Shown piece after piece: positions 1-64,000 of a stretch of DNA of 64,000 nucleotides. The position numbers and the translations under genes are program-made. The stretch's first letter is position 1. Each line of letters opens with the position of its first letter. The stretch covers positions 288,001-352,000 of the forward strand of contig JBFWNU010000005.1 of assembly GCA_050250895.1 (NCBI GenBank). The letters are read 5' to 3'. Origin of the DNA: Vulcanimicrobiota bacterium (GTDB taxonomy: Bacteria; Vulcanimicrobiota; Xenobia; Xenobiales; JADMJV01). The notes under the pieces were generated by a model, which saw only the letters and a program-made list of their open reading frames with translations, made no database searches and was not told the DNA's origin.

Positions 1-963
1 AACGCCGAGGTGCTCGAGCGGTTGGCCTCAGAACATGAGATCGCCCGTCATCTGCTCGAGTATCGCAAGCTTGAAAAGCTGATCAACACCTACGTCGATG
101 TGCTGGCCCGCGAACTCAACCCCGACACCGGTCGCATCCACACCACCTTTCAGCAGACGGCCGGGGCCACCGGACGCCTCATCACGGCCGAGCCCGACCT
201 GCAGAGAACCCCGGTCAAAACCGACGAAGGCCGGCGTATTCGCCACGCCTTCGTGGCCAGGCCCGCGACCACGTTCGTGGTGGCCGACTGGAGCCAGATC
301 GAACTGCGGGTCATGGCCCACTTTTCCAAGGACCCGGCCCTGGTCGAGGCCTTCGCCCACGACCTCGACATTCACCGACGCACCGCCAGCCAACTCTTTG
401 ATTGCAGCGTCGACGAGGTCACCAAGCCCCAGCGCGAGATTGCCAAGACGGTCAACTTCGCCACCATCTACGGCCAGGGCGCCACCGCCCTGGGTCAGAT
501 CCTGGGCATCCCTCGCAAAGAGGCCCAGGAATACATCGACCGTTACTTTCGTTCCTACGCCGGCGTGCGTACCTGGCTCGACACCACCATCGAGTACGCT
601 CGGGCCGACGGTTGGGTGGCGACTTTGACCGGTCGGCGTCGCTACATACCAGAGCTGTTCAGCAAGAACTTCATGGACCGCCAGGCGGGCGAGCGGATCG
701 CTGCCAACACCCCCATTCAGGGTTCCGCTGCCGATATCTGCAAGCTGGCCATGCTGGGCATCAACCGCCAGTTCAAAGAGCGTGGTCTCAAGACCGACAT
801 GCTCTTGCAGATCCACGACGAGTTGATCTTCGAGGCTCCGCCCGAAGAGGTCGAAACAGTGCTCGAGGTGGTCAAGCATCAGATGGAGCACGTGGTCCAA
901 CTCGAGGTGCCGCTCAAGGCCGAACTCGGGGTCGGCCCCAACTGGGCCGAGGCCAAAGCCTGA
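1..963 (+). CDS. polA: DNA polymerase I family A polymerase domain (5'-truncated by window edge)
   Basis: Motif A (ADWSQIELRVMAH), motif B (REIAKTVNFATIYG), NTPIQGSAADI, motif C (LQIHDELIFE). Confidence 0.93.
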   Translation, partial: NAEVLERLASEHEIARHLLEYRKLEKLINTYVDVLARELNPDTGRIHTTFQQTAGATGRLITAEPDLQRTPVKTDEGRRIRHAFVARPATTFVVADWSQIELRVMAHFSKDPALVEAFAHDLDIHRRTASQLFDCSVDEVTKPQREIAKTVNFATIYGQGATALGQILGIPRKEAQEYIDRYFRSYAGVRTWLDTTIEYARADGWVATLTGRRRYIPELFSKNFMDRQAGERIAANTPIQGSAADICKLAMLGINRQFKERGLKTDMLLQIHDELIFEAPPEEVETVLEVVKHQMEHVVQLEVPLKAELGVGPNWAEAKA

Positions 964-1010
964 CAGAAAAATTTAAGCCCGCCCGCGTAGGATGGCGGTG
1001 GAGGACTACC

Positions 1011-1496
1011 ATGCGAGTTCAAACGCTAGCCTCCAACCAGCCGCTCTCACTGAAGAACGTCTTTCAGCGACCGAAGGATGAGTCCGAGTTCATCCAGGGC
1101 CAGTCGTTGTCCCACGATATTTTCATCGCCTCGGAGCATATGGGCGAGACTTCCGCCGCCGTGATTGGCGTCATGGGTGGGATGTTTCTGGCCACCAAGG
1201 CTCTGCCAGACGTGGCTCCCATCTTGACGGTGCTGGGCGGTGGCTATATCGGCTACAAAGCCTCGCGCGGCTTTTGCGGACTGGCCAATGCGGCTGGCAA
1301 CTTGACCACCCGGGCCACCGGCTCGGCCGGAGCGGGTCGCTTCGTTCGCATCGGACTCAAGGTCGGCGTGGGTGCCGCCCTGGCCCAAACGGCTAGCCCC
1401 GTGGGCGCCGCTTCGGTGGTGGCCAGCAGCGTTGTCTTCGGCGGGGCGGCGCACGGCCTGGTTGCTTGGGCAAAGGCGACGAAGGACGGCGAGTGA
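1011..1496 (+). CDS. hypothetical membrane protein
   Basis: GGAGG SD before ATG 1011; Gly/Ala-rich hydrophobic segments; stop overlaps next start (GTGA). Confidence 0.65.
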   Translation: MRVQTLASNQPLSLKNVFQRPKDESEFIQGQSLSHDIFIASEHMGETSAAVIGVMGGMFLATKALPDVAPILTVLGGGYIGYKASRGFCGLANAAGNLTTRATGSAGAGRFVRIGLKVGVGAALAQTASPVGAASVVASSVVFGGAAHGLVAWAKATKDGE

Positions 1497-2071
1497 GGGT
1501 CGCTCTTCTACTGTTCTCTTTGCTGTTGGCCGGCTGCGGGCCGAGCTACAAGCATCCGCCCGGGTCGCTCCAGCTCGACGAGCCCAAGCAAACCAACCTC
1601 AAAGACGGCCCGACCTGGGAGATCGACGACTATAAGCTGGTCGGTCTAGCCACCTTCGAACTGGAAGCGCTGGTCATTCTCAGGGCAACCTTTGGCTCGG
1701 GCAGCGGGCGAGAGGCGGACCTTTCGCCCCTCGATCTCACCCTGGCCTGGGGCCCGGCCGCCGACTCGGCCTTTCTCCGTAAGATCAACTTCCGCCACTC
1801 AGGGCGCTTCTATTACTATGACTGGAAAGATCCCGGGGTGGACGGCTCGCTGCTGGGCAGCCACACCGCCAACATGCACATGATCCCCGCCGATGCCTCG
1901 GTGGCCGACCAGCTGATGGCGGTCGAGCGCGATGACATCGTGACCCTCAAGGGTCATCTGGTCCGGGTCGATGGCGAGGATGGCTGGCATTGGCAGAGTT
2001 CCATGACCAGAAAGGACAGCGGGGCAGGGAGCTGTGAGTTGGTCAGGGTGACGACGATCGGTATTCAGTAG
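1493..2071 (+). CDS. putative lipoprotein, conserved hypothetical
   Basis: Lipobox LLAGC after hydrophobic leader; motifs LSPLDLTLAWG, ANMHMIPA, RKDSGAGSCE. Confidence 0.75.
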   Translation: MRVALLLFSLLLAGCGPSYKHPPGSLQLDEPKQTNLKDGPTWEIDDYKLVGLATFELEALVILRATFGSGSGREADLSPLDLTLAWGPAADSAFLRKINFRHSGRFYYYDWKDPGVDGSLLGSHTANMHMIPADASVADQLMAVERDDIVTLKGHLVRVDGEDGWHWQSSMTRKDSGAGSCELVRVTTIGIQ

Positions 2072-2114
2072 TTTTTCGAGGTGTCCCGTCCAAGCATCGC
2101 GAAAGGCGTGTTCG

Positions 2115-4907
2115 ATGGGGCTGTCTGACCGGAAATCCGGCCGTTGGATTGGGATCGTGCTGGTGCCGCTGCTTCTGTTTGGACTCGTAGTCGTGCTTTA
2201 CCTCGTCAACAACCACTACGGTGACGAGCAGGCCAGGTGGGAAGAGCGCCTGGCGGGCCTCGCCGAGCACCAGCAGAACGTGGTCGAGAATTGGTGCGAA
2301 CGCGCTTTGGAAGACAGCCAAATGGTGGCCAATTGGCCCAGTTGTCGCACTTTGTTGGGCGCGGCGAGCAGTCACCAGCACCACCCCGGCGACGGTCACC
2401 TCGAGCAAATCTTGAGCACTCTGCTCACGATCCGGCGCGTTGATGGGGTTGTCCTGGTGGACCAGCAGGGGCACCCGGTCGCCTCTGAGGGCAAGCTCTT
2501 TCTGGAACCAGAGGAGTTGCACCGAACTCTGGCTGATGTCGACCACGTCCATCTCAGCTTGCGGCCAGCGGGGGCCGTCATTTCCTGCGCCGCCCCGGTC
2601 GAGCATCAGGGCCACACTCTGGGCCATGCCGTGTTAATTTACGACGCTCGGACCGACCTTTACCCCGAACTGATCACCGAGCCGGTGCCCACCCGCACCG
2701 GCGAGAGTCTGTTGGTGCGACCCAAAGGCCAAAGTCTGGGGTTCTTGTCGCCGACCCGAGGGCGGGCCAAGCCGGCCCTGACTCGGGCGGAGATAGCCAA
2801 GTTGCTGACCACCTTAACCCCATCGGGCCAGGCTGCGTCGTTGTCCACGCTAAGCTTTGACGGTCATTCGGTCTTGGTGGCCGCGCGTCCCATCGCCAGG
2901 ACCCACTGGTGGTTGTTGGTCAAGATCGACTCGGACGAGGCTCTCCAGAACGCCCGCTGGGTGAGCGGCGTGCTGGCTGCCACCTTTTTATGCTGGTTGG
3001 CCGCGGTCGGGGGGTTGGGCTTTGGTCTTTGGCGCGAGCAGTGGACCCAGGCTCGGCTGGCTCAGACGCGGCTGGGCTCGCTGCTCGATCGGGCTCCCGA
3101 TGCCATCTTGTGGCTGTCGGAGTCGGGGCGAGTGCTCGAGGCCAGCCGGGGGGCGACCAAAGTTTATGGCTATCCCGAGGAGAAGTTCAGTGAGCTTGGG
3201 CTGACCGAGCTTCTGGCTGAACCCGTCCAGGCCAGGGAGGTGCTCGAGAGCCTGCGCCAGCAAGACGCCGAGAGTTTGTTCTTTGGGCAGCATCGGCGCG
3301 CCAACGGAGAGAGCTTTACGGTCGAGTGCCGTGGCTCGTACCTCGACGACGGTTTTCTGCTGGTGCTGCGCGACATCTCGGACCGACTCGAGCAAGAGAA
3401 GCAGTTGCGCCAGTTGTGGCAGGCCATCGAGCAGAGCCCGGCGGCGGCGGTGATTACCGACCTGGAAGGGGTGATCGAGTATGTCAGCCCCGCCTTTACT
3501 CGGATCACCGGCTATCTGGCTGAAGAGGCGCTGGGGAGAAACGTGGCCATGCTGGCGTCCGGTTTGACACCGCCCGAGGACCACCAGGAGATGTGGGCCA
3601 CCATTCGCGCCGGTCGCGTGTGGCACGGCGAGTTCTGCAATCGCCGCAAGAGTGGCGAGATTTACTGGGAGTTCGACACCATTGCCCCTTCTCTCGACTC
3701 TGACGGTCAGCCCATCAACTACATTGCCATCAAAGAAGATATCACGGCCGCCCGGGCTGCCCGCGAGCAACTCGAACAGGCCCGTCATGAACTCGAACAG
3801 GCTCAGAAACTCGAAGCGGTAGGCCGGCTGGCGGCCGGCGTTGCCCATGACTACAACAACCTGTTGACGATTCTGCTGGGCGATTTGCACCTGCTCGACC
3901 AGACGGATGAGCCCGACGAGGTGGCTCAGATCAAGGCCGAGATGCGAGCGACCTGCGATCAGGCTCAAGGTCTGACCCGTCAATTGCTGGCCTTTAGTCG
4001 TCGCCAGGAACTCGCGCCCACGGTGCTCGAAATGAACGAAGCTCTGGAGCGGTGCTCTGTCCTGCTGCGGCGTCTGGTGGGTGAACAGATCGAGCTGACG
4101 GTGACAAAATCCGACGAAGCGGTCTATTGCCTGCTGGATCCGATTCGACTGGAGCAACTGTTGCTCAACCTTGTGGTCAACGCCCGCGACGCCGTCGGCG
4201 AGAGTGGCCACATCAGGATTCGCCTCGGCCGCCGCATCCTAAACGAGAGCCGGGCCTGGGTCGGGGGCAGCCTCGGGCCCGGCGACTTCGTGGTGCTCGA
4301 GGTCGAAGACGACGGCCATGGCATGGATGCCGAGACCGTCGGTCGCATCTTCGAGCCGTTCTTTACGACCAAGCCGGCCGGCCGCGGGACCGGCCTGGGT
4401 CTGTCGACCGTGTTCGGCATCGTGAGGCAGAGTGGGGGAGGGCTCTGGGTCGAAAGTGAACCGGGCCGGTTCACTCGTTTCGAGTTGTTGTTTCGGACCT
4501 GCCAGCCGCCGGTCGAGCAAGCCGAACCGGTCCCCCCTCCGGTGCCGAGGCTGCCCCAGGCGCGCATCCTGGTGGTCGAGGACGACCGCACCATTCGGCG
4601 AGTCCTCGCGAGAATCTTGACCCGCCTGGGTCAGCAGGTTGTGGTGGTCGAGGACGGGACCTCCGCGCTCGAGACGGCCCGATCCGAATCCTTCGACCTG
4701 ATGATCAGCGATGTCGTCTTGCCCGGGATAGGTGGGCTCGAGTTGGCGGGGCGGGTGGCCGAATTTCATCCAGGTATCAAAGTGCTCTTCATGTCAGGCT
4801 ACCACGATGTTGAAGACCAGTTGACAGCCTCGGACCACTACTTTCTTCCCAAGCCTTTCACGGCCGCCGAACTCGAGGCCAAGTTGGGGGTCGTGTTCGC
4901 CCAATGA
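2115..4907 (+). CDS. hybrid PAS sensor histidine kinase / response regulator
   Basis: Two TM segments, two PAS domains, H-box GVAHDYNNLL, N-box LNLVVNARDA, FEPFFTTK, GTGLGLS, C-terminal REC domain. Confidence 0.95.
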   Translation: MGLSDRKSGRWIGIVLVPLLLFGLVVVLYLVNNHYGDEQARWEERLAGLAEHQQNVVENWCERALEDSQMVANWPSCRTLLGAASSHQHHPGDGHLEQILSTLLTIRRVDGVVLVDQQGHPVASEGKLFLEPEELHRTLADVDHVHLSLRPAGAVISCAAPVEHQGHTLGHAVLIYDARTDLYPELITEPVPTRTGESLLVRPKGQSLGFLSPTRGRAKPALTRAEIAKLLTTLTPSGQAASLSTLSFDGHSVLVAARPIARTHWWLLVKIDSDEALQNARWVSGVLAATFLCWLAAVGGLGFGLWREQWTQARLAQTRLGSLLDRAPDAILWLSESGRVLEASRGATKVYGYPEEKFSELGLTELLAEPVQAREVLESLRQQDAESLFFGQHRRANGESFTVECRGSYLDDGFLLVLRDISDRLEQEKQLRQLWQAIEQSPAAAVITDLEGVIEYVSPAFTRITGYLAEEALGRNVAMLASGLTPPEDHQEMWATIRAGRVWHGEFCNRRKSGEIYWEFDTIAPSLDSDGQPINYIAIKEDITAARAAREQLEQARHELEQAQKLEAVGRLAAGVAHDYNNLLTILLGDLHLLDQTDEPDEVAQIKAEMRATCDQAQGLTRQLLAFSRRQELAPTVLEMNEALERCSVLLRRLVGEQIELTVTKSDEAVYCLLDPIRLEQLLLNLVVNARDAVGESGHIRIRLGRRILNESRAWVGGSLGPGDFVVLEVEDDGHGMDAETVGRIFEPFFTTKPAGRGTGLGLSTVFGIVRQSGGGLWVESEPGRFTRFELLFRTCQPPVEQAEPVPPPVPRLPQARILVVEDDRTIRRVLARILTRLGQQVVVVEDGTSALETARSESFDLMISDVVLPGIGGLELAGRVAEFHPGIKVLFMSGYHDVEDQLTASDHYFLPKPFTAAELEAKLGVVFAQ

Positions 4908-4989
4908 GGTTGGCCTGGCGTTCGGCGAGCGCTACAGTTTCGATACAACTTCGCCATACTTTTCGACAAGTTCGAGCTATGCTGGCAAG

Positions 4990-6741
4990 GTGGTCGAAAC
5001 AAGCGCACAAGCCCTGCATCCCAGGATTCGACTGGGCGGCTACTGGCTGGAACGGGTGTTGGGTCGAGGCGGCATGGGCACCGTGTTCCTGGCTCGGAGC
5101 CAGTCCGGTCAACGGTTTGCGGTAAAGCAGATCTCGGATACCACCGACCAGGGCCGATTGCAGTTTCGACGTGAGGCTGAATTGTTGGCCCGCCTGTCGC
5201 ATCCCCATCTGGTCACCTACCATGACTTCATCGAAGTCGAAGAGCGTCAATATCTGGTCATGGACTACGTCGAGGGTCTGACTTTGGCCGAGAAGATGAA
5301 TCTGCGGGATCGCCCCTTTCCGGTGGGGCAAGTGCTGGAGTGGGCACTGCAGTTGTGCCGCCTCCTGGAATACCTTCACGGCCAGAACCCGCCTGTGCTC
5401 TACCGCGACCTCAAGCCGGCCAACATCATGGTCGACGCTCAGGACCGCCTGACCCTGATCGACCTCGGCCTGGCTCGCAGCTTCACTCCCGATACTCCCA
5501 CCGAGCCCTTTCTGCGAGGAGTCGGCTCACAGGGTTACGCGCCTCTCGAGCAATACTCGGGTTCGGGCGGGACCGACCCTCGCTCGGATCTTTACTCGCT
5601 GGGAGCGACGCTCTATCACCTCTTGACGGGACAGGCCCCACCCGATCCTATCGAGGTCCTGGCCCTGCGCCGCAAACGTGTGCCTTTGCGCGACTGGAAT
5701 CCGCTGGTGCCTCTCTGGCTCGAGCCGGTCATCGACCGCTTGCTGGCCATCCAGCCTGGCGAACGCTATGAATCGGCCCAGGCGGTGGGCCAGGCCCTGG
5801 CGCGCCTGGCTGATCGTCTCACCGAAATGGAGCGCGCCACCGAGCTTTTGCCCGAGCATCCGCCCGCTCCCCGGCGTCGCCCGCGCGCGTTGGTGGCCGG
5901 ACTGGTGGCGGTGAGCCTGCTGGTGGGAGCCGGCCTCTCTCCGAACCCGCAGTTATCGGTGCCCAGCACGTCCTCGCTCCCCTTCGTTTCGCAACTAGCC
6001 GCCGCCGTTCCCTCGTTCGAGATGCCCCGGCTACCCCATCCTTTGCCAGAGTTGTCGGTGTTCCGCTCGAACCGTGCCAGACCAGCCGAACCGGTCGAGG
6101 TTAAGCTGGAGCCGGCTCAGCCGGCGGCCGTGGCCGTCGAGTCGGTGACCCCCGAGCCCTTACCCACACCTGGCTATCCCCGGTCCACCCGTCGGGCCCT
6201 TCAGCCCCGGGCGGACCGGCCCCAGGCGGTCGCGCCCGTCATCGCGGCGGTGCTTCCCCAGGCTCCCAAAGAGCAGCCGAAGCCTCAACCTGGCGCCCCT
6301 CTGCCTCCGCCTCCGCAAAAGCCTCCCCAGGTGGTGACCGTCACGGTGCCGGTCACCCTGCCAATCACCAACCCGGGCCAGTCGGGGCCGATCACTACGC
6401 CGGGCAACTCGGGGCCCATCAAGGCCGCCAGCGCTACCACCGTCTCGGTGGCCAGCCAGCCCGACCCGACCACGCCGGTAGCGGTTACCACCACCAGCGA
6501 CAATCAACCAGCGAACAGCGAGAGCCAGCCCAATCAGACCGCGGCCAGCCCGGGCGAAAGTGAGCCAGCGCCAGGCTCTCAGGCCGAGGGTGGCAAGGGG
6601 CAAAGTGACAACCCGCCCCAGAACAACAAGCAGGGCAACCCGAACAGTGGCGGGGGGCAGGGCAATAACGCGGGCGAGGGCCAGAACAACAATGGCGGAG
6701 GGGGTCAGCCTCCTCGTGGTGGGGGTGGGCGCAGCCGCTAG
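4990..6741 (+). CDS. Ser/Thr protein kinase with TM and low-complexity Pro/Gly/Asn-rich tail
   Basis: GRGGMGTV, AVK, YRDLKPANI, DLG, DLYSLG motifs. Confidence 0.93.
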   Translation: MVETSAQALHPRIRLGGYWLERVLGRGGMGTVFLARSQSGQRFAVKQISDTTDQGRLQFRREAELLARLSHPHLVTYHDFIEVEERQYLVMDYVEGLTLAEKMNLRDRPFPVGQVLEWALQLCRLLEYLHGQNPPVLYRDLKPANIMVDAQDRLTLIDLGLARSFTPDTPTEPFLRGVGSQGYAPLEQYSGSGGTDPRSDLYSLGATLYHLLTGQAPPDPIEVLALRRKRVPLRDWNPLVPLWLEPVIDRLLAIQPGERYESAQAVGQALARLADRLTEMERATELLPEHPPAPRRRPRALVAGLVAVSLLVGAGLSPNPQLSVPSTSSLPFVSQLAAAVPSFEMPRLPHPLPELSVFRSNRARPAEPVEVKLEPAQPAAVAVESVTPEPLPTPGYPRSTRRALQPRADRPQAVAPVIAAVLPQAPKEQPKPQPGAPLPPPPQKPPQVVTVTVPVTLPITNPGQSGPITTPGNSGPIKAASATTVSVASQPDPTTPVAVTTTSDNQPANSESQPNQTAASPGESEPAPGSQAEGGKGQSDNPPQNNKQGNPNSGGGQGNNAGEGQNNNGGGGQPPRGGGGRSR

Positions 6742-7547
6742 AGGCCTTGCTGATTGAGCTGGGTGTAGGCCTCTTCGAGTTGCACGACCAGCGCCTGCAA
6801 CGGCTCGACATGGCGACGCTGGTCGACAGGCAGGTAGTATTGGGGCTCAGCTTGCATCCAGGCGTCGCGGGCCGCGAAGACCTCTTCGAACCGGTTCCTG
6901 GGATTGCTGATGCCCTCTTCGAGTGCCACCCGCAGGTTGCGGCTGCTTTCGACCAGACCCAGCAAGGTCTGGCGCACAGCCGCGTCGCGCCCATCGGGGC
7001 GCATCGGTTGGTTGCGCAGGTTGTTCCAGATCGAAGCCGTCTGCTGCTCGACCACCCGGGCCAGATTGAGGATCCCTTCGGGAGTGTAGACCTGCGAGGG
7101 CGGCCGGTGGATTTGGGTATTGGGGCGAGCCGCCGCCGTTGGCAGAGCCACTCCTGAGAAATTGGACCACTGCTCGAGAATCTCTTGGTGCGCCTGATCG
7201 ATCGCGGCCGGCGTAACCTTCGGTATGGTGTAGAGCGCACGTTGAGGTTGGCCCTGGGCATCGAGTTGCACCAGGGCGACGGCCACCAGATCGGTCTTGC
7301 GAATACCGAGCATTCTCTGACAGAATTCGGCTTCGCGAGGGCGGTCGAAGTGCATCGTGCCCATCTGCAACTGGGTCAGGCCCGCCTCGCCGCGGAGCTG
7401 GTTGAGCCGTTCGACAACCCCCTGTTCGGCCGGAGCGATCTGGTCGCCGGAGGGGCCGATGATCAGGACCAGGAGCTTGTCGGGCGCGGTCTGGGCCGCG
7501 GCCGGCAGGAGGAGCAACAGGCTAAGTATCAGGATCAGTTTCTTCAT
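6738..7547 (-). CDS. secreted hypothetical protein
   Basis: Signal peptide MKKLILILSLLLLLPAAA; start overlaps stop of upstream gene. Confidence 0.75.
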   Translation of the reverse strand: MKKLILILSLLLLLPAAAQTAPDKLLVLIIGPSGDQIAPAEQGVVERLNQLRGEAGLTQLQMGTMHFDRPREAEFCQRMLGIRKTDLVAVALVQLDAQGQPQRALYTIPKVTPAAIDQAHQEILEQWSNFSGVALPTAAARPNTQIHRPPSQVYTPEGILNLARVVEQQTASIWNNLRNQPMRPDGRDAAVRQTLLGLVESSRNLRVALEEGISNPRNRFEEVFAARDAWMQAEPQYYLPVDQRRHVEPLQALVVQLEEAYTQLNQQGL

Positions 7548-8275
7548 GAGTTCGGTATAGGAGTAAACAACGGTCGGGGGGCTGGAGTTGCGCGCGGTGG
7601 GGGCGGAACCGGTGAAGGTCGCACCACCGGCGGCGGAGCCGGCCGGGGATAGGTTCTGGGCGCGGGTGGCGGCGTCCAACTGGGTCGATAGGGAGCGGGC
7701 GCGGGCGCGGGCGGCCGCGGCACAGGACGTGGCGGCTCGAACACCGGCGGAGGCGCCGGCTGGTAGATCGGGATGGCCTCGGGCTCGAAGCGCACCGTCA
7801 CTTTTTGGCCGGGCCGCAGGTCGACCGACTTCACCACCGGTAGATAGCCTTCGGCCGTCAGAACCAGCGGATGCCGTCCGGGAACCAGCTCGAGTCGCTG
7901 GGGAGACTTCCATTCTTGCTCGCCTGACTTGACCGTGTACACTTCGGGCCCGTCGACCTCGAGCTTGACCTGGCTCTTGAGTGGTTCGAGCATCTCGACC
8001 AGCAACCTGGCTTCGGGCCCGGCCTCGAGACGGGCGGGCGCAAAACCCTCTTTGGCCACCTCGACCGAAGCACCCGACTCGGGAAGGCTGAGCTTGCCTT
8101 CGGCGCTGGGGCCACCCTGGATCTCGAGGCGAGCGTCGGAAGGGTAGGCTCGCGCCTCGGCCGGAGCGGGGGGCAGACCCCGCTCGACCGACCACAGCCA
8201 AAGGGTCCAGGCCAGCAGGGCCAGGCTGGCCAAACTGGCCAGGGCCAGGGGCAGATGGCGCCGGTAGGGTCTCAT
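7544..8275 (-). CDS. PEGA-like domain membrane protein with Pro-rich tail
   Basis: N-terminal TM; LVPGRHPLVLTAEGY PEGA-like strand pattern. Confidence 0.7.
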   Translation of the reverse strand: MRPYRRHLPLALASLASLALLAWTLWLWSVERGLPPAPAEARAYPSDARLEIQGGPSAEGKLSLPESGASVEVAKEGFAPARLEAGPEARLLVEMLEPLKSQVKLEVDGPEVYTVKSGEQEWKSPQRLELVPGRHPLVLTAEGYLPVVKSVDLRPGQKVTVRFEPEAIPIYQPAPPPVFEPPRPVPRPPAPAPAPYRPSWTPPPAPRTYPRPAPPPVVRPSPVPPPPRATPAPRPLFTPIPNS

Positions 8276-8315
8276 TGGAAAGAAAATTCAAGCTCGGCCA
8301 GGCACAGTCCTGGGA

Positions 8316-8969
8316 GTGACCGAATTGGTCTGGGTGGCTCGCGACTGGATCTTAGGGGGATTGGTGCTGGTCCTGGTGGTCGGCACCTATCTGGCCCTCT
8401 CGCGCCAGGTCGATGAAGTGCCCGACCGCCGTCAGGCAGACGCCTGGCTGCTGGGACGCTCGGAAGGCGTTGAAGGCGGTCGACGACTGTACCTGCGCGG
8501 CCAGTTTGTGGATTGTCTCAGAGGCTCGCCCCCCCAAGACCTGCGGCAACTCGCCGAGGACGCCTGGCTGGTCGAGTGCGACTGGCCGGCCCGGGTTGAG
8601 GCCCACCTGCGACGGGATCTCGACAGCGACGGAGAAAGTGACCTGATCAAGCTGGTGGCCGACGGTGACAAGCGCCATTTCGTGGTGCTGCGCTCGAGCG
8701 ACTGGAGTCAACTCGAGCCGATCTGGCTCGATCCCCGTGGCAAACCGCTCGACCAGGCGCCCGACCTCGAGGGGGCCGAACTCGAGGCCACCAACCTCAC
8801 CGGCGCCAAGGACTTCGTGGTCAAGACCGAAAGGGGCTGGGCCGTGGGCCGCCAGCAAGACGAGCGGCTTCAGCTCTTCTGGCTAAAAGGCGAGCTCAAC
8901 CTCAAAGACGGCAAACTGTCTCGTGACGGTGAGGAGCTTCGCTGGCAGAACGGCGCCTTCAGCGACTGA
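8316..8969 (+). CDS. hypothetical membrane-anchored protein
   Basis: N-terminal TM, DLDSDGESD FG-GAP/EF-like loop, fills gap between genes. Confidence 0.65.
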   Translation: MTELVWVARDWILGGLVLVLVVGTYLALSRQVDEVPDRRQADAWLLGRSEGVEGGRRLYLRGQFVDCLRGSPPQDLRQLAEDAWLVECDWPARVEAHLRRDLDSDGESDLIKLVADGDKRHFVVLRSSDWSQLEPIWLDPRGKPLDQAPDLEGAELEATNLTGAKDFVVKTERGWAVGRQQDERLQLFWLKGELNLKDGKLSRDGEELRWQNGAFSD

Positions 8970-9057
8970 CCCGCGGGCGGCGAGGGCGGCGGCCGGGCGC
9001 ACCATTGGGCCGACCGGGCCGGGAAGGACGGCCTCGGCCCGAGACGAAGCCCGATCC

Positions 9058-10359
9058 ATGCTGACCGCCGATGAAATGATGGGCAAAGGTATCCGCTTTC
9101 TGCGGGTCCTCTGGTGCGACAACGCCAACGTGATGCGAGCCAAGGCTGTTCATATAGCCAGCTTGCGCGACGGGTTGGCCCACGGAGTGGGTATCTCCGC
9201 GGCCCAACAGGCGGTCCCGGTGACGGTGGACGCCTTCGAGGCCTCCTCGGGGCTGGGGCCGGTGGGCGAGATTCGCCTGCTGCCGGTGTGGGAGACCTAT
9301 CGCACCTTGCCGTACGCTCCGGGGCACGCCTGCGTGCTGGGCCGGATGCTGCTCGACGGCCAGCCCTGGCCCCACTGCCCCCGCCACTTTCTCGAGCGTA
9401 TGTTGACTCGGGCTGAGGCGGCGGGCTTGAGTTTTCAAGCTGCCTTCGAGAACGAGTTCTATCTGCTCAGGCCGACCGAAGACGGCTTCGAACCGGCCGA
9501 TCAGAGCCTGTTTTGCGCCGTCTCTTCGATGAACCAGAATCATGAGTTCATCGAGGCTCTGTGCGAGTCTTTGCTGGCCCAGGACATTCCCATCGAGCAG
9601 TACTACCCGGAGTCGGGCTATGGCCAGCAAGAGATCTCGGTCAGTCACGCCGACCCGCTCACGGCCGTGCATCGGCAGCTGGCCTTTCGCGAGACGGTCC
9701 ATGCGATTGCCCGGCGGCAGGGGTACCGGGCAACCTTCGTGCCCAAGCTGTACCCCAATCAGGCCGGCTCTGGCTGTCATCTGCATCTGTCGCTCTGGAG
9801 CGGCCAGCAGAACCTCGGTATCGAGGGCGCCGCAGCCTCGTTTATGGCCGGCCTGCTCGAGCATCTGCCGGCTCTGATGGCGATCACCGCGCCCATTCCG
9901 AACTCGTACCGGCGATTGGGTCCTCACCTCTGGAGCGGGGCCTTCGCCTGCTGGGGCATGGACAATCGCGAGGCGGCCTTGCGGGTACCGAGCAACCCGG
10001 GCGGGATGCCCGAGCAGTTCGAGCTCAAGACCCTCGACGGGGCGGCCAATCCCTATCTGGCCCTGGGGGTCGTGCTGGCGGCCGGCCTCGACGGCGTGGC
10101 CCGCGGGCTGGAGCGCCCGGCCCCGGTCGACATCGACCCCGGTCTCTACAGCCACGAAGAACGACGAGCCCGGGGTATCGCCCGCTTGCCCGACTCGCTG
10201 GCTCGCTCGCTCGAGGCTTTCGAGCAAGATCCTGTCCTGCAAGAGGCGATGGGCCCCGAGCTGACCCGTTCGTTTCTGTCGGTGCGCCGCAAAGAACTCG
10301 CCGACCTGGGCGGTTTGCAACTAGAAGAAGAGGTCCGCATCCTGATGGACCGCTACTGA
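9058..10359 (+). CDS. glutamine synthetase family protein (GS-like gamma-glutamyl ligase, FluG C-terminal type)
   Basis: FENEFYL, ESGYGQQEI, GSGCHLHLSL, NSYRRL, WGMDNREAALR, DGAANPYLA. Confidence 0.93.
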   Translation: MLTADEMMGKGIRFLRVLWCDNANVMRAKAVHIASLRDGLAHGVGISAAQQAVPVTVDAFEASSGLGPVGEIRLLPVWETYRTLPYAPGHACVLGRMLLDGQPWPHCPRHFLERMLTRAEAAGLSFQAAFENEFYLLRPTEDGFEPADQSLFCAVSSMNQNHEFIEALCESLLAQDIPIEQYYPESGYGQQEISVSHADPLTAVHRQLAFRETVHAIARRQGYRATFVPKLYPNQAGSGCHLHLSLWSGQQNLGIEGAAASFMAGLLEHLPALMAITAPIPNSYRRLGPHLWSGAFACWGMDNREAALRVPSNPGGMPEQFELKTLDGAANPYLALGVVLAAGLDGVARGLERPAPVDIDPGLYSHEERRARGIARLPDSLARSLEAFEQDPVLQEAMGPELTRSFLSVRRKELADLGGLQLEEEVRILMDRY

Positions 10360-11492
10360 TGAGTCTTTTCGACGATCTGGCCGAGCTGCGCCTGGTCGAC
10401 CAGCATGCCCACAACCTGTTGCTCTGGGAAGAGTCGCTTCGACTGCCTTACAGCGCTGCCTTCACCGAGGGTTGCGACCCGACGCTCCAGGCCGGCCAGG
10501 CCCGCTCTACCCTGTTCTTTCAACGCAGCCTGGTCGAGATGGCCGAGCTGCTCGACTGTTCGCCCGACCAGGTCGAAGAACAGCGACGCCAGCTGGGCCT
10601 CGAAGTCCTGGCCGGCCGATGCTTTGAGGCGGCCGCCCTCGACTGGCTGCTGCTCGACGACGGTCTCACTCCCGGCCTGGTTCACCCCCTCGAATGGCAT
10701 GAGCAGTTCGTAGCGACCCGGCGGGTGGCACGGGTGGAGTGGATGGCCGAGCAGTTGCTGGCCGAGGCCACCGACTTTGCCGCCTTTCGCCATTCTTTGC
10801 GTCATCAGCTCGAGACGGTCGAGGCGGTGGGCTTCAAGAGCATCGCCGCCTATCGGGGAGGCCTGGCCCTGGTGGCCCCCAGCCGCGACGAGGCCGAAGC
10901 GCAGTTCTCGCTGGTGCGGGGCACCAGCCGTCTGGCCCACCGCCCTTTTCTCGACTATGTAGTCGAGCAAGCGCTCGAGGTAGCGGCCCAGCGCGGCCTG
11001 CCGGTCCAGTTTCATACCGGGTTCGGCGATCCCGATCTCGACCTGGCCCGCTCGGACCCAACCTGGTTACGTGACGCCATCGAGCGCCACCCCAACACGG
11101 TCTTTGTGCTGCTGCACGCTGGCTATCCTTATCATCGGCAGGCCGGCTTTCTGGCCTCGGTTTATCCCAACGTGGTGGTCGATTTCGGCCTGGCTGTACC
11201 CTTCCTCTCGGTGGCCGGCATGCGCGAGGTGCTGAGCGGGCTGCTGGAGTTGGCCCCGGTCACGCGGGTGGTCTATTCCTCCGACGCCAGTCGCATCCCC
11301 GACCTGTTCTATCTTGGCGCCCGCTGGGGACGGCGCATGCTGGCCGAGGTGCTCGAGCAGTCGGTCACCGATGGCGACCTGACTGCCGTCCAGGCCGAAT
11401 CGGCCGCTCGAGCCATCTTGCGCGACAACGCCCTGGCCCTTTACCGGCTAGAAGAGGGGAGCCGGCCTGCGGCCGGAGAGGGGAGCCCCTAG
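10359..11492 (+). CDS. amidohydrolase family protein (FluG N-terminal type)
   Basis: DQHAH, FKSIAAYR, QFHTGFGD, LLHAGYP, YSSDA; coupled to GS-like gene via TGATG. Confidence 0.92.
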   Translation: MSLFDDLAELRLVDQHAHNLLLWEESLRLPYSAAFTEGCDPTLQAGQARSTLFFQRSLVEMAELLDCSPDQVEEQRRQLGLEVLAGRCFEAAALDWLLLDDGLTPGLVHPLEWHEQFVATRRVARVEWMAEQLLAEATDFAAFRHSLRHQLETVEAVGFKSIAAYRGGLALVAPSRDEAEAQFSLVRGTSRLAHRPFLDYVVEQALEVAAQRGLPVQFHTGFGDPDLDLARSDPTWLRDAIERHPNTVFVLLHAGYPYHRQAGFLASVYPNVVVDFGLAVPFLSVAGMREVLSGLLELAPVTRVVYSSDASRIPDLFYLGARWGRRMLAEVLEQSVTDGDLTAVQAESAARAILRDNALALYRLEEGSRPAAGEGSP

Positions 11493-11606
11493 CTTCGCCG
11501 GGAGATGGGAGCGGTGGCTGCGCCACCGAGAAGGGAGCGAAGCTCGCTGGCGCTCGCTTCGAGGCGAGGTCGGGTCGAAACGGTCCTCGAGGCGAGGCGT
11601 CGAGGG

Positions 11607-12782
11607 TTAGCCGCGCAGGGCTTGTTCGGCTTTGCCGGGCTCGATGCGGCCGTGGCCCTGGGATTTGGCCCCCCAGCCCCAGATGCGCTCGGCCGTGTCG
11701 ACCAGGGCGCCTTTGAGTTCGTCGGGCGTGGCCTCGGGGTGGGCCTGAGCCAGCAGGGCAGCCACCCCGGCCACCATGGGAGAGGCCATCGAGGTGCCAC
11801 TCATGCGGGTGTAACCACCGCCGGCTTTGGGCGCGGTGATGCCCGCTCCGGGAGCGACCACGTCGGGCTTGGCATACTCGTCGATGGGGGTCGGGCCGCG
11901 GCTTGAGAACCAGGCGATGCCGTCGTCGAACTTCCAGGGAGTATTACTGTCGTTGAGGGCTCCCACCGTCAGGGCCAGCGGGGCGTTGCCGGGGGTACCG
12001 ATGGTGTGGCCGAAGGGGCCCGAATTACCGGCCGCCACCACCGGCAGGATGCCGCCTCTGGCGGCGGCCTGGATGGCGGCCACCAGCGGGTCGTCGTCGG
12101 CCGACTCCGAGACCGAGGCGCCCAGGGACAGGTTCATCACCTTGATGTTGTGCTCGTCTTTGTGCTCCAGGCACCACTGGATGCCCTTGATAATGCCCGA
12201 GATGGTGCCGTAGCCCTGGCCCGAAAGAACCTTGACACCGATCACGTTGGCCTCGGGGGCCACGCCTTGGTAGAAACCCATCGAGCTGACTCCGGTGCCG
12301 CCCACCGTGCCGGAAACGTGGGTGCCGTGGCCGTGGTCGTCGTAGGCCTCGCTACGGCCGTTGATCTCGTCGTGAAAGGCCACGATGCGGCCCTTGAGGT
12401 CGGCATGCTGATCGACGCCGGTATCCAGCACGGCCACTCCTACGCCCTGACCGGTAATGCCGGCCTGGTGCAATTCGCGCACGCCCAACAAGCGGGTGGC
12501 CACGTCAAGATCCAAGCGCGGCAAGCTGGGGTCGACGGGCTCGCCTTTGGCCAGTTCGCCGGTTTCGGGGATCGAGACCACCCGATCGGCCGAGACTTTC
12601 CAACCGCGTTGGGCAGCCCGCTCGAGAAAGGCCTGGTTCTGTTCGACCGGCACCTCGACGAGCTTGGCTCCGATGAGGCTGAGATCTTCGACCGCGGCAA
12701 CTCCCAGGCTCTGGCTATCGAGTTTGTCGACCCGACCGGGGGCAGGTGAAACAATGTAGGGGAGGGTGGCACCGACTTTCAT
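11607..12782 (-). CDS. S8 subtilisin-like serine protease (AprX-like)
   Basis: Catalytic triad motifs VLDTG, HGTHVSG, SGTSMASP. Confidence 0.95.
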   Translation of the reverse strand: MKVGATLPYIVSPAPGRVDKLDSQSLGVAAVEDLSLIGAKLVEVPVEQNQAFLERAAQRGWKVSADRVVSIPETGELAKGEPVDPSLPRLDLDVATRLLGVRELHQAGITGQGVGVAVLDTGVDQHADLKGRIVAFHDEINGRSEAYDDHGHGTHVSGTVGGTGVSSMGFYQGVAPEANVIGVKVLSGQGYGTISGIIKGIQWCLEHKDEHNIKVMNLSLGASVSESADDDPLVAAIQAAARGGILPVVAAGNSGPFGHTIGTPGNAPLALTVGALNDSNTPWKFDDGIAWFSSRGPTPIDEYAKPDVVAPGAGITAPKAGGGYTRMSGTSMASPMVAGVAALLAQAHPEATPDELKGALVDTAERIWGWGAKSQGHGRIEPGKAEQALRG

Positions 12783-12955
12783 GGTCCGAAGTTACGCCGG
12801 GCCGCGGCCGGGAAGGTTAGTAAAACGTGAACATGTGTCGGGCCGAGGGGTGTTAACATCGTGTCAATATCTGCAATAAAATGTTCAAGTCTGGCCGAGA
12901 CGAGGTGAGCCTCGATCGGCCATACTTTTCATTGGGGGAAAAAGATAAAAAACCA

Positions 12956-14488
12956 ATGTCATTCTCAAGCTCAACCAATACAAACGCCAGCATCGCACGT
13001 ACGACACCAGCACCGGTGGCCACCAGCCGGCCGGTCCAGACCACGGCGCCCAGGCCCGCGCCGACACCCTCACCCGCTCCCAGCCCGGCCCCGGTGGTCT
13101 CGAACCAGACCACTCTCTCGGGCGAGGCCCTGCGCTCGGAAGGGGGGCAGAGCCCGAATCTGATGAAGTCGGCTCTGTTTTCAACCTACTCCGAGCCGGT
13201 CAGCGACACCAGCAGCAGTACCAGCGGAACGGGATCGAGCAACACCAACACCAACGGTTCGCTCTCGGGTGAGACCGGCCAGTTGTCTGGCTCGAGCAGC
13301 TCGGGACAGAGTGGTCAACTGAGCGATTCGAGTCGTCTCTCATCCGGTCAGAGCAACCAGACCCTCTCTTCGCAAGACGAGCGTGCCGACTCCGGCAGCA
13401 CGACGCCGGTCGACCGCACCAATAGCAACAGTTCGGGCTCCGTCAGCCAGAATGGTTCCAGCAACTCGACTCAGTCGACCAGCCAGACTGCCACTCAAAA
13501 GACCGAGTTGACTACCGACCCCCTGGGACAGAAGGCTCCGGTCAGCGAGCAGGTCAAAGAGCAGGCTGCTAGCGCGGTGAAAAAGCCCGAGACCGAAACG
13601 GCCAGGAAGCCCCTCGTTCAAGAAGTGGCCAAAGAAGCAAGCCAGGACGAGGCACCAAGGACCGAGACCGGGCCAAAGATCGCTTCCGCCCCGCAGGCCG
13701 AACGCCGGCGCACCTTCGGAGGTCGTCAGAAAGAGCGGCCGGCCAGCCCTCCTCAGAATCGGCCCCGCCCTCCGGCCGAAGAACTGGTCGGCGCCACGCG
13801 GCTCCAGAACGAATTGCTGGCCTACTTCAGGCCGGGGCAGATTCACCAGTCCACGGCGATCTCTCGGGTCGACAAGAAGTCCGACGGGTCGCAAGTCATG
13901 GTCCGGGCCGACGGGGTCAAGATCCACCAGGACAAGGACGGCAGCATTCTGTCGGTGCGCTCGTCCAAAGGCAAGAGCATCCAACGCGGCGAGGACGATC
14001 CCACCCGAGCCACCATCCATCAAGAACGAGGAGAACTCTACCAGCGCGAATCCACCGGGGCCTGGGTCGACAGTGAGGGCAACCGCTTGTTCGGTCAACT
14101 CAAAGACGACGAAGGGGTGATTCGCCTCTCCGGCCACTGCGGCAAGGATACCATCGAAGGGCAGCGCAAGGACGGCGTGAGATTTCGCCGCGACAGCTAT
14201 GGCACCGATACCTGGGGCTACGCCGGCGGCGTGCAGGTCCAGCGGGCTACGGGCGGAGACATGTTCACCTATCACGCCGATGGCTCGACCACCCGCACCA
14301 CCTCGGACGGGCGAGGCTATCACCGCAATAACACCGAGGGTCGGGTCAAAGTGCTCGACGCCAACCAGCGCGGCTATGACCAGGACGGAACGCACTTTTA
14401 CACTGTACGCAACGGCGAGGGAATGCTACTCGAACCCAACGGCGAGTCGTATGAACGTCAGTCGGTGCGACCCGACGAGGCCATATAG
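12956..14488 (+). CDS. hypothetical protein, Ser/Thr-rich disordered N-terminus and beta-hairpin-rich C-terminus
   Basis: Long ORF with typical codon usage; start uncertain (12881 or 12956). Confidence 0.65.
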   Translation: MSFSSSTNTNASIARTTPAPVATSRPVQTTAPRPAPTPSPAPSPAPVVSNQTTLSGEALRSEGGQSPNLMKSALFSTYSEPVSDTSSSTSGTGSSNTNTNGSLSGETGQLSGSSSSGQSGQLSDSSRLSSGQSNQTLSSQDERADSGSTTPVDRTNSNSSGSVSQNGSSNSTQSTSQTATQKTELTTDPLGQKAPVSEQVKEQAASAVKKPETETARKPLVQEVAKEASQDEAPRTETGPKIASAPQAERRRTFGGRQKERPASPPQNRPRPPAEELVGATRLQNELLAYFRPGQIHQSTAISRVDKKSDGSQVMVRADGVKIHQDKDGSILSVRSSKGKSIQRGEDDPTRATIHQERGELYQRESTGAWVDSEGNRLFGQLKDDEGVIRLSGHCGKDTIEGQRKDGVRFRRDSYGTDTWGYAGGVQVQRATGGDMFTYHADGSTTRTTSDGRGYHRNNTEGRVKVLDANQRGYDQDGTHFYTVRNGEGMLLEPNGESYERQSVRPDEAI

Positions 14489-15315
14489 GCCAGGTAGGCC
14501 AACAACTGGTCGAGTTCAGCCTCGGGTAGGATTTTCTCGTCGAAGCCCGACATTTTGGACTGGGGCCAGCGACGGAGCGACTGCGGGTCGCGGATCAGCT
14601 TGCGCAGCATCTCCGGCTGGAAATACTCGGTAGGGTTGTAGGGGTCGTTGAGATCCGGCCCCATCTTGGCCGTGCCCTGGCCGTTGAGAGTGTGGCAGGG
14701 AAAGCAGTTCTTGACGAAGGAGCGATAGCCCATCCATTCGGGTGAATCCTGGGGTAGGTCCTGGTTGGGCAGCAACCCGGGAAACTGCTTGTCGACCGAC
14801 TCGCGGACAGTAAAGGCTTTCAGCTTGAAGGGCCACTCTTCGCGCCCGATGCCGGACCGTTCAGGATGCAGCCACACCAGATAGTATGGTCCCGCGCCGT
14901 AGCGCCCGTGGCCGAAGTTGGGCCAAGGCTTATCGGGGGGTTCGATGGCCAGATAGGCCAGCGCCTTGGAGGGATCGCTGTTGAGCACGGCCTCGGCCTT
15001 GAGACTCGATGAAAAGCCGTCGAGGGTGTCGTAGGCCAGAGTCTGGTCGGGCGCGATATCAAAGCCGTCTAAAAGCTTGTGCATGGGAATGGCCAGATGC
15101 ACCATGGTCTGCTCGGGATAGCCAGCCACATCCTCGACGGTGATGGTCTCGACGTCTGGTCGGACCAGCAACTGCGAACGTGTGAAGGTTGTGGTCTGCT
15201 GGTCGACCTGAAGAGTCAGGGTGGGATCCTCGGCCGAACTCGGTGACGGTCCCGGTTGGGGCGACGAACATCCGGCCATCAGGACCAGCAGCAGGAGCAG
15301 ATTCAAGCATCTCAC
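14458..15315 (-). CDS. cytochrome c lipoprotein
   Basis: Lipobox MAGC; CFPCH heme motif; GPDLN and distal Met (SKM); GTG start 6 nt after TATTCT. Confidence 0.88.
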   Translation of the reverse strand: MRCLNLLLLLVLMAGCSSPQPGPSPSSAEDPTLTLQVDQQTTTFTRSQLLVRPDVETITVEDVAGYPEQTMVHLAIPMHKLLDGFDIAPDQTLAYDTLDGFSSSLKAEAVLNSDPSKALAYLAIEPPDKPWPNFGHGRYGAGPYYLVWLHPERSGIGREEWPFKLKAFTVRESVDKQFPGLLPNQDLPQDSPEWMGYRSFVKNCFPCHTLNGQGTAKMGPDLNDPYNPTEYFQPEMLRKLIRDPQSLRRWPQSKMSGFDEKILPEAELDQLLAYLAYMASSGRTD

Positions 15316-15392
15316 CTGTGCAGAATACCCCACAATGAGGTTGCAGGCAATTCAAAGGAACAGGATAGTCCGGTCAGGAAGCTTCGCCTTCG

Positions 15393-17768
15393 ATGAACGA
15401 AACAGCCACCATCCTGGTTCTCGAAGATGATGACGAGATGCGGGATATGCTCTCGGAAGTGTTGCGCGACCATGGTTACACGGTGGTGGCCGTGGCCCGC
15501 GGCGACGAGGCGGTGGTTCAGGTCAGCCAACAGCCGTTCGACCTGATCGTGGCCGACATCCGGATGGACGGCATGGACGGCCTCGAGGTGCTCGAGCGCA
15601 CCCGCCAGCAGCAGCCCTCGATCGGCACCCTGGTGGTGTCGGGCTACGCCACCGAGGCCGAGACGGCGCGAGCCAATCGCATCAGTGTGGGCGGCTATCT
15701 CAAGAAGCCCTTTCGCATGGGCCAATTCTTGGAGTTGGTCCGCGAGCAGCTGCGGGGCAAGCACGATGTCGAACGCTCGCGCCAACAAAACACCAGCCGG
15801 CGGGTGGTCTTGCTGTGGGCCCTCGAGGGGATGGCCAAGATGGCCGACGATGCCGGCCTGGTCTCGCCCAGCGGAACCATCGCCCGCATGGGCAGCCTGG
15901 CGGCCGCCCTGGGGCGGACCGTTCAGCTGTCTGAGCCGGTCTGCCAGGAGATTCGCGTGGGCACCATGATCGCCGCCCTCGAAACCGTGCCGCAGGCCCG
16001 CCCACCCAGGATCCTGTTAGATGACGCCGAGCTTCTGCCCGCCTTCTCGTCGTGTTTTCGGGCCAACACTCTGGAGTGGAAGATCGCGCGCCTGTGCCGA
16101 TTGGCGGCGGCCGAAGATTCGATGCCGGCAGCCGAGGAGCTTTCTCGTCGTCACGCTGGCGAACTCGACGCCGAAGTGCTCGAACTGTATGAGCGGGCCA
16201 GGCTGACCTTCCTCGAGCCGCGTTCGGGAGCCGCGCCGGAGGTGGTGACCGGGCTCTGGAATCCGGGGCGTAAGTCGAGAAGCCTGTTGGCCCTGGGCAA
16301 GGCCCTCGAGCGGGCCGGCGATCTCAAGAGCGCCTTTCGCGCCTATGGCCAGGTGTTGTCGTCGGCCCCCACCGGTCGCCAGGCCGTGCAGGCCCTGCTG
16401 CATCAGGCCTCGGTGAGTCTGGCCAGCGGCGAAATCAATCGGGCCGCCGAGCTGGCCGGGGCCGCCCCACGCCGGGCCACTGGCCTTGGGCCCTTGCCGC
16501 GAGCCGAGGCCTTGCTCGAAGCGGGCTTGTTGTTGCTCAAACTCAAAGACGTCCGGGCCGCCGACATGCTGGCTGAAGCGGCCCTCCAGCTCAAAGAATT
16601 GGGTCTGGAAGCAGCTCACGCCAAGGCTGTCGCCGGATTGGCCGCGGCCGGCCGAGCCGAAGCCGATCTCGGCTCCGCCGTCGAGACCCTGCTGCGGGCC
16701 AGCCATGCCGCCGACTTTTTGTCGGCCTGCGATTGGCTCTTACCGCTGGTGGTCGAGCAGGCCGGCGCTCGCAATCAGAAGGCCTGGTTGTTGCGCTTGC
16801 TGGGCGCCTTCCCGGGCGAACTGGCCGAAGGGCTGCGCCAGGGTCGCATCGGTCGCGAAGGACGCGAGGCTCTGCTGGGCGTGCTAGAAGACGAAGGCCC
16901 TCGGCTGGGCGAAGAGTTGCGCGAGGTGCTGGTGCGCGACGCCGACCCGGCCCTGCGCGGGCGAGCCACCGCTCTCGAAGCCCAGGAACAGAACGCGGCT
17001 CCGCCCAGTTTCTTGCGAGTGGTCACCTTTGGCTACTTCGAGGTCTATCGAGGCTCTGACCTCATTGACGACAAGCAGTGGAAGACGCAAAAGACCAAGT
17101 ATCTCTTCGCTTTTCTGGCCTCTCGCTGGGGGACGTCGTTTTCTGAGGATAAGATCCTCGACGAGTTTTGGCCCGACGACCGCGAGAAGGGCAAAAAGAA
17201 TCTCTACTGGTCGACCTCGGTGGCCCGCCGTTGCCTGCGCGGCCCCGACGGCAAGACGGCGGAAGTTCTGCTGCGCGAACGCGGACAATTGACGCTCAAT
17301 CCCGAGGTGGCCCACTGGCAAGACCTGGAAGAGTTCACCCGGGCCTTTGAAGACGGTCAGCGAGCCCTGGGCGACGGCAAGCCTCGCGAGGCGCTGGCAT
17401 TTTGGCGCCGACTGGGAACCCTCTATCAGGGCCCCTATCTCGAAGGTTGTTATCTAGACTGGGCGGTGCGGCTGCGCTCGGTGACCGAGCGGCAGGCGGC
17501 CGAGGGTCTGTGCGGCCTGGCCCGATTGTTGCTTGACGTGGAAGAGTATCAGGAGGCCCTCGAAGCGGCTCGCCAGGCGGTGGAGATCCATCCTCACCGG
17601 CAGGAGGCCCATCTGCTGATGATGCGGGCCTTGCTGGGCCTGGGCCGGCCCGAGGCGGCCATCGAGCAGTTCCGCGAGTGTGAATCTTTCCTACGGCGTG
17701 AATACGACATGGAGCCGATTACCGAGTTGTTGGAATACTACCACCGAGCCCGCCTGGGGCTGACGTGA
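15393..17768 (+). CDS. response regulator with TPR-like region and C-terminal BTAD (SARP-like) domain
   Basis: N-terminal REC (ADIRMDGMDG, KPF); C-terminal TFGYFEV..WKTQKTKYLFAFLA..YQGPYLEG..EAHLLMMR. Confidence 0.88.
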   Translation: MNETATILVLEDDDEMRDMLSEVLRDHGYTVVAVARGDEAVVQVSQQPFDLIVADIRMDGMDGLEVLERTRQQQPSIGTLVVSGYATEAETARANRISVGGYLKKPFRMGQFLELVREQLRGKHDVERSRQQNTSRRVVLLWALEGMAKMADDAGLVSPSGTIARMGSLAAALGRTVQLSEPVCQEIRVGTMIAALETVPQARPPRILLDDAELLPAFSSCFRANTLEWKIARLCRLAAAEDSMPAAEELSRRHAGELDAEVLELYERARLTFLEPRSGAAPEVVTGLWNPGRKSRSLLALGKALERAGDLKSAFRAYGQVLSSAPTGRQAVQALLHQASVSLASGEINRAAELAGAAPRRATGLGPLPRAEALLEAGLLLLKLKDVRAADMLAEAALQLKELGLEAAHAKAVAGLAAAGRAEADLGSAVETLLRASHAADFLSACDWLLPLVVEQAGARNQKAWLLRLLGAFPGELAEGLRQGRIGREGREALLGVLEDEGPRLGEELREVLVRDADPALRGRATALEAQEQNAAPPSFLRVVTFGYFEVYRGSDLIDDKQWKTQKTKYLFAFLASRWGTSFSEDKILDEFWPDDREKGKKNLYWSTSVARRCLRGPDGKTAEVLLRERGQLTLNPEVAHWQDLEEFTRAFEDGQRALGDGKPREALAFWRRLGTLYQGPYLEGCYLDWAVRLRSVTERQAAEGLCGLARLLLDVEEYQEALEAARQAVEIHPHRQEAHLLMMRALLGLGRPEAAIEQFRECESFLRREYDMEPITELLEYYHRARLGLT

Positions 17769-18700
17769 GTCTGGCCGGTCGCCTGAGCGCGCTGGTCCCT
17801 TCTGGCCTGGGTCTGGGCACCTGCGCAGCGGCCGGCCCGGTGGTGGCCGACTATCTGGGGGCCACCGCCTGGAGCATCGAGTATCGAGGGCAACGGTGGG
17901 GTGGCCCGCTCGAAGGCGAGCATCAACTCTCGGTGTCCCTGACGCTGGACGGCCTCGAGGTCGGTGGTTGGACCATCTCGGGGCCGACGGCCTTTGGCCC
18001 CGAACAAGAGCAGGAACTGTTGCTTCTCAGCCGGCTGTTGGTGGCTGAACTGACGGCTCTCGAGGCCGTCATCGGGCGAGCGGCCGGCACCCTGGCCCAC
18101 AAGCTCAACAACCCGCTGGGAGCCTTGCAGCTCAGTATCGATGCCGCCAGCTTTGCGCTCGACACCCGTCCTGACCAGGCCGAGGCCAAGCTCGAACGCA
18201 GCCAAATCGCCCTGCAGAAGGCTCGCTGGATGGTCGACGGTCTGCTCTATTACGCCCGCGAGACGCAGGCCCTGGGCCAGGCGCCCGTCGACCTCAACGA
18301 ATGCATCCGGGAAGCTTTGGGCGAGTTCGGGGCCTTCCCCGAACTCAAGGTCGAACTGGCTCGAGAACTACTCCTCACCCCGGCCAACCCCATGGAGCTG
18401 AAGCTGGCGGTGATCCATTTGCTGCAGAACGCCCAGCAAGCCGTAGCCGAGAAGCCCGGGCCAGTCCAGCTACGCAGCCAGCGAGTTGCCGACCAGGTCC
18501 AGCTGGTGATTTCGGACTGGGGTCCGGGCGTGACCCGGCCCGAGCGCATCTTCGAGCCGTTCTTCACCACCCGCAAAAAAGGCGTCGGACTGGGCCTGGC
18601 CCTGGTGAGTACCATCGCCGGGCGTCTGGGCGGCCGGTTGCAACTCACCAGCCACGCCGACCCGACGACCTTCTGTCTCGAGCTACCCGCCAGCCCCTAG
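17765..18700 (+). CDS. sensor histidine kinase
   Basis: LAHKLNNPL H-box, NAQQA, DWGPG, FEPFFTT, GLGLA. Confidence 0.9.
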   Translation: MSLAGRLSALVPSGLGLGTCAAAGPVVADYLGATAWSIEYRGQRWGGPLEGEHQLSVSLTLDGLEVGGWTISGPTAFGPEQEQELLLLSRLLVAELTALEAVIGRAAGTLAHKLNNPLGALQLSIDAASFALDTRPDQAEAKLERSQIALQKARWMVDGLLYYARETQALGQAPVDLNECIREALGEFGAFPELKVELARELLLTPANPMELKLAVIHLLQNAQQAVAEKPGPVQLRSQRVADQVQLVISDWGPGVTRPERIFEPFFTTRKKGVGLGLALVSTIAGRLGGRLQLTSHADPTTFCLELPASP

Positions 18701-18704
18701 GCCC

Positions 18705-20558
18705 TTAGTCGACGAGGGAGTATTCGATCCGTCCCTGGGCGGGGTCGCAAGCTACCACTTCGACCCGCACCGGCTGGCCCAGGGTGAACTCTTCATCGGG
18801 GCCCTCCAGACTGACCTCGCGAGGGGTCCAGGGGCCGCCAGGCAGGGCTTCGATGGGAATGACCCCTTCCACCAGCGAGGCGTCCAATTGGGCCACCAGG
18901 CCAAAGGGCAAGACGCGGGTGATATGAGCGTCGAATTGCTGGCCGAGCTGATCGGCCATAAAGCCCGCCAGCAGCATTCGGCGGCGGGCCGCCTCGGCCT
19001 TAGAAGCTTGATGGCTGAGCCGGTTGAGCTGTTGGGCCAGGGCTTCGACCCGGGGGTCGAGTGGGTCCCAATCTCGGTGGCCGCGCAAATAGCTCTTGAT
19101 GGCTCGATGCACGGCCAGGTCGGCGTAACGCCGCAGCGGCGAGGTGAAATGCAGGTAGAGGGGAGCGGCCAACCCCAGATGCAGTCCCGGCTTGACCGTG
19201 TAGTTGGCCGCGCCCAGCACGCGTCGCATCACCGAACGGATGGCCGGCTCGGCCGGCGCGCCCAGGATTTGATCGTCGAAGGCGGCCAGGCTGCCCGGGG
19301 TGAGCCGGCGACCGAAGCCTGGCTCGAAGCCGAACTGGTGGGCGCAATCCGAGAGGGCCGCGACTCGCTCGGCATCGGGCTCGGGATGAACGCGAAAAAC
19401 GCCGGGTACACCTCGATCGACCAGCCAGTGGGCCACGGCCTCGTTGGCCGCCACCATCATCCGCTCCACCAGTTGGTGGGCCGAGGTGCTGTGGGTGGGG
19501 GTGGTGCCGGTCACCGTGCCCTCTTCATCGAGGGTGAGGGCAGCCTCGTTGTTGTTGATGAATACCCCGCCTCGGCGGCGCCGAGCCAGGTTGAGGCGAG
19601 CCCAGGCGGTGCGCAGCCAGGGCAGCATCGAGCGGACTTGCTTGAGGTTGGGGGTCAGTTCTTCATAGTCGAGCCAATCGGCCAACTCTTCATAGGTCAA
19701 CCGCGCCTGCGAGCGGATCACGCTCTCATAGAGGTCGACCGCCAGCAGATGCCCCTCGGGGTCGAGGCGCAGTTCGGCGGTCAGGCACAGTCGATCGACG
19801 GCGGGGTGAAGGCTGAGGGTGTCCGATGAGAGTTCGTGCGGCAGCATGGGCAGCACCCGTCCGGCCAGATAGGTCGAGGTGCCCCGCGCTCGGGCTTCAC
19901 GGTCGAGCGGCGAGTCGGGGGCGATGAATTCGCTGGGGTCGGCGATCGACACCAGCAGGCGCAGGCAGCCTTCGGAGTCGGCGGGCAAGACGGAAATCGC
20001 GTCGTCGATGTCTCGGGTCGAGGCCGCGTCGATGGTCACCGTGGGCACTTCGCGCAGGTCCCGGCGCTTTTCCAGATGCAAGCTGGCTCGCCGAATCGAG
20101 TCGGCCTGTTCGCTGGCCTCGGCGCTGAAGTCGGTGAGCAGGTCAAAGCGAGCGATGAGACGCTCCAGGGGCAGGTCGCAATCGGGCTCGACCTCACGAA
20201 CCGCCACCGCGCGCTCGCCCTCGATACGGCAGACTACCTGGCTGCCCACCTCGGCCTCGGCTTCGAGCGGCCAGTCGGTGTTGGAGACCTCGCGGTCGAT
20301 GGCCAGAAAGAGTCGCCCGCGACGGCGGACGACCTCACCGAACAGGGTCTTGCGCACACGTTCGACCAGGCGCAGCCGCGAGGCCGAAGTGCGGCCCTGC
20401 TCGTCGGTGGAAAGGCGGGCCTCGACCCGGTCGTCGACCAGCAGGCCGTTGAGGGCCGGCGGAGCCACGAAGGCCGAATGCAAGTGACCGTCGACCTCAT
20501 AGTTGAGAAAGCCGAAACCGCGAGGATGCAGGCTGATGCGTCCGATGACAGTTTCCAT
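18705..20558 (-). CDS. ribonuclease R / RNB family exoribonuclease
   Basis: HPRGFGF cold-shock domain, TIDAASTRDIDDAIS, HFTSPLRRYADL, C-terminal S1. Confidence 0.92.
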   Translation of the reverse strand: METVIGRISLHPRGFGFLNYEVDGHLHSAFVAPPALNGLLVDDRVEARLSTDEQGRTSASRLRLVERVRKTLFGEVVRRRGRLFLAIDREVSNTDWPLEAEAEVGSQVVCRIEGERAVAVREVEPDCDLPLERLIARFDLLTDFSAEASEQADSIRRASLHLEKRRDLREVPTVTIDAASTRDIDDAISVLPADSEGCLRLLVSIADPSEFIAPDSPLDREARARGTSTYLAGRVLPMLPHELSSDTLSLHPAVDRLCLTAELRLDPEGHLLAVDLYESVIRSQARLTYEELADWLDYEELTPNLKQVRSMLPWLRTAWARLNLARRRRGGVFINNNEAALTLDEEGTVTGTTPTHSTSAHQLVERMMVAANEAVAHWLVDRGVPGVFRVHPEPDAERVAALSDCAHQFGFEPGFGRRLTPGSLAAFDDQILGAPAEPAIRSVMRRVLGAANYTVKPGLHLGLAAPLYLHFTSPLRRYADLAVHRAIKSYLRGHRDWDPLDPRVEALAQQLNRLSHQASKAEAARRRMLLAGFMADQLGQQFDAHITRVLPFGLVAQLDASLVEGVIPIEALPGGPWTPREVSLEGPDEEFTLGQPVRVEVVACDPAQGRIEYSLVD

Positions 20559-20591
20559 CGGGGCGGGTTCGAGCCCGCTGCGGGCACCCCT

Positions 20592-22229
20592 CTAGGGCAG
20601 CAGCCTTCCGCGCAGCAACAGGCCGTCGGGTTGGGCTTCGAAGCCGGTCAGCTGCAATCCGGCCCGGCCCGATAGAGGGGGCACCGGTAGATTGTCGGGC
20701 ACCGGCATCGGTAACGGGGCTGCCCCCAGGCCGGTGACGATCTTCTGTTTGATGGCTTCTTGCTCGGAAGCACTCTTCGAGCGGATTTGCGGGCTGAGAA
20801 ATTCGATGCGGGTCAAGACCGGTTGCAGCGACCAGCGCAACGGTAGGCCCGGAGACACGCGGGGGACGAAATGGCCGGCGGCCCGGGCTCCGGGCTCGAG
20901 TCCACCGGTGATGCCGGCCGTCCACTTGACGTCGAACTCCCCCGGGTCCATCACGAGCACTCCGTCGCGATAAGCCAGATCGAGGCGACGGATGATCAGG
21001 TCGGTGACCTGCACGGTGAAGACGAACACTTGCTGTTTGGGACGTTTGTCCTTGGGAATGGGGATGGTCATCGGCAGCAGGGGAGGAACCTGAGCCCGCA
21101 GGCCTCGACTGACCACCTCGGACGATAGCCACAGAGAAAATTCCTGGTCGCCCAATTCACGCTGCTGCAGGTCGACGGTGGCTCCGCTACCGCGGCTGGC
21201 GGCGATGACCAGCAGGTTGCGGCGGCGGTCCCCCAGGGGCTGGGTGGCCAGGCTAAGGTGCTCGAGATCCTGGGCGGTCAGGGCGCCGGTGGCCAGTAGC
21301 TCCTTCTCGTAGGCCCCCGGGACGGGCAGGGTCAGCTGGTTGCCGAGGGTATCAAAAAGCGGACCCTCGACCAGTTTTAGCCACTGAGGCGGAACCGCCG
21401 CTGGCCATGGATCGACCAGGGCCAGTCGGGTTTGACCCGGCTCGAAACGCAACACCAGTTGGCCGTTCTCGAAGCTGGGGGTGGTTTTGGTCTCGAACTG
21501 GGCCGTGACCTGGTTGCCGGCGAGTTGTCCGCGCAGCGACCCGAAGACGGCCAGCTGGCCAGCTTCGCAACCGAGCATGCTGATGCCCAGGTCGGCTACC
21601 TCGAGCACCACGCCGGTAGTGGACTCGCGAAAGCTCAGCTGATGTCCCGCCAAAAATTCGCGGGCGCAGTGATGCAGAAAATCCTCGCTGAGTTGGGCCC
21701 GCAGGATGGGACCTGCCACCGGGTGGGAAAGAGTGGGAATCGGTAGGAACCGGGGAGCGACCGCTTGCAACTGCCCATTCTGCTGAAAACACACAGCCTC
21801 GAGCTCGAAGGCCTGCCCCGGCGGCCGTTGCTTCCAGGCGGCCTGCTCCTCGGCGGTTTCGAGGTTCAGATGAGCCTTCTGGTGGAGTTCCGGCAGGTCG
21901 ACCACGGGCGGGTCGAAAGTGGCCACCGTGGCCCGCATTCTCCCGCGCCAGGCCCCGGACGGGACCGGTAGGGCGGCCACCAGGGTTGGAAAGCCGGCCA
22001 CTTTCACCTGGCCTTCCGAGAACTCTCCTCTCAGCCGGATCGGACCCTGGCCAAGACCCGCCAGGCTCTCGCCCGCGACCACCGAGTAGACGCGGCGTTG
22101 AGCCACCGTGTAGTCGAACTCCGGACGGATGATGGCTCGCAAACCGAAGGCTGTCTGCTCGAGTTCGACCAGTCTCTCTTCGGCCCCAACGGGAAGGCAC
22201 AGCAACAGTAATAGGAAGAGCCGTCTCAC
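20592..22229 (-). CDS. secreted hypothetical protein
   Basis: GTG start overlapping upstream stop; signal peptide VRRLFLLLLLCLPVGA. Confidence 0.7.
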   Translation of the reverse strand: MRRLFLLLLLCLPVGAEERLVELEQTAFGLRAIIRPEFDYTVAQRRVYSVVAGESLAGLGQGPIRLRGEFSEGQVKVAGFPTLVAALPVPSGAWRGRMRATVATFDPPVVDLPELHQKAHLNLETAEEQAAWKQRPPGQAFELEAVCFQQNGQLQAVAPRFLPIPTLSHPVAGPILRAQLSEDFLHHCAREFLAGHQLSFRESTTGVVLEVADLGISMLGCEAGQLAVFGSLRGQLAGNQVTAQFETKTTPSFENGQLVLRFEPGQTRLALVDPWPAAVPPQWLKLVEGPLFDTLGNQLTLPVPGAYEKELLATGALTAQDLEHLSLATQPLGDRRRNLLVIAASRGSGATVDLQQRELGDQEFSLWLSSEVVSRGLRAQVPPLLPMTIPIPKDKRPKQQVFVFTVQVTDLIIRRLDLAYRDGVLVMDPGEFDVKWTAGITGGLEPGARAAGHFVPRVSPGLPLRWSLQPVLTRIEFLSPQIRSKSASEQEAIKQKIVTGLGAAPLPMPVPDNLPVPPLSGRAGLQLTGFEAQPDGLLLRGRLLP

Positions 22230-24136
22230 GCGCGACCCTCCCGCCAACGCAAGGCCAGGTAGACCAGCGCCAGATGCAGGCCCAGCAGGGGCGCGAGCAC
22301 CGACCAAACCAGCGAAGTGGTCAGATAGAAATCGCCGGTGATCCAACCCATACCCAGACCCATGAAGCGGTTGTTGATGTTGAGCAGTTGCGAGGTGCCG
22401 GCAAAGCTCCAGCGACTGACGCTCAGGATGGAAACGGCTCCGATGACCGGTCCCATCTGCTCAGGCTTGACGAAGGCACCGGAAAGGACCAGTTGCAGAA
22501 TCAACAGGACCGACACCAGGGTGGTGGATTGTTCGGCCGAGCCGCACACCGCCGAGAGAAACAGGCCCATGGCCACTCCGCCGAGATAAGCGCCCACCAG
22601 AAAGGTGTAGAATTCGAGGCTTGCCCGCGCACCCAGCCCGGTCTCGACCCGCCAGAACACGACCGCTTGCAGGATGGCGCATTGGAACAGCCCCACCGAG
22701 AACAAGACGATCACCTTCGAGGCGAGGTAGGGCAACAACATCAGGTTGACGTGGCGCTCGCGCCGCAAGATGGGAAGCTCTTTGACGATCTCGCGGCTGG
22801 AGTTGATGGCCCCGAAGAAGAGGCTGCTAACCACCAGCATGAAGAGCAGGGTGGGACCCTCGTGGATTGGGAATTTCCCTCCCCGTCCCAGCTCTTGCTG
22901 CAAGGCAAACAGGTCTGGCCCAAACAGATTGGCCAGCACCAACCCGATGGCCGGGGCCTGTAACACCAACAGTGCCAGGTTGGCATGGTCGCTCAGAACC
23001 AGCCGGGTGTAGCGCGACAGCAGCACGCCAAATTGGCGCCAGGCCGTGGTCATCTTTTGCCAGGGGTTGATTCGGGTCACCGGTTGCTCGGCGGCGATCG
23101 GCGTCAGAGCCGCTTCATGGCTGGTCCTCTGTTGGCGAAACCGCCGTTCCCATTCCACGCCCAGGTCGCTATCACCGATTTTGAGATAGATCTCGGCAAA
23201 GTCGTCCACGCGAAAGAATTCCAGGGCCTCGTGGGGAGTGCCATAGAAGACCATTCGCCCTCCCGGGGCCAGGAAGCAGACCCGGTCGCACAGCACGATG
23301 TTCTGGGTGGCGTGAGTGACCAGGACGACCGTGCGTCCCTGGCGACTCAAGCGCGAAAGAAGCTGCATCGCGCGTTTTTCCAGGCCCGGGTCCAGCCCCG
23401 AGGTGGGCTCGTCTAGAAAAAACAGGCTGGGCTCGGTCAACAGCTCTACGGCGATGCTGACCCGCTTGCGCTCACCGCCGCTGAGCGTCTTGATCAGGTT
23501 CGAGCGACGGTGGGCCAGGTTCATGCTGGCCAGTACGAAGTCGAGCCGGCGCTGCAACTCTTTGGCCGACGTGTCGCCCGGCAGGCGCAGCCGGGCTGCG
23601 TAGCGCAAGGCAGCTTCGACCTCGAGGTCGCTATGCACGATGTCGTCTTGAGGCACCCAACCGATGAGCGACCGAAACAACTCCATGTTGGGTGCCGCCG
23701 GTAGCCCTGACAGCAGAACCGCGCCTTCACTAGGATGGACTTGACCCGAGAGGCACTTCATCAGGGTGGACTTGCCGGCTCCACTGGTGCCCACCAGGGC
23801 CACGAATTCGCCGGGCTTGATGGAAAGGGTCAACTGGTTGAGGATCGGGGCCGAGGCGCCGGGCGGCTGGTAGACCAGGTTCTGCACCTGGATCTCGACT
23901 TGCCCTCCGTGGTCTTCTTGATGGAGGCGCTGGCCATCGAAGCGCAGCCGGGCTGGCCCGATATAGACGATTTGACCGGGTTCGAGCGAGACCGACTCGA
24001 CCCGCTGGCCGTCTACGAAGGTGCCGTTGGCGCTGGCTAGATCCACCAGTCGATTACCCTCGAGGCGGGCGTGGCGCCGCGAAACCAGGGGAGAGTCGAG
24101 CACGACCTCGCAATCAGGATGACGACCGATGATCAC
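22226..24136 (-). CDS. FHA domain ABC transporter ATP-binding/permease fusion (Rv1747-like)
   Basis: FHA (IGR..VSRRHA..SANGTFV), Walker A GTSGAGKS, LSGGE, LDEPTSG, ABC2 membrane domain. Confidence 0.93.
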   Translation of the reverse strand: MIIGRHPDCEVVLDSPLVSRRHARLEGNRLVDLASANGTFVDGQRVESVSLEPGQIVYIGPARLRFDGQRLHQEDHGGQVEIQVQNLVYQPPGASAPILNQLTLSIKPGEFVALVGTSGAGKSTLMKCLSGQVHPSEGAVLLSGLPAAPNMELFRSLIGWVPQDDIVHSDLEVEAALRYAARLRLPGDTSAKELQRRLDFVLASMNLAHRRSNLIKTLSGGERKRVSIAVELLTEPSLFFLDEPTSGLDPGLEKRAMQLLSRLSRQGRTVVLVTHATQNIVLCDRVCFLAPGGRMVFYGTPHEALEFFRVDDFAEIYLKIGDSDLGVEWERRFRQQRTSHEAALTPIAAEQPVTRINPWQKMTTAWRQFGVLLSRYTRLVLSDHANLALLVLQAPAIGLVLANLFGPDLFALQQELGRGGKFPIHEGPTLLFMLVVSSLFFGAINSSREIVKELPILRRERHVNLMLLPYLASKVIVLFSVGLFQCAILQAVVFWRVETGLGARASLEFYTFLVGAYLGGVAMGLFLSAVCGSAEQSTTLVSVLLILQLVLSGAFVKPEQMGPVIGAVSILSVSRWSFAGTSQLLNINNRFMGLGMGWITGDFYLTTSLVWSVLAPLLGLHLALVYLALRWREGRA

Positions 24137-25731
24137 GAATTCTTCGTGTCCGGCACTTGGATGGGTATCGAGCGAGCGGCCTGGCGAAAATGGTCGCGCT
24201 GTTCCTCGGGCAGGCTCTCGATGGCGGCCAGGATGGTGGGCGAGTCGAGCGGACCCGACCGCTCCAGGTTGCGGGCTCGCTGATAGACCTCGGCGAACAG
24301 CGGAGAGACGGGTCTCTTCTCATCTGGGCGCAGGGGATAGTCTCGCTCGTGGAGCCTGGTGTAGTGAGGCTCGCGCCCCGCCCGCAGCTCGAGGTGGTCG
24401 GCTAGCAGCGCCTGCCAGTAGCGGGCGATGGCCTCGGGCGGGCGCGACAACTCCAGGGCCTGCTGGGGGGAGATCTTCAGCAGTTTGCGTTCTCCGGCCT
24501 CGACCCACCAATCGTTTGCCTGCTGGCGGCAGCTCAGTTTATCGGCGGTGACCGGATAGGCGGCCAGCAGGTCGGCGCCCGCCATCGCCTGGTCGCGGGC
24601 GCTCATCGAGGCGTTGTCGCCCAGCAAAGCAACCTCTGCGCCGTGAAGGCGCAAGGCCCAAAATAGCTGATGCTCGGCCGGGGCGGGGGCGGCACCGCTG
24701 GCGGCGACGGCCCAGACCGGCTGGCGGTCCATCAGGTGAACGGTCTGAAAGCCGAAGAAGCTGGCCAGGGCCAGGCAGGCCAGAGGGAGCAACCAGAGGG
24801 AAGCGGGGGTCGAGGTGGGTAGCTCGGTGGCTTGCACCATGACCGTGGGTTCGACCGGCCGAGGTGTTTCGAGGGTCTTGGTGGGCTCGGAGGCCCTGGG
24901 GGGCAGGGTCGGGCTGGTCATCGAAGCCAGCGCCCCGCTCATGGCCCCCGCGCTCGCGAACCGGTCCTCCGGTCGTTTCTCCAGGGCCTTGAGGATGAAC
25001 GCATCAAGTTCCGGACCGATTTCGAGATTACGATAGCTGGGCGGGTGAGCCAGTTGATAGACCTGCCGCTGGATGACCTCGGCCACATTGTCGGCGGCGA
25101 AGGGGGTCTGCCCGGTCAGCATCTCATAGAGCACTACCCCCACGGCATAAAGGTCGCTGGGTGGGCCCACCGCCTTGTCGGTGAGCTGCTCGGGGCTCAT
25201 ATAGTCGGGCGTGCCCGGCATGAAGCCGGTTCGCGTCAGGGTCGTGCCCTGGGTGGCCAGGGCCACTCCGAAGTCCGAGATGATCAGCTTTCCGTCTTGA
25301 TCGAGCAACAGGTTCTCGGGTTTGATGTCACGATGCACGATGCCATTGTCGTGAGCATAGGCCAATCCGTCGAGTAGTTCTCGGGTCAACCTCAGGGCGT
25401 CTTGGACGGAAGGCTTGCCGCGCTCGAGAAAGCTGCGCAGGGTCTCTCCCTGAACATACTCGAACACCTGGTAGCACCCCATCTGTTCGTCTTCGCCATA
25501 GTCCAGCAGATGGACGATATGGCGGTGGTCGAGCTTGGACGTGATCGAGGTCTCGCGTTGGAACCGGGCCACGTATTCGGCGTCGTCAGAATATTGGGGA
25601 TAGAGGATCTTGACGGCGACGGGCTGGTCGGCCTGCTGGCCGCGGGCCAGATAGACGGCCCCCATGCCCCCCTGGCCAATCTTCTCTTCGAGAGTATAAT
25701 CGGCGAGCTTTCTACCGGTATAGCGACCCAC
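24133..25731 (-). CDS. Ser/Thr protein kinase, membrane-anchored
   Basis: GQGGMG, HRDIKPEN, DFG, GTPDYMSPEQ, TM segment; start approximate. Confidence 0.93.
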   Translation of the reverse strand: MGRYTGRKLADYTLEEKIGQGGMGAVYLARGQQADQPVAVKILYPQYSDDAEYVARFQRETSITSKLDHRHIVHLLDYGEDEQMGCYQVFEYVQGETLRSFLERGKPSVQDALRLTRELLDGLAYAHDNGIVHRDIKPENLLLDQDGKLIISDFGVALATQGTTLTRTGFMPGTPDYMSPEQLTDKAVGPPSDLYAVGVVLYEMLTGQTPFAADNVAEVIQRQVYQLAHPPSYRNLEIGPELDAFILKALEKRPEDRFASAGAMSGALASMTSPTLPPRASEPTKTLETPRPVEPTVMVQATELPTSTPASLWLLPLACLALASFFGFQTVHLMDRQPVWAVAASGAAPAPAEHQLFWALRLHGAEVALLGDNASMSARDQAMAGADLLAAYPVTADKLSCRQQANDWWVEAGERKLLKISPQQALELSRPPEAIARYWQALLADHLELRAGREPHYTRLHERDYPLRPDEKRPVSPLFAEVYQRARNLERSGPLDSPTILAAIESLPEEQRDHFRQAARSIPIQVPDTKNS

Positions 25732-26210
25732 TAATCGAGTTTGAGCACTTTCACCCGAAATTTCAAGGTCATACCGGCCCACGGGTGATTGGCATCGACC
25801 ACGGCCTGGTCGCCTTCGATCTTCACCACGCGGACAATGTGCTCCCGACCGTTCTTGTCGCGGGCCTTGATGACGGCTCCGGCTTTGCGACCGGTCTCGG
25901 GCAGGCTACTGGCGGGCACTTTTCCCACCAGGTTGGGATCGACATCACCAAAAGCCTGCTCGGGTGTCAGCACGATGTCACGGCTTTCGCCTGCTTTCAT
26001 GCCGACCATGCCCTTTTGCAGGTCGGGCAGAAAGGTATTGCCACCGATTTGCATCTCGAAAGGCTTTTCGGTCGCCGTGATCTTCTGGCCGCCTGACCCA
26101 AAAATAGTGTATTCGATGGTGACCTTGCTACCGGCTTGGACCTCGGGAGGGGCCGCCAGGGCCGGAACGACCAGCAGGAACAGCAAGATGAACAGGCTTC
26201 GAGGTCTCAT
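25731..26210 (-). CDS. FKBP-type peptidyl-prolyl isomerase (SlyD-like) with signal peptide
   Basis: GMKAGE, PEQAFG, VDANHPWAGMTLKFRVKV. Confidence 0.9.
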   Translation of the reverse strand: MRPRSLFILLFLLVVPALAAPPEVQAGSKVTIEYTIFGSGGQKITATEKPFEMQIGGNTFLPDLQKGMVGMKAGESRDIVLTPEQAFGDVDPNLVGKVPASSLPETGRKAGAVIKARDKNGREHIVRVVKIEGDQAVVDANHPWAGMTLKFRVKVLKLD

Positions 26211-26483
26211 ATGGGTTCTTATTCCGTGGGGTCGGTCCCTATCCTGTGATGATAACAAATACAAGGCCCGGCGGCCGGAAAAGTTTCTCTCGGCGTGGAA
26301 TGTATGATGAGGGTCATTCTAAAGGATAGGGGGTATCCGGTAGGATAGGTATCACGACAACCGAATGGGGGCGAAAGTGCCCGGGGTCATGGTGTAATGA
26401 CTCGGTATTTACGCATTCGGGGGAGGGCCTCTTGCTTGATCCCCCCAGGGGAAAAAGGTTTTCATCGAGAAAGGTTCTAGCAC

Positions 26484-28451
26484 GTGAGCAACGAGGCTGA
26501 CAAACGACCGCCCGATTCGGCGGAGCGGTCGGCTCCCTTCAAGCCCGGGCACATTCCCCTGCAGCCCGGGCCTGCTTCAGGTCGCATGGCTCGCCGCCCC
26601 GACATCCGCACTCCTCGACCCCCAGGCCAGGGCGAGGGGGAAGCCAGTGGAGAAGGCTTTCTGCCGGGTCCCGGTGGGGGAGAGCCCTCGCTGAGTCCAC
26701 CGCCTGGGCGTCGTCCGGGCGGTATGCCACCCGGGCCCGGTCGAAGTGTCCCCTCGCTCGAGCAGGGCGAATCAGGCAGTTTCGATATTCCCAGTCTCGA
26801 GCCACCTCGGACGGCCCGACCCCGCATCCCCGAACTCGAACCGGCCGACTTCGAAACGCCCCCCGTGCGCGAGCCGCTCGGACACCGGGCCCCCCGAATT
26901 CCCAGTCTTGAAGCCGACGAGCCATCGATCATGTCGGTTCCCGAACTCGAGCCACCGCCGCGTCGGCCCTCCGCGCCGCCGCCGCCTCCTCCGCCGTTGC
27001 CAAGCCGACCGGTCCCTCCGCCGAGTTCGGCGCCTTCGTTCGAGGCGCCCGAGGGCTTCGATCAGAGCTTTGACGAGATTGCCCGACAGTCTCCAGCGGC
27101 CACACCCCCCCCGGCACCGCCGCAACCGCGAGTGGCTGCGCCGCCGCCGCCCCAGCCCCAGACCCCGACTCTGCGTCCACCAACGCCTCCCACGCCGCCT
27201 GCCCCGCAGAGACCCCCGGCGCCCGCGCCTCCGGGAGTGCCTACGGCTGCGCCCAGGCCGGCTGCCCCCAGGCCGGCGGCGCCCCCACCACCTGCGCCGG
27301 CTCCTCCTCCGGCTGCTCCGCCCCGCCCGGTAGCGCCGCCGGTGCCTCAGGTCGAGGCCGATATTCAGTTTGACGAGCCCGAACCCACCCTCGAGCCGCC
27401 GCCACGTCCCGCGGCGGCTCCTGGTCCCACGCTCGAGCCGCCGCCAAAGCTAGAGCCGCCGCCAAAGGTAGCCCAGCCGGGCGAGGCGGCTGCGCCTCGC
27501 TCTGCCGAAGGCTTCAGCATGATCCCGGTCGAGCCGCCTCCGTCACGGCCCGAACCCAAAGAGAAGCCGAAAAAGAAGTTCTCGGCGGTACGGGCCGGCG
27601 TGCTCACGGCGGTGGCCTCGGCCGCGCTGGTGGGATGGTGGTTCAACGCCAAGAAGCAAGTCGAGGTGGCCCCCGATCCGCCCCAGGCCGTGATCGGGTC
27701 GGTCCCAGCCGGCGCCAAGATCTTTGCTGGTGCCGAGGTCGTGGGTCAGACCCCCCTGGTAGTGGTCCAGGGCCAGTATGACACCGTCACTCTCAAGATG
27801 GACGGCTATCAAGACAAGACCGTTGGCCTCGAGTTCTCTGAACGCAAAGTGAATCGAATGCTCGAGACGCTCGACCCTTCGTTGGGGCAAGTTGCCCTCA
27901 AAGGGGTTCCCAAAGACGCCAAGATCTCCCTCGACGGAGCCGAACCGGTGGCGGTTGGCGCCATGACGACCGACTGGCCCATGGGCACTCATAAGGTCAA
28001 GGTGATCCTCAGTGATCAGGAACCGGCCGAATTCGAAGTAACCGTTTCGAAAGACAGCGCCGTCGACCTGGGGGCCGAGGTCGAAAAGATCGTTTCGGTT
28101 CGTCCCCGGCTGCTGTTGACGGTGAGTGGTCCGGCCAAGTTCAACGTCGAAGTTTCAAAAGTCGGTCACGAGAACATTCAGGCCGCTTCCGGAGCCGGCA
28201 ACCTGAGCCTGCCCCTGCAGGACGGACGCGGTATCTACAAGATTTCGGTAACGGCCGATGGCTATCTGGGCTACAACAAGGACATCGAGATCGCCGGACC
28301 GCGCAAAATGAGCGTGGTTTTGCAGCCTCGACCCGCTCCCGCTCCCGCGCCGGCACCGGTGTCAAGCGGTACCGGGGGAGGGGGCTTTCGCCCGGCACCC
28401 GCGCCCCCCGGTGGCAGTGGCGGACATCGCATCTCGGCCCCAGACTTCTAG
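26484..28451 (+). CDS. Pro-rich membrane protein with PEGA domains
   Basis: Pro-rich N-half, single TM, SVPAGAKIF..VGQTP PEGA motif. Confidence 0.8.
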   Translation: MSNEADKRPPDSAERSAPFKPGHIPLQPGPASGRMARRPDIRTPRPPGQGEGEASGEGFLPGPGGGEPSLSPPPGRRPGGMPPGPGRSVPSLEQGESGSFDIPSLEPPRTARPRIPELEPADFETPPVREPLGHRAPRIPSLEADEPSIMSVPELEPPPRRPSAPPPPPPPLPSRPVPPPSSAPSFEAPEGFDQSFDEIARQSPAATPPPAPPQPRVAAPPPPQPQTPTLRPPTPPTPPAPQRPPAPAPPGVPTAAPRPAAPRPAAPPPPAPAPPPAAPPRPVAPPVPQVEADIQFDEPEPTLEPPPRPAAAPGPTLEPPPKLEPPPKVAQPGEAAAPRSAEGFSMIPVEPPPSRPEPKEKPKKKFSAVRAGVLTAVASAALVGWWFNAKKQVEVAPDPPQAVIGSVPAGAKIFAGAEVVGQTPLVVVQGQYDTVTLKMDGYQDKTVGLEFSERKVNRMLETLDPSLGQVALKGVPKDAKISLDGAEPVAVGAMTTDWPMGTHKVKVILSDQEPAEFEVTVSKDSAVDLGAEVEKIVSVRPRLLLTVSGPAKFNVEVSKVGHENIQAASGAGNLSLPLQDGRGIYKISVTADGYLGYNKDIEIAGPRKMSVVLQPRPAPAPAPAPVSSGTGGGGFRPAPAPPGGSGGHRISAPDF

Positions 28452-30385
28452 TGGTTGATCTTTTTGAGCCGGCTGGCCCAGATCAACCCGCCTGCTAAGA
28501 GGCCGAAAGCCGCAATGGCCAGCAGTTCGGTTCCCGGAGGGGTCTCGCCGTCAAAGAGCGGTAGCTCGTAGTACTTCACGGCGGCCACGCCCACCCCAAC
28601 CAGGGCCGCCCCTGCAATCAAACCCGAGGAGAAGAGCACCCCCGTCTCGCGCCGCTCGTTGACTTCGTCTTTGAGTGAAGTTTTCTCGACCAGTAGGCGG
28701 ATCAGGCCGCCAATCATGACCGGCACGGCCAGGTGAACCGGCAGGTAGAGTCCCACCGCAAAGGCCAGTGTCGGCAAACCCATGATCTCGACACAAAAGG
28801 CGAGAAAGACTCCCGTCAGCACCAACCCCCAGGGCAGATTTCCGTCCAGGACCCCGTCGATCACCAATCGGATCAGGTTGGCCTGGGGCGCCTTGGCTTC
28901 GCCGCTCACGATGTCGTCTTTGAAGAGGGCCAACACGGCCGCCATGGTGATGGCCGAGAGGATGACTCCGATCAACTCTGCCACCTGCTGGCTCCTGGGG
29001 GTGGCTCCCACCAGAAAGCCGGTCTTGAGGTCCTGCGAGGTATCGCCCGCGATGGCCGCCGCGATGCAAACCAGCGAGCCGATGGTCAGTACGGCTACCT
29101 TGGCCTGCTCGGCGTCGTAGAGCTTTCCGAAGACCAGCGCGCACAGCAGTACCGTGGCGATGGTCATGCCCGAGATGGGATTGGAGGAAGCGCCCAGCAA
29201 CCCCACGATGCGTGAGGAGACGGTCACGAAGAAAAAGGCGAACACGACCACCGCCAGCCCCGCCAGCGGTCCCAGGGCGCCCCCCTGGGGACTGGCCATC
29301 AAGGGCAGAAAAGCCGAGAGCAGCGCGATCACCGCCAGGGCCGCCCCGACGACGGCCAGGGAAAGTTCTTGCTCGGTCCTGGGTAAGACCTTGTCGGCCT
29401 TCTCTCGGAGGGCGTCCATGGCCATCTTGAACGACTCGATCAAGGTGGGAGTCGACTTCACCAGGGTGAAGAGGCCGCCAAAAGCGACCGCCCCGGCGCC
29501 GATGTAGCGCAGATAGCGTTCCCAGATGTCCCAGTGCGACATCTCTCGGATCAGATGCTCGGTCTCGGGGGCCAGCGGCGTCATGACCCCGCCACCGAAA
29601 TAGTAGATCATCGGGATGATGACCAGCCAGCCAACCGCACCCCCGGCCAGCATGACGGCCGCCACCTCGGGACCGATGATATAGCCCACCCCCAGCAACT
29701 CGGCCGTGAGGGTAGCCCCCATGGCGGTGCGAAAAGAAGGCAGTTTGATGGCGAAGTCGGGTTCTTCGGGAAAGAAATGGAATTTCTGGAGGAGCGTGAA
29801 AACGGCTCCCGAGAGGGCCCCGTAGCTGAGCATCTTGCCCTGCTCGCCGCCCGCCTGGGCGGCCACCTGAACCTCGGCGCAGGCCGTCCCTTCGGGATAG
29901 GTCAGCTTGCCGTGCTCGGCCACGATCAGGGTGCGGCGCAGGGGAATCATGAAGAACACGCCCAGCAACCCACCCAGTAGCGAGAGGGGGAAGATCGGCC
30001 AAAAACCCGGCGACTCGCCCCACAAAAAGAGAACGGGCAGGGTGAAAATGACTCCCGCCGCCAGCGACTCGCCGACCGAGCCCACCGTTTGGATGATGTT
30101 GGTCTCGAGCACGTTGGACTCGAAGCGCAACAGGCGAAAGACCAGCACGCCGATCACGGCGGCCGGAATCGAGGCCGACACCGTCAGGCCCACCTTCAAG
30201 CCGAGATAGGCGTTGGCGAACCCGAAGATGATGCCCACGATGGCGCCGGTGACAACGGCTCGAAGGGTGAACTCGGGCAGGCTCACCTCGGTGGGAATTA
30301 CCGGTTGATATTGTTCGCCTTCTTCCAACGGCCGGTAGGCCTGGGGTGGAAGGCTCATTTTTAGTTCGGGCTGCTCGCCGGCCAT
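28448..30385 (-). CDS. OPT family oligopeptide transporter
   Basis: NAYLGLKVGLTVSASIP, YPEGTACA, SSNPISG, QDLKTGFLVGATP. Confidence 0.95.
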   Translation of the reverse strand: MAGEQPELKMSLPPQAYRPLEEGEQYQPVIPTEVSLPEFTLRAVVTGAIVGIIFGFANAYLGLKVGLTVSASIPAAVIGVLVFRLLRFESNVLETNIIQTVGSVGESLAAGVIFTLPVLFLWGESPGFWPIFPLSLLGGLLGVFFMIPLRRTLIVAEHGKLTYPEGTACAEVQVAAQAGGEQGKMLSYGALSGAVFTLLQKFHFFPEEPDFAIKLPSFRTAMGATLTAELLGVGYIIGPEVAAVMLAGGAVGWLVIIPMIYYFGGGVMTPLAPETEHLIREMSHWDIWERYLRYIGAGAVAFGGLFTLVKSTPTLIESFKMAMDALREKADKVLPRTEQELSLAVVGAALAVIALLSAFLPLMASPQGGALGPLAGLAVVVFAFFFVTVSSRIVGLLGASSNPISGMTIATVLLCALVFGKLYDAEQAKVAVLTIGSLVCIAAAIAGDTSQDLKTGFLVGATPRSQQVAELIGVILSAITMAAVLALFKDDIVSGEAKAPQANLIRLVIDGVLDGNLPWGLVLTGVFLAFCVEIMGLPTLAFAVGLYLPVHLAVPVMIGGLIRLLVEKTSLKDEVNERRETGVLFSSGLIAGAALVGVGVAAVKYYELPLFDGETPPGTELLAIAAFGLLAGGLIWASRLKKINH

Positions 30386-30435
30386 CTTGACTCCTAATAC
30401 AGGGACCCGACGACTCTCGGAAGAATCATGGCGGG

Positions 30436-30813
30436 GTGAGAGTGTTGCTGCTCATCTTGTTGCTCGTATGGTCGCCAGCCCTGGCTGGTTCTCCTTCAGG
30501 CCCCAAGACGCCCACCGGCGGATGGCTAATCGAAGATGCCGACCACGTCATCCAGGAAGAGATTCTCTGGACGGGCAAGATTCAGGGCCTCAAACTCCAG
30601 AAATATCAGCGAACCCAGCAGTGGAACGAGTACACTTACGCCCAGGGTCGCGACACCAGCAAACTTTCCCAAGAGGTGATCGGCGGCTTTCAGAAACGGG
30701 GTTGGAAGGTCAAGAAGGGGGCCAACGGGGTGATCAGCGGCACCAAGGGCGACATGGATCTAACCGTGACCATCACCTCGAAGAGTCTTGTCGTTAGTAT
30801 CGGGCAGCGCTGA
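30436..30813 (+). CDS. small secreted hypothetical protein
   Basis: Signal peptide ending SPALA. Confidence 0.6.
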   Translation: MRVLLLILLLVWSPALAGSPSGPKTPTGGWLIEDADHVIQEEILWTGKIQGLKLQKYQRTQQWNEYTYAQGRDTSKLSQEVIGGFQKRGWKVKKGANGVISGTKGDMDLTVTITSKSLVVSIGQR

Positions 30814-31815
30814 GCGGGCTTCGATCAGTTTAGCGGCGGTGCCGACCGCGACCCCAGCAGCCAGGCCCACCCCGGCTCCCACCAGTCCACCCACGATGCC
30901 GCCCACTACCGGACCATAGCGGTTGGTGGTGAAGACCTTCTCGGTCTGTTGCATGGCCGGATTGCCGTTGGCATCATAAACCGGAACCTGCCGATAAACG
31001 GGGTCTCGCCCATGCGACCAGTCGTCGCCGCGGCTGGGAAAGCCCCATCCGAGGCCCCAGTTCCATTGGTACCAATCGCGCGGAATGTCGCCGATATGAG
31101 TGTTCTGGGTAACCGGGATCATCCACTCGCGAGGGTGCACTTCTTGATGGCCCAGTTCGATGGCGCCCGCTTTGGCGCCGAAATAGGCCCCCACCCCGGC
31201 GCCCAGAACAGTGCCAGCAATGGCGGCGTTGCCCGAGAATTCTACCATCTTTTCGCGTTTGGCCGGAGACAGTTTGGGATGTTGGGTCTGGCCGTCGGTG
31301 ACCACCCGCTGCAAGGCGTTGACCCCAAGTCCGATCCCTAATCCGAGCAGACCACCGCCTACGGCCCCCAGAAAGCCACCCATGAGCGGCTCCCAGCCGT
31401 TGGTGTGATGAAAAACCGGCTCGGTGTAAGAGCCCACCTCGCGCTGGGTTACGTTGGCTGAATAGTTGTGCCACCAACCCTCGATCTCGGTGTGACAGAC
31501 CTCGCGGGCATCGTCGCCATAGCCTTCGGTGTGGCACTCGGTGCGATAGTCAGGAATGACGCTATAGTGGTAGCCGTTGAGTTCGGGGTGGCTGATGGCC
31601 CGGCGCACCCACTCTTCTCGGATGCTGTCCTGGCTTTGCGAGGCAAACCCTGTAATGGTGCCGATGGTAGCCCCGGCCAGGGCGCCGGCGGTGGCGCCGA
31701 GCACGGCATAGTCGCGGCCGCGCCGTTCTTCGTCGCTGCCGTAATCATCGCCCACGACCTGGTTGCCAACCCAGCCGCGAAACTCTCTCCAACTTTCGCT
31801 AACCGCTTTGATCAC
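30760..31815 (-). CDS. glycine-zipper membrane protein with internal duplication
   Basis: Four GxxxG-rich hydrophobic segments in two similar modules; TAGGTT 6 nt before GTG. Confidence 0.7.
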   Translation of the reverse strand: MIKAVSESWREFRGWVGNQVVGDDYGSDEERRGRDYAVLGATAGALAGATIGTITGFASQSQDSIREEWVRRAISHPELNGYHYSVIPDYRTECHTEGYGDDAREVCHTEIEGWWHNYSANVTQREVGSYTEPVFHHTNGWEPLMGGFLGAVGGGLLGLGIGLGVNALQRVVTDGQTQHPKLSPAKREKMVEFSGNAAIAGTVLGAGVGAYFGAKAGAIELGHQEVHPREWMIPVTQNTHIGDIPRDWYQWNWGLGWGFPSRGDDWSHGRDPVYRQVPVYDANGNPAMQQTEKVFTTNRYGPVVGGIVGGLVGAGVGLAAGVAVGTAAKLIEARSALPDTNDKTLRGDGHG

Positions 31816-31936
31816 GAACAGAACCTAACTCGAGCTCCGGGGCGCAGTTGTGACATCGATGTTAATTCCTCCGGAAAGGTTTTGACCCGCCGTTTCAGAA
31901 AGCGTGTGAATGAAAGTCAAAACCGAGGAGCAGGCG

Positions 31937-34900
31937 ATGTTTGAAGCCGTGGGGACGGGGGTCAGCTTTCCCGAACTGGAAGAGCGGATTCTGCAATTCT
32001 GGGACGACCACCAGATCTTCGAGAAGTCCCTCGAAGCCCGGGCCCAAGCCGAAGAATACGTCTTCTACGAAGGTCCGCCCACGGCCAACGGCCGGCCCGG
32101 TGTGCATCACGTTCAGGCCCGGGCTTATAAGGATCTCTTTCCTCGCTACAAGACCATGCGCGGCTTTCTGGTGCGCCGCAAGGCCGGTTGGGACTGCCAC
32201 GGTCTGCCGGTAGAGATCGAGGTCGAGAAGCAACTGGGCTTTTCGGGCAAGACCGAGATCGAGAAGTACGGCGTCGAGCCCTTCAATCGCAAGTGCCGCG
32301 AGTCGGTGATGGTCTATGAAGGGGCCTGGCGCGAGATGACACGGCGCATCGGCTTCTGGATCGATCTCGACGACGCCTATATGACCATGACCAACGACTT
32401 CGTCGAGAGTGTCTGGTGGTCGCTCAAACAGCTATGGGACAAAGAACTGCTCTACAAAGGCTATAAAGTGGTGCCGTTTTGCGCCAAGGACGGCACGCCG
32501 CTTTCCTCGCACGAGGTGGGTCTTGGCTACAAAGAAGTGACCGACCCCTCCATCTACGTGCGTTTTCCCCTGGTCGACCCGGCGGCCCTGGGTCTGCCCG
32601 AGGGAGCGGCTCTGCTGGTCTGGACCACCACTCCCTGGACTTTGCCCGGCAACACGGCCGCGGCCGTCTCGCCAAAATTGACCTATCACGCCGTGCGCTT
32701 CAAAGACGAGGTGCTGGTGCTGGCCGAGAGCCTGTTGGGCCCAGCCCTGGCGGCCGAGTCGGGCTGGCAGAGCATCAAGACCTTCAGCGGCCAGGAACTG
32801 GTGGGCAGCCGTTATCAGGCTCCCTTCACCTTCTTTGACTTCGACAAGCCCGGTCACCGGGTGGTCTCGGGAGAATTCGTCACGGCTGAGGACGGAACCG
32901 GCATCGTCCATATCGCCCCGGCCTTTGGTGCCGACGACTTGCAGATGAGTCGCGACCACGATCTTCCGGTGGTGCACCCGGTCGATGCCAGCGGGCACTT
33001 CAAGCCTGAAATGGGGCAGCTCACCGGACTATGGTTCAAAGACGCCGACGCGGTCGTCATCAAGGACCTGACCGAACGCAAGATTCTCTATCGTAAAGCC
33101 GATTACGTCCACCAGTATCCCCACTGCTGGCGCTGCCGCAACCCGCTGATGTATTACGCCACCGACTCGTGGTTCATCGGCAACACTCGGCTCAAGGATC
33201 GCCTCATCGAGAAGAATCAGGACATCGATTGGCATCCGGCCCATATCAAGAGCGGTCGCTACGGCAACTGGCTCGACAACCTGGTCGACTGGGCCATCTC
33301 GCGCACCCGCTACTGGGGGACCCCGCTACCCATCTGGGAATGTGACTGCGGCAAGCAGACCTGTATCGGCTCGTATCAAGAGCTGGCCGAGTTAGCTTGC
33401 CAGCCGGTCGATGTCGCCGCCGCCGACTTTGACCCCCATCGCCCTTACGTCGACGACATCAAGCTGCGCTGCGAGTGCGGGGCCGAGATGCAGCGCGTGC
33501 CCGAGGTGATCGATTGCTGGTATGACTCGGGCTCGATGCCGTTTGCCCAGCTTCACTATCCCTTCGAGAATAAAGAACGTTTCGAGAAGGCCTTTCCGGC
33601 CGACTTCATCTGCGAGGGCCTCGACCAGACTCGCGGTTGGTTCAACTCGCTGCATCAGCTGGGCGTGATGCTGTTCGACTCGATCGCTTACAAAACGGTC
33701 ATCTGCCACGGCCTGGTGCTGGACCACGACGGCGAGAAGATGTCCAAGTCGCGTGGCAACGTGGTCGATCCCTGGGAGGTGCTCAACGCCCATGGGGCCG
33801 ACGCCCTCCGCTGGTATCTCTACGCCTCGGCCCCGCCCGAACTCTCGCGTCGCTTTTCGGTCGAGCTGGTGGGCGAGGCCTGCCGCCGCTATCTGAGCAC
33901 CCTCTGGAACACCTATCACTTCTTCGTGCTCAACGCCAACGCCATGAAGCCCAACCTGAAGAACCCGACCCCGCCGGCCCAACGCAGCCAGCTCGATCGC
34001 TTTATCCTGGCCGAGCTGCATCGCCTCATCCGTGAGGTGACGGTGCGGATGGACGAATATCAGCTCACCCCGGCGGCCCGGGCCATCCAAGACTTCGTCG
34101 ACGTGCTCTCGAACTGGTACGTGCGCCGCAGCCGCCGCCGTTTCTGGGAGGGCGAGGCCGAGGCCTATCAGACTCTCTATGATTGCCTGCTGACCCTGGC
34201 GCAATTGACGGCGCCCTTCACGCCCTTCGTGGGCGAGGCTCTCTATGGAAATCTGGCCCGCTCGGTCGACCAGGACGCGCCCGTGAGCGTGCATTTGACC
34301 GATTGGCCGCAGTTTGACGAGAGCCTCATCGACGAGGCCCTGATCGCCGACACCGAAGCGGTGATGAAGGTGGTTTCGGTGGGCCGCGCCGCCCGCAACC
34401 AGTCGGGTCACCGAGTGCGCCAGCCACTGGCCGAGCTGCTGGTGCGCAGTCGCGACGCGGCCGAGACCGAGGGGCTCAAGCGCCTGGCTGACCAGATCCT
34501 CGACGAGCTCAACGTCAAGACGATCCGGTTTCTCGAGCCGGGTGAAGAGTTTCTCGACTATTCGGTCAAGCCCAACCTGCGCATCGTGGGCAAGAAATAC
34601 GGCAAGAAGGTGCCGGCCATGCGCGCGGTGCTCGAGCATGTCGACGGCAAGATGGTCGCCCGCTGCGTCAAAGAAGGCCAGCCCGTGCCGCTCGAACTCG
34701 AGGGCGAGACTTTGATGCTCGAGCCCGACGAGGTGCTGGTCGAGGCCCGTTCGCCCGAAGGCTTCGAGGCCCAGGAAGAGGCCGGCATTCTGGTGGCCGT
34801 CTCGACCCATATCACGCCCGAACTCAAGGCCGAGGGCATCGCCCGCGACCTGGTGCGCCACATTCAAGAGCTGCGCAAGAACTCGGGACTCGACATCTCG

Positions 34901-35092
34901 GACCGCATCAAGACCTGGGTCCAGGTCGACGGCGAGATCAGCCAGGCCCTCGAAGCCCATCGCGAGACCATCGCCAACGAGACCCTGTCGCTATCGCTCG
35001 AGACCTCGGCGCCGCCGAGCGAGGCCTCGACCACCGAGGTTTCACTGAACAAGGACGAGCCCAGCTTCAAGATCGGGCTGCTTAGGGCGTGA
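31937..35092 (+). CDS. ileS: isoleucine--tRNA ligase (type 2)
   Basis: EGPPTANG..HH, GWDCHGLP, WTTTPWTL, DQTRGWF, KMSKS; GAGGAG SD. Confidence 0.97.
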   Translation: MFEAVGTGVSFPELEERILQFWDDHQIFEKSLEARAQAEEYVFYEGPPTANGRPGVHHVQARAYKDLFPRYKTMRGFLVRRKAGWDCHGLPVEIEVEKQLGFSGKTEIEKYGVEPFNRKCRESVMVYEGAWREMTRRIGFWIDLDDAYMTMTNDFVESVWWSLKQLWDKELLYKGYKVVPFCAKDGTPLSSHEVGLGYKEVTDPSIYVRFPLVDPAALGLPEGAALLVWTTTPWTLPGNTAAAVSPKLTYHAVRFKDEVLVLAESLLGPALAAESGWQSIKTFSGQELVGSRYQAPFTFFDFDKPGHRVVSGEFVTAEDGTGIVHIAPAFGADDLQMSRDHDLPVVHPVDASGHFKPEMGQLTGLWFKDADAVVIKDLTERKILYRKADYVHQYPHCWRCRNPLMYYATDSWFIGNTRLKDRLIEKNQDIDWHPAHIKSGRYGNWLDNLVDWAISRTRYWGTPLPIWECDCGKQTCIGSYQELAELACQPVDVAAADFDPHRPYVDDIKLRCECGAEMQRVPEVIDCWYDSGSMPFAQLHYPFENKERFEKAFPADFICEGLDQTRGWFNSLHQLGVMLFDSIAYKTVICHGLVLDHDGEKMSKSRGNVVDPWEVLNAHGADALRWYLYASAPPELSRRFSVELVGEACRRYLSTLWNTYHFFVLNANAMKPNLKNPTPPAQRSQLDRFILAELHRLIREVTVRMDEYQLTPAARAIQDFVDVLSNWYVRRSRRRFWEGEAEAYQTLYDCLLTLAQLTAPFTPFVGEALYGNLARSVDQDAPVSVHLTDWPQFDESLIDEALIADTEAVMKVVSVGRAARNQSGHRVRQPLAELLVRSRDAAETEGLKRLADQILDELNVKTIRFLEPGEEFLDYSVKPNLRIVGKKYGKKVPAMRAVLEHVDGKMVARCVKEGQPVPLELEGETLMLEPDEVLVEARSPEGFEAQEEAGILVAVSTHITPELKAEGIARDLVRHIQELRKNSGLDISDRIKTWVQVDGEISQALEAHRETIANETLSLSLETSAPPSEASTTEVSLNKDEPSFKIGLLRA

Positions 35093-35889
35093 CCGCTCCC
35101 CAGCCTCTGGGTAGCGTGTCTGACGAGCTTCCCAAGGCGCGAAATCCGGCCTGGGCCGCGATCCTCTCTTTGATGGTCCCGGGCCTGGGGCAGGTCTACA
35201 ATGGGCGGCTCCAGCTGGGTATCGGCTGTTGGCTGCTTTGGCTGGGCCTGAATCTAGGCTCTCCTTTTTTTTGGGCCCCTTTGCTGGCGCTGGGTTTCTG
35301 GGCGGTGGCAGGCGCCTATCTGTTCTTGCCGTTGGTGCGGCTTGCTATCGTGCTCCAGGCAGGTTTCGATGCTCGTCGTTGTAGAGGCAACCGACGCTGC
35401 TCCTGGTGGCTCTATCTGGTCATGGCGGGCTTTCCTGTCGCCTTTCACCTCCTGCTGGGATCGGCCTGGCTGGCCGCCATCCCTATTCATACTCTGCAGA
35501 CATCGTCTGGGGGGATGGTCCCCACGCTGTATCCGGGCGATTGTGTAATCGCTGACTATCGGGCTTTCACTCCGACCAACGGGGACATCATCATCTACGA
35601 CTACGAGGGCGCCAGCTATATCAAAAGGGTGGCAGCAGTGGGCGGCCAGCGCATCGAGATTCGGGACAGTAAGCTCCTGGTGGACGATCAGGTCGTGCCA
35701 ACCGTTTGGGAAGAGCCGTCCTACATGGACTATCCAGAGTCGCTGGTCCCGCCGGGCCACTACTTCGTGCTGGGTGACAACATCAATAACTCCCGCGATT
35801 CGCGTTTTCTCGACCCGGTGCCGGGCGACAAGGTGCTGGGGCGCGTCGTTTATCGATATTTTGGCACAGAGATCGGAACCCGACTTTAG
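35089..35889 (+). CDS. lepB: signal peptidase I
   Basis: SGGMVPTL (catalytic Ser), YIKRV (Lys), GDNINNSRDSR. Confidence 0.88.
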   Translation: MTAPQPLGSVSDELPKARNPAWAAILSLMVPGLGQVYNGRLQLGIGCWLLWLGLNLGSPFFWAPLLALGFWAVAGAYLFLPLVRLAIVLQAGFDARRCRGNRRCSWWLYLVMAGFPVAFHLLLGSAWLAAIPIHTLQTSSGGMVPTLYPGDCVIADYRAFTPTNGDIIIYDYEGASYIKRVAAVGGQRIEIRDSKLLVDDQVVPTVWEEPSYMDYPESLVPPGHYFVLGDNINNSRDSRFLDPVPGDKVLGRVVYRYFGTEIGTRL

Positions 35890-35925
35890 TTTCAGTCTAG
35901 ATTCAGCGGGGCCATCTAGGCTGTA

Positions 35926-36993
35926 GTGGTGAAGGTCCGTTCCGCGCCGGCCTGGCCTGCCCATATCGAGCGTCAGCTCGCCAAACTCACGCCCGACCAG
36001 GCGCAGATGTTTGGCGATCTTTACCAATCGACGCGACGCCTCGAGAAATGGCGCGGGGCTGAGCGTTTTGGCGCCAAAGAAGCCCTGGAGCGCCTGCTGG
36101 TCAATGGCACCCTGACCCGCAAACCCGACAGCCAGGGCCACACCCTGCTCGAGAACCTGGTCGAAATGCAGACCGACCCATCCATCGGCAAGACCTATCG
36201 CCGCGATTTGATGGGCTGGACCCTGGCCCATCTCGCCTTTCCCAAGCAGAGCTTCAATCAGGTGCCAGACAAAGGCACCTGCGCTCCCACCGTGCTGGCT
36301 TATGACCTGGCCCTCGACGCTCCGGCCGAGTTCGTGCGTCTGGTGGATGGGCTGGCCGGGCACGAGCGCGAGGTTGCCATGGCCAACGGCGAGATGCTCC
36401 ATCGCGCCGCGGGCAGTTTGCAGAACGGCTCACGCGACGGTTCGCCCGTGGAGCGGATGCTGCAGGCTTCGTTGATGGGCTTCGCCCGCCCCGAAGACCG
36501 CTACTCGCTGGCCGAGGACGCCTTCGAGGCTGGCGAGGACACCGGGCTCGAGCCGGCTCAGGTGGTGCGTCTGGTCGGGGCCCTCACCGGTCATCCGGTC
36601 GAAACGCGCCAGGTCGACCTCGACGACCTGCGGGCTCTGGTCAAGACCACCAATGGCCGCGCTCCGACGGTGATTCGTTGGAGCAGTGATCCCGAGGGCA
36701 AGCATAGCTACCACATGGTGATGGTCACGTCTGTTTCGGGGGAGCACGTCTATTATCGCAACCCCTGGGGCAACCGGGGCGACGACGACGAGACCCTCGA
36801 GGGCGCCCGCGAAGTCTTCAAGAACGGCTTCGAGCGCATGAGCCTGGGCGAGTTCGAAGGCCGTCTGGCCTGGGCCGTTTTGCCGGCTGGCTGGACGGCT
36901 CCGCCTTTCGAGCCGCTGCTCTTGACCGACCCGGTCAAGCCCGAGCCGAGCCGCGGGTTTTTCGGACGCCTCTGGGACAGCCTTTTCGGTTGA
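35926..36993 (+). CDS. putative papain/calpain-fold cysteine protease
   Basis: Q..KGTC (oxyanion Gln and Cys), YHMVMV (His), YYRNPWG (Asn) in catalytic order. Confidence 0.6.
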   Translation: MVKVRSAPAWPAHIERQLAKLTPDQAQMFGDLYQSTRRLEKWRGAERFGAKEALERLLVNGTLTRKPDSQGHTLLENLVEMQTDPSIGKTYRRDLMGWTLAHLAFPKQSFNQVPDKGTCAPTVLAYDLALDAPAEFVRLVDGLAGHEREVAMANGEMLHRAAGSLQNGSRDGSPVERMLQASLMGFARPEDRYSLAEDAFEAGEDTGLEPAQVVRLVGALTGHPVETRQVDLDDLRALVKTTNGRAPTVIRWSSDPEGKHSYHMVMVTSVSGEHVYYRNPWGNRGDDDETLEGAREVFKNGFERMSLGEFEGRLAWAVLPAGWTAPPFEPLLLTDPVKPEPSRGFFGRLWDSLFG

Positions 36994-36996
36994 TGA

Positions 36997-37578
36997 TTAC
37001 GAAGTCACGGGTTTTTCCAGGCCAAGGCGCTTTTGGGTGTGCTCCATGAAGCTCTGGTAGGGCTCCAGACCCTCGGGAAACAGCTCCATCATCTGGTACC
37101 AACTCAATTCGGTGTGAAGAATGACATCGAGCACCGAGAACGTGTCTCCCAAGACGAAGGGCCCGCGGAAGCGGCCGGCCATGGCTTCGAACAACTCACG
37201 AACCTTGGCTCGGCACTCGCTCTTGTCCTCGGCCGTAAAGGCCTGCATGGCTACCTGTTCGAGGGTGGATTGGATGAAAAGAACCCATTCATACAAGAGG
37301 GCACGCTCGGGGGTGCCCACTTTGGGTGTGTTCAGCTTGTCGGGAAACAGGTCGGCCAGATACAGTGTGATGGCGCCGGACTCGACGATGGTGGTGTCGC
37401 CGTGGACCAGGGCCGGCACCCGGCCGTAGGGATGGATCTTTAGATACTCGGGCGTTCTGTTCTCTCCGGCTTTGAAGTCGATGATGCGCTCTTCATGGGG
37501 AATCTCGAAGATCTGCAAGATGCGCTGGGTGCGAACACCCCGGCTCATCGGATTGGTGTAGTGAATCAGGTTGCTCAT
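36997..37578 (-). CDS. glutathione S-transferase family protein
   Basis: IHPYGRVPAL, ESGAITLYLAD, FVLGDTFSVLD. Confidence 0.92.
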   Translation of the reverse strand: MSNLIHYTNPMSRGVRTQRILQIFEIPHEERIIDFKAGENRTPEYLKIHPYGRVPALVHGDTTIVESGAITLYLADLFPDKLNTPKVGTPERALLYEWVLFIQSTLEQVAMQAFTAEDKSECRAKVRELFEAMAGRFRGPFVLGDTFSVLDVILHTELSWYQMMELFPEGLEPYQSFMEHTQKRLGLEKPVTS

Positions 37579-37650
37579 AGAGCGAGCCTTCGCCAGGACC
37601 GGGATGGATACTTTCCAGGAGGGAAGAGTTCTTCTTTCGAAACCAGCCGG

Positions 37651-39438
37651 ATGCACAGCACACTGATCCTGGTGGCCGTGGGACCCAGCGGCGAGCGTCA
37701 GGAGTTTTCGCTCAACGACCACTCCTATGCCGTGGGCCGGGCCGACGGCCGTCACGACCCGCGCCGACTGGCGATCAGCGGCGATCCGCTACTGTCGCGG
37801 CATCACTTCGACCTCGACTTCGAGAACGGCAGCTTCACGGTCGTGCGCAACCCGGCCGCCAAGAATCCCATCTTTTTTATGGGTAAAGAGAGCGACCGCT
37901 TCGAACTCGCTCCGGGTCAGACGTTTCTTTCGGGCAAGACCCGCTTCCAGCTGGCTTTTCGCGGCACCGTCGGAGACACCCCGCCCACCACCGAGTTCAC
38001 CCTGCTGCGCACCGACTACCAGCCGGCCAAACGGCAGAACATCGCCGAGTGTTTTCGGGCGCTGGTCGAACTTTTGCCAGAGCTGCGCAACAGCGCCGAA
38101 GAAGAGACCGCTTTCAACAGCGCTGTGGGGGTGCTCAAGAGCCTGCTGCCGGATGCCGCCGAGTTCATGGTGTTCAAAGTGTCTCGGGAGGGCGAACTCG
38201 AGACCCAGCTGGTGGCCTCTGCCACCAAACCGGGGCGCAGCGGCACCACTCCGCCCAGCCGCGGCCTGCTGAGCCGGGCCTTTGAATCCAACGGCACCAT
38301 CGCCCACGTCTGGGCGGCCGGGCAGGCCGAACCCAGCGCCATGACCGAACACGCTCGGGCCGATTGGGCGGTAGCCTCGCCGGTCGAGGTGGCCGGCAGC
38401 GAGTGCTACGCTTTGTATGTGGTGGGCAGCGCCCCGGCCGCCCTCAGTCCCACCGAGGCCGAGCGCCAGAAGCGCTATCTCGATGACATGACCGCTTTGG
38501 TCGACATCGTGGCCGAGACCCTCAGCCACCATCTGGCGGTGGCCAGGCTCAACCGTTTCGAAGGCCAGGTCACGCGCTTTTTCTCGCCGGTCCTGCGCCA
38601 GAGCCTGGCCGGACGCGAATTCAGCGAAGTCCTAAGACCCACCCGCCGGGTGGTGACGGTGCTCTTCTTTGACCTGCGAGGCTTTTCTCGAGCTACTGAA
38701 GAGGCCGAAGAGGACCTCGAGCAGATTCTCGGCCACCACGAGGTCCTGACCGACGTCATGACGGCGGTGACCGATTGCGTATTTAGCCAGGACGGGGTGG
38801 TGGTCGACTATCAGGGCGACGCCGTCATGGCCTGCTGGGGCGCGCTGGCCGACGGCTCAGAGGCTCACAAAGCCGTGGCCGCCGCCCGCAACATCGTGGA
38901 GCGGATCTATTCGATGGACCTGCCCTTTACCAGCGGACCTCGGGCTTTGCGCTGCGGCCTGGGGCTGGCCTCGGGCGAGGCCATCGCTGGTCAGATTGGT
39001 GCTCGTGAGCAGATCAAGTTCGGCGTGCTGGGACGGGTGGTAAATCTCGCTTCTCGGCTCGAGGGGCTGACCAAGTACTTCGGCGTGCCCATTCTAATGA
39101 GTGACGGAGTCCGTCAGAATCTGGTGGATAATGAATGTCTTTGTCGCCGCATCGGCATGGTTCGCCCGGCCGGGGTGGCCGAAGCTACCGAGGTCCATGA
39201 ACTGGTGGTCGGCTCAGAATTTGGCGGTTCGGGGCTCTCGTTGGACGAGGTGAGGTCTTTCGAAGAGGCCGCCCTGCTGTTTTCGCGCGGGGATATGAAT
39301 GCGGCCTACGAGGCGCTGCTCGAGGGGTCCCGTGCCAACGACCCGGTGGGACGCTTTCTCACCCGCAGCACGCTGCAATACCTCGACGACGGGGTGCCCA
39401 AAGGGTGGGACGGCGTGCTGCGCTTCGACCGCAAATAG
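37651..39438 (+). CDS. FHA-GAF-adenylate/guanylate cyclase
   Basis: FHA-like N-terminus (VGR..LSRHH), FFDLRGFS, YQGDAVMACWG, VNLASRLEG. Confidence 0.9.
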   Translation: MHSTLILVAVGPSGERQEFSLNDHSYAVGRADGRHDPRRLAISGDPLLSRHHFDLDFENGSFTVVRNPAAKNPIFFMGKESDRFELAPGQTFLSGKTRFQLAFRGTVGDTPPTTEFTLLRTDYQPAKRQNIAECFRALVELLPELRNSAEEETAFNSAVGVLKSLLPDAAEFMVFKVSREGELETQLVASATKPGRSGTTPPSRGLLSRAFESNGTIAHVWAAGQAEPSAMTEHARADWAVASPVEVAGSECYALYVVGSAPAALSPTEAERQKRYLDDMTALVDIVAETLSHHLAVARLNRFEGQVTRFFSPVLRQSLAGREFSEVLRPTRRVVTVLFFDLRGFSRATEEAEEDLEQILGHHEVLTDVMTAVTDCVFSQDGVVVDYQGDAVMACWGALADGSEAHKAVAAARNIVERIYSMDLPFTSGPRALRCGLGLASGEAIAGQIGAREQIKFGVLGRVVNLASRLEGLTKYFGVPILMSDGVRQNLVDNECLCRRIGMVRPAGVAEATEVHELVVGSEFGGSGLSLDEVRSFEEAALLFSRGDMNAAYEALLEGSRANDPVGRFLTRSTLQYLDDGVPKGWDGVLRFDRK

Positions 39439-39441
39439 GCG

Positions 39442-39819
39442 TTAGGCGCTCAGGGTCAAGGCCTCGACCACAGCCTCGAAAAGGTCCTGGGTGCGAAACG
39501 GCTTTTGTAGAAAGCCGTGACTCTTGGCCATCTGGGCCTGGGTGGGTGGATAGCCGCTGGTCAGGATCTTGGGCAACTTGAGGGGCAGGGCCTCGAGCCG
39601 TTCGAAAAGCTCGATACCGTCCATGTCGGGCATGGTGAGGTCGGCAATCACCAGGTCGAATCTTTGCTCGGGATCGCTGGCCAGACTCAGGGCTTGAGCT
39701 CCGCTTGCGGCCAGACACACCTCATAGCCCCGCGAACTCAGCATGCGCCCCACGGTGGTCAGGACCATCAGTTCGTCGTCGACCAGCAGCAATCTGACCG
39801 AACCCTCGGTCGAGCTCAT
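39442..39819 (-). CDS. single-domain response regulator
   Basis: LLVDDE, ADLTMPDMDG, LQKPF. Confidence 0.9.
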   Translation of the reverse strand: MSSTEGSVRLLLVDDELMVLTTVGRMLSSRGYEVCLAASGAQALSLASDPEQRFDLVIADLTMPDMDGIELFERLEALPLKLPKILTSGYPPTQAQMAKSHGFLQKPFRTQDLFEAVVEALTLSA

Positions 39820-40142
39820 TATCGCGTTCGCTGTTCTAGAGAGTCGACACGAAGGTCGTCGATGCGACGCGCCAGGGCCTCGAGTTCAGAACGCAGGGCC
39901 ACAGCCTGGTCTTGCGTTGCCCGGGCCTGGTCGGCGCCGCCCAGACGCTGATGCTGGGTGTCGAGGTCGCCGCGAAGGTTTTCGACCATCTGGGCCAACT
40001 CGTTGCGGGTGACGGCGCGGTCGGGCTGCAGCTGACCGTCATGGTAGCCCTGCAGCAGGCCGCGCTCGACCAGCCCTTCCATCGGGGGGCGGGCCAGGGC
40101 CGGTGTGACCAGCAACAGTAGGAGAATCAGGCTGCGCTTCAT
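39819..40142 (-). CDS. S-layer homology (SLH) domain protein
   Basis: Signal peptide; GLLQGYHDG..PDRAVTRNELA; coiled-coil tail. Confidence 0.82.
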   Translation of the reverse strand: MKRSLILLLLLVTPALARPPMEGLVERGLLQGYHDGQLQPDRAVTRNELAQMVENLRGDLDTQHQRLGGADQARATQDQAVALRSELEALARRIDDLRVDSLEQRTR

Positions 40143-40214
40143 ACAGTGGTGTTCGCTGCCGGCCCCGGCATGGCCTTCGGCGGGAACACCGGCGGCCGTC
40201 ACGAAGGCTAGGGT

Positions 40215-40634
40215 ATGAGACTCACGCTAGCAACCCTGACTTTTCTGTTCCTCTCGAGTGCTGCTTTTGCGGCTCCCCCGGTGATGTCAAGCACCACCGC
40301 CACCGCCCAGGGCGACGTGCGTCGACCGGTCGTGGTCGAGGTCACCGTCGAGAATCGAGGCAAGGAGCCATCGGACCCGGCCGTGGCCACGGTGCACTTT
40401 ACGCCCAAGGTTCGGGGCGGAGGTGGCGACACCCTCAAGGACCCGCTCGACTTGCGCCAGCAGGTGCCGCCGCTGCAACCCGGCGAGCGCAAGGTGGTCA
40501 CGTTCGCCACCCCTTACGAGTCGCGTAACGCCTTTCGCAATCAGCGAGGGACCTTCCGGGCCTTCAATATCGACCCCGCCCAGGAGATCGTGATCGAGTT
40601 CAAGGGGGCCGTGGGTCCGATGCCCACCCGTTGA
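40215..40634 (+). CDS. secreted CARDB/Ig-like protein
   Basis: Signal peptide; VTVENRG..VPPLQPGE pattern. Confidence 0.65.
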   Translation: MRLTLATLTFLFLSSAAFAAPPVMSSTTATAQGDVRRPVVVEVTVENRGKEPSDPAVATVHFTPKVRGGGGDTLKDPLDLRQQVPPLQPGERKVVTFATPYESRNAFRNQRGTFRAFNIDPAQEIVIEFKGAVGPMPTR

Positions 40635-41302
40635 GCGATCCGGCTGCCCGCCTGGCTGATCTGCTGCCGGGCGCCAACCTGACCGTTCAAGAGATTCCGA
40701 TGGCCAGACCGATGCGTCTGGCCTTATTGCAATCCGACTTTACCCAGGCCGGCTTGCCGCCGGCCGTGACGCGCCGTCTCATGGAAGAGCCACCATTCTG
40801 GGTCTTCTGCTGGCCCAGTGGCCATCTGCTGGCTCACCTCATTGCCACGAATCCCGCCCTGGTGACCGGCCGCACCGTGCTCGATTTTGGATGCGGGGCG
40901 GGAGTGGTGGCCGTCGCTGCCGCCCTGCACGGCGCTCGGGCGCTGGCCTGCGACCTGGACCCGGTAGCCCTGGCGGCGACCGCCCACAACGCTGCTCTCA
41001 ATCAGGTTGAGGTCGAGCTCTTTAGCGATTATGACAGCATCCAGGGCACCATCGATGTGGTCTTTCTAGCCGACGTGCTCTATGACCACACCAACCTGCC
41101 CTGGTTGGCCCGGTTGGCCGTCCGAGCCGAGGGGATGGCGGTGGCCGACTCACGCTTTCATGGTGACCCGGGCCACGGCTTGCGGTTGCTGGGAACTCGG
41201 CCCATGCGGGCTGTGCCAGACTTTGACCTGCACGACGAGTTTGGCCAGGTCTCGCTGTTCGCTCGCGGCCTACCCGAGGAAGGACTAACCCTGCCGGCGT
41301 AA
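40631..41302 (+). CDS. class I SAM-dependent methyltransferase (METTL20/PrmA-like)
   Basis: PPFWVFCWPSG, VLDFGCGAG, ADVLYD. Confidence 0.88.
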   Translation: MSDPAARLADLLPGANLTVQEIPMARPMRLALLQSDFTQAGLPPAVTRRLMEEPPFWVFCWPSGHLLAHLIATNPALVTGRTVLDFGCGAGVVAVAAALHGARALACDLDPVALAATAHNAALNQVEVELFSDYDSIQGTIDVVFLADVLYDHTNLPWLARLAVRAEGMAVADSRFHGDPGHGLRLLGTRPMRAVPDFDLHDEFGQVSLFARGLPEEGLTLPA

Positions 41303-41313
41303 AACGGCCGCCC

Positions 41314-41766
41314 ATGCGAAAGATTCTCCTTTGTCTCCTCTGGCTGGCCGTTCCGGCTCTGGCTCAGCCCGACTTCAGTACGCCCGAGGCGGCTTACAAG
41401 ACTTATCTGGCTGCCTGCCAGGCGGCCAGCTTCGAGCAGGCCGACCTGTGTTACACCGCCTCATCGCGCGAAGAACTCAAGGCCAACCCCGAGTTCACCA
41501 AGAACCGCAAGCCCGAACAGTTGACGGGCACCTACGAGCGGCTCAAAGACCGCGGCTACACCATCGAGAAGGTCAACGAGAATCGCGCCATTCTGCACTG
41601 GCAGCCCGAAGACGAGAAAACGCCACCCCTCTACTTCCGTAAACAGAAGAAGGACGAGGGATGGCGTATCGATCTAGCCTTTATGAGCCGCTACATTCGT
41701 CAGAACGAGAACGGCTGGAGTTGGGCTTTTCCAAAGGCCGAGAGCCTCTGGCGCAAAGGAAACTAA
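41314..41766 (+). CDS. secreted hypothetical protein (NTF2-like)
   Basis: Signal peptide; STPEAAYKTYLAA..GWRID pattern. Confidence 0.65.
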   Translation: MRKILLCLLWLAVPALAQPDFSTPEAAYKTYLAACQAASFEQADLCYTASSREELKANPEFTKNRKPEQLTGTYERLKDRGYTIEKVNENRAILHWQPEDEKTPPLYFRKQKKDEGWRIDLAFMSRYIRQNENGWSWAFPKAESLWRKGN

Positions 41767-42269
41767 TTCCTCGACAAAGCGAGGCAGAGATTGAGCCGAT
41801 CTCCGGCCTGATCGCGACTCAGGCCCAGCACCAGGGCGATCTCTTGCTCGAGGTTCTGACGAACCCGGTCTCTGAGCGCCGCTTCTTGCTTGGAGAGACG
41901 TCCCCCGCCATCTTCGATCGCTTGGAGTTCGGCCAGGACCTGCCGCCGACAGCCGAATTCGCCGGTCCGCAAGAGCGAGGTCCACTTGCGAACGCGCAGG
42001 TGAGGCCGACCCTGAGGCACTTCGACCTCGAGCTGCTTTTCCAGCAGGGTCTGCATCAAGTCAGCGCTCATCAGAGGGCGAATGCCCTGGGATTCGAGCT
42101 GTTTTTCGGGCACTTTGACCAGGACTTTCTCTTCCTGGGTCTCAAGCACGAAAAAGCGATGACGTTGTCCGAGAATCTCGGACTCTTCGATGTTGAGCAC
42201 CTGGCAAACCCCTTGCAGGGGCACGCATGCCAGAGAGCCGGGTTCGAGTGTGACAGTCGTATTACTCAT
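41763..42269 (-). CDS. CarD family transcriptional regulator
   Basis: PLQGVCQVLNIEE..VKVP..GIRPL; C-terminal EIALVLG. Confidence 0.82.
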   Translation of the reverse strand: MSNTTVTLEPGSLACVPLQGVCQVLNIEESEILGQRHRFFVLETQEEKVLVKVPEKQLESQGIRPLMSADLMQTLLEKQLEVEVPQGRPHLRVRKWTSLLRTGEFGCRRQVLAELQAIEDGGGRLSKQEAALRDRVRQNLEQEIALVLGLSRDQAGDRLNLCLALSRN

Positions 42270-42543
42270 CGGATACCCCCCGGTGAAGCTGTGTGTGTCG
42301 AATGGTATCTCTCCTTCCAAATAGCCTCGCCACAGATCTAACCCAGGGAAATCGCAGGTCGGGGAACGGCCGGGGAATCGAGGGTGTGAGTGATCGCGGG
42401 GATGCTTCGAGGTTAATATTCGGTATGACACTCGAACATGCCTTCTTGCTTTGAAGGAAATTCAATTGTGATTTGGAATCCTCGGTTTTCTTCGAGCGCA
42501 GAGCCACAGAGGGTCGTGATTTCGCGGGGCCGAAGCTGCCTCG

Positions 42544-44526
42544 GTGAGGGTTCTTCTGCTATTGTTCTGTCTTTCGTTGAGCGCGCTGGCCGACGATTTC
42601 ACGGTGGAACGGGGTTGGATGACGATGGCCGACGGAGTGCGCCTGTCAACCACCGTCTTCCGCCCGACCACGCCAGGCCGCTACCCTGTTTTGCTCGAGC
42701 TTTTGCCCTATCGCAAAGACGACATGTTCTATCAGCGCGACTACCCGCTTTACAGTTACTTCGCCCGGCGCGGTTTCGTGGTGCTCAAGGTCGACGTGCG
42801 CGGGACCGGCTCGTCAGAAGGGATGCTGCCACCCCGCGAATACTCCGAGCAAGAGCTGCAAGACGCCGTCGAGGTGATCGATCAAGCCTCGAAGCTGCCC
42901 TACAGTAACGGCAAAGTCGGAATGTTCGGTATTTCCTGGAGCGGCTTCAACGCCATCCAGGTGGCCATGCGCAAGCCCCCAGCCCTGAAGGCCATTCTGG
43001 CGGTGGATGCCTCGGACGACCTTTATCACGATGATATCCACTATCTCGACGGTGTGCTTCACTTTGATGAATACCGGGTCTCGATCGATCACGACAACGC
43101 CTTGCCTGACAGCCTCGAGTATCGGGTCGATGAAGACTATTTCCGCAACCGTTTCGACCGCGAGCCGTGGGTCTTCGAGGTCATGCGTCAGCAAACGGAC
43201 GGGCCGTTCTGGCGCAAAGGTTCGTTGCGCTTTCACCAGCCGCTGACCATTCCCACCTATCTCATCGGCGGCCAGCTCGACTTCTATCGCGACAGCGTGC
43301 CCCGTATGCTCGAGTCGGCCACCGCTCCGATGTTGGCCGAGATCGGCCCCTGGAACCACGCCTGGCCCGACAACGGCGAGCCCGGTCCCAACTACGAGTG
43401 GCGGGCCAACCTGTGTCGCTGGTGGGCCCATTGGCTCAAGGACGAGGATAACGGCGCGCTCGACCGCCCCCGTCTGGCCGTCTTCGTGCGGGCCGGCCAC
43501 CCTCCCGATAGCGAGCTAAAGATGACCCCAGGCCGGTGGCGCTATGAAGACTGGCCCATCGAGCGCACTCGCTGGCGCCGTTTCTTTCCCACCCTCGACG
43601 GCCTGGCGGCCCAACCCTCGGCCGGCGAGCAGGCTCTGGCGTACCAGCCCGGTCGCGGCACCGGAGCCGGCCTGTGGTGGGGCGAGCCAACCGGTGATGT
43701 GGCTAAGGACGCCCAAGGAGCCCTGGTCTACGACAGTCCACCTCTGGGCGAGGCTCTCGAGATTGTCGGCCTGCCGCGGGTGGCTTTTCGGGCCGCCGTC
43801 GACGCCTCCGCCGCCAACTGGTCCGCCCGCCTGGAAGATGTTGGCCCCGATGGCCGCGTCTCGCTGGTCACGGGAGCCAACCTCAACGGCTCGCAGCGCG
43901 CTTCACGCCTTGATCCCACCGCGCTCACACCGGGTCGGTTCGAAAACTACGAACTTGAGCTGCACTTCACCAGCTGGACCTTCCAGCCCGGCCACCGCAT
44001 CCGCCTGGCCCTCTCTAACGCGCAGTTCCCGATGAGCTGGCCAGCCCCCCAGTTGACCGAGAGTCGCCTGGCTCTCGGCTCGGATACCTGGCTCGAACTT
44101 CCCGTCACCCCGCCCGTGGCTTGGCGCGAGCCTGACTTTCCTGCCCCCGAGCCGCGCGAAGAACGCAGCGACGCCCGCTGGCTCTCCGGAGGTTGGCCTG
44201 AGTCGCTGACCAGCGAGCGCCAGGGCGATGCTACTGTGGTGACCTGGAAGGGTGACGACCATTTCAAGATTCAGGACCGCCGCTACGACCTGACCCAGCA
44301 GATCGTGTGGAAGACCCCTCAGAGCGACCCGGCCCACTCGTCGCTGTCGGCCGAAGCTGACCGGCTCATCACCTTTCCTGACCGCAGCTTGCGCCTGCGA
44401 GCCGAGCTCCGCATCCAATCGGATGTGACCGACTTCGATGTCTACTACCGCCGCCGCCTCGATGTCGACGGCCAGAAAGTGAGAGAGAAAGAATGGCACC
44501 AGAAAATACCCAGACGCTTTCAATGA
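42544..44526 (+). CDS. CocE/NonD family hydrolase
   Basis: MADGVRL, LPYRKDD, DVRGTGSSEG, GISWSG, IGPWNH. Confidence 0.93.
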   Translation: MRVLLLLFCLSLSALADDFTVERGWMTMADGVRLSTTVFRPTTPGRYPVLLELLPYRKDDMFYQRDYPLYSYFARRGFVVLKVDVRGTGSSEGMLPPREYSEQELQDAVEVIDQASKLPYSNGKVGMFGISWSGFNAIQVAMRKPPALKAILAVDASDDLYHDDIHYLDGVLHFDEYRVSIDHDNALPDSLEYRVDEDYFRNRFDREPWVFEVMRQQTDGPFWRKGSLRFHQPLTIPTYLIGGQLDFYRDSVPRMLESATAPMLAEIGPWNHAWPDNGEPGPNYEWRANLCRWWAHWLKDEDNGALDRPRLAVFVRAGHPPDSELKMTPGRWRYEDWPIERTRWRRFFPTLDGLAAQPSAGEQALAYQPGRGTGAGLWWGEPTGDVAKDAQGALVYDSPPLGEALEIVGLPRVAFRAAVDASAANWSARLEDVGPDGRVSLVTGANLNGSQRASRLDPTALTPGRFENYELELHFTSWTFQPGHRIRLALSNAQFPMSWPAPQLTESRLALGSDTWLELPVTPPVAWREPDFPAPEPREERSDARWLSGGWPESLTSERQGDATVVTWKGDDHFKIQDRRYDLTQQIVWKTPQSDPAHSSLSAEADRLITFPDRSLRLRAELRIQSDVTDFDVYYRRRLDVDGQKVREKEWHQKIPRRFQ

Positions 44527-45170
44527 TCGATCTCAGCCACACCATCGAGCACGGCATGATCACCTACAAGGGCCTGCCGGCGCCGCTGATTTGCGACTTT
44601 CTCTCGCGAGAGGCCTCACGCCAGCTGTATGACCCGGGCACCGAATTCCACATCGGCAAGCTCGAGATGGTGGCTAACACGGGCACCTATCTCGACTCGC
44701 CCTTCCATCGCTACCCCGACGGACGCGATCTCTCGCAACTCGAACTCGATAGCCTGGCCAACCTGCCGGGCCTGGTGGTGCGGGTCGACCCCGAGCAGCG
44801 TTCACTCGGTCCTGAGTTGTTCGCGGGTCTGGATTTGCGCGGCAAAGCGGTGCTGGTAGCCACCGACTGGAGCCGCCATTGGCGCACCGATGCCTACTTC
44901 GAGGGCCACCCTTTTCTCACCGAGGCGGCCGCCCAGGCCCTGCGCGAGGGCGGAGCGCGCCTGGTAGGTATCGACTCCTACAACATCGACGACACCAGCG
45001 GTCGCAGCCGTCCATGCCACTCGGTATTACTCGCTCATAACATCCCCATCGTCGAGCACATGACCGGGCTTTCGGCGCTCCCCGAGGCCGGCTTTCGCTT
45101 CTTCGCCGTGCCCCCCAAGGTCAAGGATTTTGGGACTTTTCCCGTGCGCGCCTTCGGCTTGTTGGACTAA
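44523..45170 (+). CDS. cyclase family protein (kynurenine formamidase-like)
   Basis: DLSHTI, NTGTYLDSPFH, VGIDS, PIVEH, FPVRA. Confidence 0.9.
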   Translation: MIDLSHTIEHGMITYKGLPAPLICDFLSREASRQLYDPGTEFHIGKLEMVANTGTYLDSPFHRYPDGRDLSQLELDSLANLPGLVVRVDPEQRSLGPELFAGLDLRGKAVLVATDWSRHWRTDAYFEGHPFLTEAAAQALREGGARLVGIDSYNIDDTSGRSRPCHSVLLAHNIPIVEHMTGLSALPEAGFRFFAVPPKVKDFGTFPVRAFGLLD

Positions 45171-45188
45171 GGACCCATCCAGACGCCG

Positions 45189-46058
45189 CTAACCCCAGAA
45201 GCGCTGCAGCGTTTCCCTGGCCTCGGTCGACCCCAGGTCGGCCTGCTCGGCCAGAAACTCGCGGGCGGCCTCCAGGCGAGTGATGGCGATCGCTTCCAAC
45301 AGAGCTCGCCGATCCTCCGGCTGGGCCAGACGAGGATGCAGCTCGAGCAGCAGTGCCAGCGACTCGGTCCGGCGGGATTCGCCCAGAGCCAGCAGGGCCA
45401 TCGGCCAGACCGGGTCGGCGGGAGAGGTGAGGAAGTAGGAGCGGATATAGTCCACTGCTCTGGCTCCGCCCAGGGCAAAGAGCCCGGTCAAGCACTCCAG
45501 GGCCACCTCGCCGACCTCTTCACCCCGCAGCAAATGCGAGAGCAATAAAGCTGCTCCCTGGGTTTCGCCGTTCTCGACCACGGCTCGGGCCGCATAGCTG
45601 CGGGCCACCGGCTCAGGGTCGGCCAGCAGAATGGCCAGGTCTTCGAGCACGTCGCGGCGGTGACTGCGGACCAGACCGACCGCGCACAGCCCGCGCACCT
45701 CGGCGGCCGTATCCACGGGGCCACCGTAGGCCGCCTCGATCTGTCGCAGGCGCACGCCCCGGGCGTAGAGTTGTTGCTCGGAGACTTCCAGTTCACACAG
45801 CGCCCGTGCCAGCGCGGTCTTGGCTTCACAACCTTTGTCAGCATTGGCATCGAGGTCGAACAGGCGGGTCAGGGTGGTGACCAGATTGGGGGCCAGGGCC
45901 TGAAGTCGATGCTGCTCGATCTTCTTGGCCGCCCGGGCCACTACCAGGTTAGATTTGTGGGATAGGGCTTCGAGCAGCGCTTGCTCGCCCTCGGGTGAAC
46001 GAAGGTCGAGTTTGCTCAGGCGCTCGAGGGCGTCTCGGGTGGGGTCGCGTTTGGCCAT
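45189..46058 (-). CDS. HEAT-repeat protein
   Basis: Helical repeats (LLADPEPVAR, ALLALGESR). Confidence 0.75.
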   Translation of the reverse strand: MAKRDPTRDALERLSKLDLRSPEGEQALLEALSHKSNLVVARAAKKIEQHRLQALAPNLVTTLTRLFDLDANADKGCEAKTALARALCELEVSEQQLYARGVRLRQIEAAYGGPVDTAAEVRGLCAVGLVRSHRRDVLEDLAILLADPEPVARSYAARAVVENGETQGAALLLSHLLRGEEVGEVALECLTGLFALGGARAVDYIRSYFLTSPADPVWPMALLALGESRRTESLALLLELHPRLAQPEDRRALLEAIAITRLEAAREFLAEQADLGSTEARETLQRFWG

Positions 46059-46399
46059 TGGGTTGGCTTCAAGAAAGGCGCCGGCGCTCCTACGAGGGTT
46101 GCACTGCCCGCAGTAGTCAGCTGCCGCATGGCTTGGCGCTGGTCAGTCCGGGGTAAGAGGTTCGTAGTGACGGGCAGACGTGTACTTTCCCTTGGGGCTG
46201 GCGGGGGTACTTCAGAGAGCACGATAGGTTCTTCCAAGAGCGGATCGCGCAAGTCTAGACTGCAGTATAACCAAGAAGGGGAATTCAAATATGTCGGCTG
46301 AACCATCAAATGACAGCACCTTGTTTCGGGAGGCCTGAGCCTGCCGGGACGGATTATCGCAATTGGGCACCAGACCGCGCCGCGGGCTGGTCGTGAAAG

Positions 46400-47311
46400 A
46401 TGACCTCGAAGCCTTTGCTCCAAACCGCAGAGTCCCCTCCCGAAGTGGTGGAGGAAGCTCCCACCGAACATCCCCACCCTCCCCACCCCTGGGACCCGGC
46501 CGCCGCCGCCATCTTGCTGATGGTGCATCTCGGCTGCCTGCTGGCCCCGTTTACCTTCAGTTGGTCCGGCCTGGGGGTGTGCATCTTGCTGTACTGGCTC
46601 ACCGCCATGGGAGTCACACTGGGATATCATCGCCTGCTGACCCACCGCAGCTTCAAAACCTTCCGGCCGCTGGAATATTTCATCACCTTCTGGGCCCTGC
46701 AAGCCTGTCAGGGGGGGCCGGCCACCTGGGCCGCGGTTCATCGACTCCACCATAAGCACTCTGACGAAGAAGGGGACCCCCACGGAGCCGATGTCGGCTT
46801 CTGGTGGTCTCACCTGGGGTGGATGCTGGTCCGTCCTCCCTGCGCCACGGACCCTAGCATCAAGAGCAGGATGGCCCCCGACCTGCTAAAAGATCCTGTC
46901 TACCGCTTCGCGGACAAGTACTACCTCGCGCTGGTGATCTTGTTTGGTGTGTTTTTGCTGTCGGTCGGGGGGCTGAGCTGGCTGGTCTACGGCATGTTCT
47001 TGCGCCTGACTCTGGTCTATCACGCTACCTGGCTGGTTAACAGCGCTTCCCACAAATACGGCTATCGCAGCTATCCCACCAACGATCTTTCCACTAACTG
47101 CTGGTGGGTTGCGCTGGTAAGCTTCGGCGAGGGATGGCACAACAACCATCACGCTTTCCCTCATTCGGCCAGGCATGGACTGCGCTGGTGGGAGTTCGAC
47201 GCCACCTACGCCGCCATCTTGCTGATGGAGAGAGTGGGTCTGGCCTGGAACGTGCGACGTCCCAAGCCCGGAGTCACTGCGGCGCCCTCCATTGGCGAAC
47301 CCACGGGCTGA
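46400..47311 (+). CDS. acyl-lipid/acyl-CoA delta-9 desaturase
   Basis: His boxes HRLLTH, HRLHH, GEGWHNNHH. Confidence 0.95.
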   Translation: MTSKPLLQTAESPPEVVEEAPTEHPHPPHPWDPAAAAILLMVHLGCLLAPFTFSWSGLGVCILLYWLTAMGVTLGYHRLLTHRSFKTFRPLEYFITFWALQACQGGPATWAAVHRLHHKHSDEEGDPHGADVGFWWSHLGWMLVRPPCATDPSIKSRMAPDLLKDPVYRFADKYYLALVILFGVFLLSVGGLSWLVYGMFLRLTLVYHATWLVNSASHKYGYRSYPTNDLSTNCWWVALVSFGEGWHNNHHAFPHSARHGLRWWEFDATYAAILLMERVGLAWNVRRPKPGVTAAPSIGEPTG

Positions 47312-47424
47312 ATCTCTTCATTTGGTTACCACCAGGCGTACCACCATACCTTCTTCAGGTATCGGCAGGTCTAGCCCGTAGCGGCGGGGACCATTACACT
47401 GATGAAGACCAGGAGGATACAGCA

Positions 47425-47814
47425 ATGCAGTTCGAACTCAACACTGATAACCACGTGAACGGCAGCCAGGCATTGAACCGTCACGTCGGGCGCCTCGTCG
47501 AGTCTAAATTGGGGCGTTTCGGGGATCGCGTGACCCGGGTGGAGGTCCAACTCGGGGCCGAAGATGGCAGCCCAAAGTCCCGTTTGACCCGATGTGTGAT
47601 GGAGGCCCGTTTGGCGGGTTTCGAGGCAATCGCGGTGACTCACCAGGCCGAGTCGGTGGACCAGGCCCTCCGGGGGGCCGCCGACAAGCTGGAGAGGACG
47701 CTAGGTCGAACTATGGGCCGGCTCCAATACGTCAAGGGACGCACCCCACCCTACAGCGGGTTTAGTACCGACGATCGGGTCGAGGACGAGCCCAACGCCG
47801 CCGACCAGGTTTGA
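47425..47814 (+). CDS. HPF/RaiA family ribosome-associated protein
   Basis: AGGAGG SD; MQFELNTDNH..RFGDRVTRVEV..RCVMEARLAG..A.DKL. Confidence 0.85.
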   Translation: MQFELNTDNHVNGSQALNRHVGRLVESKLGRFGDRVTRVEVQLGAEDGSPKSRLTRCVMEARLAGFEAIAVTHQAESVDQALRGAADKLERTLGRTMGRLQYVKGRTPPYSGFSTDDRVEDEPNAADQV

Positions 47815-48203
47815 CCCGTCCTGACGCGGAGTATCCTGGCGAGAGTACTCGCGTACTCTCGAGCGGTTACCGTCGGGACTGGTTCAATGACCGTGGCCCC
47901 GTCATACTGGAACAGATACTCGTTGATTGGAAGATCATCTTGCTCGACAAGGCAGAATCACAACAGCTCTCCCAGTGGCTCGATCGAGCTTATCGCAAAC
48001 AGTTGCCTCCCAACTTGATGGAGTTGAAGAAGCAACGGGACGAGGCCGAAGCCGCCGTCGGAGAAATGGAGTTGCCCGCCGAGACCCGCCGGGCGATGGA
48101 GCTGTTTTTGGCCTTGCATCAGGCCGACACCAGGTTGCTGTACGGAGTGGTGGAGTCGCTCTTCAAGCGCCACCTACGAGGACATCATAAGCCTGGGCAA
48201 TAG
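47811..48203 (+). CDS. hypothetical protein
   Basis: ORF overlapping previous stop; helical composition. Confidence 0.45.
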   Translation: MTRPDAEYPGESTRVLSSGYRRDWFNDRGPVILEQILVDWKIILLDKAESQQLSQWLDRAYRKQLPPNLMELKKQRDEAEAAVGEMELPAETRRAMELFLALHQADTRLLYGVVESLFKRHLRGHHKPGQ

Positions 48204-48299
48204 GCTTTCCTCAGGGTGTCAGTGGCCAAAACACCGGAATCAACAGTATCGCTATCAGCCAGCACAATAGGTTGAGCGGTACGCCCACTCGGAGGAAGT

Positions 48300-48900
48300 C
48301 CGAGAAACGATAGTGCCCCGGTCCGAAGATCGGCGGCCGTGGCCAGGTTCGAGATCAGTTCGGTCAAGACCATTGTGAGAAGGTAGAGCCCAGCCAGGAC
48401 CGCGATAGGTCCGGAGGCTGCCAGTGTGCTCGCCACCGTTGTGGCCGCTCTCGGCTATTCCGGTTTTCTCGAGAGCGGTCCCCAGGCTCAGGGCTCCGGC
48501 CAGCAGAAACAGCACTTTGAGGTCCAGGGCGCGGTAGGCCTCGCTCAGGGTCAGGCAGCCCGACAGGACCATGATCAGGGCCCCGGTGATAGCGGCGACC
48601 TCGATCGAAGCAGCTCCCAGTGCGGCCGCTAGCACGACGCCGGCGAAGACGGCTACCGCCAGAGGGGCCCTCCGACGCCGATACCAGGATGCATCCATCT
48701 CATTGAGCAACACAAAGGACGGATCACTCTTGAGGATGTCGAGTCGCTCCCGGCTGGCCTCGATTAGAAGACCGTCTCCGGCTCGCAGTAAGATACTGCC
48801 CAGATTCTCGTGGACCAGCTTGTCTCGCTGACGGATGGCGATGGCGGTGGCTCCGTAGCGGGCCCGACGGAGACACCGTGGGTGTGGGATGATTTGCTCT
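48300..48900 (-). pseudogene. fragment of SLC13/TrkA-C domain permease
   Basis: TrkA-C end plus TM helices (VLSGCLTLSEAYRAL..LSLGTALEKTG), continuing in another frame ([17 protein letters not shown]); N- and C-termini missing; ends approximate. Confidence 0.75.
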
Positions 48901-49191
48901 CGGATGAGCGATGGGGGGTCCAGGGCATCGTCCTCCCGGACTGAACTGGCCCCAGACTTCGGCCCGCTCTGGTGGGACACCAAATCGAGGACATTTCTTC
49001 GAGTTTCGCGCTCGGCATTCTTGACTTTCGCATAGTCCCCCCTCTGAGGTCTATCTCAAGCGTCCGCCCGGGGTCCCTGCTGTCTGTCCTCGCCTGCAAG
49101 GATCGCAATACTCAGTTTGCCTTGATCCGCGCCTGGCAGCCGCGCCGAGCCTCGACGAGGGTTGTAGCGGGTGGGCGGCGTAGCCAGGGAT

Positions 49192-50163
49192 ATGCGCGTC
49201 TTTGTCACCGGAGCCACCGGCCTGCTTGGCTCCAACCTCTGCCATCTGCTAGTCGAGAAAGGCCACGAGGTCGTCGCCCTGGTGCGCGACCCCGACAAGG
49301 CTCGCCAGCAGCTGCCCGCGAGCACCCACTTCGTGGTGGGCGATCTGGAGGGCATCGCAGCCGTGGAAGACGACCTGGGCGCTTGCGAGGGTGTGGTTCA
49401 CTGCGCCGCCTACTTCCGCGAGTATTACAAGCGTGGCAACCACTGGCCCAAGCTCGAGCGACTCAATGTCGAGGCCACCATGCAACTGGCCGAGATGGCC
49501 TATCGCCACGGCGTCAAGCGGTTCGTGCACATCAGCTCGAGCGGCACGGTGGGCGATCCCGGCGACGAGAGCGCTCCCCCCGGGCCCGAGGTCGAGCACA
49601 ACCTCTATTTCAAGAGCAAGGTGCTGGCCGACCGCCGCCTGGCCGAGTGGCCCCATAGCGACGAGGTCGGTTTGGTGACGGTTCTGCCGGGTTGGATGTT
49701 CGGCCCCCGCGACGCCGCTCCCACCGGGTCGGGCCAACTGGTTCGCGATTTTCTGGCCGGTCAGTTGCCGGCTGTGCCACCCGGTGGCACGACCGTGGTC
49801 GACGCCCGCGACGTGGCCGACGCCATCGTGCGAGTGCTCGAGCAAGATACGCCTTCTGACCGCTACATCGTGGCCGGCCGCCCGGCCACCCTGCGCGAGA
49901 TCGCCGACGGCCTCGAGCGGGTCTCGGGCAAGCCAGCCCCTCGTTTGAATCTGCCCTATCTGGTGGCGCTGATTCTGGCTACCATCCTCGAGTTGGTAGC
50001 CCGCCTGTTTGACAAGGACCCCTTGATGACCCGTTCGGCCGTCAAGACCATGGCTCACAACCGGCATCACTACTCGCGCCGGGCCGAGCGCGAACTGGGC
50101 GTCGAGTTTCGACCCCTCGACGAGACCTTGCGCGACTGCGTGGAGTGGGCCCGCGCCCATTAG
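49192..50163 (+). CDS. NAD-dependent epimerase/dehydratase (dihydroflavonol reductase-like SDR)
   Basis: VTGATGLLG, YFKSK, PGWMFGP, VDARDVA. Confidence 0.93.
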   Translation: MRVFVTGATGLLGSNLCHLLVEKGHEVVALVRDPDKARQQLPASTHFVVGDLEGIAAVEDDLGACEGVVHCAAYFREYYKRGNHWPKLERLNVEATMQLAEMAYRHGVKRFVHISSSGTVGDPGDESAPPGPEVEHNLYFKSKVLADRRLAEWPHSDEVGLVTVLPGWMFGPRDAAPTGSGQLVRDFLAGQLPAVPPGGTTVVDARDVADAIVRVLEQDTPSDRYIVAGRPATLREIADGLERVSGKPAPRLNLPYLVALILATILELVARLFDKDPLMTRSAVKTMAHNRHHYSRRAERELGVEFRPLDETLRDCVEWARAH

Positions 50164-50176
50164 ACCGCCACGATGA

Positions 50177-50191
50177 GACCCGCCCGGGTCA
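50177..50191. repeat. palindrome P, degenerate copy (GACCCGCCCGGGTCA)
   Basis: Variant of TGACCCGCGCGGGTCA just downstream of the epimerase stop. Confidence 0.7.
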
Positions 50192-50404
50192 ATCGACACC
50201 TCGGGAGGCGAACTCGGCTGGTAATCGTGGGGTGGCGGTGAGAACCAGCCCTCTCGCAGCTGACCACAGTTGTAACAGACCAGGCTGTGACGATCGCCCA
50301 GGCACTCAGCGGCCGCGAGCGATGAGACCCCGGTCCACTTGGCGGGGTCTGCCTGGCCTGGGTGTCCATGCGCGTCCAGGCTCGCGACGTGCTATGCTGT
50401 GGGC

Positions 50405-50809
50405 ATGTCCGTATTGGAGAGGATGGTCCACGCCGTGGAAAAAGTGCGTCAGAGGCTGCGCCGAGCGAGCCAGGCGCTCGACGACGCGCAAGTGCACTAT
50501 GCCGTGGTGGGAGGCAACGCCGTGGCCGCCTGGGTTGCGAGTATCGACGAGGGGGCCGTTCGGCGAGAAGGTGCGTCCTGAGTATGTAGAGCCGACTCCC
50601 TCGGTTGAAGAGGCCGAGCGACTGGGGGAGATTACAGTCCTCGGTCTGGCAGCGCTGGTGCGCATGAAGTTGACCTCCTTTCGCGATAAGGATCGGACCC
50701 ATCTGCGAGATCTCATTGAGGTGGGCTTGAGAGGAGAGGGTTGGCCCAGCCGCCTCCCGTCTCCTTAGGCGAGCGCTTGCAGGCTCTGCTCGACGACCCC
50801 CACGGCTAG
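50405..50809 (+). pseudogene. nucleotidyltransferase family gene with internal deletion and frameshifts
   Basis: N-part YAVVGGNAVAAWV..AVR joined out of frame to C-part GEKVRPEY..MKLTSFRDKDRTHLRDL; the DxD region expected between them is absent. Confidence 0.8.
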
Positions 50810-50865
50810 CCAACGGGAACTTTCCCAAACCCAGGCTTCGCCAGACGACTCCAGAAGAGGTAGGG

Positions 50866-51606
50866 ATGGGCGAGCACAAGAAGACGACCTACGATATCCC
50901 CGTCGAGTCGGAATCGGCCGAGTCCCTGGTCGAGACTACGCGTGAAACCGAGCGCCTGGCGGGTGGTCAGATTCTCGAGGAGACGCGTCCCGGATTTCTC
51001 GAGCTTGCCGTCGATGCCTACGCCTATGCCGAGGAGCTGATCGATCAGGCTGCCAAACGCTACTACCCGCCGCTGGCTTGCTCGCAAGGGTGCAGTTATT
51101 GCTGCCATCTGCCGGTGAGCGTGTCGGTGGCCGAGGTGGTGGCCGTGCTCGACTACGTCCAGGAGAACTTCTCCGCTGACGAACGCGAAGCCTTGCGCCA
51201 GCGCGTGGCCCAACGCTACCAGGAGGTGGTGGAGTTGAGCGACCAGGAGCGAAAGCACACCAACATTCGCTGTCCGCTGCTCGACGAGGCCGGTCGCTGC
51301 TCGGTGTATCCGGTTCGCCCACTAGCCTGTCGAGGGTTCAATTCCACCGACTTAGAGGCTTGCCGTCAGCGCTTCGAACATCCCGAACTCGACCTCTCCA
51401 ATCCGGCCTTCGGCTACAACGTCCAGGCCGCGCTCGGGGTCGCGCAAGGTGTTCAGCAAGCCCTGCAAGACGCTGGCCTCGAGCCTATCGAACTCGACCT
51501 GATCAGAGCCCTTCGCCTCTTCTGGAGTGACCCCCAACGAGTGCTGAAGAAGTGGCGCAAGCGAGGGCGCCGAGCCATCAAGGCGGCCCAGCGCTCTGAC
51601 CTTTGA
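50866..51606 (+). CDS. YkgJ family cysteine cluster protein
   Basis: CSQGCSYCC..CPLL..CSVYPVRPLACR. Confidence 0.88.
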   Translation: MGEHKKTTYDIPVESESAESLVETTRETERLAGGQILEETRPGFLELAVDAYAYAEELIDQAAKRYYPPLACSQGCSYCCHLPVSVSVAEVVAVLDYVQENFSADEREALRQRVAQRYQEVVELSDQERKHTNIRCPLLDEAGRCSVYPVRPLACRGFNSTDLEACRQRFEHPELDLSNPAFGYNVQAALGVAQGVQQALQDAGLEPIELDLIRALRLFWSDPQRVLKKWRKRGRRAIKAAQRSDL

Positions 51607-51617
51607 GCGCCCCGCGG

Positions 51618-51632
51618 GACCCGCGCGGGTCA
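51618..51632. repeat. palindrome P (GACCCGCGCGGGTCA)
   Basis: Read directly; lies between convergent stops. Confidence 0.9.
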
Positions 51633-51633
51633 A

Positions 51634-52353
51634 CTAGGCGTCGATGGTTTCAATCAACAAGTCCGGCCTTTCTCGCTGCAGCAGGTCGACCAACTCTCCT
51701 CCCGCCCATAGGTGCTGAAAGTCCACCGCCCGCTCGGTGCTGCGCCTGAGCCTGAGTAAGAGAGCGCCATTGCCCTGAAAGACCTCGAGCAGATGCGGGT
51801 TGCGGTCGGGAAAGAAGCGCTTGAGGAGAGGGTCGAACTCGCCTTGCTCGAGGCCGTGTTCCTCGAGTTCAATAGCGACTTCGACGGGGTCGGTTCCGAT
51901 GGGAGCGACTACCAGGCAGGTCGTCTCTTCTGGGCTTGCCGCCTGGAATTCGGGCGGCCGGCCCGGCCAGATCGTCTGATAGACCCCGACCATTTGAGGA
52001 AATCCCGAGAGCACCTCGGGAGCCGAGCCTGGTTGGTAGTCGTCGGGTGGTGGCGAGTACCAGCACTCCACGAGTTGGCCGCAATTGCAGCATACCAGGC
52101 TGTGGCGGTCGAGAAGGTACTCGGCGACACCGAATCGGTCGTTCTTCTTGCAGCGAGGGCACCGCGGCGGGCGCAGAGGTAGGAAGTTGAGCTTCTGATA
52201 GAGCCGGGAGCCGAGCCACAAAGCGAGGGCTGGCCCGAGCGCCGTCCAGCTCGCGGCCGCGTACGGATGGGAGGACAATAGCAAACACCCAGGACATACA
52301 GCCAGCACGAACAGGCCGTTCAAAATCAGCAAATCGATCAGGGTCAAGCGCAC
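51634..52353 (-). CDS. hypothetical membrane protein with zinc-ribbon motif
   Basis: Two TM segments, CPRC..CCNC; lies wholly between two P palindromes; start approximate. Confidence 0.6.
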   Translation of the reverse strand: MRLTLIDLLILNGLFVLAVCPGCLLLSSHPYAAASWTALGPALALWLGSRLYQKLNFLPLRPPRCPRCKKNDRFGVAEYLLDRHSLVCCNCGQLVECWYSPPPDDYQPGSAPEVLSGFPQMVGVYQTIWPGRPPEFQAASPEETTCLVVAPIGTDPVEVAIELEEHGLEQGEFDPLLKRFFPDRNPHLLEVFQGNGALLLRLRRSTERAVDFQHLWAGGELVDLLQRERPDLLIETIDA

Positions 52354-52591
52354 ACTCTGCTTTATACCCGCCAGGTGACCCGCGCGGGTCAAAATTTCTA
52401 AAAGAAATTGCTAGAAAGCGTCACCCGTCGCCAAATGAGATCCCTGCGTGTCGAAGCCATCTCAGGCGGCTTGAATGCCTTTCTCGGCCACTTTGACAAG
52501 AATTCTGACTTAAAGTTCGGCGGCCCCTCGAAAAGTCCCGCAAATCATCGGCTAGAAGAGGCGCAATTGCCTATGAAATCTAGGTTTTAGC

Positions 52592-52633
52592 TGTTCGAGG
52601 TTTTTGACGAACACCGGCCTGGATTGCTAGGAT
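52592..52633 (+). promoter_or_regulatory. sigma70-type promoter (TTGACG, extended -10 TGcTAGGAT) overlapped by inverted repeat TGTTCG-N10-CGAACA
   Basis: Both boxes and the inverted repeat are conserved in copy 2; -10 lies 6 nt before ATG. Confidence 0.7.
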
Positions 52634-52639
52634 CTAGTT

Positions 52640-53677
52640 ATGAATCCGAGCGAAAATTCTCCTCAGTTCTGGCATCTCGCCCATCTCTCGACTCTCACCG
52701 CCGACCAGTTGGCCGACCTCACTCGCCGGGTGGTCGGCAGCCTCACCCTGCTGCGCCTCTATCTCGGGCGTTGCCTTTTGGCCCTCGAGCGCTCGAATGT
52801 CGATTGGGCCTTTCGTGGCAGTGTCCACTATGCTTCGCTGCTGGGCGTTCCGCGCCGGCGGGCTCGCGAGGCGATGCGAGTGGCCGAGCGCTTGGAAGAG
52901 TTGCCGGTGTTACGGCGGGCGGCCGAGCAGACCGAGGTTAGCTGGTCGAAACTGCGCGAAGTGGTACGAGTGGCCACGGTCGAGACCGAGAGTGAGTGGT
53001 TGGCCGTGGCCGAGCGATGGGGCTATCGTCGGGTGGAGAAGCTAGTGGCCCAGGCGAGCCTCGGCGACCGGCCGGGTGAGGCCAGCCGCGAGCCCGAAGA
53101 GATCGAGGTGATTCTTCGACTCTCTCCGACTGTCGCAGCGGTGTGGCAACGAACGATGCGACGGCTGTCGCAAGAGGCGGGCCGGCTGGTGAGTGCGGCC
53201 GAGGCCCTCGAGCTTTTGTGCGCCGACTATCTGTCCGGACCGGTTGAGGAAGTGCTGGCCGAGGGCGAGAAAGACGTCGAGGCCGAGTGGGCCATGGTGG
53301 CCTCGGACGACGAAGATGGCCTGGTCCAAAAGGCTGACCCGCACTGGGCCAACGAGCGCTTACGCTGGGCTGGCGACCAGCCGATTACTCCCGCTCAACG
53401 GGCCGAGGTGCTGCGACGCGATGGCTACAGTTGCCAGTGCCCAGGCTGCGAAAACCGGCTCTGGCTCGAGGTGCATCACGTCGTCTTCTACTGCCGCGGC
53501 GGAGCGACCGTCCCGGATAACCTCATCGTGGTGTGCTGGTCGTGCCACCGGCGTATTCACAAAGGTTGGCTGCGAGTGAGCGGAACGGCGCCGAGCGGGC
53601 TGGTTTGGACCGACCGGCACGGTAACGAGTTGACCCCACCCGAGCGGCTGGGTCGGCTGGCGTGGCTCTCGGGCTGA
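52640..53677 (+). CDS. HNH endonuclease with helical DUF222-like N-terminus
   Basis: VLRRDGYSCQCPGC..LEVHH..GG.T..DNLIVVCWSCH; its stop TGA is the first triplet of P (53675-53690). Confidence 0.9.
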   Translation: MNPSENSPQFWHLAHLSTLTADQLADLTRRVVGSLTLLRLYLGRCLLALERSNVDWAFRGSVHYASLLGVPRRRAREAMRVAERLEELPVLRRAAEQTEVSWSKLREVVRVATVETESEWLAVAERWGYRRVEKLVAQASLGDRPGEASREPEEIEVILRLSPTVAAVWQRTMRRLSQEAGRLVSAAEALELLCADYLSGPVEEVLAEGEKDVEAEWAMVASDDEDGLVQKADPHWANERLRWAGDQPITPAQRAEVLRRDGYSCQCPGCENRLWLEVHHVVFYCRGGATVPDNLIVVCWSCHRRIHKGWLRVSGTAPSGLVWTDRHGNELTPPERLGRLAWLSG

Positions 53678-53768
53678 CCCGCGCGGGTCACTTCCGTTCG
53701 AGGACGTGACCGACCCCGCCGGCGCTGGCTGACAAGGTCAGGGATGCACGCGCGACGAATTGTGACAA

Positions 53769-53957
53769 ATGGACATCGGACTCGAGCCTGACCCCGTCAT
53801 CGAATTCTATAAACGCGATGTCGACATCACTCTCGTGCGCGAGAGTCTGAAGCTGACCGTGCAAGAACGGGTGGACCGGCTCATCGCCCTGCAGCTAGCA
53901 GCCGAAGAGTTCCGGCGTGCTGGCGAGCGGATGCGACAAAGCCGACAAAATGACTGA
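53769..53957 (+). CDS. small protein, putative antitoxin partner of nucleotidyltransferase
   Basis: DPVIEFYKRDVDITLVRESLKLTVQER; overlaps next start. Confidence 0.7.
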   Translation: MDIGLEPDPVIEFYKRDVDITLVRESLKLTVQERVDRLIALQLAAEEFRRAGERMRQSRQND

Positions 53958-54122
53958 CTTCAAGTCCCTGATTCGACGGCTTCACGAGAATTCGGTCGAC
54001 TTCATCGTTGTTGGCGGGTTCGCGGGGACCGTCCACGGAGCCAGGTAAAACGCGCGGCCGGTCGGCCAAAAGACTTTGAGGCCATCGCTGAGCTAGAGCG
54101 CCTGGCTGAGGAGCAGAGTTGA
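53950..54122 (+). pseudogene. nucleotidyltransferase gene remnant with large internal deletion
   Basis: MTDF..VDFIVVGGFAGTVHGA joined out of frame to VKRAAGRPKDFEAIAELE. Confidence 0.8.
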
Positions 54123-54143
54123 CAGTGCCTCGCCTGGCGGGCT

Positions 54144-54191
54144 TGACCCGCGCGGGTCAGTAGGCGCGTAGATTGTGACCCGCGCGGGTCA
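54144..54191. repeat. two perfect P palindromes separated by 16 bp
   Basis: TGACCCGCGCGGGTCA at 54144-54159 and 54176-54191. Confidence 0.95.
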
Positions 54192-54390
54192 AATTTTTCA
54201 AGAAAATTTCGCGCCACGGCCGATTGCGCCGAAACGAGATCCCGGCATGGGGAAGGCACTTGAGGCGGCTTGAATGCCTTTCTCAGCCAGTTTGACAAGA
54301 ATTCTGACTTGAAGTTCGTTCGGTCCCCGGAAAGTGCCGAAAATCATCGGTTGTGAGAGGCGCAATTGCCTATTAAATAGGGCTTTGAAG

Positions 54391-54432
54391 TGTTCGATGT
54401 TTTTGACGAACAGGGCGCCTGATTGCTAGGAT
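54391..54432 (+). promoter_or_regulatory. promoter/operator of HNH copy 2
   Basis: TGTTCG-N10-CGAACA, TTGACG, TGcTAGGAT 6 nt before ATG. Confidence 0.7.
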
Positions 54433-54438
54433 CTAGCT

Positions 54439-55476
54439 ATGAAACCAAACGAAAATTGCCCTCAGTTCTGGCGTCTTGCCCATCTCTCCACCCTCACCGC
54501 CGACCAGCTCGCCGACCTCACTCGCCGCGTCGTCGGCAGCCTCACTTTGCTGCGCCTGTATCTAGGCCGTTGCCTGCTGGCCCTCGAACGCTCGAATGTC
54601 GATTGGGCCTTTCGTGGCAGCGTCCACTACGCTTCGCTGCTGGGTGTTCCACGCCGCCGGGCTCGCGAGGCGATGCGAGTGGCCGAGCGCTTGGAAGAGT
54701 TGCCGGTGTTACGGCGGGCGGCCGAGCAGACCGAGGTTAGCTGGTCGAAACTGCGCGAAGTGGTACGAGTGGCCACCGCCGAGACCGAGAGCGAGTGGTT
54801 GGCCGTGGCCGAGCGTTGGGGATATCGTCGGGTCGAGAGACTGGTGGCCCGGGCCAGGATTGGTGATCGGCCGGGCGAGGCCAGCCGCGAGCCCGAAGAG
54901 ATCGAGGTGATTCTTCGACTTTCTCCGACTGTCGCCGCGGTGTGGCAACGAACGATGCGACGGCTGTCGCAAGAGGCGGGCCGGCTGGTGAGTGCGGCCG
55001 AGGCCCTCGAGCTTTTGTGCGCCGACTACCTGGCCGGACCGGTTGAGGAAGTGCTGGCCGAGGGCGAGAAAGACGTCGAGGCCGAATGGGCTATGGTAGC
55101 GGCCGGCGAGCAGGATGGGCTGGTCGCCAAAGCGGACCCGCACTGGGCCAACGAGCGCTTGCGCTGGGCTGGCGACCAGCCGATTACTCCCGCTCAGCGG
55201 GCCGAGGTGCTGCGTCGCGATGGCTACAGTTGCCAGTGCCCAGGCTGCGAAAACCGGCTCTGGCTCGAGGTGCATCACGTCGTCTTCTACTGCCGCGGCG
55301 GAGCGACCGTCCCGGATAACCTCATCGTGGTGTGCTGGTCGTGCCACCGGCGTATTCACAAAGGTTGGCTGCGAGTGAGCGGAACGGCTCCGGGCGGCCT
55401 GGTTTGGATCGACCGCCACGGTAACGAGTTGACCCCACCCGAGCGGCTGGGTCGGCTGGCCTGGCTCTCGGGCTGA
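54439..55476 (+). CDS. HNH endonuclease, paralog of 52640-53677
   Basis: 345 aa, about 17 substitutions versus copy 1 by manual count; stop inside P. Confidence 0.9.
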   Translation: MKPNENCPQFWRLAHLSTLTADQLADLTRRVVGSLTLLRLYLGRCLLALERSNVDWAFRGSVHYASLLGVPRRRAREAMRVAERLEELPVLRRAAEQTEVSWSKLREVVRVATAETESEWLAVAERWGYRRVERLVARARIGDRPGEASREPEEIEVILRLSPTVAAVWQRTMRRLSQEAGRLVSAAEALELLCADYLAGPVEEVLAEGEKDVEAEWAMVAAGEQDGLVAKADPHWANERLRWAGDQPITPAQRAEVLRRDGYSCQCPGCENRLWLEVHHVVFYCRGGATVPDNLIVVCWSCHRRIHKGWLRVSGTAPGGLVWIDRHGNELTPPERLGRLAWLSG

Positions 55477-55486
55477 CCCGTGCGGG

Positions 55487-56449
55487 TCACTTCCGTTCCA
55501 GGACATGGCCGACCCCGCCAGCGCTGATCATCAGGGTTTCTAGGTAGAGCTCCATCACCGTTTCGCCATCGAACTCACACGCGATGATATAGCCGCCCTC
55601 CGTGTAGTTTCCGCCACCGGTCGGCTGACGGTGAGTCATGAAAGGCCATCTCAAGGCAGTCCGTGTGCACAGCCCGAGCATGCCTCGAGCAGGCAGAGAT
55701 TCTTCCTTCCCCGGGGTATAGGCGTCCAGCCGCGCCCGAAGCTCGGAAACGGTCAACGAGCAATCCAGCTCTTCCTTGCCGAGCTTGAGTTGGCATCCGG
55801 GGCCGCCGAAGTAGTTGAGTTGGCCCTTGTGATAGAAGGCCGAAAGGTTGTCGTAGAGCCAAACCGATCGCCGTCCGGGGCGGCCCGGGCCGAGACGTTC
55901 TTCGACCTCGGCCTGGGTCATCCCAAGTTTGACGCCATTGGCCGAGACCTCGGGCTTCGAGTCGGGTTGGTTCCTCAGCTTGAGCGCCTGGATCTGGCGG
56001 TCATCCGGAAAGACCATCTGAGCGAACATGACAATTCCCAGTTCCTGGGCGGCAAAGTCATCACGACGCGCCAAGCCGTCGGGGCCCACGAAGGTCCATT
56101 GCTGGCAATGGTAGGAGATGAGCAGGTCGAGCCGTTGCGGCCCATGATGAAAGCGGAAGGCCACCTCAGGGGCATGGTCACAATCGCGAAGCTTGGCCTC
56201 AGGGTCGGATGCCCACTTCTTCTCGACCAGGCCGCAAAGCCAGAGGTAGGTTCCGCGGCGCAGTTCGACCTTTGCCAGAACTGGGTGGCCGCGAACCGAC
56301 GATTGCGCGGAGCCCGGTGATTTCTCGCCAAGACGAAATGCCTCGACTCTGTCGCATTTGTCGAAGATGACTCGATTGGTCTGGCCGAGGAATTCGTCGA
56401 GAGACTTCGCCCTGGGCCATGACCGAGGGTCGTCCTGGTCGGGCTGCAT
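55487..56449 (-). CDS. hypothetical protein
   Basis: TATCAT 6 nt before ATG; GVKLGMTQAEVEERLG motif; C-terminus and stop come from element tail and P. Confidence 0.7.
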   Translation of the reverse strand: MQPDQDDPRSWPRAKSLDEFLGQTNRVIFDKCDRVEAFRLGEKSPGSAQSSVRGHPVLAKVELRRGTYLWLCGLVEKKWASDPEAKLRDCDHAPEVAFRFHHGPQRLDLLISYHCQQWTFVGPDGLARRDDFAAQELGIVMFAQMVFPDDRQIQALKLRNQPDSKPEVSANGVKLGMTQAEVEERLGPGRPGRRSVWLYDNLSAFYHKGQLNYFGGPGCQLKLGKEELDCSLTVSELRARLDAYTPGKEESLPARGMLGLCTRTALRWPFMTHRQPTGGGNYTEGGYIIACEFDGETVMELYLETLMISAGGVGHVLERK

Positions 56450-56483
56450 CCTTTTATGATAACCCAAGCTCGGCTCGTGGGTC

Positions 56484-56583
56484 GACCCGCGCGGATCATT
56501 TCCGTTCCAGGACATGGCCGACCCCGCCAGCGCTGACCATTAGGGTTTCTAGGTAGAGCTCCATCACCGTTTCGCCATCGAAC
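56484..56583 (+). repeat. ~100-bp direct repeat of 55475-55574 (degenerate P + tail + 3' end of adjacent gene)
   Basis: Near-identical by eye with a few transitions. Confidence 0.9.
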
Positions 56584-56645
56584 ACCTGCGCTGTGCGCTG
56601 CATGCGCAAACCCGTCCTAGCCGGCAGCGGCGGCGCGGCCACCAC

Positions 56646-57070
56646 CTCGCGACCCGCCACCCTCGCCGGGCCGAGCCGGCCATTCGGCAGCACACACTGC
56701 CAAATTCGGCGTACCACGCTGCCGAATCTGGCCAGCCTACTTCCACGTGGAAGTCCCGCCCGGGCCGCCCTCGCGACCCGCGACCCTCGCCATGGCCGGC
56801 CACACACTGCCGAACCCGGCGTACACGCTGCCAAATTTTGACTAGCCCCACTTCCGCACGGAAGTCACCGACTAGAGCCGCCTCCGCCCACGGCAGGCCC
56901 GCTCCCGCCGGCCGGGGCAAGTCGCCCGCAGCCAGCGACAAGAATCCGCCGTCCTCCCCGGGGCCGGGCCGGCCATTCGACAGCACACACTGCCGAATTC
57001 GGCTTACCACGCTGCCGAATATGATAGCCCCACTTCCGCGCGGAAGTCCTGCTCGGGCCGCCCTCGCCCG
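56646..57070. repeat. three degenerate hairpin-rich repeat units, each with ACTTCC-N4-GGAAGT
   Basis: cacacactgcc at 56691, 56801, 56984; palindromes at 56739, 56850, 57032. Confidence 0.88.
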
Positions 57071-57072
57071 GG

Positions 57073-57972
57073 CTAACGCGGCCCTGACCCGCGCGGCTCG
57101 ACGGCCCCTCGGGTTGGCGTGAATCGGGTGACCAGCCAGTCTTCGTTGAGTGCGTGCGAGTCCAGGTGCTCGCCTCGCTCTATGTCGAAAACCGAGTGAA
57201 CAGCCACTTCCTTGTAGATGATGTCGTCTCCACGCTCAGGGTCCATCACGTCCTGACCCTCGGTGGCTCTCGCCAAAAGGTAGTTTTTCGAAAGCACGGC
57301 CGTAAAGGAGAAATCAAGCTCGTCGGCTGGTAGCTGTCGCTGCTCGATTTGGCCGGTCTCCAGGTCGATCCGCCACATCCGGTCATTTGACCAGAGAAAC
57401 AGAAATCGGCCGCTGGGATCCAGTCCGCCATCCTCGATTGTCTGGCGTGATCTTAGCTTGTGCAGCAGGCTCGACTCTCCGTTGCGAATGGCGTGAACTT
57501 CTCGGCCACGTATCGTGTAGACAGTCTGCCCGTCCGGCGCCACTGCTAGCAGTCGTCTTCCTGGCTCAGGCTTGCAGAGCTGGCGCTCGCCACGAGCGTC
57601 AATGACGTAAAGTGTGCCGCGGGGAGTGCTAAAGATGACATTGCCATCCTGGTCGAGGACGAAGTTTTCGACCCGGCGGGATGTGGCCAACCTGCACCGT
57701 CGAGCTCGCTCGGGTTTACAGAATAGGCTCCTGGGGCCGAAATCGTCAGACAGAAAATAGAGTGTAGCCTGCTTGTCGATGGACGGTTTGGTCTCGCGGC
57801 CAGGCCGCTCGAGGATTTCCTCAAATTGCTCGGTGGTGACCCTCTGGTGTTCGGGGTTGATCTCGAGGGTCGTGCGAATGAGGTCGGTATCGGCGTGACG
57901 ACAATAGCACGTCTCGCGCTCACCGATTAGCGCGAAGCGAGGTTTGATGGGATTCGACGTCATAGGGTTCAT
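57073..57972 (-). CDS. hypothetical protein, beta-propeller-like
   Basis: TACGCT 6 nt before ATG; repeated LDQDG/VAPDG/LDPSG turn motifs. Confidence 0.65.
   Translation of the reverse strand: MNPMTSNPIKPRFALIGERETCYCRHADTDLIRTTLEINPEHQRVTTEQFEEILERPGRETKPSIDKQATLYFLSDDFGPRSLFCKPERARRCRLATSRRVENFVLDQDGNVIFSTPRGTLYVIDARGERQLCKPEPGRRLLAVAPDGQTVYTIRGREVHAIRNGESSLLHKLRSRQTIEDGGLDPSGRFLFLWSNDRMWRIDLETGQIEQRQLPADELDFSFTAVLSKNYLLARATEGQDVMDPERGDDIIYKEVAVHSVFDIERGEHLDSHALNEDWLVTRFTPTRGAVEPRGSGPR
57085..57100. repeat. palindrome P, degenerate copy (TGACCCGCGCGGCTCG)
   Basis: Two mismatches; overlaps 3' end of the minus-strand ORF. Confidence 0.65.
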
Positions 57973-58052
57973 GACGATAGCGTAGCAGCCGTCCTGCGAA
58001 CGAAGTTCGCTTCAACAGCGAATGAAAGGTGAAGAAGTCACCAAGCGGTCAG

Positions 58053-58580
58053 CTAGCTCGGGTCGGTCGGCGGTTTGCGGAGCTTGCGAAGTGCCTTTGC
58101 CTCGATCTGGCGGATCTGCTCGCGGGTCATGCCGAGGCATTGAGCCACCTCCTCGAGGGTGCGAGGTCGGCCGTCGTCCAAGCCGAAGCGCACCGACATG
58201 ACCTCTTTCTCGTGAGCGGTCAACTCCACCAGCGCGGCCTCCATCTGGGCCCGCAGCATTTGGCAGGCAGCCGTCTCGATTCGCTCAGGAGACTGCATAC
58301 CCAGGTACTCGCGTACGCGGGCCTGAGTGAAGCGCCTCCTTTTGGCCATCTCCTGGTCAACCAATGGGTCGGCCAACGTGACCTGGCGGTAACGGCACAC
58401 CTGGCGCCATACGTCCTGGCGGTCGACTGGATACATAGCTTCGGCGATCTCCTCGACCGAGGGTGGATAGCCGAGTTCGTCCTGGAGCTGCCGGATGATC
58501 GCGTTCATGCGCTCGACTGCCTCCTGGGGCGGGCCGTCCGTCTTCGTCACCAGTTCGGCAAATTCATCATCCTGTCCCAC
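58053..58580 (-). CDS. sigma-70 region 3/4-only protein
   Basis: LQDELGYPPSVEEIAEAM (r3); RFGLDDGRPRTLEEVA..TREQIRQIEAKALRKLR (RpoD-type r4). Confidence 0.8.
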   Translation of the reverse strand: MGQDDEFAELVTKTDGPPQEAVERMNAIIRQLQDELGYPPSVEEIAEAMYPVDRQDVWRQVCRYRQVTLADPLVDQEMAKRRRFTQARVREYLGMQSPERIETAACQMLRAQMEAALVELTAHEKEVMSVRFGLDDGRPRTLEEVAQCLGMTREQIRQIEAKALRKLRKPPTDPS

Positions 58581-58677
58581 ACATGGTTATTCGACCACCG
58601 CATCAAGTGGCCTTCGCCAGTCCTAGCAGGCAAAAGCTCCTCCGAGGAGAATGGCTGCGCCGCCTGGAGGTTGAAAA

Positions 58678-61600
58678 ATGGAGACTTTGCCCGCCCTGAC
58701 CACGCAGGTGGTCCGTATCAGCTCGCTTCGCCCCGAGTGGGAGCCGCGCGGCCCCCATCTGACAGCGGCCGCGCATCGCTTTGGGTTCACAGGGGTCAGC
58801 CGAATCAAGGTCAGCCGGCTCTACTTTCTGCAGGGCCAGGTCGAGGCGGGCGAGATCGCAGAGAAGTTTCTGGTCGACCCGGTGGCTCAGCGCTTCGAGG
58901 TGGGTGTGGTCGAGGCCGGCCCGAACCTGGTCGAGGTGACCTTTCATCCGGGCGTGACCGATAGCGAGGCCGACAATCTGGTGGCCGCGGCCAAACGGGC
59001 GGGATATCGGCTGGAAGCGGCGGCTACCGGCTGGAGTTATCAGGTCGAGGGCCAGGTCGACGACCTCAAAGCCCTGGCCGAACGGGTGCTGGCCAATCGC
59101 GTGGTCCAGTCGATCGCGGTGGGAACTCCCATCGCCTCGCCGTTAGAAGAGCCGGCGGCAGTGACTCCGCGGGTCGAGCGGGTGCCTTTGAGCGGGCTTG
59201 AGAAAGCGCAACTCCTCGAGCTGAGCCAGCGGCTCGCCCTGGCTTTGGATGAAGCCGAGATGAGCGCCATTGCGGCTTATTTTGCCCAAGAAGGCCGCGA
59301 GCCCAGTCTGGCCGAGCTGCAGACCCTGGCTCAGACCTGGAGCGAGCACTGTGTGCACAAGACTTTTCGAGCCACTATCGACTATCGCGGGCCCGACGGT
59401 GAAGAGGTGGTCGACGGGCTGCTTTCGACCTATCTGCGCCGGGCCACCGAAGAGCTCGACCGCGAGTGGGTGGTGTCGGCCTTTGTCGACAATGCTGGCC
59501 TGGTGCGCTTTTCTGAGCATTATGACCTGGCCATCAAGGCCGAGACCCACAACCACCCCTCGGCCCTCGAGCCGTTTGGCGGGGCCAATACCGGAGTGGG
59601 CGGGGTGGTGCGCGACATCCTGGGCGTGAGCGCCCGGCCCATGGCCAATACCGACGTGCTTTGCTTTGCTCCACCCGAGACCGACGACGTGCCCGAGGGC
59701 AGCCTGCATCCAGTCACCGTCATCGACGGGGTGGTGCGGGGCATTGCCGACTATGGCAACAAGATGGGCATTCCCACCGTGGCCGGTGGGGTGGTCTTTC
59801 ACCCGGATTATGTGGCCAACCCGCTGGTCTATTGCGGTTGCCTGGGTATCTTGCCGCGAGGAGGGCACCCTACCGGGGCGCGGGCCGGCGACCGGGTGGT
59901 GGTGGTGGGCGGCCGCACCGGACGCGACGGCCTGGGCGGAGCCACTTTCTCGAGTATGGAGATGGATGTCTCGACGGCCGCAACCTTCTCGACGGCCGTC
60001 CAGATCGGCAACCCGATTGTCGAGAAGCTGGTGGGCGAGGCCTTGCTGGTGGCCCGCGACCAGGGGCTTTATGCGGCCGTGACCGACTGCGGGGCGGGCG
60101 GGCTTTCGTCGGCGGTGGGCGAGATGGCCGGCGAGCTGGGAGCGGTGGTGCAACTCGAGACCGTGCCCACCAAGTATCCGGGGCTGCTGCCCTGGGAGCT
60201 GTGGTTGTCTGAGGCTCAGGAGCGGATGGTTTTTGCCGTGGCCGACGAGCACTGGGACGCCTTCGAAGCGGTCTTTACCGACCACGGGGTCGAGGCTGTG
60301 ACCATCGGTCGCTTCGGCAACCGGGGGCGTCTGCGGCTGGTCTATGGCGAGTTGGAAGTGGCCGACCTGGCTACCGATTTTCTGCATCACGGCATTCCGC
60401 GCCAGCGGCGCACGGCCGAGTGGCAAGCTCCGGGCGGCCGGCGGGAGAGCTTGCCTGAGGTTGAAGCGGGACAGGCCCTGCTCAAGCTGCTGGCCGAGCC
60501 TAACCTTTCGAGCCGCCAGGCGGTGGTGGCCTACTTCGACAGCGAGGTCCAGGGAGGCACGGCCGGCAAGCCCGAGCCGACGGCCGACGGCAGCGTGCTG
60601 GTGCCGCTCGAGTTGCAGGGCCAGAGCGATCCGCCCGCGGCGGTGCTGGGGTTGGGGATGTGTCCCCATCGCAGCGCTTCAGACCCGCGCCTGATGGCCT
60701 GGATGGCCGTGGATGAGGCCGTTCGCAACGCTGTGGTCAAGGGGGCCGACCCCGATCAGATCGCTTTGCTCGACAACTTTTGCTGGGGCAATCCGCGCCT
60801 GCCCGACCGATTGGGAGCGCTGGTGCGCTGTTGCCAGGGTTGTTATGAGGCCTCGATGGCCTATGGGGCTCCGTGGGTGTCGGGCAAAGACAGCTTGAAC
60901 AACGAGTTCAAGACCGCCGACGGCAGTCGCAAGGCCATTCCCGGAACGCTGTTGATCCACGCGCTGGGGCGCTTGCCGAAGGTATCGCTGACCGTGCCCG
61001 ACCGGCTGCAAAAGGCTGGCCACGCGCTTTATGTGGTGGGCGAGACGGCCGATGAGTTGGGGGATTCGGCCTATCTGCGTGCTTTCGACGGCCACTCGGC
61101 CCGGCTGCCCCAGCCGCGGCCTGAGGCCCTCGAGAACTACCGCCACTATCACCGGGCGGTGTTGGCCGGCCTGGTGGTGTCGGCTCATGACCTCAGCGAC
61201 GGTGGCCTGGCCGTGGCCCTGGCCGAGATGTGTCTGGCCTCGGGCCTGGGAGCCGAGCTGGAGAAGACCGACATGGTCACGCTCTTCTCCGAGTCGATGG
61301 GGCGCCTGCTGGTCGAGGTGGCCGATGGACCGACGTTCGAGCAGGCGGTTCCGGCGGCGCGCCGAGTGGGTCAGGTGAGCGCCGAGCCCCGCTTCCTGGG
61401 GGTCGCGGTTTCGCGGCTGAAGGCGGCCTTTGAGAACCATCCTTTTGACTTTCTCGAGCTGAGCCAGGCCCAGCCACCCGCCTTTACCAGCCGGCTGGCG
61501 CCGGCGCCGGCCCTGGTCAAGGCTCCGCGGGTGGCGGTGTTGACGGCCCCCGGAAGCAATCGCGAAGAAGAGGCCCGGCTAGCCCTGGAGCTTGCCGGAG

Positions 61601-62211
61601 CCCGAGCCGAGATCGTGCCGCTGCGACGGGCCAACCGGCTGGAGGACTATGGCATGGTGGTCTTGCCGGGAGGCTTCAGCTATGGTGATGACCTGGGGGC
61701 CGGGCGGCTGTGGGCGCTTGATTTACAGGCTCGCCTGGGGGATCAGTTGTGCGCTTTTGTCGAGCAAGACAGGCTCTTGCTGGGCATCTGCAACGGTTTC
61801 CAGGCGCTGGTGCGGACGGGTATTTTGCCAGGCACGCTGGCCCACAATCAGGCCGGCCACTTCGAGTGCCGCTGGGTCGAGTTGATGCCTGAGAAGGCCA
61901 GTGTCTCGGTATTTACCCAGGGACTGGCCGAGTCGGTCGAGTGCCCGATGGCCCATGGCGAGGGTCGCTATCTGGCCAGCGCCGAGGTGATGGCGCAACT
62001 GGCCGAGAACGGCCAGATTGCCCTGCGTTACGCCAGCAATCCCAACGGATCGCTTGGTGATGTGGCAGGCATTTGCAACCCCAGGGGTAACGTGCTGGGG
62101 CTGATGCCTCACCCCGAAGACAATGTTTTCGCCTGGCAGCATCCACGCCGAGGGCCGGCTAGCGGTCTGGCCCTGCTACGCAACGGACTGGGCTGGTTGC
62201 GGCTTGGCTAG
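58678..62211 (+). CDS. purL: phosphoribosylformylglycinamidine synthase, PurS-like + PurL + PurQ fusion
   Basis: QTWSEHCVHK, ETHNHPS, DCGAGG, SGKDSLNN; C-terminal GATase PGGFSYGD, GICNGFQ, GLMPHPE. Confidence 0.95.
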   Translation: METLPALTTQVVRISSLRPEWEPRGPHLTAAAHRFGFTGVSRIKVSRLYFLQGQVEAGEIAEKFLVDPVAQRFEVGVVEAGPNLVEVTFHPGVTDSEADNLVAAAKRAGYRLEAAATGWSYQVEGQVDDLKALAERVLANRVVQSIAVGTPIASPLEEPAAVTPRVERVPLSGLEKAQLLELSQRLALALDEAEMSAIAAYFAQEGREPSLAELQTLAQTWSEHCVHKTFRATIDYRGPDGEEVVDGLLSTYLRRATEELDREWVVSAFVDNAGLVRFSEHYDLAIKAETHNHPSALEPFGGANTGVGGVVRDILGVSARPMANTDVLCFAPPETDDVPEGSLHPVTVIDGVVRGIADYGNKMGIPTVAGGVVFHPDYVANPLVYCGCLGILPRGGHPTGARAGDRVVVVGGRTGRDGLGGATFSSMEMDVSTAATFSTAVQIGNPIVEKLVGEALLVARDQGLYAAVTDCGAGGLSSAVGEMAGELGAVVQLETVPTKYPGLLPWELWLSEAQERMVFAVADEHWDAFEAVFTDHGVEAVTIGRFGNRGRLRLVYGELEVADLATDFLHHGIPRQRRTAEWQAPGGRRESLPEVEAGQALLKLLAEPNLSSRQAVVAYFDSEVQGGTAGKPEPTADGSVLVPLELQGQSDPPAAVLGLGMCPHRSASDPRLMAWMAVDEAVRNAVVKGADPDQIALLDNFCWGNPRLPDRLGALVRCCQGCYEASMAYGAPWVSGKDSLNNEFKTADGSRKAIPGTLLIHALGRLPKVSLTVPDRLQKAGHALYVVGETADELGDSAYLRAFDGHSARLPQPRPEALENYRHYHRAVLAGLVVSAHDLSDGGLAVALAEMCLASGLGAELEKTDMVTLFSESMGRLLVEVADGPTFEQAVPAARRVGQVSAEPRFLGVAVSRLKAAFENHPFDFLELSQAQPPAFTSRLAPAPALVKAPRVAVLTAPGSNREEEARLALELAGARAEIVPLRRANRLEDYGMVVLPGGFSYGDDLGAGRLWALDLQARLGDQLCAFVEQDRLLLGICNGFQALVRTGILPGTLAHNQAGHFECRWVELMPEKASVSVFTQGLAESVECPMAHGEGRYLASAEVMAQLAENGQIALRYASNPNGSLGDVAGICNPRGNVLGLMPHPEDNVFAWQHPRRGPASGLALLRNGLGWLRLG

Positions 62212-63086
62212 CTGCAGTTCTCACAGCACCGATATCCACCAGCTGCGCTGGCCATGTCGGCGGCCGCTCTGGCGTCGTCGCAATTTCTTTGACAGACATT
62301 GAATCCGTCTTGTAGGCAGCCGTCGCTGGTGCCGTCCTCGACACAAATCGCGTTGGCTGGGGTATCAGACTGACAGCTGCCGGAACCGCAATCGGGCACG
62401 CACGATCGCGCTTGCATGCAAAAGCAACCGCAGCTGCCGCCAGAGCAGTCGTCCGAGCAGAAGGCGCTCATCGTGCTCGAGCAGCAGGAGGCGCAATTGG
62501 TTGGAATACCGGACCCGACGGCCGTCGCACACAAAGCCGTGGCGGCGTTGTCAATGCAGGTGGAGGCGGCCGCTACCGGGGTCGGGGCCGCAGCCAGGGT
62601 AATCACCGGAAAAACAGCGGCGGCCTGCGCGCAGGTTCTCAGAAAGGCGCGGCGACCGGGCGAGACGGCCAACCGGGTGGCGTGGGGGATGAGGCGATGC
62701 TTGCGAAACTCGCCTAGAGTGAGCCACAACAGGTCAAGCCCTCCTAGCTGCTTGGCCGCCTCATGCACCGGGGTCTCGCCGTCGCACAATTCGTAGGCCT
62801 TGCGGGCAGGAGCGTTGAGGAGCACCAGGCCGGTGCGAAAGCGGTGATAGAGGACCAGTTCATCAGCGATGGGTTGAGCCAGATAATCGTGGCACCGAGG
62901 CATCTCGGCTGGAGCCGTGAGGCCTTGCTCTTCGAGGCGCTCCAGGATGGCCTCGAGTTCTGACTTGCTGATGGCTAGACGTCGAGCGGCCGCGGCTTTT
63001 GAAGTCTGCCCATCGCAGAGGTCGAGGACCTCCAGGTCGTGGCGGGGGTTGGACTCGGCAACCCGAAAGGGCATGAGGCTGGGCAT
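62208..63086 (-). CDS. HTH + PqqD/RRE-like domain + Tat-like motif + Cys-rich tail protein
   Basis: DELVLY..LNAPARKAYELCDG; SPGRRAFLR; APTPVAAAS; 20 Cys in last ~117 aa. Confidence 0.75.
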   Translation of the reverse strand: MPSLMPFRVAESNPRHDLEVLDLCDGQTSKAAAARRLAISKSELEAILERLEEQGLTAPAEMPRCHDYLAQPIADELVLYHRFRTGLVLLNAPARKAYELCDGETPVHEAAKQLGGLDLLWLTLGEFRKHRLIPHATRLAVSPGRRAFLRTCAQAAAVFPVITLAAAPTPVAAASTCIDNAATALCATAVGSGIPTNCASCCSSTMSAFCSDDCSGGSCGCFCMQARSCVPDCGSGSCQSDTPANAICVEDGTSDGCLQDGFNVCQRNCDDARAAADMASAAGGYRCCENCS

Positions 63087-63202
63087 TCGGCGGTGCTTCG
63101 ACGGCCAGGTTCGGGGGATCCTTTGTGTGTAAAATATGTGTTCTTTCTGACGGACGGCTGCTTGCCCTGGACTGCAGGCGTTTTTCTGCCTATAATGCAG
63201 GC

Positions 63203-63625
63203 ATGCAAAGAGGCAAGCAACTGACGGTTCGGGGCGTTCCCGAGCCCGTGGCTGAATCCCTTAAGCTCCGAGCCCGCGAGCAAGGCAAGAGCCTGAACGC
63301 GGTGCTGGTGGAGGCCCTCACCGCGGCCGCGGGTATGTCAGGGGAGAGTCTTCGCCATCACGACCTGGATTGGCTGGCTGGAACGTGGGACGAGGACCCC
63401 GACTTCGATGCAGCCATTGCCGCTCAGGACGCCATTGACGACGAGCTCACCTGCCCCAACTGCCGCGGGTCTAAGGGCCTGTCAGGAAATAACTCGTGCA
63501 TTCGGGGCGCTGATCCATCCCCTGTGGCTGCGTTGCGCTTCCCTTACATATTGCCGATATGCGCGGTCAGACGCGCCTTGCCACAGGGGCGCCTCAGCGC
63601 CCGGAATGCTACTCTTAATCCCTGA
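63203..63625 (+). CDS. ribbon-helix-helix antitoxin (FitA-like) with spurious read-through C-terminus
   Basis: QLTVRGVP..LKLRAREQGKSLN..DLDWLAGTW.ED.DFD..IDDEL; TATAAT 6 nt before ATG. Confidence 0.75.
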   Translation: MQRGKQLTVRGVPEPVAESLKLRAREQGKSLNAVLVEALTAAAGMSGESLRHHDLDWLAGTWDEDPDFDAAIAAQDAIDDELTCPNCRGSKGLSGNNSCIRGADPSPVAALRFPYILPICAVRRALPQGRLSARNATLNP

Positions 63626-63672
63626 CAGGCCCTAGGACCGGGAAAAGGTCGAAGGCTCGAGAAGCACCAGCT

Positions 63673-64000
63673 ATGAAACAAGCCGTGCCACCCGGGCCTC
63701 GTAGCAATATCACCAAGAAGTACTTCGCCAATCGGGTTCGTTTCTTTGACGAGGTGCGACGCGACTACGGGCCGTTAATCTACTTCCGCATCGGCTTTGT
63801 GCGAGTCTACCTGGTGACCGACCCGGCCGACGTGCGAACGGTCATGACCGACCGGGGCATGCGCAAGTCGTGGATCACCAAGCTGCTGTTGTGGCCGGTG
63901 GTCGGCAACGGCCTCTTGCTCAGCGAGGGCGAACTGTACAAGCGGCAGCGCCGCCTGATTCAACCGGCTTTTCATCGCCAGCGGGTCGAGGTCTATGGGC
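63673..64000 (+). CDS. cytochrome P450 (3'-truncated by window edge)
   Basis: Own translation: PPGP..YG..GNGLLLSEGELYKRQRRLIQPAFH. Confidence 0.88.
   Translation, partial: MKQAVPPGPRSNITKKYFANRVRFFDEVRRDYGPLIYFRIGFVRVYLVTDPADVRTVMTDRGMRKSWITKLLLWPVVGNGLLLSEGELYKRQRRLIQPAFHRQRVEVYG

Follow-up and report, generated by a model that had tools for sequence, protein, structure and literature searches.

Subfamily-specific palindromes accompany HNH genes in a Vulcanimicrobiota genome and suggest a system like REP/RAYT with a DUF222-HNH protein as its enzyme

Mycobacterial REP13E12 is a multi-copy repeat of roughly 1.3–1.4 kb. The element described here is likewise a multi-copy repeat, and its single protein has a DUF222-type region at the N-terminus and an HNH motif at the C-terminus. 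In the accessible text of a 2026 preprint (PMC13061034), the REP13E12 loci of M. tuberculosis are among the strongest gene-conversion hotspots and are described as being without defined function. No mention of paired palindromes, or of a link to REP-like arrays, was found in the accessible text of the literature on REP13E12 and DUF222-HNH proteins.

In REP/RAYT (REPIN) systems, short GC-rich palindromes occur at gene ends and in arrays, the gene is flanked by its own type of palindrome, palindrome pairing is lineage-specific, and pairs of palindromes can form a long hairpin. These traits recur here, the hairpin at the P5/P6 pair, with an HNH nuclease in place of a Y1 HUH transposase. Furthermore, the gene is multi-copy here (53 loci) rather than single-copy, one of its two matching sites lies within the ORF, and the palindrome of the island, P, has only 14 copies. 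In integron attC arrays, too, one small gene after another ends in a repeated palindromic site, and the small orphan genes and, by eye, toxin–antitoxin-like remnants found here are typical cassette cargo. However, no integrase-like gene was found among the scanned ORFs, unlike attC the site is perfectly palindromic over 16 bp, gene orientation is mixed, and at least one passenger (55487-56449) has a promoter-like site of its own.

Free-standing HNH homing endonuclease genes are also single selfish HNH-motif genes between host genes, and by analogy spread through break-induced gene conversion is plausible for the present elements. They differ in that no conserved host target gene is recognisable here, the presumed site persists unbroken on either side of the gene as well as elsewhere, and one genome holds multiple copies of the gene. 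IscB proteins (IS200/IS605 family, HEARO/omega RNA) share the HNH region and a conserved non-coding stretch upstream of the ORF. In contrast to a true IscB, the similarity is limited to the HNH part, at 44 bits where the cut-off is 175, the RuvC part has no match, the best Rfam match is not significant (E 0.46), and the RNA fold of the leader is unconvincing (z −1.6 and −0.4, with a weak consensus).

The window is the whole stretch of DNA analysed, 64,000 nt long. The island within it is probably a local cluster of subfamily 1 within a multi-copy family of single-gene HNH elements, and would represent a REP/RAYT-like system run by the DUF222-HNH protein. On the best reading of its sequence, P is a private cis-site of subfamily 1 that marks the left and right ends of its units, and the system resembles REP/RAYT more than an integron. 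The features of the island are listed below, with the strand where one applies.

50176..50191: P1, a solo P with 2 mismatches (AGACCCGCCCGGGTCA), 12 nt past the epimerase stop.
50197..50311, minus: paralogue fragment of the 252-aa gene, 75% identical to 52012-52126 and abutting P1; its 3′ part is missing, with the breakpoint at P1.
50406..50768, plus: gene remnant, 78% identical to C11:90155-90744 minus 164 bp of the C11 copy; by eye possibly nucleotidyltransferase-like, with zero matches in a Pfam scan.
50866..51606, plus: gene for a CxxCxxCC (PF03692) protein by Pfam, 246 aa; P2 begins 10 nt beyond its stop.
51617..51632: P2, a solo P with 1 mismatch, with two convergent gene ends on either side.
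51634..52392, minus: orphan ORF, 252 aa when read from a TTG within P3, no Pfam match; since its sole homologue has 239 aa, the start is likely near 52353.
52376..52391: P3, an exact copy that opens HNH unit A on the left, 264 nt upstream of the ATG.
52392..52639, plus: unit A leader, with full-length homology to subfamily 2 leaders.
52604-52633, plus: promoter-like site TTGACG-18-TAGGAT, ending 7 nt ahead of the HNH-A ATG, a gap which suggests that the HNH-A mRNA is leaderless.
52640..53677, plus: HNH-A, 345 aa, with an N-terminal DUF222-like region and the HNH motif at aa 267-308; its TGA is the start of P4.
53335..53350: degenerate P-like site TGACCCGCACTGGGCC (4 mismatches) in the HNH-A linker, close to the linker position of the palindrome in subfamilies 2, 3 and d.
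53675..53690: P4, an exact copy that closes unit A on the right and overlaps the stop codon.
53691..53727: unit A tail, ~30 nt of it common to units A, B and C and solo P8; its minus-strand reading is ...GGVGHVLERK, then a stop within P.
53769..54122, plus: 62-aa ORF, then a truncated gene remnant (53953-54122), no Pfam match; by eye possibly toxin–antitoxin-like.
54144..54159: P5, an exact solo P.
54176..54191: P6, an exact copy that opens HNH unit B on the left; with its 3′ T-run it fits a terminator-like pattern.
54439..55476, plus: HNH-B, 345 aa, 95% identical to HNH-A as protein, with a promoter-like site at 54403-54432.
55474..55489: P7, 1 mismatch, closing unit B on the right and containing the stops of HNH-B (plus) and of the 55487-56515 ORF (minus).
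55487..56449, minus: orphan gene, 320 aa from ATG 56449 or 342 aa if from 56515, no Pfam match, one homologue (82% identity); its last codons lie within the unit tail.
56472..56583: 112-nt duplicate (92%) of 55463-55574 by sequence comparison, made up of the last 11 nt of HNH, P8, the tail and 55 nt from the 3′ end of the gene next to it.
56483-56498: P8, a solo P with 2 mismatches, within that duplicate.
56640..57070: REP-like array, with ACTTCC-N4-GGAAGT palindromes near 56739, 56850 and 57032; a genome-wide repeat of a family distinct from P.
57085..57100: P9, 2 mismatches, within the last codons of minus-strand ORF 57073-57972.

The 16-bp perfect palindrome P, TGACCCGCGCGGGTCA, occurs nine times at ≤2 mismatches between 50176 and 57100. 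Its copies start at 50176, 51617, 52376, 53675, 54144, 54176, 55474, 56483 and 57085, carry 2, 1, 0, 0, 0, 0, 1, 2 and 2 mismatches in that order, and are spaced by 1441, 759, 1299, 469, 32, 1298, 1009 and 602 bp. At ≤3 mismatches the window holds 11 matches against 0.98 expected, a number reached in 0 of 100 shuffles. The two matches outside the island, at 1941 (3 mismatches) and 4618 (2 mismatches), have only the arms in common with P and fit background, since the genome-wide count of GACCC-N4-GGGTC (41) falls within the range of seven control arm pairs (27–152).

Across the whole 9.5-Mb genome, four copies of P are exact, all of them inside the island, and three differ by one base. At ≤2 mismatches there are 14: the nine of the island, the one at window position 4618, two at C3:854129/855425, which flank a third copy of the HNH gene, and two elsewhere. 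The near-exact copies exist despite a leader that is only 82% identical between units A and B, which indicates that P is under constraint; its conservation far exceeds the neutral divergence of the HNH unit copies.

The positions of P in the island are those of gene boundaries. The first three bases of P form the stop codon of both HNH ORFs, and its last three form the stop of the minus-strand ORFs 55487-56515 and 56496-56834 and of the gene fragment at 50197-50311. P8, lying in a 112-nt copy of the HNH-B end and the 3′ end of its neighbour, is therefore a product of segmental duplication. As single-stranded DNA, one P forms only a weak hairpin (−4.9 kcal/mol), whereas P5 and P6, 16 nt apart, could together form a 17-bp hairpin (−23.2 kcal/mol, z −6.6). 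The preliminary description of the island had given nine copies of P, the segment lengths between them, their position at gene boundaries and the lack of a comparable copy elsewhere in the window, all of which hold, save that three starts (50177, 51618 and 56484) were off by one base. It had also reported no visible recombinase, and none was found among the Pfam-scanned ORFs from 41763 to 62211.

A unit of subfamily 1 measures ~1.3 kb and consists of a left P 264 nt before the ATG, the leader, the 345-aa HNH ORF and a right P over the stop codon. Similarity between units A and B, previously said to begin exactly at the palindrome, starts one base before it (52375/54175) and ends 37 bases past the right-hand P; units A, B and C can be aligned from P through 30–37 nt beyond the right-hand P. 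A search for target-site duplications at units A and B found none. The subfamily-1 protein is under purifying selection, with three intact ORFs and a dN/dS of 0.09–0.11. The copies are old (dS 0.23–0.56), and subfamily 1 therefore gives no sign of recent activity.

Sequence comparison supports a kinship with REP13E12, with the subfamily-1 HNH protein as a distant member of the DUF222-HNH family. Pfam DUF222 (PF02720) is matched by nine of 36 aligned homologues, and one homologue with both PF02720 and PF01844 is 30% identical across 74% of the query. A paralogue in the same genome scores 23.9 bits for DUF222 against a cut-off of 24.4; unlike REP13E12, the subfamily-1 protein itself has zero match to Pfam DUF222, even with E up to 10. 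Across homologue alignments, the HNH motif keeps its zinc-binding cysteines and its His/Asn residues with little or no variation. The HNH region is closest to the HNH domain of IscB (E 1.4e-11 in NCBIfam; E 3.9e-09 for the solved structure 9k2z_A), and in a profile search of solved structures the match was confined to this part of the protein. By eye, the N-terminal sequence appears to contain helix-turn-helix-like stretches.

The genome contains 53 HNH loci, 43 of them near-full-length, and each HNH subfamily, as judged from sequence, has its own palindrome in the same layout. Of the 19 CACACGTGTG sites in the genome, 18 belong to subfamily-2 units, which carry one in the linker and another at the left end, the latter with AAAATTTT after it as in subfamily 1. 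All eight copies of the subfamily-3 palindrome TCGTCCCCCGGGGGACGA lie within HNH loci or fragments, and some copies of the unit have a related palindrome upstream. Similarly, the d-type palindrome ACTTCCAGCTGGAAGT precedes the ATG by 236–313 nt in eight of the ten copies examined and by 372 and 382 nt in the remaining two; it occurs again in the linker, at +848 to +923. Variant HNH loci have GCGC or GGCC centres, upstream and within the ORF alike.

Pairing was assessed without bias by taking the palindrome in the ORF or at the stop codon of the 43 near-full-length loci and asking whether its central 12-mer recurs ≤900 nt upstream or downstream. It recurred upstream at 29 of the 43 loci and downstream at two. 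Palindrome and HNH subfamily co-vary in at least six pairs (subfamilies or variants), which argues for recognition by the element's own protein. Two rearrangement breakpoints coincide with a palindrome edge, namely that of the gene fragment at P1 and that of a deletion in one subfamily-2 copy, which spans the palindrome edge to codon 8.

A further palindrome type has spread in the manner of REP sequences. CTTCC-N4-GGAAG is present in 413 genomic copies in REP-like arrays, against 5–14 for five scrambled-arm controls. Of 161 CTTCCGYRCGGAAG sites, 30 lie ≤2 kb from an HNH locus (random expectation, 2.6%), and 47 of 57 REP-like arrays lie >2 kb from any HNH locus. The arrays upstream of HNH genes are tandem repeats of the palindrome and the first part of the leader. 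A RAYT elsewhere in the genome, once considered a possible source of P, does not account for it, as no match to the Y1/RAYT transposase family PF01797 was found in the whole genome (99.6% complete). The genome-wide map of P against HNH genes proposed at the same time places 11 of the 14 copies in the island or beside the third HNH copy.

In other genera, homologues are accompanied by palindromes of the same type: an array of six ahead of a 38%-identical gene (L022), one 262 nt upstream of the gene (L049) and one inside the linker (L054). A strict test for paired palindromes outside this genome was positive at two of 18 loci, and two further loci have imperfect pairs. In other phyla, assemblies are broken by multi-copy 1.2–1.3-kb repeats, which point to selfish spread.

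For the REP/RAYT-like system, we infer that the HNH protein binds and cleaves P and that copying follows. The N-terminal region would bind the palindrome of its own element, either double-stranded or as an extruded hairpin, and the HNH domain would nick or cut at the bound site. Subsequent repair, whether gene conversion, duplication or deletion, would have its breakpoints at the palindrome and would copy, homogenise and scatter palindrome-bearing segments. The solo P sites beside gene ends would be either REP-like singletons or what is left of unit ends, and the 'cassettes' would be whichever genes or pseudogenes happen to fall between P sites.

It is also conceivable, though doubtful, that P is an operator: the N-terminal region would bind both palindromes and auto-repress, perhaps by looping or as a roadblock, while HNH acts elsewhere, for example on foreign DNA, with solo P sites and arrays as decoys or by-products. 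A perfect 16-bp palindrome is the type bound by dimeric regulators, each gene has two matching sites at fixed positions with a subfamily-specific match, the N-terminal region has its by-eye helix-turn-helix-like stretches, and the protein is conserved by selection as in a domesticated gene. However, the upstream P does not cover the promoter-like site but precedes it by ~230 nt, regulation alone leaves the 413 dispersed copies, tandem arrays and palindrome breakpoints unexplained, and the assembly-breaking repeats of other phyla indicate selfish spread. Such operator binding is compatible with the binding step of the REP/RAYT-like explanation.

A role of P as a terminator or insulator hairpin, co-duplicated with the HNH unit and kept by selection on transcription while the HNH gene is a bystander with another role, is unlikely. 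It would suit the location of P at 3′ ends and between convergent genes, the T-run at a left-end P, the duplication origin of P8, and the age of subfamily-1 copies whose mobility is not obvious. However, only one of the nine P sites is terminator-like by score, the single hairpin is weak, and the contexts of the solo copies at 50176, 51617, 54144 and 57085 share no homology with one another. Matching palindromes in the coding linkers of subfamilies 2, 3 and d are unexpected for terminators, and the co-variation of upstream and internal palindromes and the asymmetry of 29 against 2 also weigh against this role.

The integron-like cassette system favoured by the preliminary description, with P serving for crossover and the HNH enzyme capturing, excising and shuffling the segments between P sites, is highly improbable: nearly every gene boundary in the island carries P, breakpoints fall at palindrome edges and palindromes also split the DNA into units at other HNH loci, but none of the passengers (orphan genes, pseudogenes and repeats) has a second P-flanked occurrence in the genome, the third HNH copy has no passengers, a 112-nt duplication accounts for P8, P is unlike attC, subfamily 2 is nearly without solo palindromes (1/19), and no gene cassettes lie between those of subfamily 3. 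What stands of that interpretation is the specific tie between P and the HNH gene; capture and shuffling of passengers lack support.

The in-ORF palindrome partly overlaps semi-conserved peptide motifs (CPG, APHG), and coding constraint may contribute to it.

The 16-base palindrome P (TGACCCGCGCGGGTCA) occurs nine times between 50176 and 57100 of the window (copies P1–P9, in order). The positions and spacings of the preliminary description were confirmed by pattern search, apart from three copies that shift by one base. The pattern returned 11 matches in the window at up to three mismatches, against 0.98 expected. Because the arms alone (GACCC-N4-GGGTC) are found 41 times genome-wide, which is background level (27–152 copies for seven control patterns), chance probably accounts for the weak matches at 1941 and 4618. 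In the 9.5-Mb source genome (17 contigs), exact P is present four times, always in the island. At up to two mismatches there are 14 genomic copies, nine in the island and two that flank the third HNH gene copy, on contig C3, so that 11 of the 14 lie in the island or beside this copy. The low copy number and the background level of the arm-only pattern rule out P as a genome-wide REP. P belongs instead to one group of HNH genes, subfamily 1.

Subfamily 1 comprises units A (52376–53727) and B (54176–55526), which are 90% identical, and unit C on contig C3, to which each is 85–87% identical. Their alignments begin at P, as first described for the two island units, and end 30–37 nt beyond a second P. 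HNH-A (52640–53677), HNH-B (54439–55476) and the third copy thus carry P at both ends, in the following arrangement.

Parts of a subfamily-1 unit
P, starting 264 nt before the ATG
Leader of 248 nt, with a promoter-like TTGACG-18-TAGGAT that ends 7 nt before the ATG
ORF of 345 aa, ending in a TGA stop that forms bases 1–3 of the second P
Tail of 30 nt, the opposite strand of which reads ...GGVGHVLERK-stop

At six of the seven unit-end and adjacent sites P has either no mismatch or one, while leader identity has fallen to 82%. All three copies have remained intact and are old, with purifying selection acting on them (dS 0.23–0.56, dN/dS 0.09–0.11). Neither unit A nor unit B shows a target-site duplication. 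Unit C is flanked by a 30-bp repeat (28 of 30 positions matching), which we attribute to a tandem array of paralogues around it. Upstream of unit C, this array consists of small genes with signal-peptide-like starts (locus L012, G000:C3:846000-861136). Just beyond the unit, at about 12000–15137 of the same locus, a long series of almost identical repeats, each about 300 bp in length, extends on the minus strand to the contig end and is apparently a glycine-rich repetitive gene.

Promoter-like sites at 52604–52640, 54403–54439 and 56456–56485 (minus strand) end 6–7 nt before the starts of the HNH genes and of a 320-aa ORF, a spacing that points to leaderless mRNAs. For the 320-aa gene, the −35 element falls within P8. 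A guide RNA or structured leader, considered because of the IscB-like HNH motif, was rejected: Rfam gave no significant match (best E 0.46), fold z-scores were −1.6 and −0.4, and the consensus fold was weak (−14.3 kcal/mol).

Residues 267–308 of HNH-A match the HNH model PF01844 with 32.6 bits (cut-off 21.4 bits). Cys265, Cys270, His279 and His280 are invariant among 36 sequences, and Cys299, His303 and His307 nearly so; the C-terminal region accordingly has an HNH motif in which both the zinc-binding cysteines and the His/Asn catalytic residues are predicted. This motif is nearest to the HNH domains of IscB and McrA. For the N-terminal part, a profile search matched no solved structure, and HNH-A itself has no match to PF02720 (DUF222) at E up to 10. 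Nine of the 36 aligned homologues match PF02720 (best E 2.1e-15), and paralogues in the same genome score just below the cut-off (d-type, 23.9 against 24.4 bits; subfamily 3, E 0.0063); on these profile scores, the HNH-A family may be placed among the DUF222-HNH proteins. The family is large: a search at E up to 0.001 yields 11,129 cluster representatives. Many of its homologues, which vary in length between about 330 and 790 aa, align in two distinct stretches, and this indicates a linker of highly variable length between the N-terminal region and the HNH domain.

HNH-A has 67 matches in its own genome, which a broader local search merges into 53 loci; the gene is thus a multi-copy repeat of about 1.3 kb, as is characteristic of the DUF222-HNH family. 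The loci fall into the following groups.

Groups of HNH loci in the source genome
Subfamily 1: units A, B and C
Subfamily 2: 10 copies, 44–46% identical in protein to HNH-A and 90–96% identical in DNA among themselves
Subfamily 3: about 8 copies
d-type: about 20 copies, roughly 394 aa
Further group: several variant loci

Each group is accompanied by a palindrome of its own. Subfamily-2 units hold 18 of the 19 genomic CACACGTGTG sites. One site stands at the left end and is followed by AAAATTTT, as in subfamily 1; the other, GACACACGTGTGTC, is inside the ORF at codon 226, where a variable linker joins the N-terminal region to the HNH domain. In subfamily 3, all eight copies of TCGTCCCCCGGGGGACGA lie within HNH loci or fragments, in the linker, and a related palindrome is found upstream in some copies. 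The d-type genes have ACTTCCAGCTGGAAGT 236–313 nt before the ATG in eight of the 10 copies examined, and at 372 and 382 nt in the remaining two; it recurs at +848 to +923, again in the linker. Variant loci carry GCGC or GGCC centres at both places, upstream and in the ORF. The internal palindromes of subfamilies 2, 3 and d therefore fall exactly in the segment of the protein that is highly variable in length.

The pairing was also recovered by a motif-free test, in which the central 12-mer of the ORF or stop palindrome was sought within 900 nt upstream or downstream of 43 near-full-length loci. The 12-mer recurred upstream in 29 of the 43 and downstream in only two. The upstream and internal sites have the palindrome alone in common, their flanking sequences being different. 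Between subfamilies 1 and 2, the leaders show homology over their whole length.

A second, far larger repeat family, built on ACTTCC-N4-GGAAGT, occupies the last segment of the island (56640–57070). Its core, CTTCC-N4-GGAAG, has 413 genomic copies, compared with 5–14 for five scrambled-arm controls. Most members form arrays with periods of 120–320 bp, for example at G000:C3:618363-619234, C11:73728-74759 and C12:2944-4873. The CTTCCGYRCGGAAG subset comprises 161 copies in 57 arrays; 30 of these copies lie within 2 kb of an HNH locus (2.6% expected at random), as do 10 of the arrays. An AGCT variant has 122 copies, 51 of them inside an HNH locus or no more than 2 kb away. In arrays upstream of HNH genes, the unit repeated in tandem is made up of the palindrome and the first part of the leader.

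Beyond the source genome, P at up to one mismatch was found in nine of 30 related genomes. In one genus, an array of six P-type sites lies just before a 38%-identical HNH gene (locus L022); in another, P is 262 nt upstream of an HNH homologue (L049), and in a further locus P is inside the linker of a homologue (L054). A collection of assembled genomes yielded no relative when scanned with a single protein and 25 loci (24–55% identity) when scanned with alignment A4. A metagenome scan gave two distant loci, and a plasmid search gave no match. Homologues in assemblies labelled as other phyla are multi-copy repeats of 1.2–1.3 kb, often at contig ends, and many contain a CCCGYRCGGG-type palindrome within the ORF. 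As a strict paired-palindrome test was passed by only two of 18 loci from other genomes, with imperfect pairs in two more, the paired layout is firmly shown for the source genome and only sporadically elsewhere. Arrays of 3–8 P-like TGWCCCGYRCGGGWCA sites, in repeats of about 220–280 nt, also occur in other genera (L037, G005:C34:1-3500; L040, G005:C6:1-3000; L043, G008:C55); with subfamily-1 and subfamily-2 proteins as queries, tblastn detected no HNH gene in the stretches examined.

Among known systems, REP/RAYT elements offer the better analogy, with a DUF222-HNH protein in the place that a Y1 transposase would hold. As in REP/RAYT, a palindrome of matching type flanks the associated gene, both at the ends of units A, B and C and in the loci with an upstream match, and many more palindromes are scattered as arrays; the gene family is different. 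P itself, with 14 copies, falls short of the more than about 100 extragenic palindromes per genome typical of REPs, a level that the sister family CTTCC-N4-GGAAG does reach. A RAYT enzyme or other recombinase as the source of these repeats was rejected: the RAYT-type Y1 (HUH) transposase model PF01797 has no match in the source genome (six of 14 known genomes were positive in a control search), and Pfam found no integrase, transposase or reverse transcriptase in the ORFs scanned around the island, which agrees with the preliminary description. An IscB/IS200-IS605 element, with split RuvC, HNH and upstream guide RNA, is not supported. The NCBIfam IscB model matches only residues 254–309 of HNH-A, at 44 bits against a cut-off of 175 bits, and Rfam gave no significant match (best E 0.46).

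The integron-like cassette system run by an HNH enzyme, as first proposed, is not supported. attC sites are imperfect palindromes of roughly 57–141 bp with conserved outer cores, whereas P is a perfect palindrome of 16 bp, and solo copies of P have no longer conserved structure around them. No recombinase domain, including the IntI type, was found by Pfam in the ORFs scanned between 41763 and 62211, a set that includes part of the short ORFs. The segments between P sites carry the following passengers.

Passengers between P sites
Gene fragment
50406–50768 and 53769–54122, two gene remnants, nucleotidyltransferase-like by eye, with no Pfam match
Gene for a CxxCxxCC protein
Two orphan ORFs of 320 aa and 252 aa
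REP-like array

No passenger segment recurs elsewhere in P-flanked form, the passenger genes are in mixed orientation, and at least one is equipped with a promoter-like site of its own. Neither orphan ORF (320 aa, 252 aa) belongs to a family, and each has a single close homologue. The remnant at 50406–50768 is without 164 bp that are present in a 78%-identical copy (C11:90155-90744); that at 53769–54122, with a 62-aa partner ORF upstream, keeps only its two ends.

P8 (56483) lies in a 112-nt duplicate, 92% identical, of a stretch that runs from the HNH-B end through P7 and the tail into the 3′ end of the adjacent gene, and so is a copied unit end. P5 (54144) and the left end of unit B are separated by 16 nt; the two palindromes can form a 17-bp hairpin as single-stranded DNA and resemble a REP doublet. 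P1, P2 and P9 have no recognisable unit remnant around them and behave as REP singletons, 0–12 nt from stop codons. Because P1 adjoins a truncated paralogue of the gene at 51634–52392, and one subfamily-2 copy has a deletion from the palindrome edge to codon 8, the palindromes are likely to be sites of breakage and rejoining.

Recognition of REP13E12/DUF222-HNH repeats dates back to the first M. tuberculosis genome, and to our knowledge REP sequences are otherwise explained by RAYT transposases only. No published link of HNH or DUF222 genes to REP-like palindromes appeared in the search listings and abstract openings consulted. A 2026 preprint describes REP13E12 loci as among the strongest gene-conversion hotspots, still without defined function (PMC13061034); this would fit a nuclease that promotes recombination at its own repeats, although it does not prove it. 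The proposed link to REP13E12 and the role of P as a recognition site are supported by association, conservation and co-variation; from these we infer that the HNH protein binds and cleaves P.

It is tentatively proposed, as a reading we hold possible rather than probable, that DUF222-HNH nucleases are the enzymes behind RAYT-independent REP-like repeats. Each lineage would co-evolve with its own palindrome, one copy upstream and one inside or at the end of the gene, and through cuts or nicks made there by the enzyme, segments bounded by palindromes, neighbouring genes among them, would be copied, amplified in tandem, deleted and reshuffled. If true, this would give a mechanism for the long-unexplained REP13E12-type repeats, and would retain in weakened form the punctuated segments of the preliminary description. 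The source genome has more than 400 REP-like palindromes without any RAYT gene found, and the matching palindrome at fixed positions in each HNH lineage turns a vague association into a testable enzyme–site pair. Confirmation would add a second, unrelated enzyme class to bacterial palindromic-repeat biology, and could supply naturally diversified, sequence-specific HNH nucleases.

The surroundings of other HNH units are also repetitive. At L011 (G000:C1:364000-378000, positions 4786–9618) and in other subfamily-2 and subfamily-3 flanks, the units are surrounded by short ORFs with an N-terminal part that recurs elsewhere. One such ORF has an RHS-repeat match (E 0.001; 19.8 bits, below the 22-bit cut-off), and these ORFs resemble orphan C-terminal modules of Rhs proteins, followed by small genes. 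A module of 250 nt behind the HNH stop in these surroundings is independently repeated.

The island itself lies in the epimerase–purL interval, for which 16 relatives gave no usable DNA match. Epimerase matches in five relatives are only 31–34% identical and are therefore probably paralogues. The nearest genome for comparison is the same-genus G001, in which purL is 68% identical in protein, too distant to show breakpoints. Between the orthologues of 40263–41763 and purL, about 17 kb are present here (41763–58678) and about 5 kb of different genes in G001, a difference in gene content that marks 41763–58678 as a variable region.
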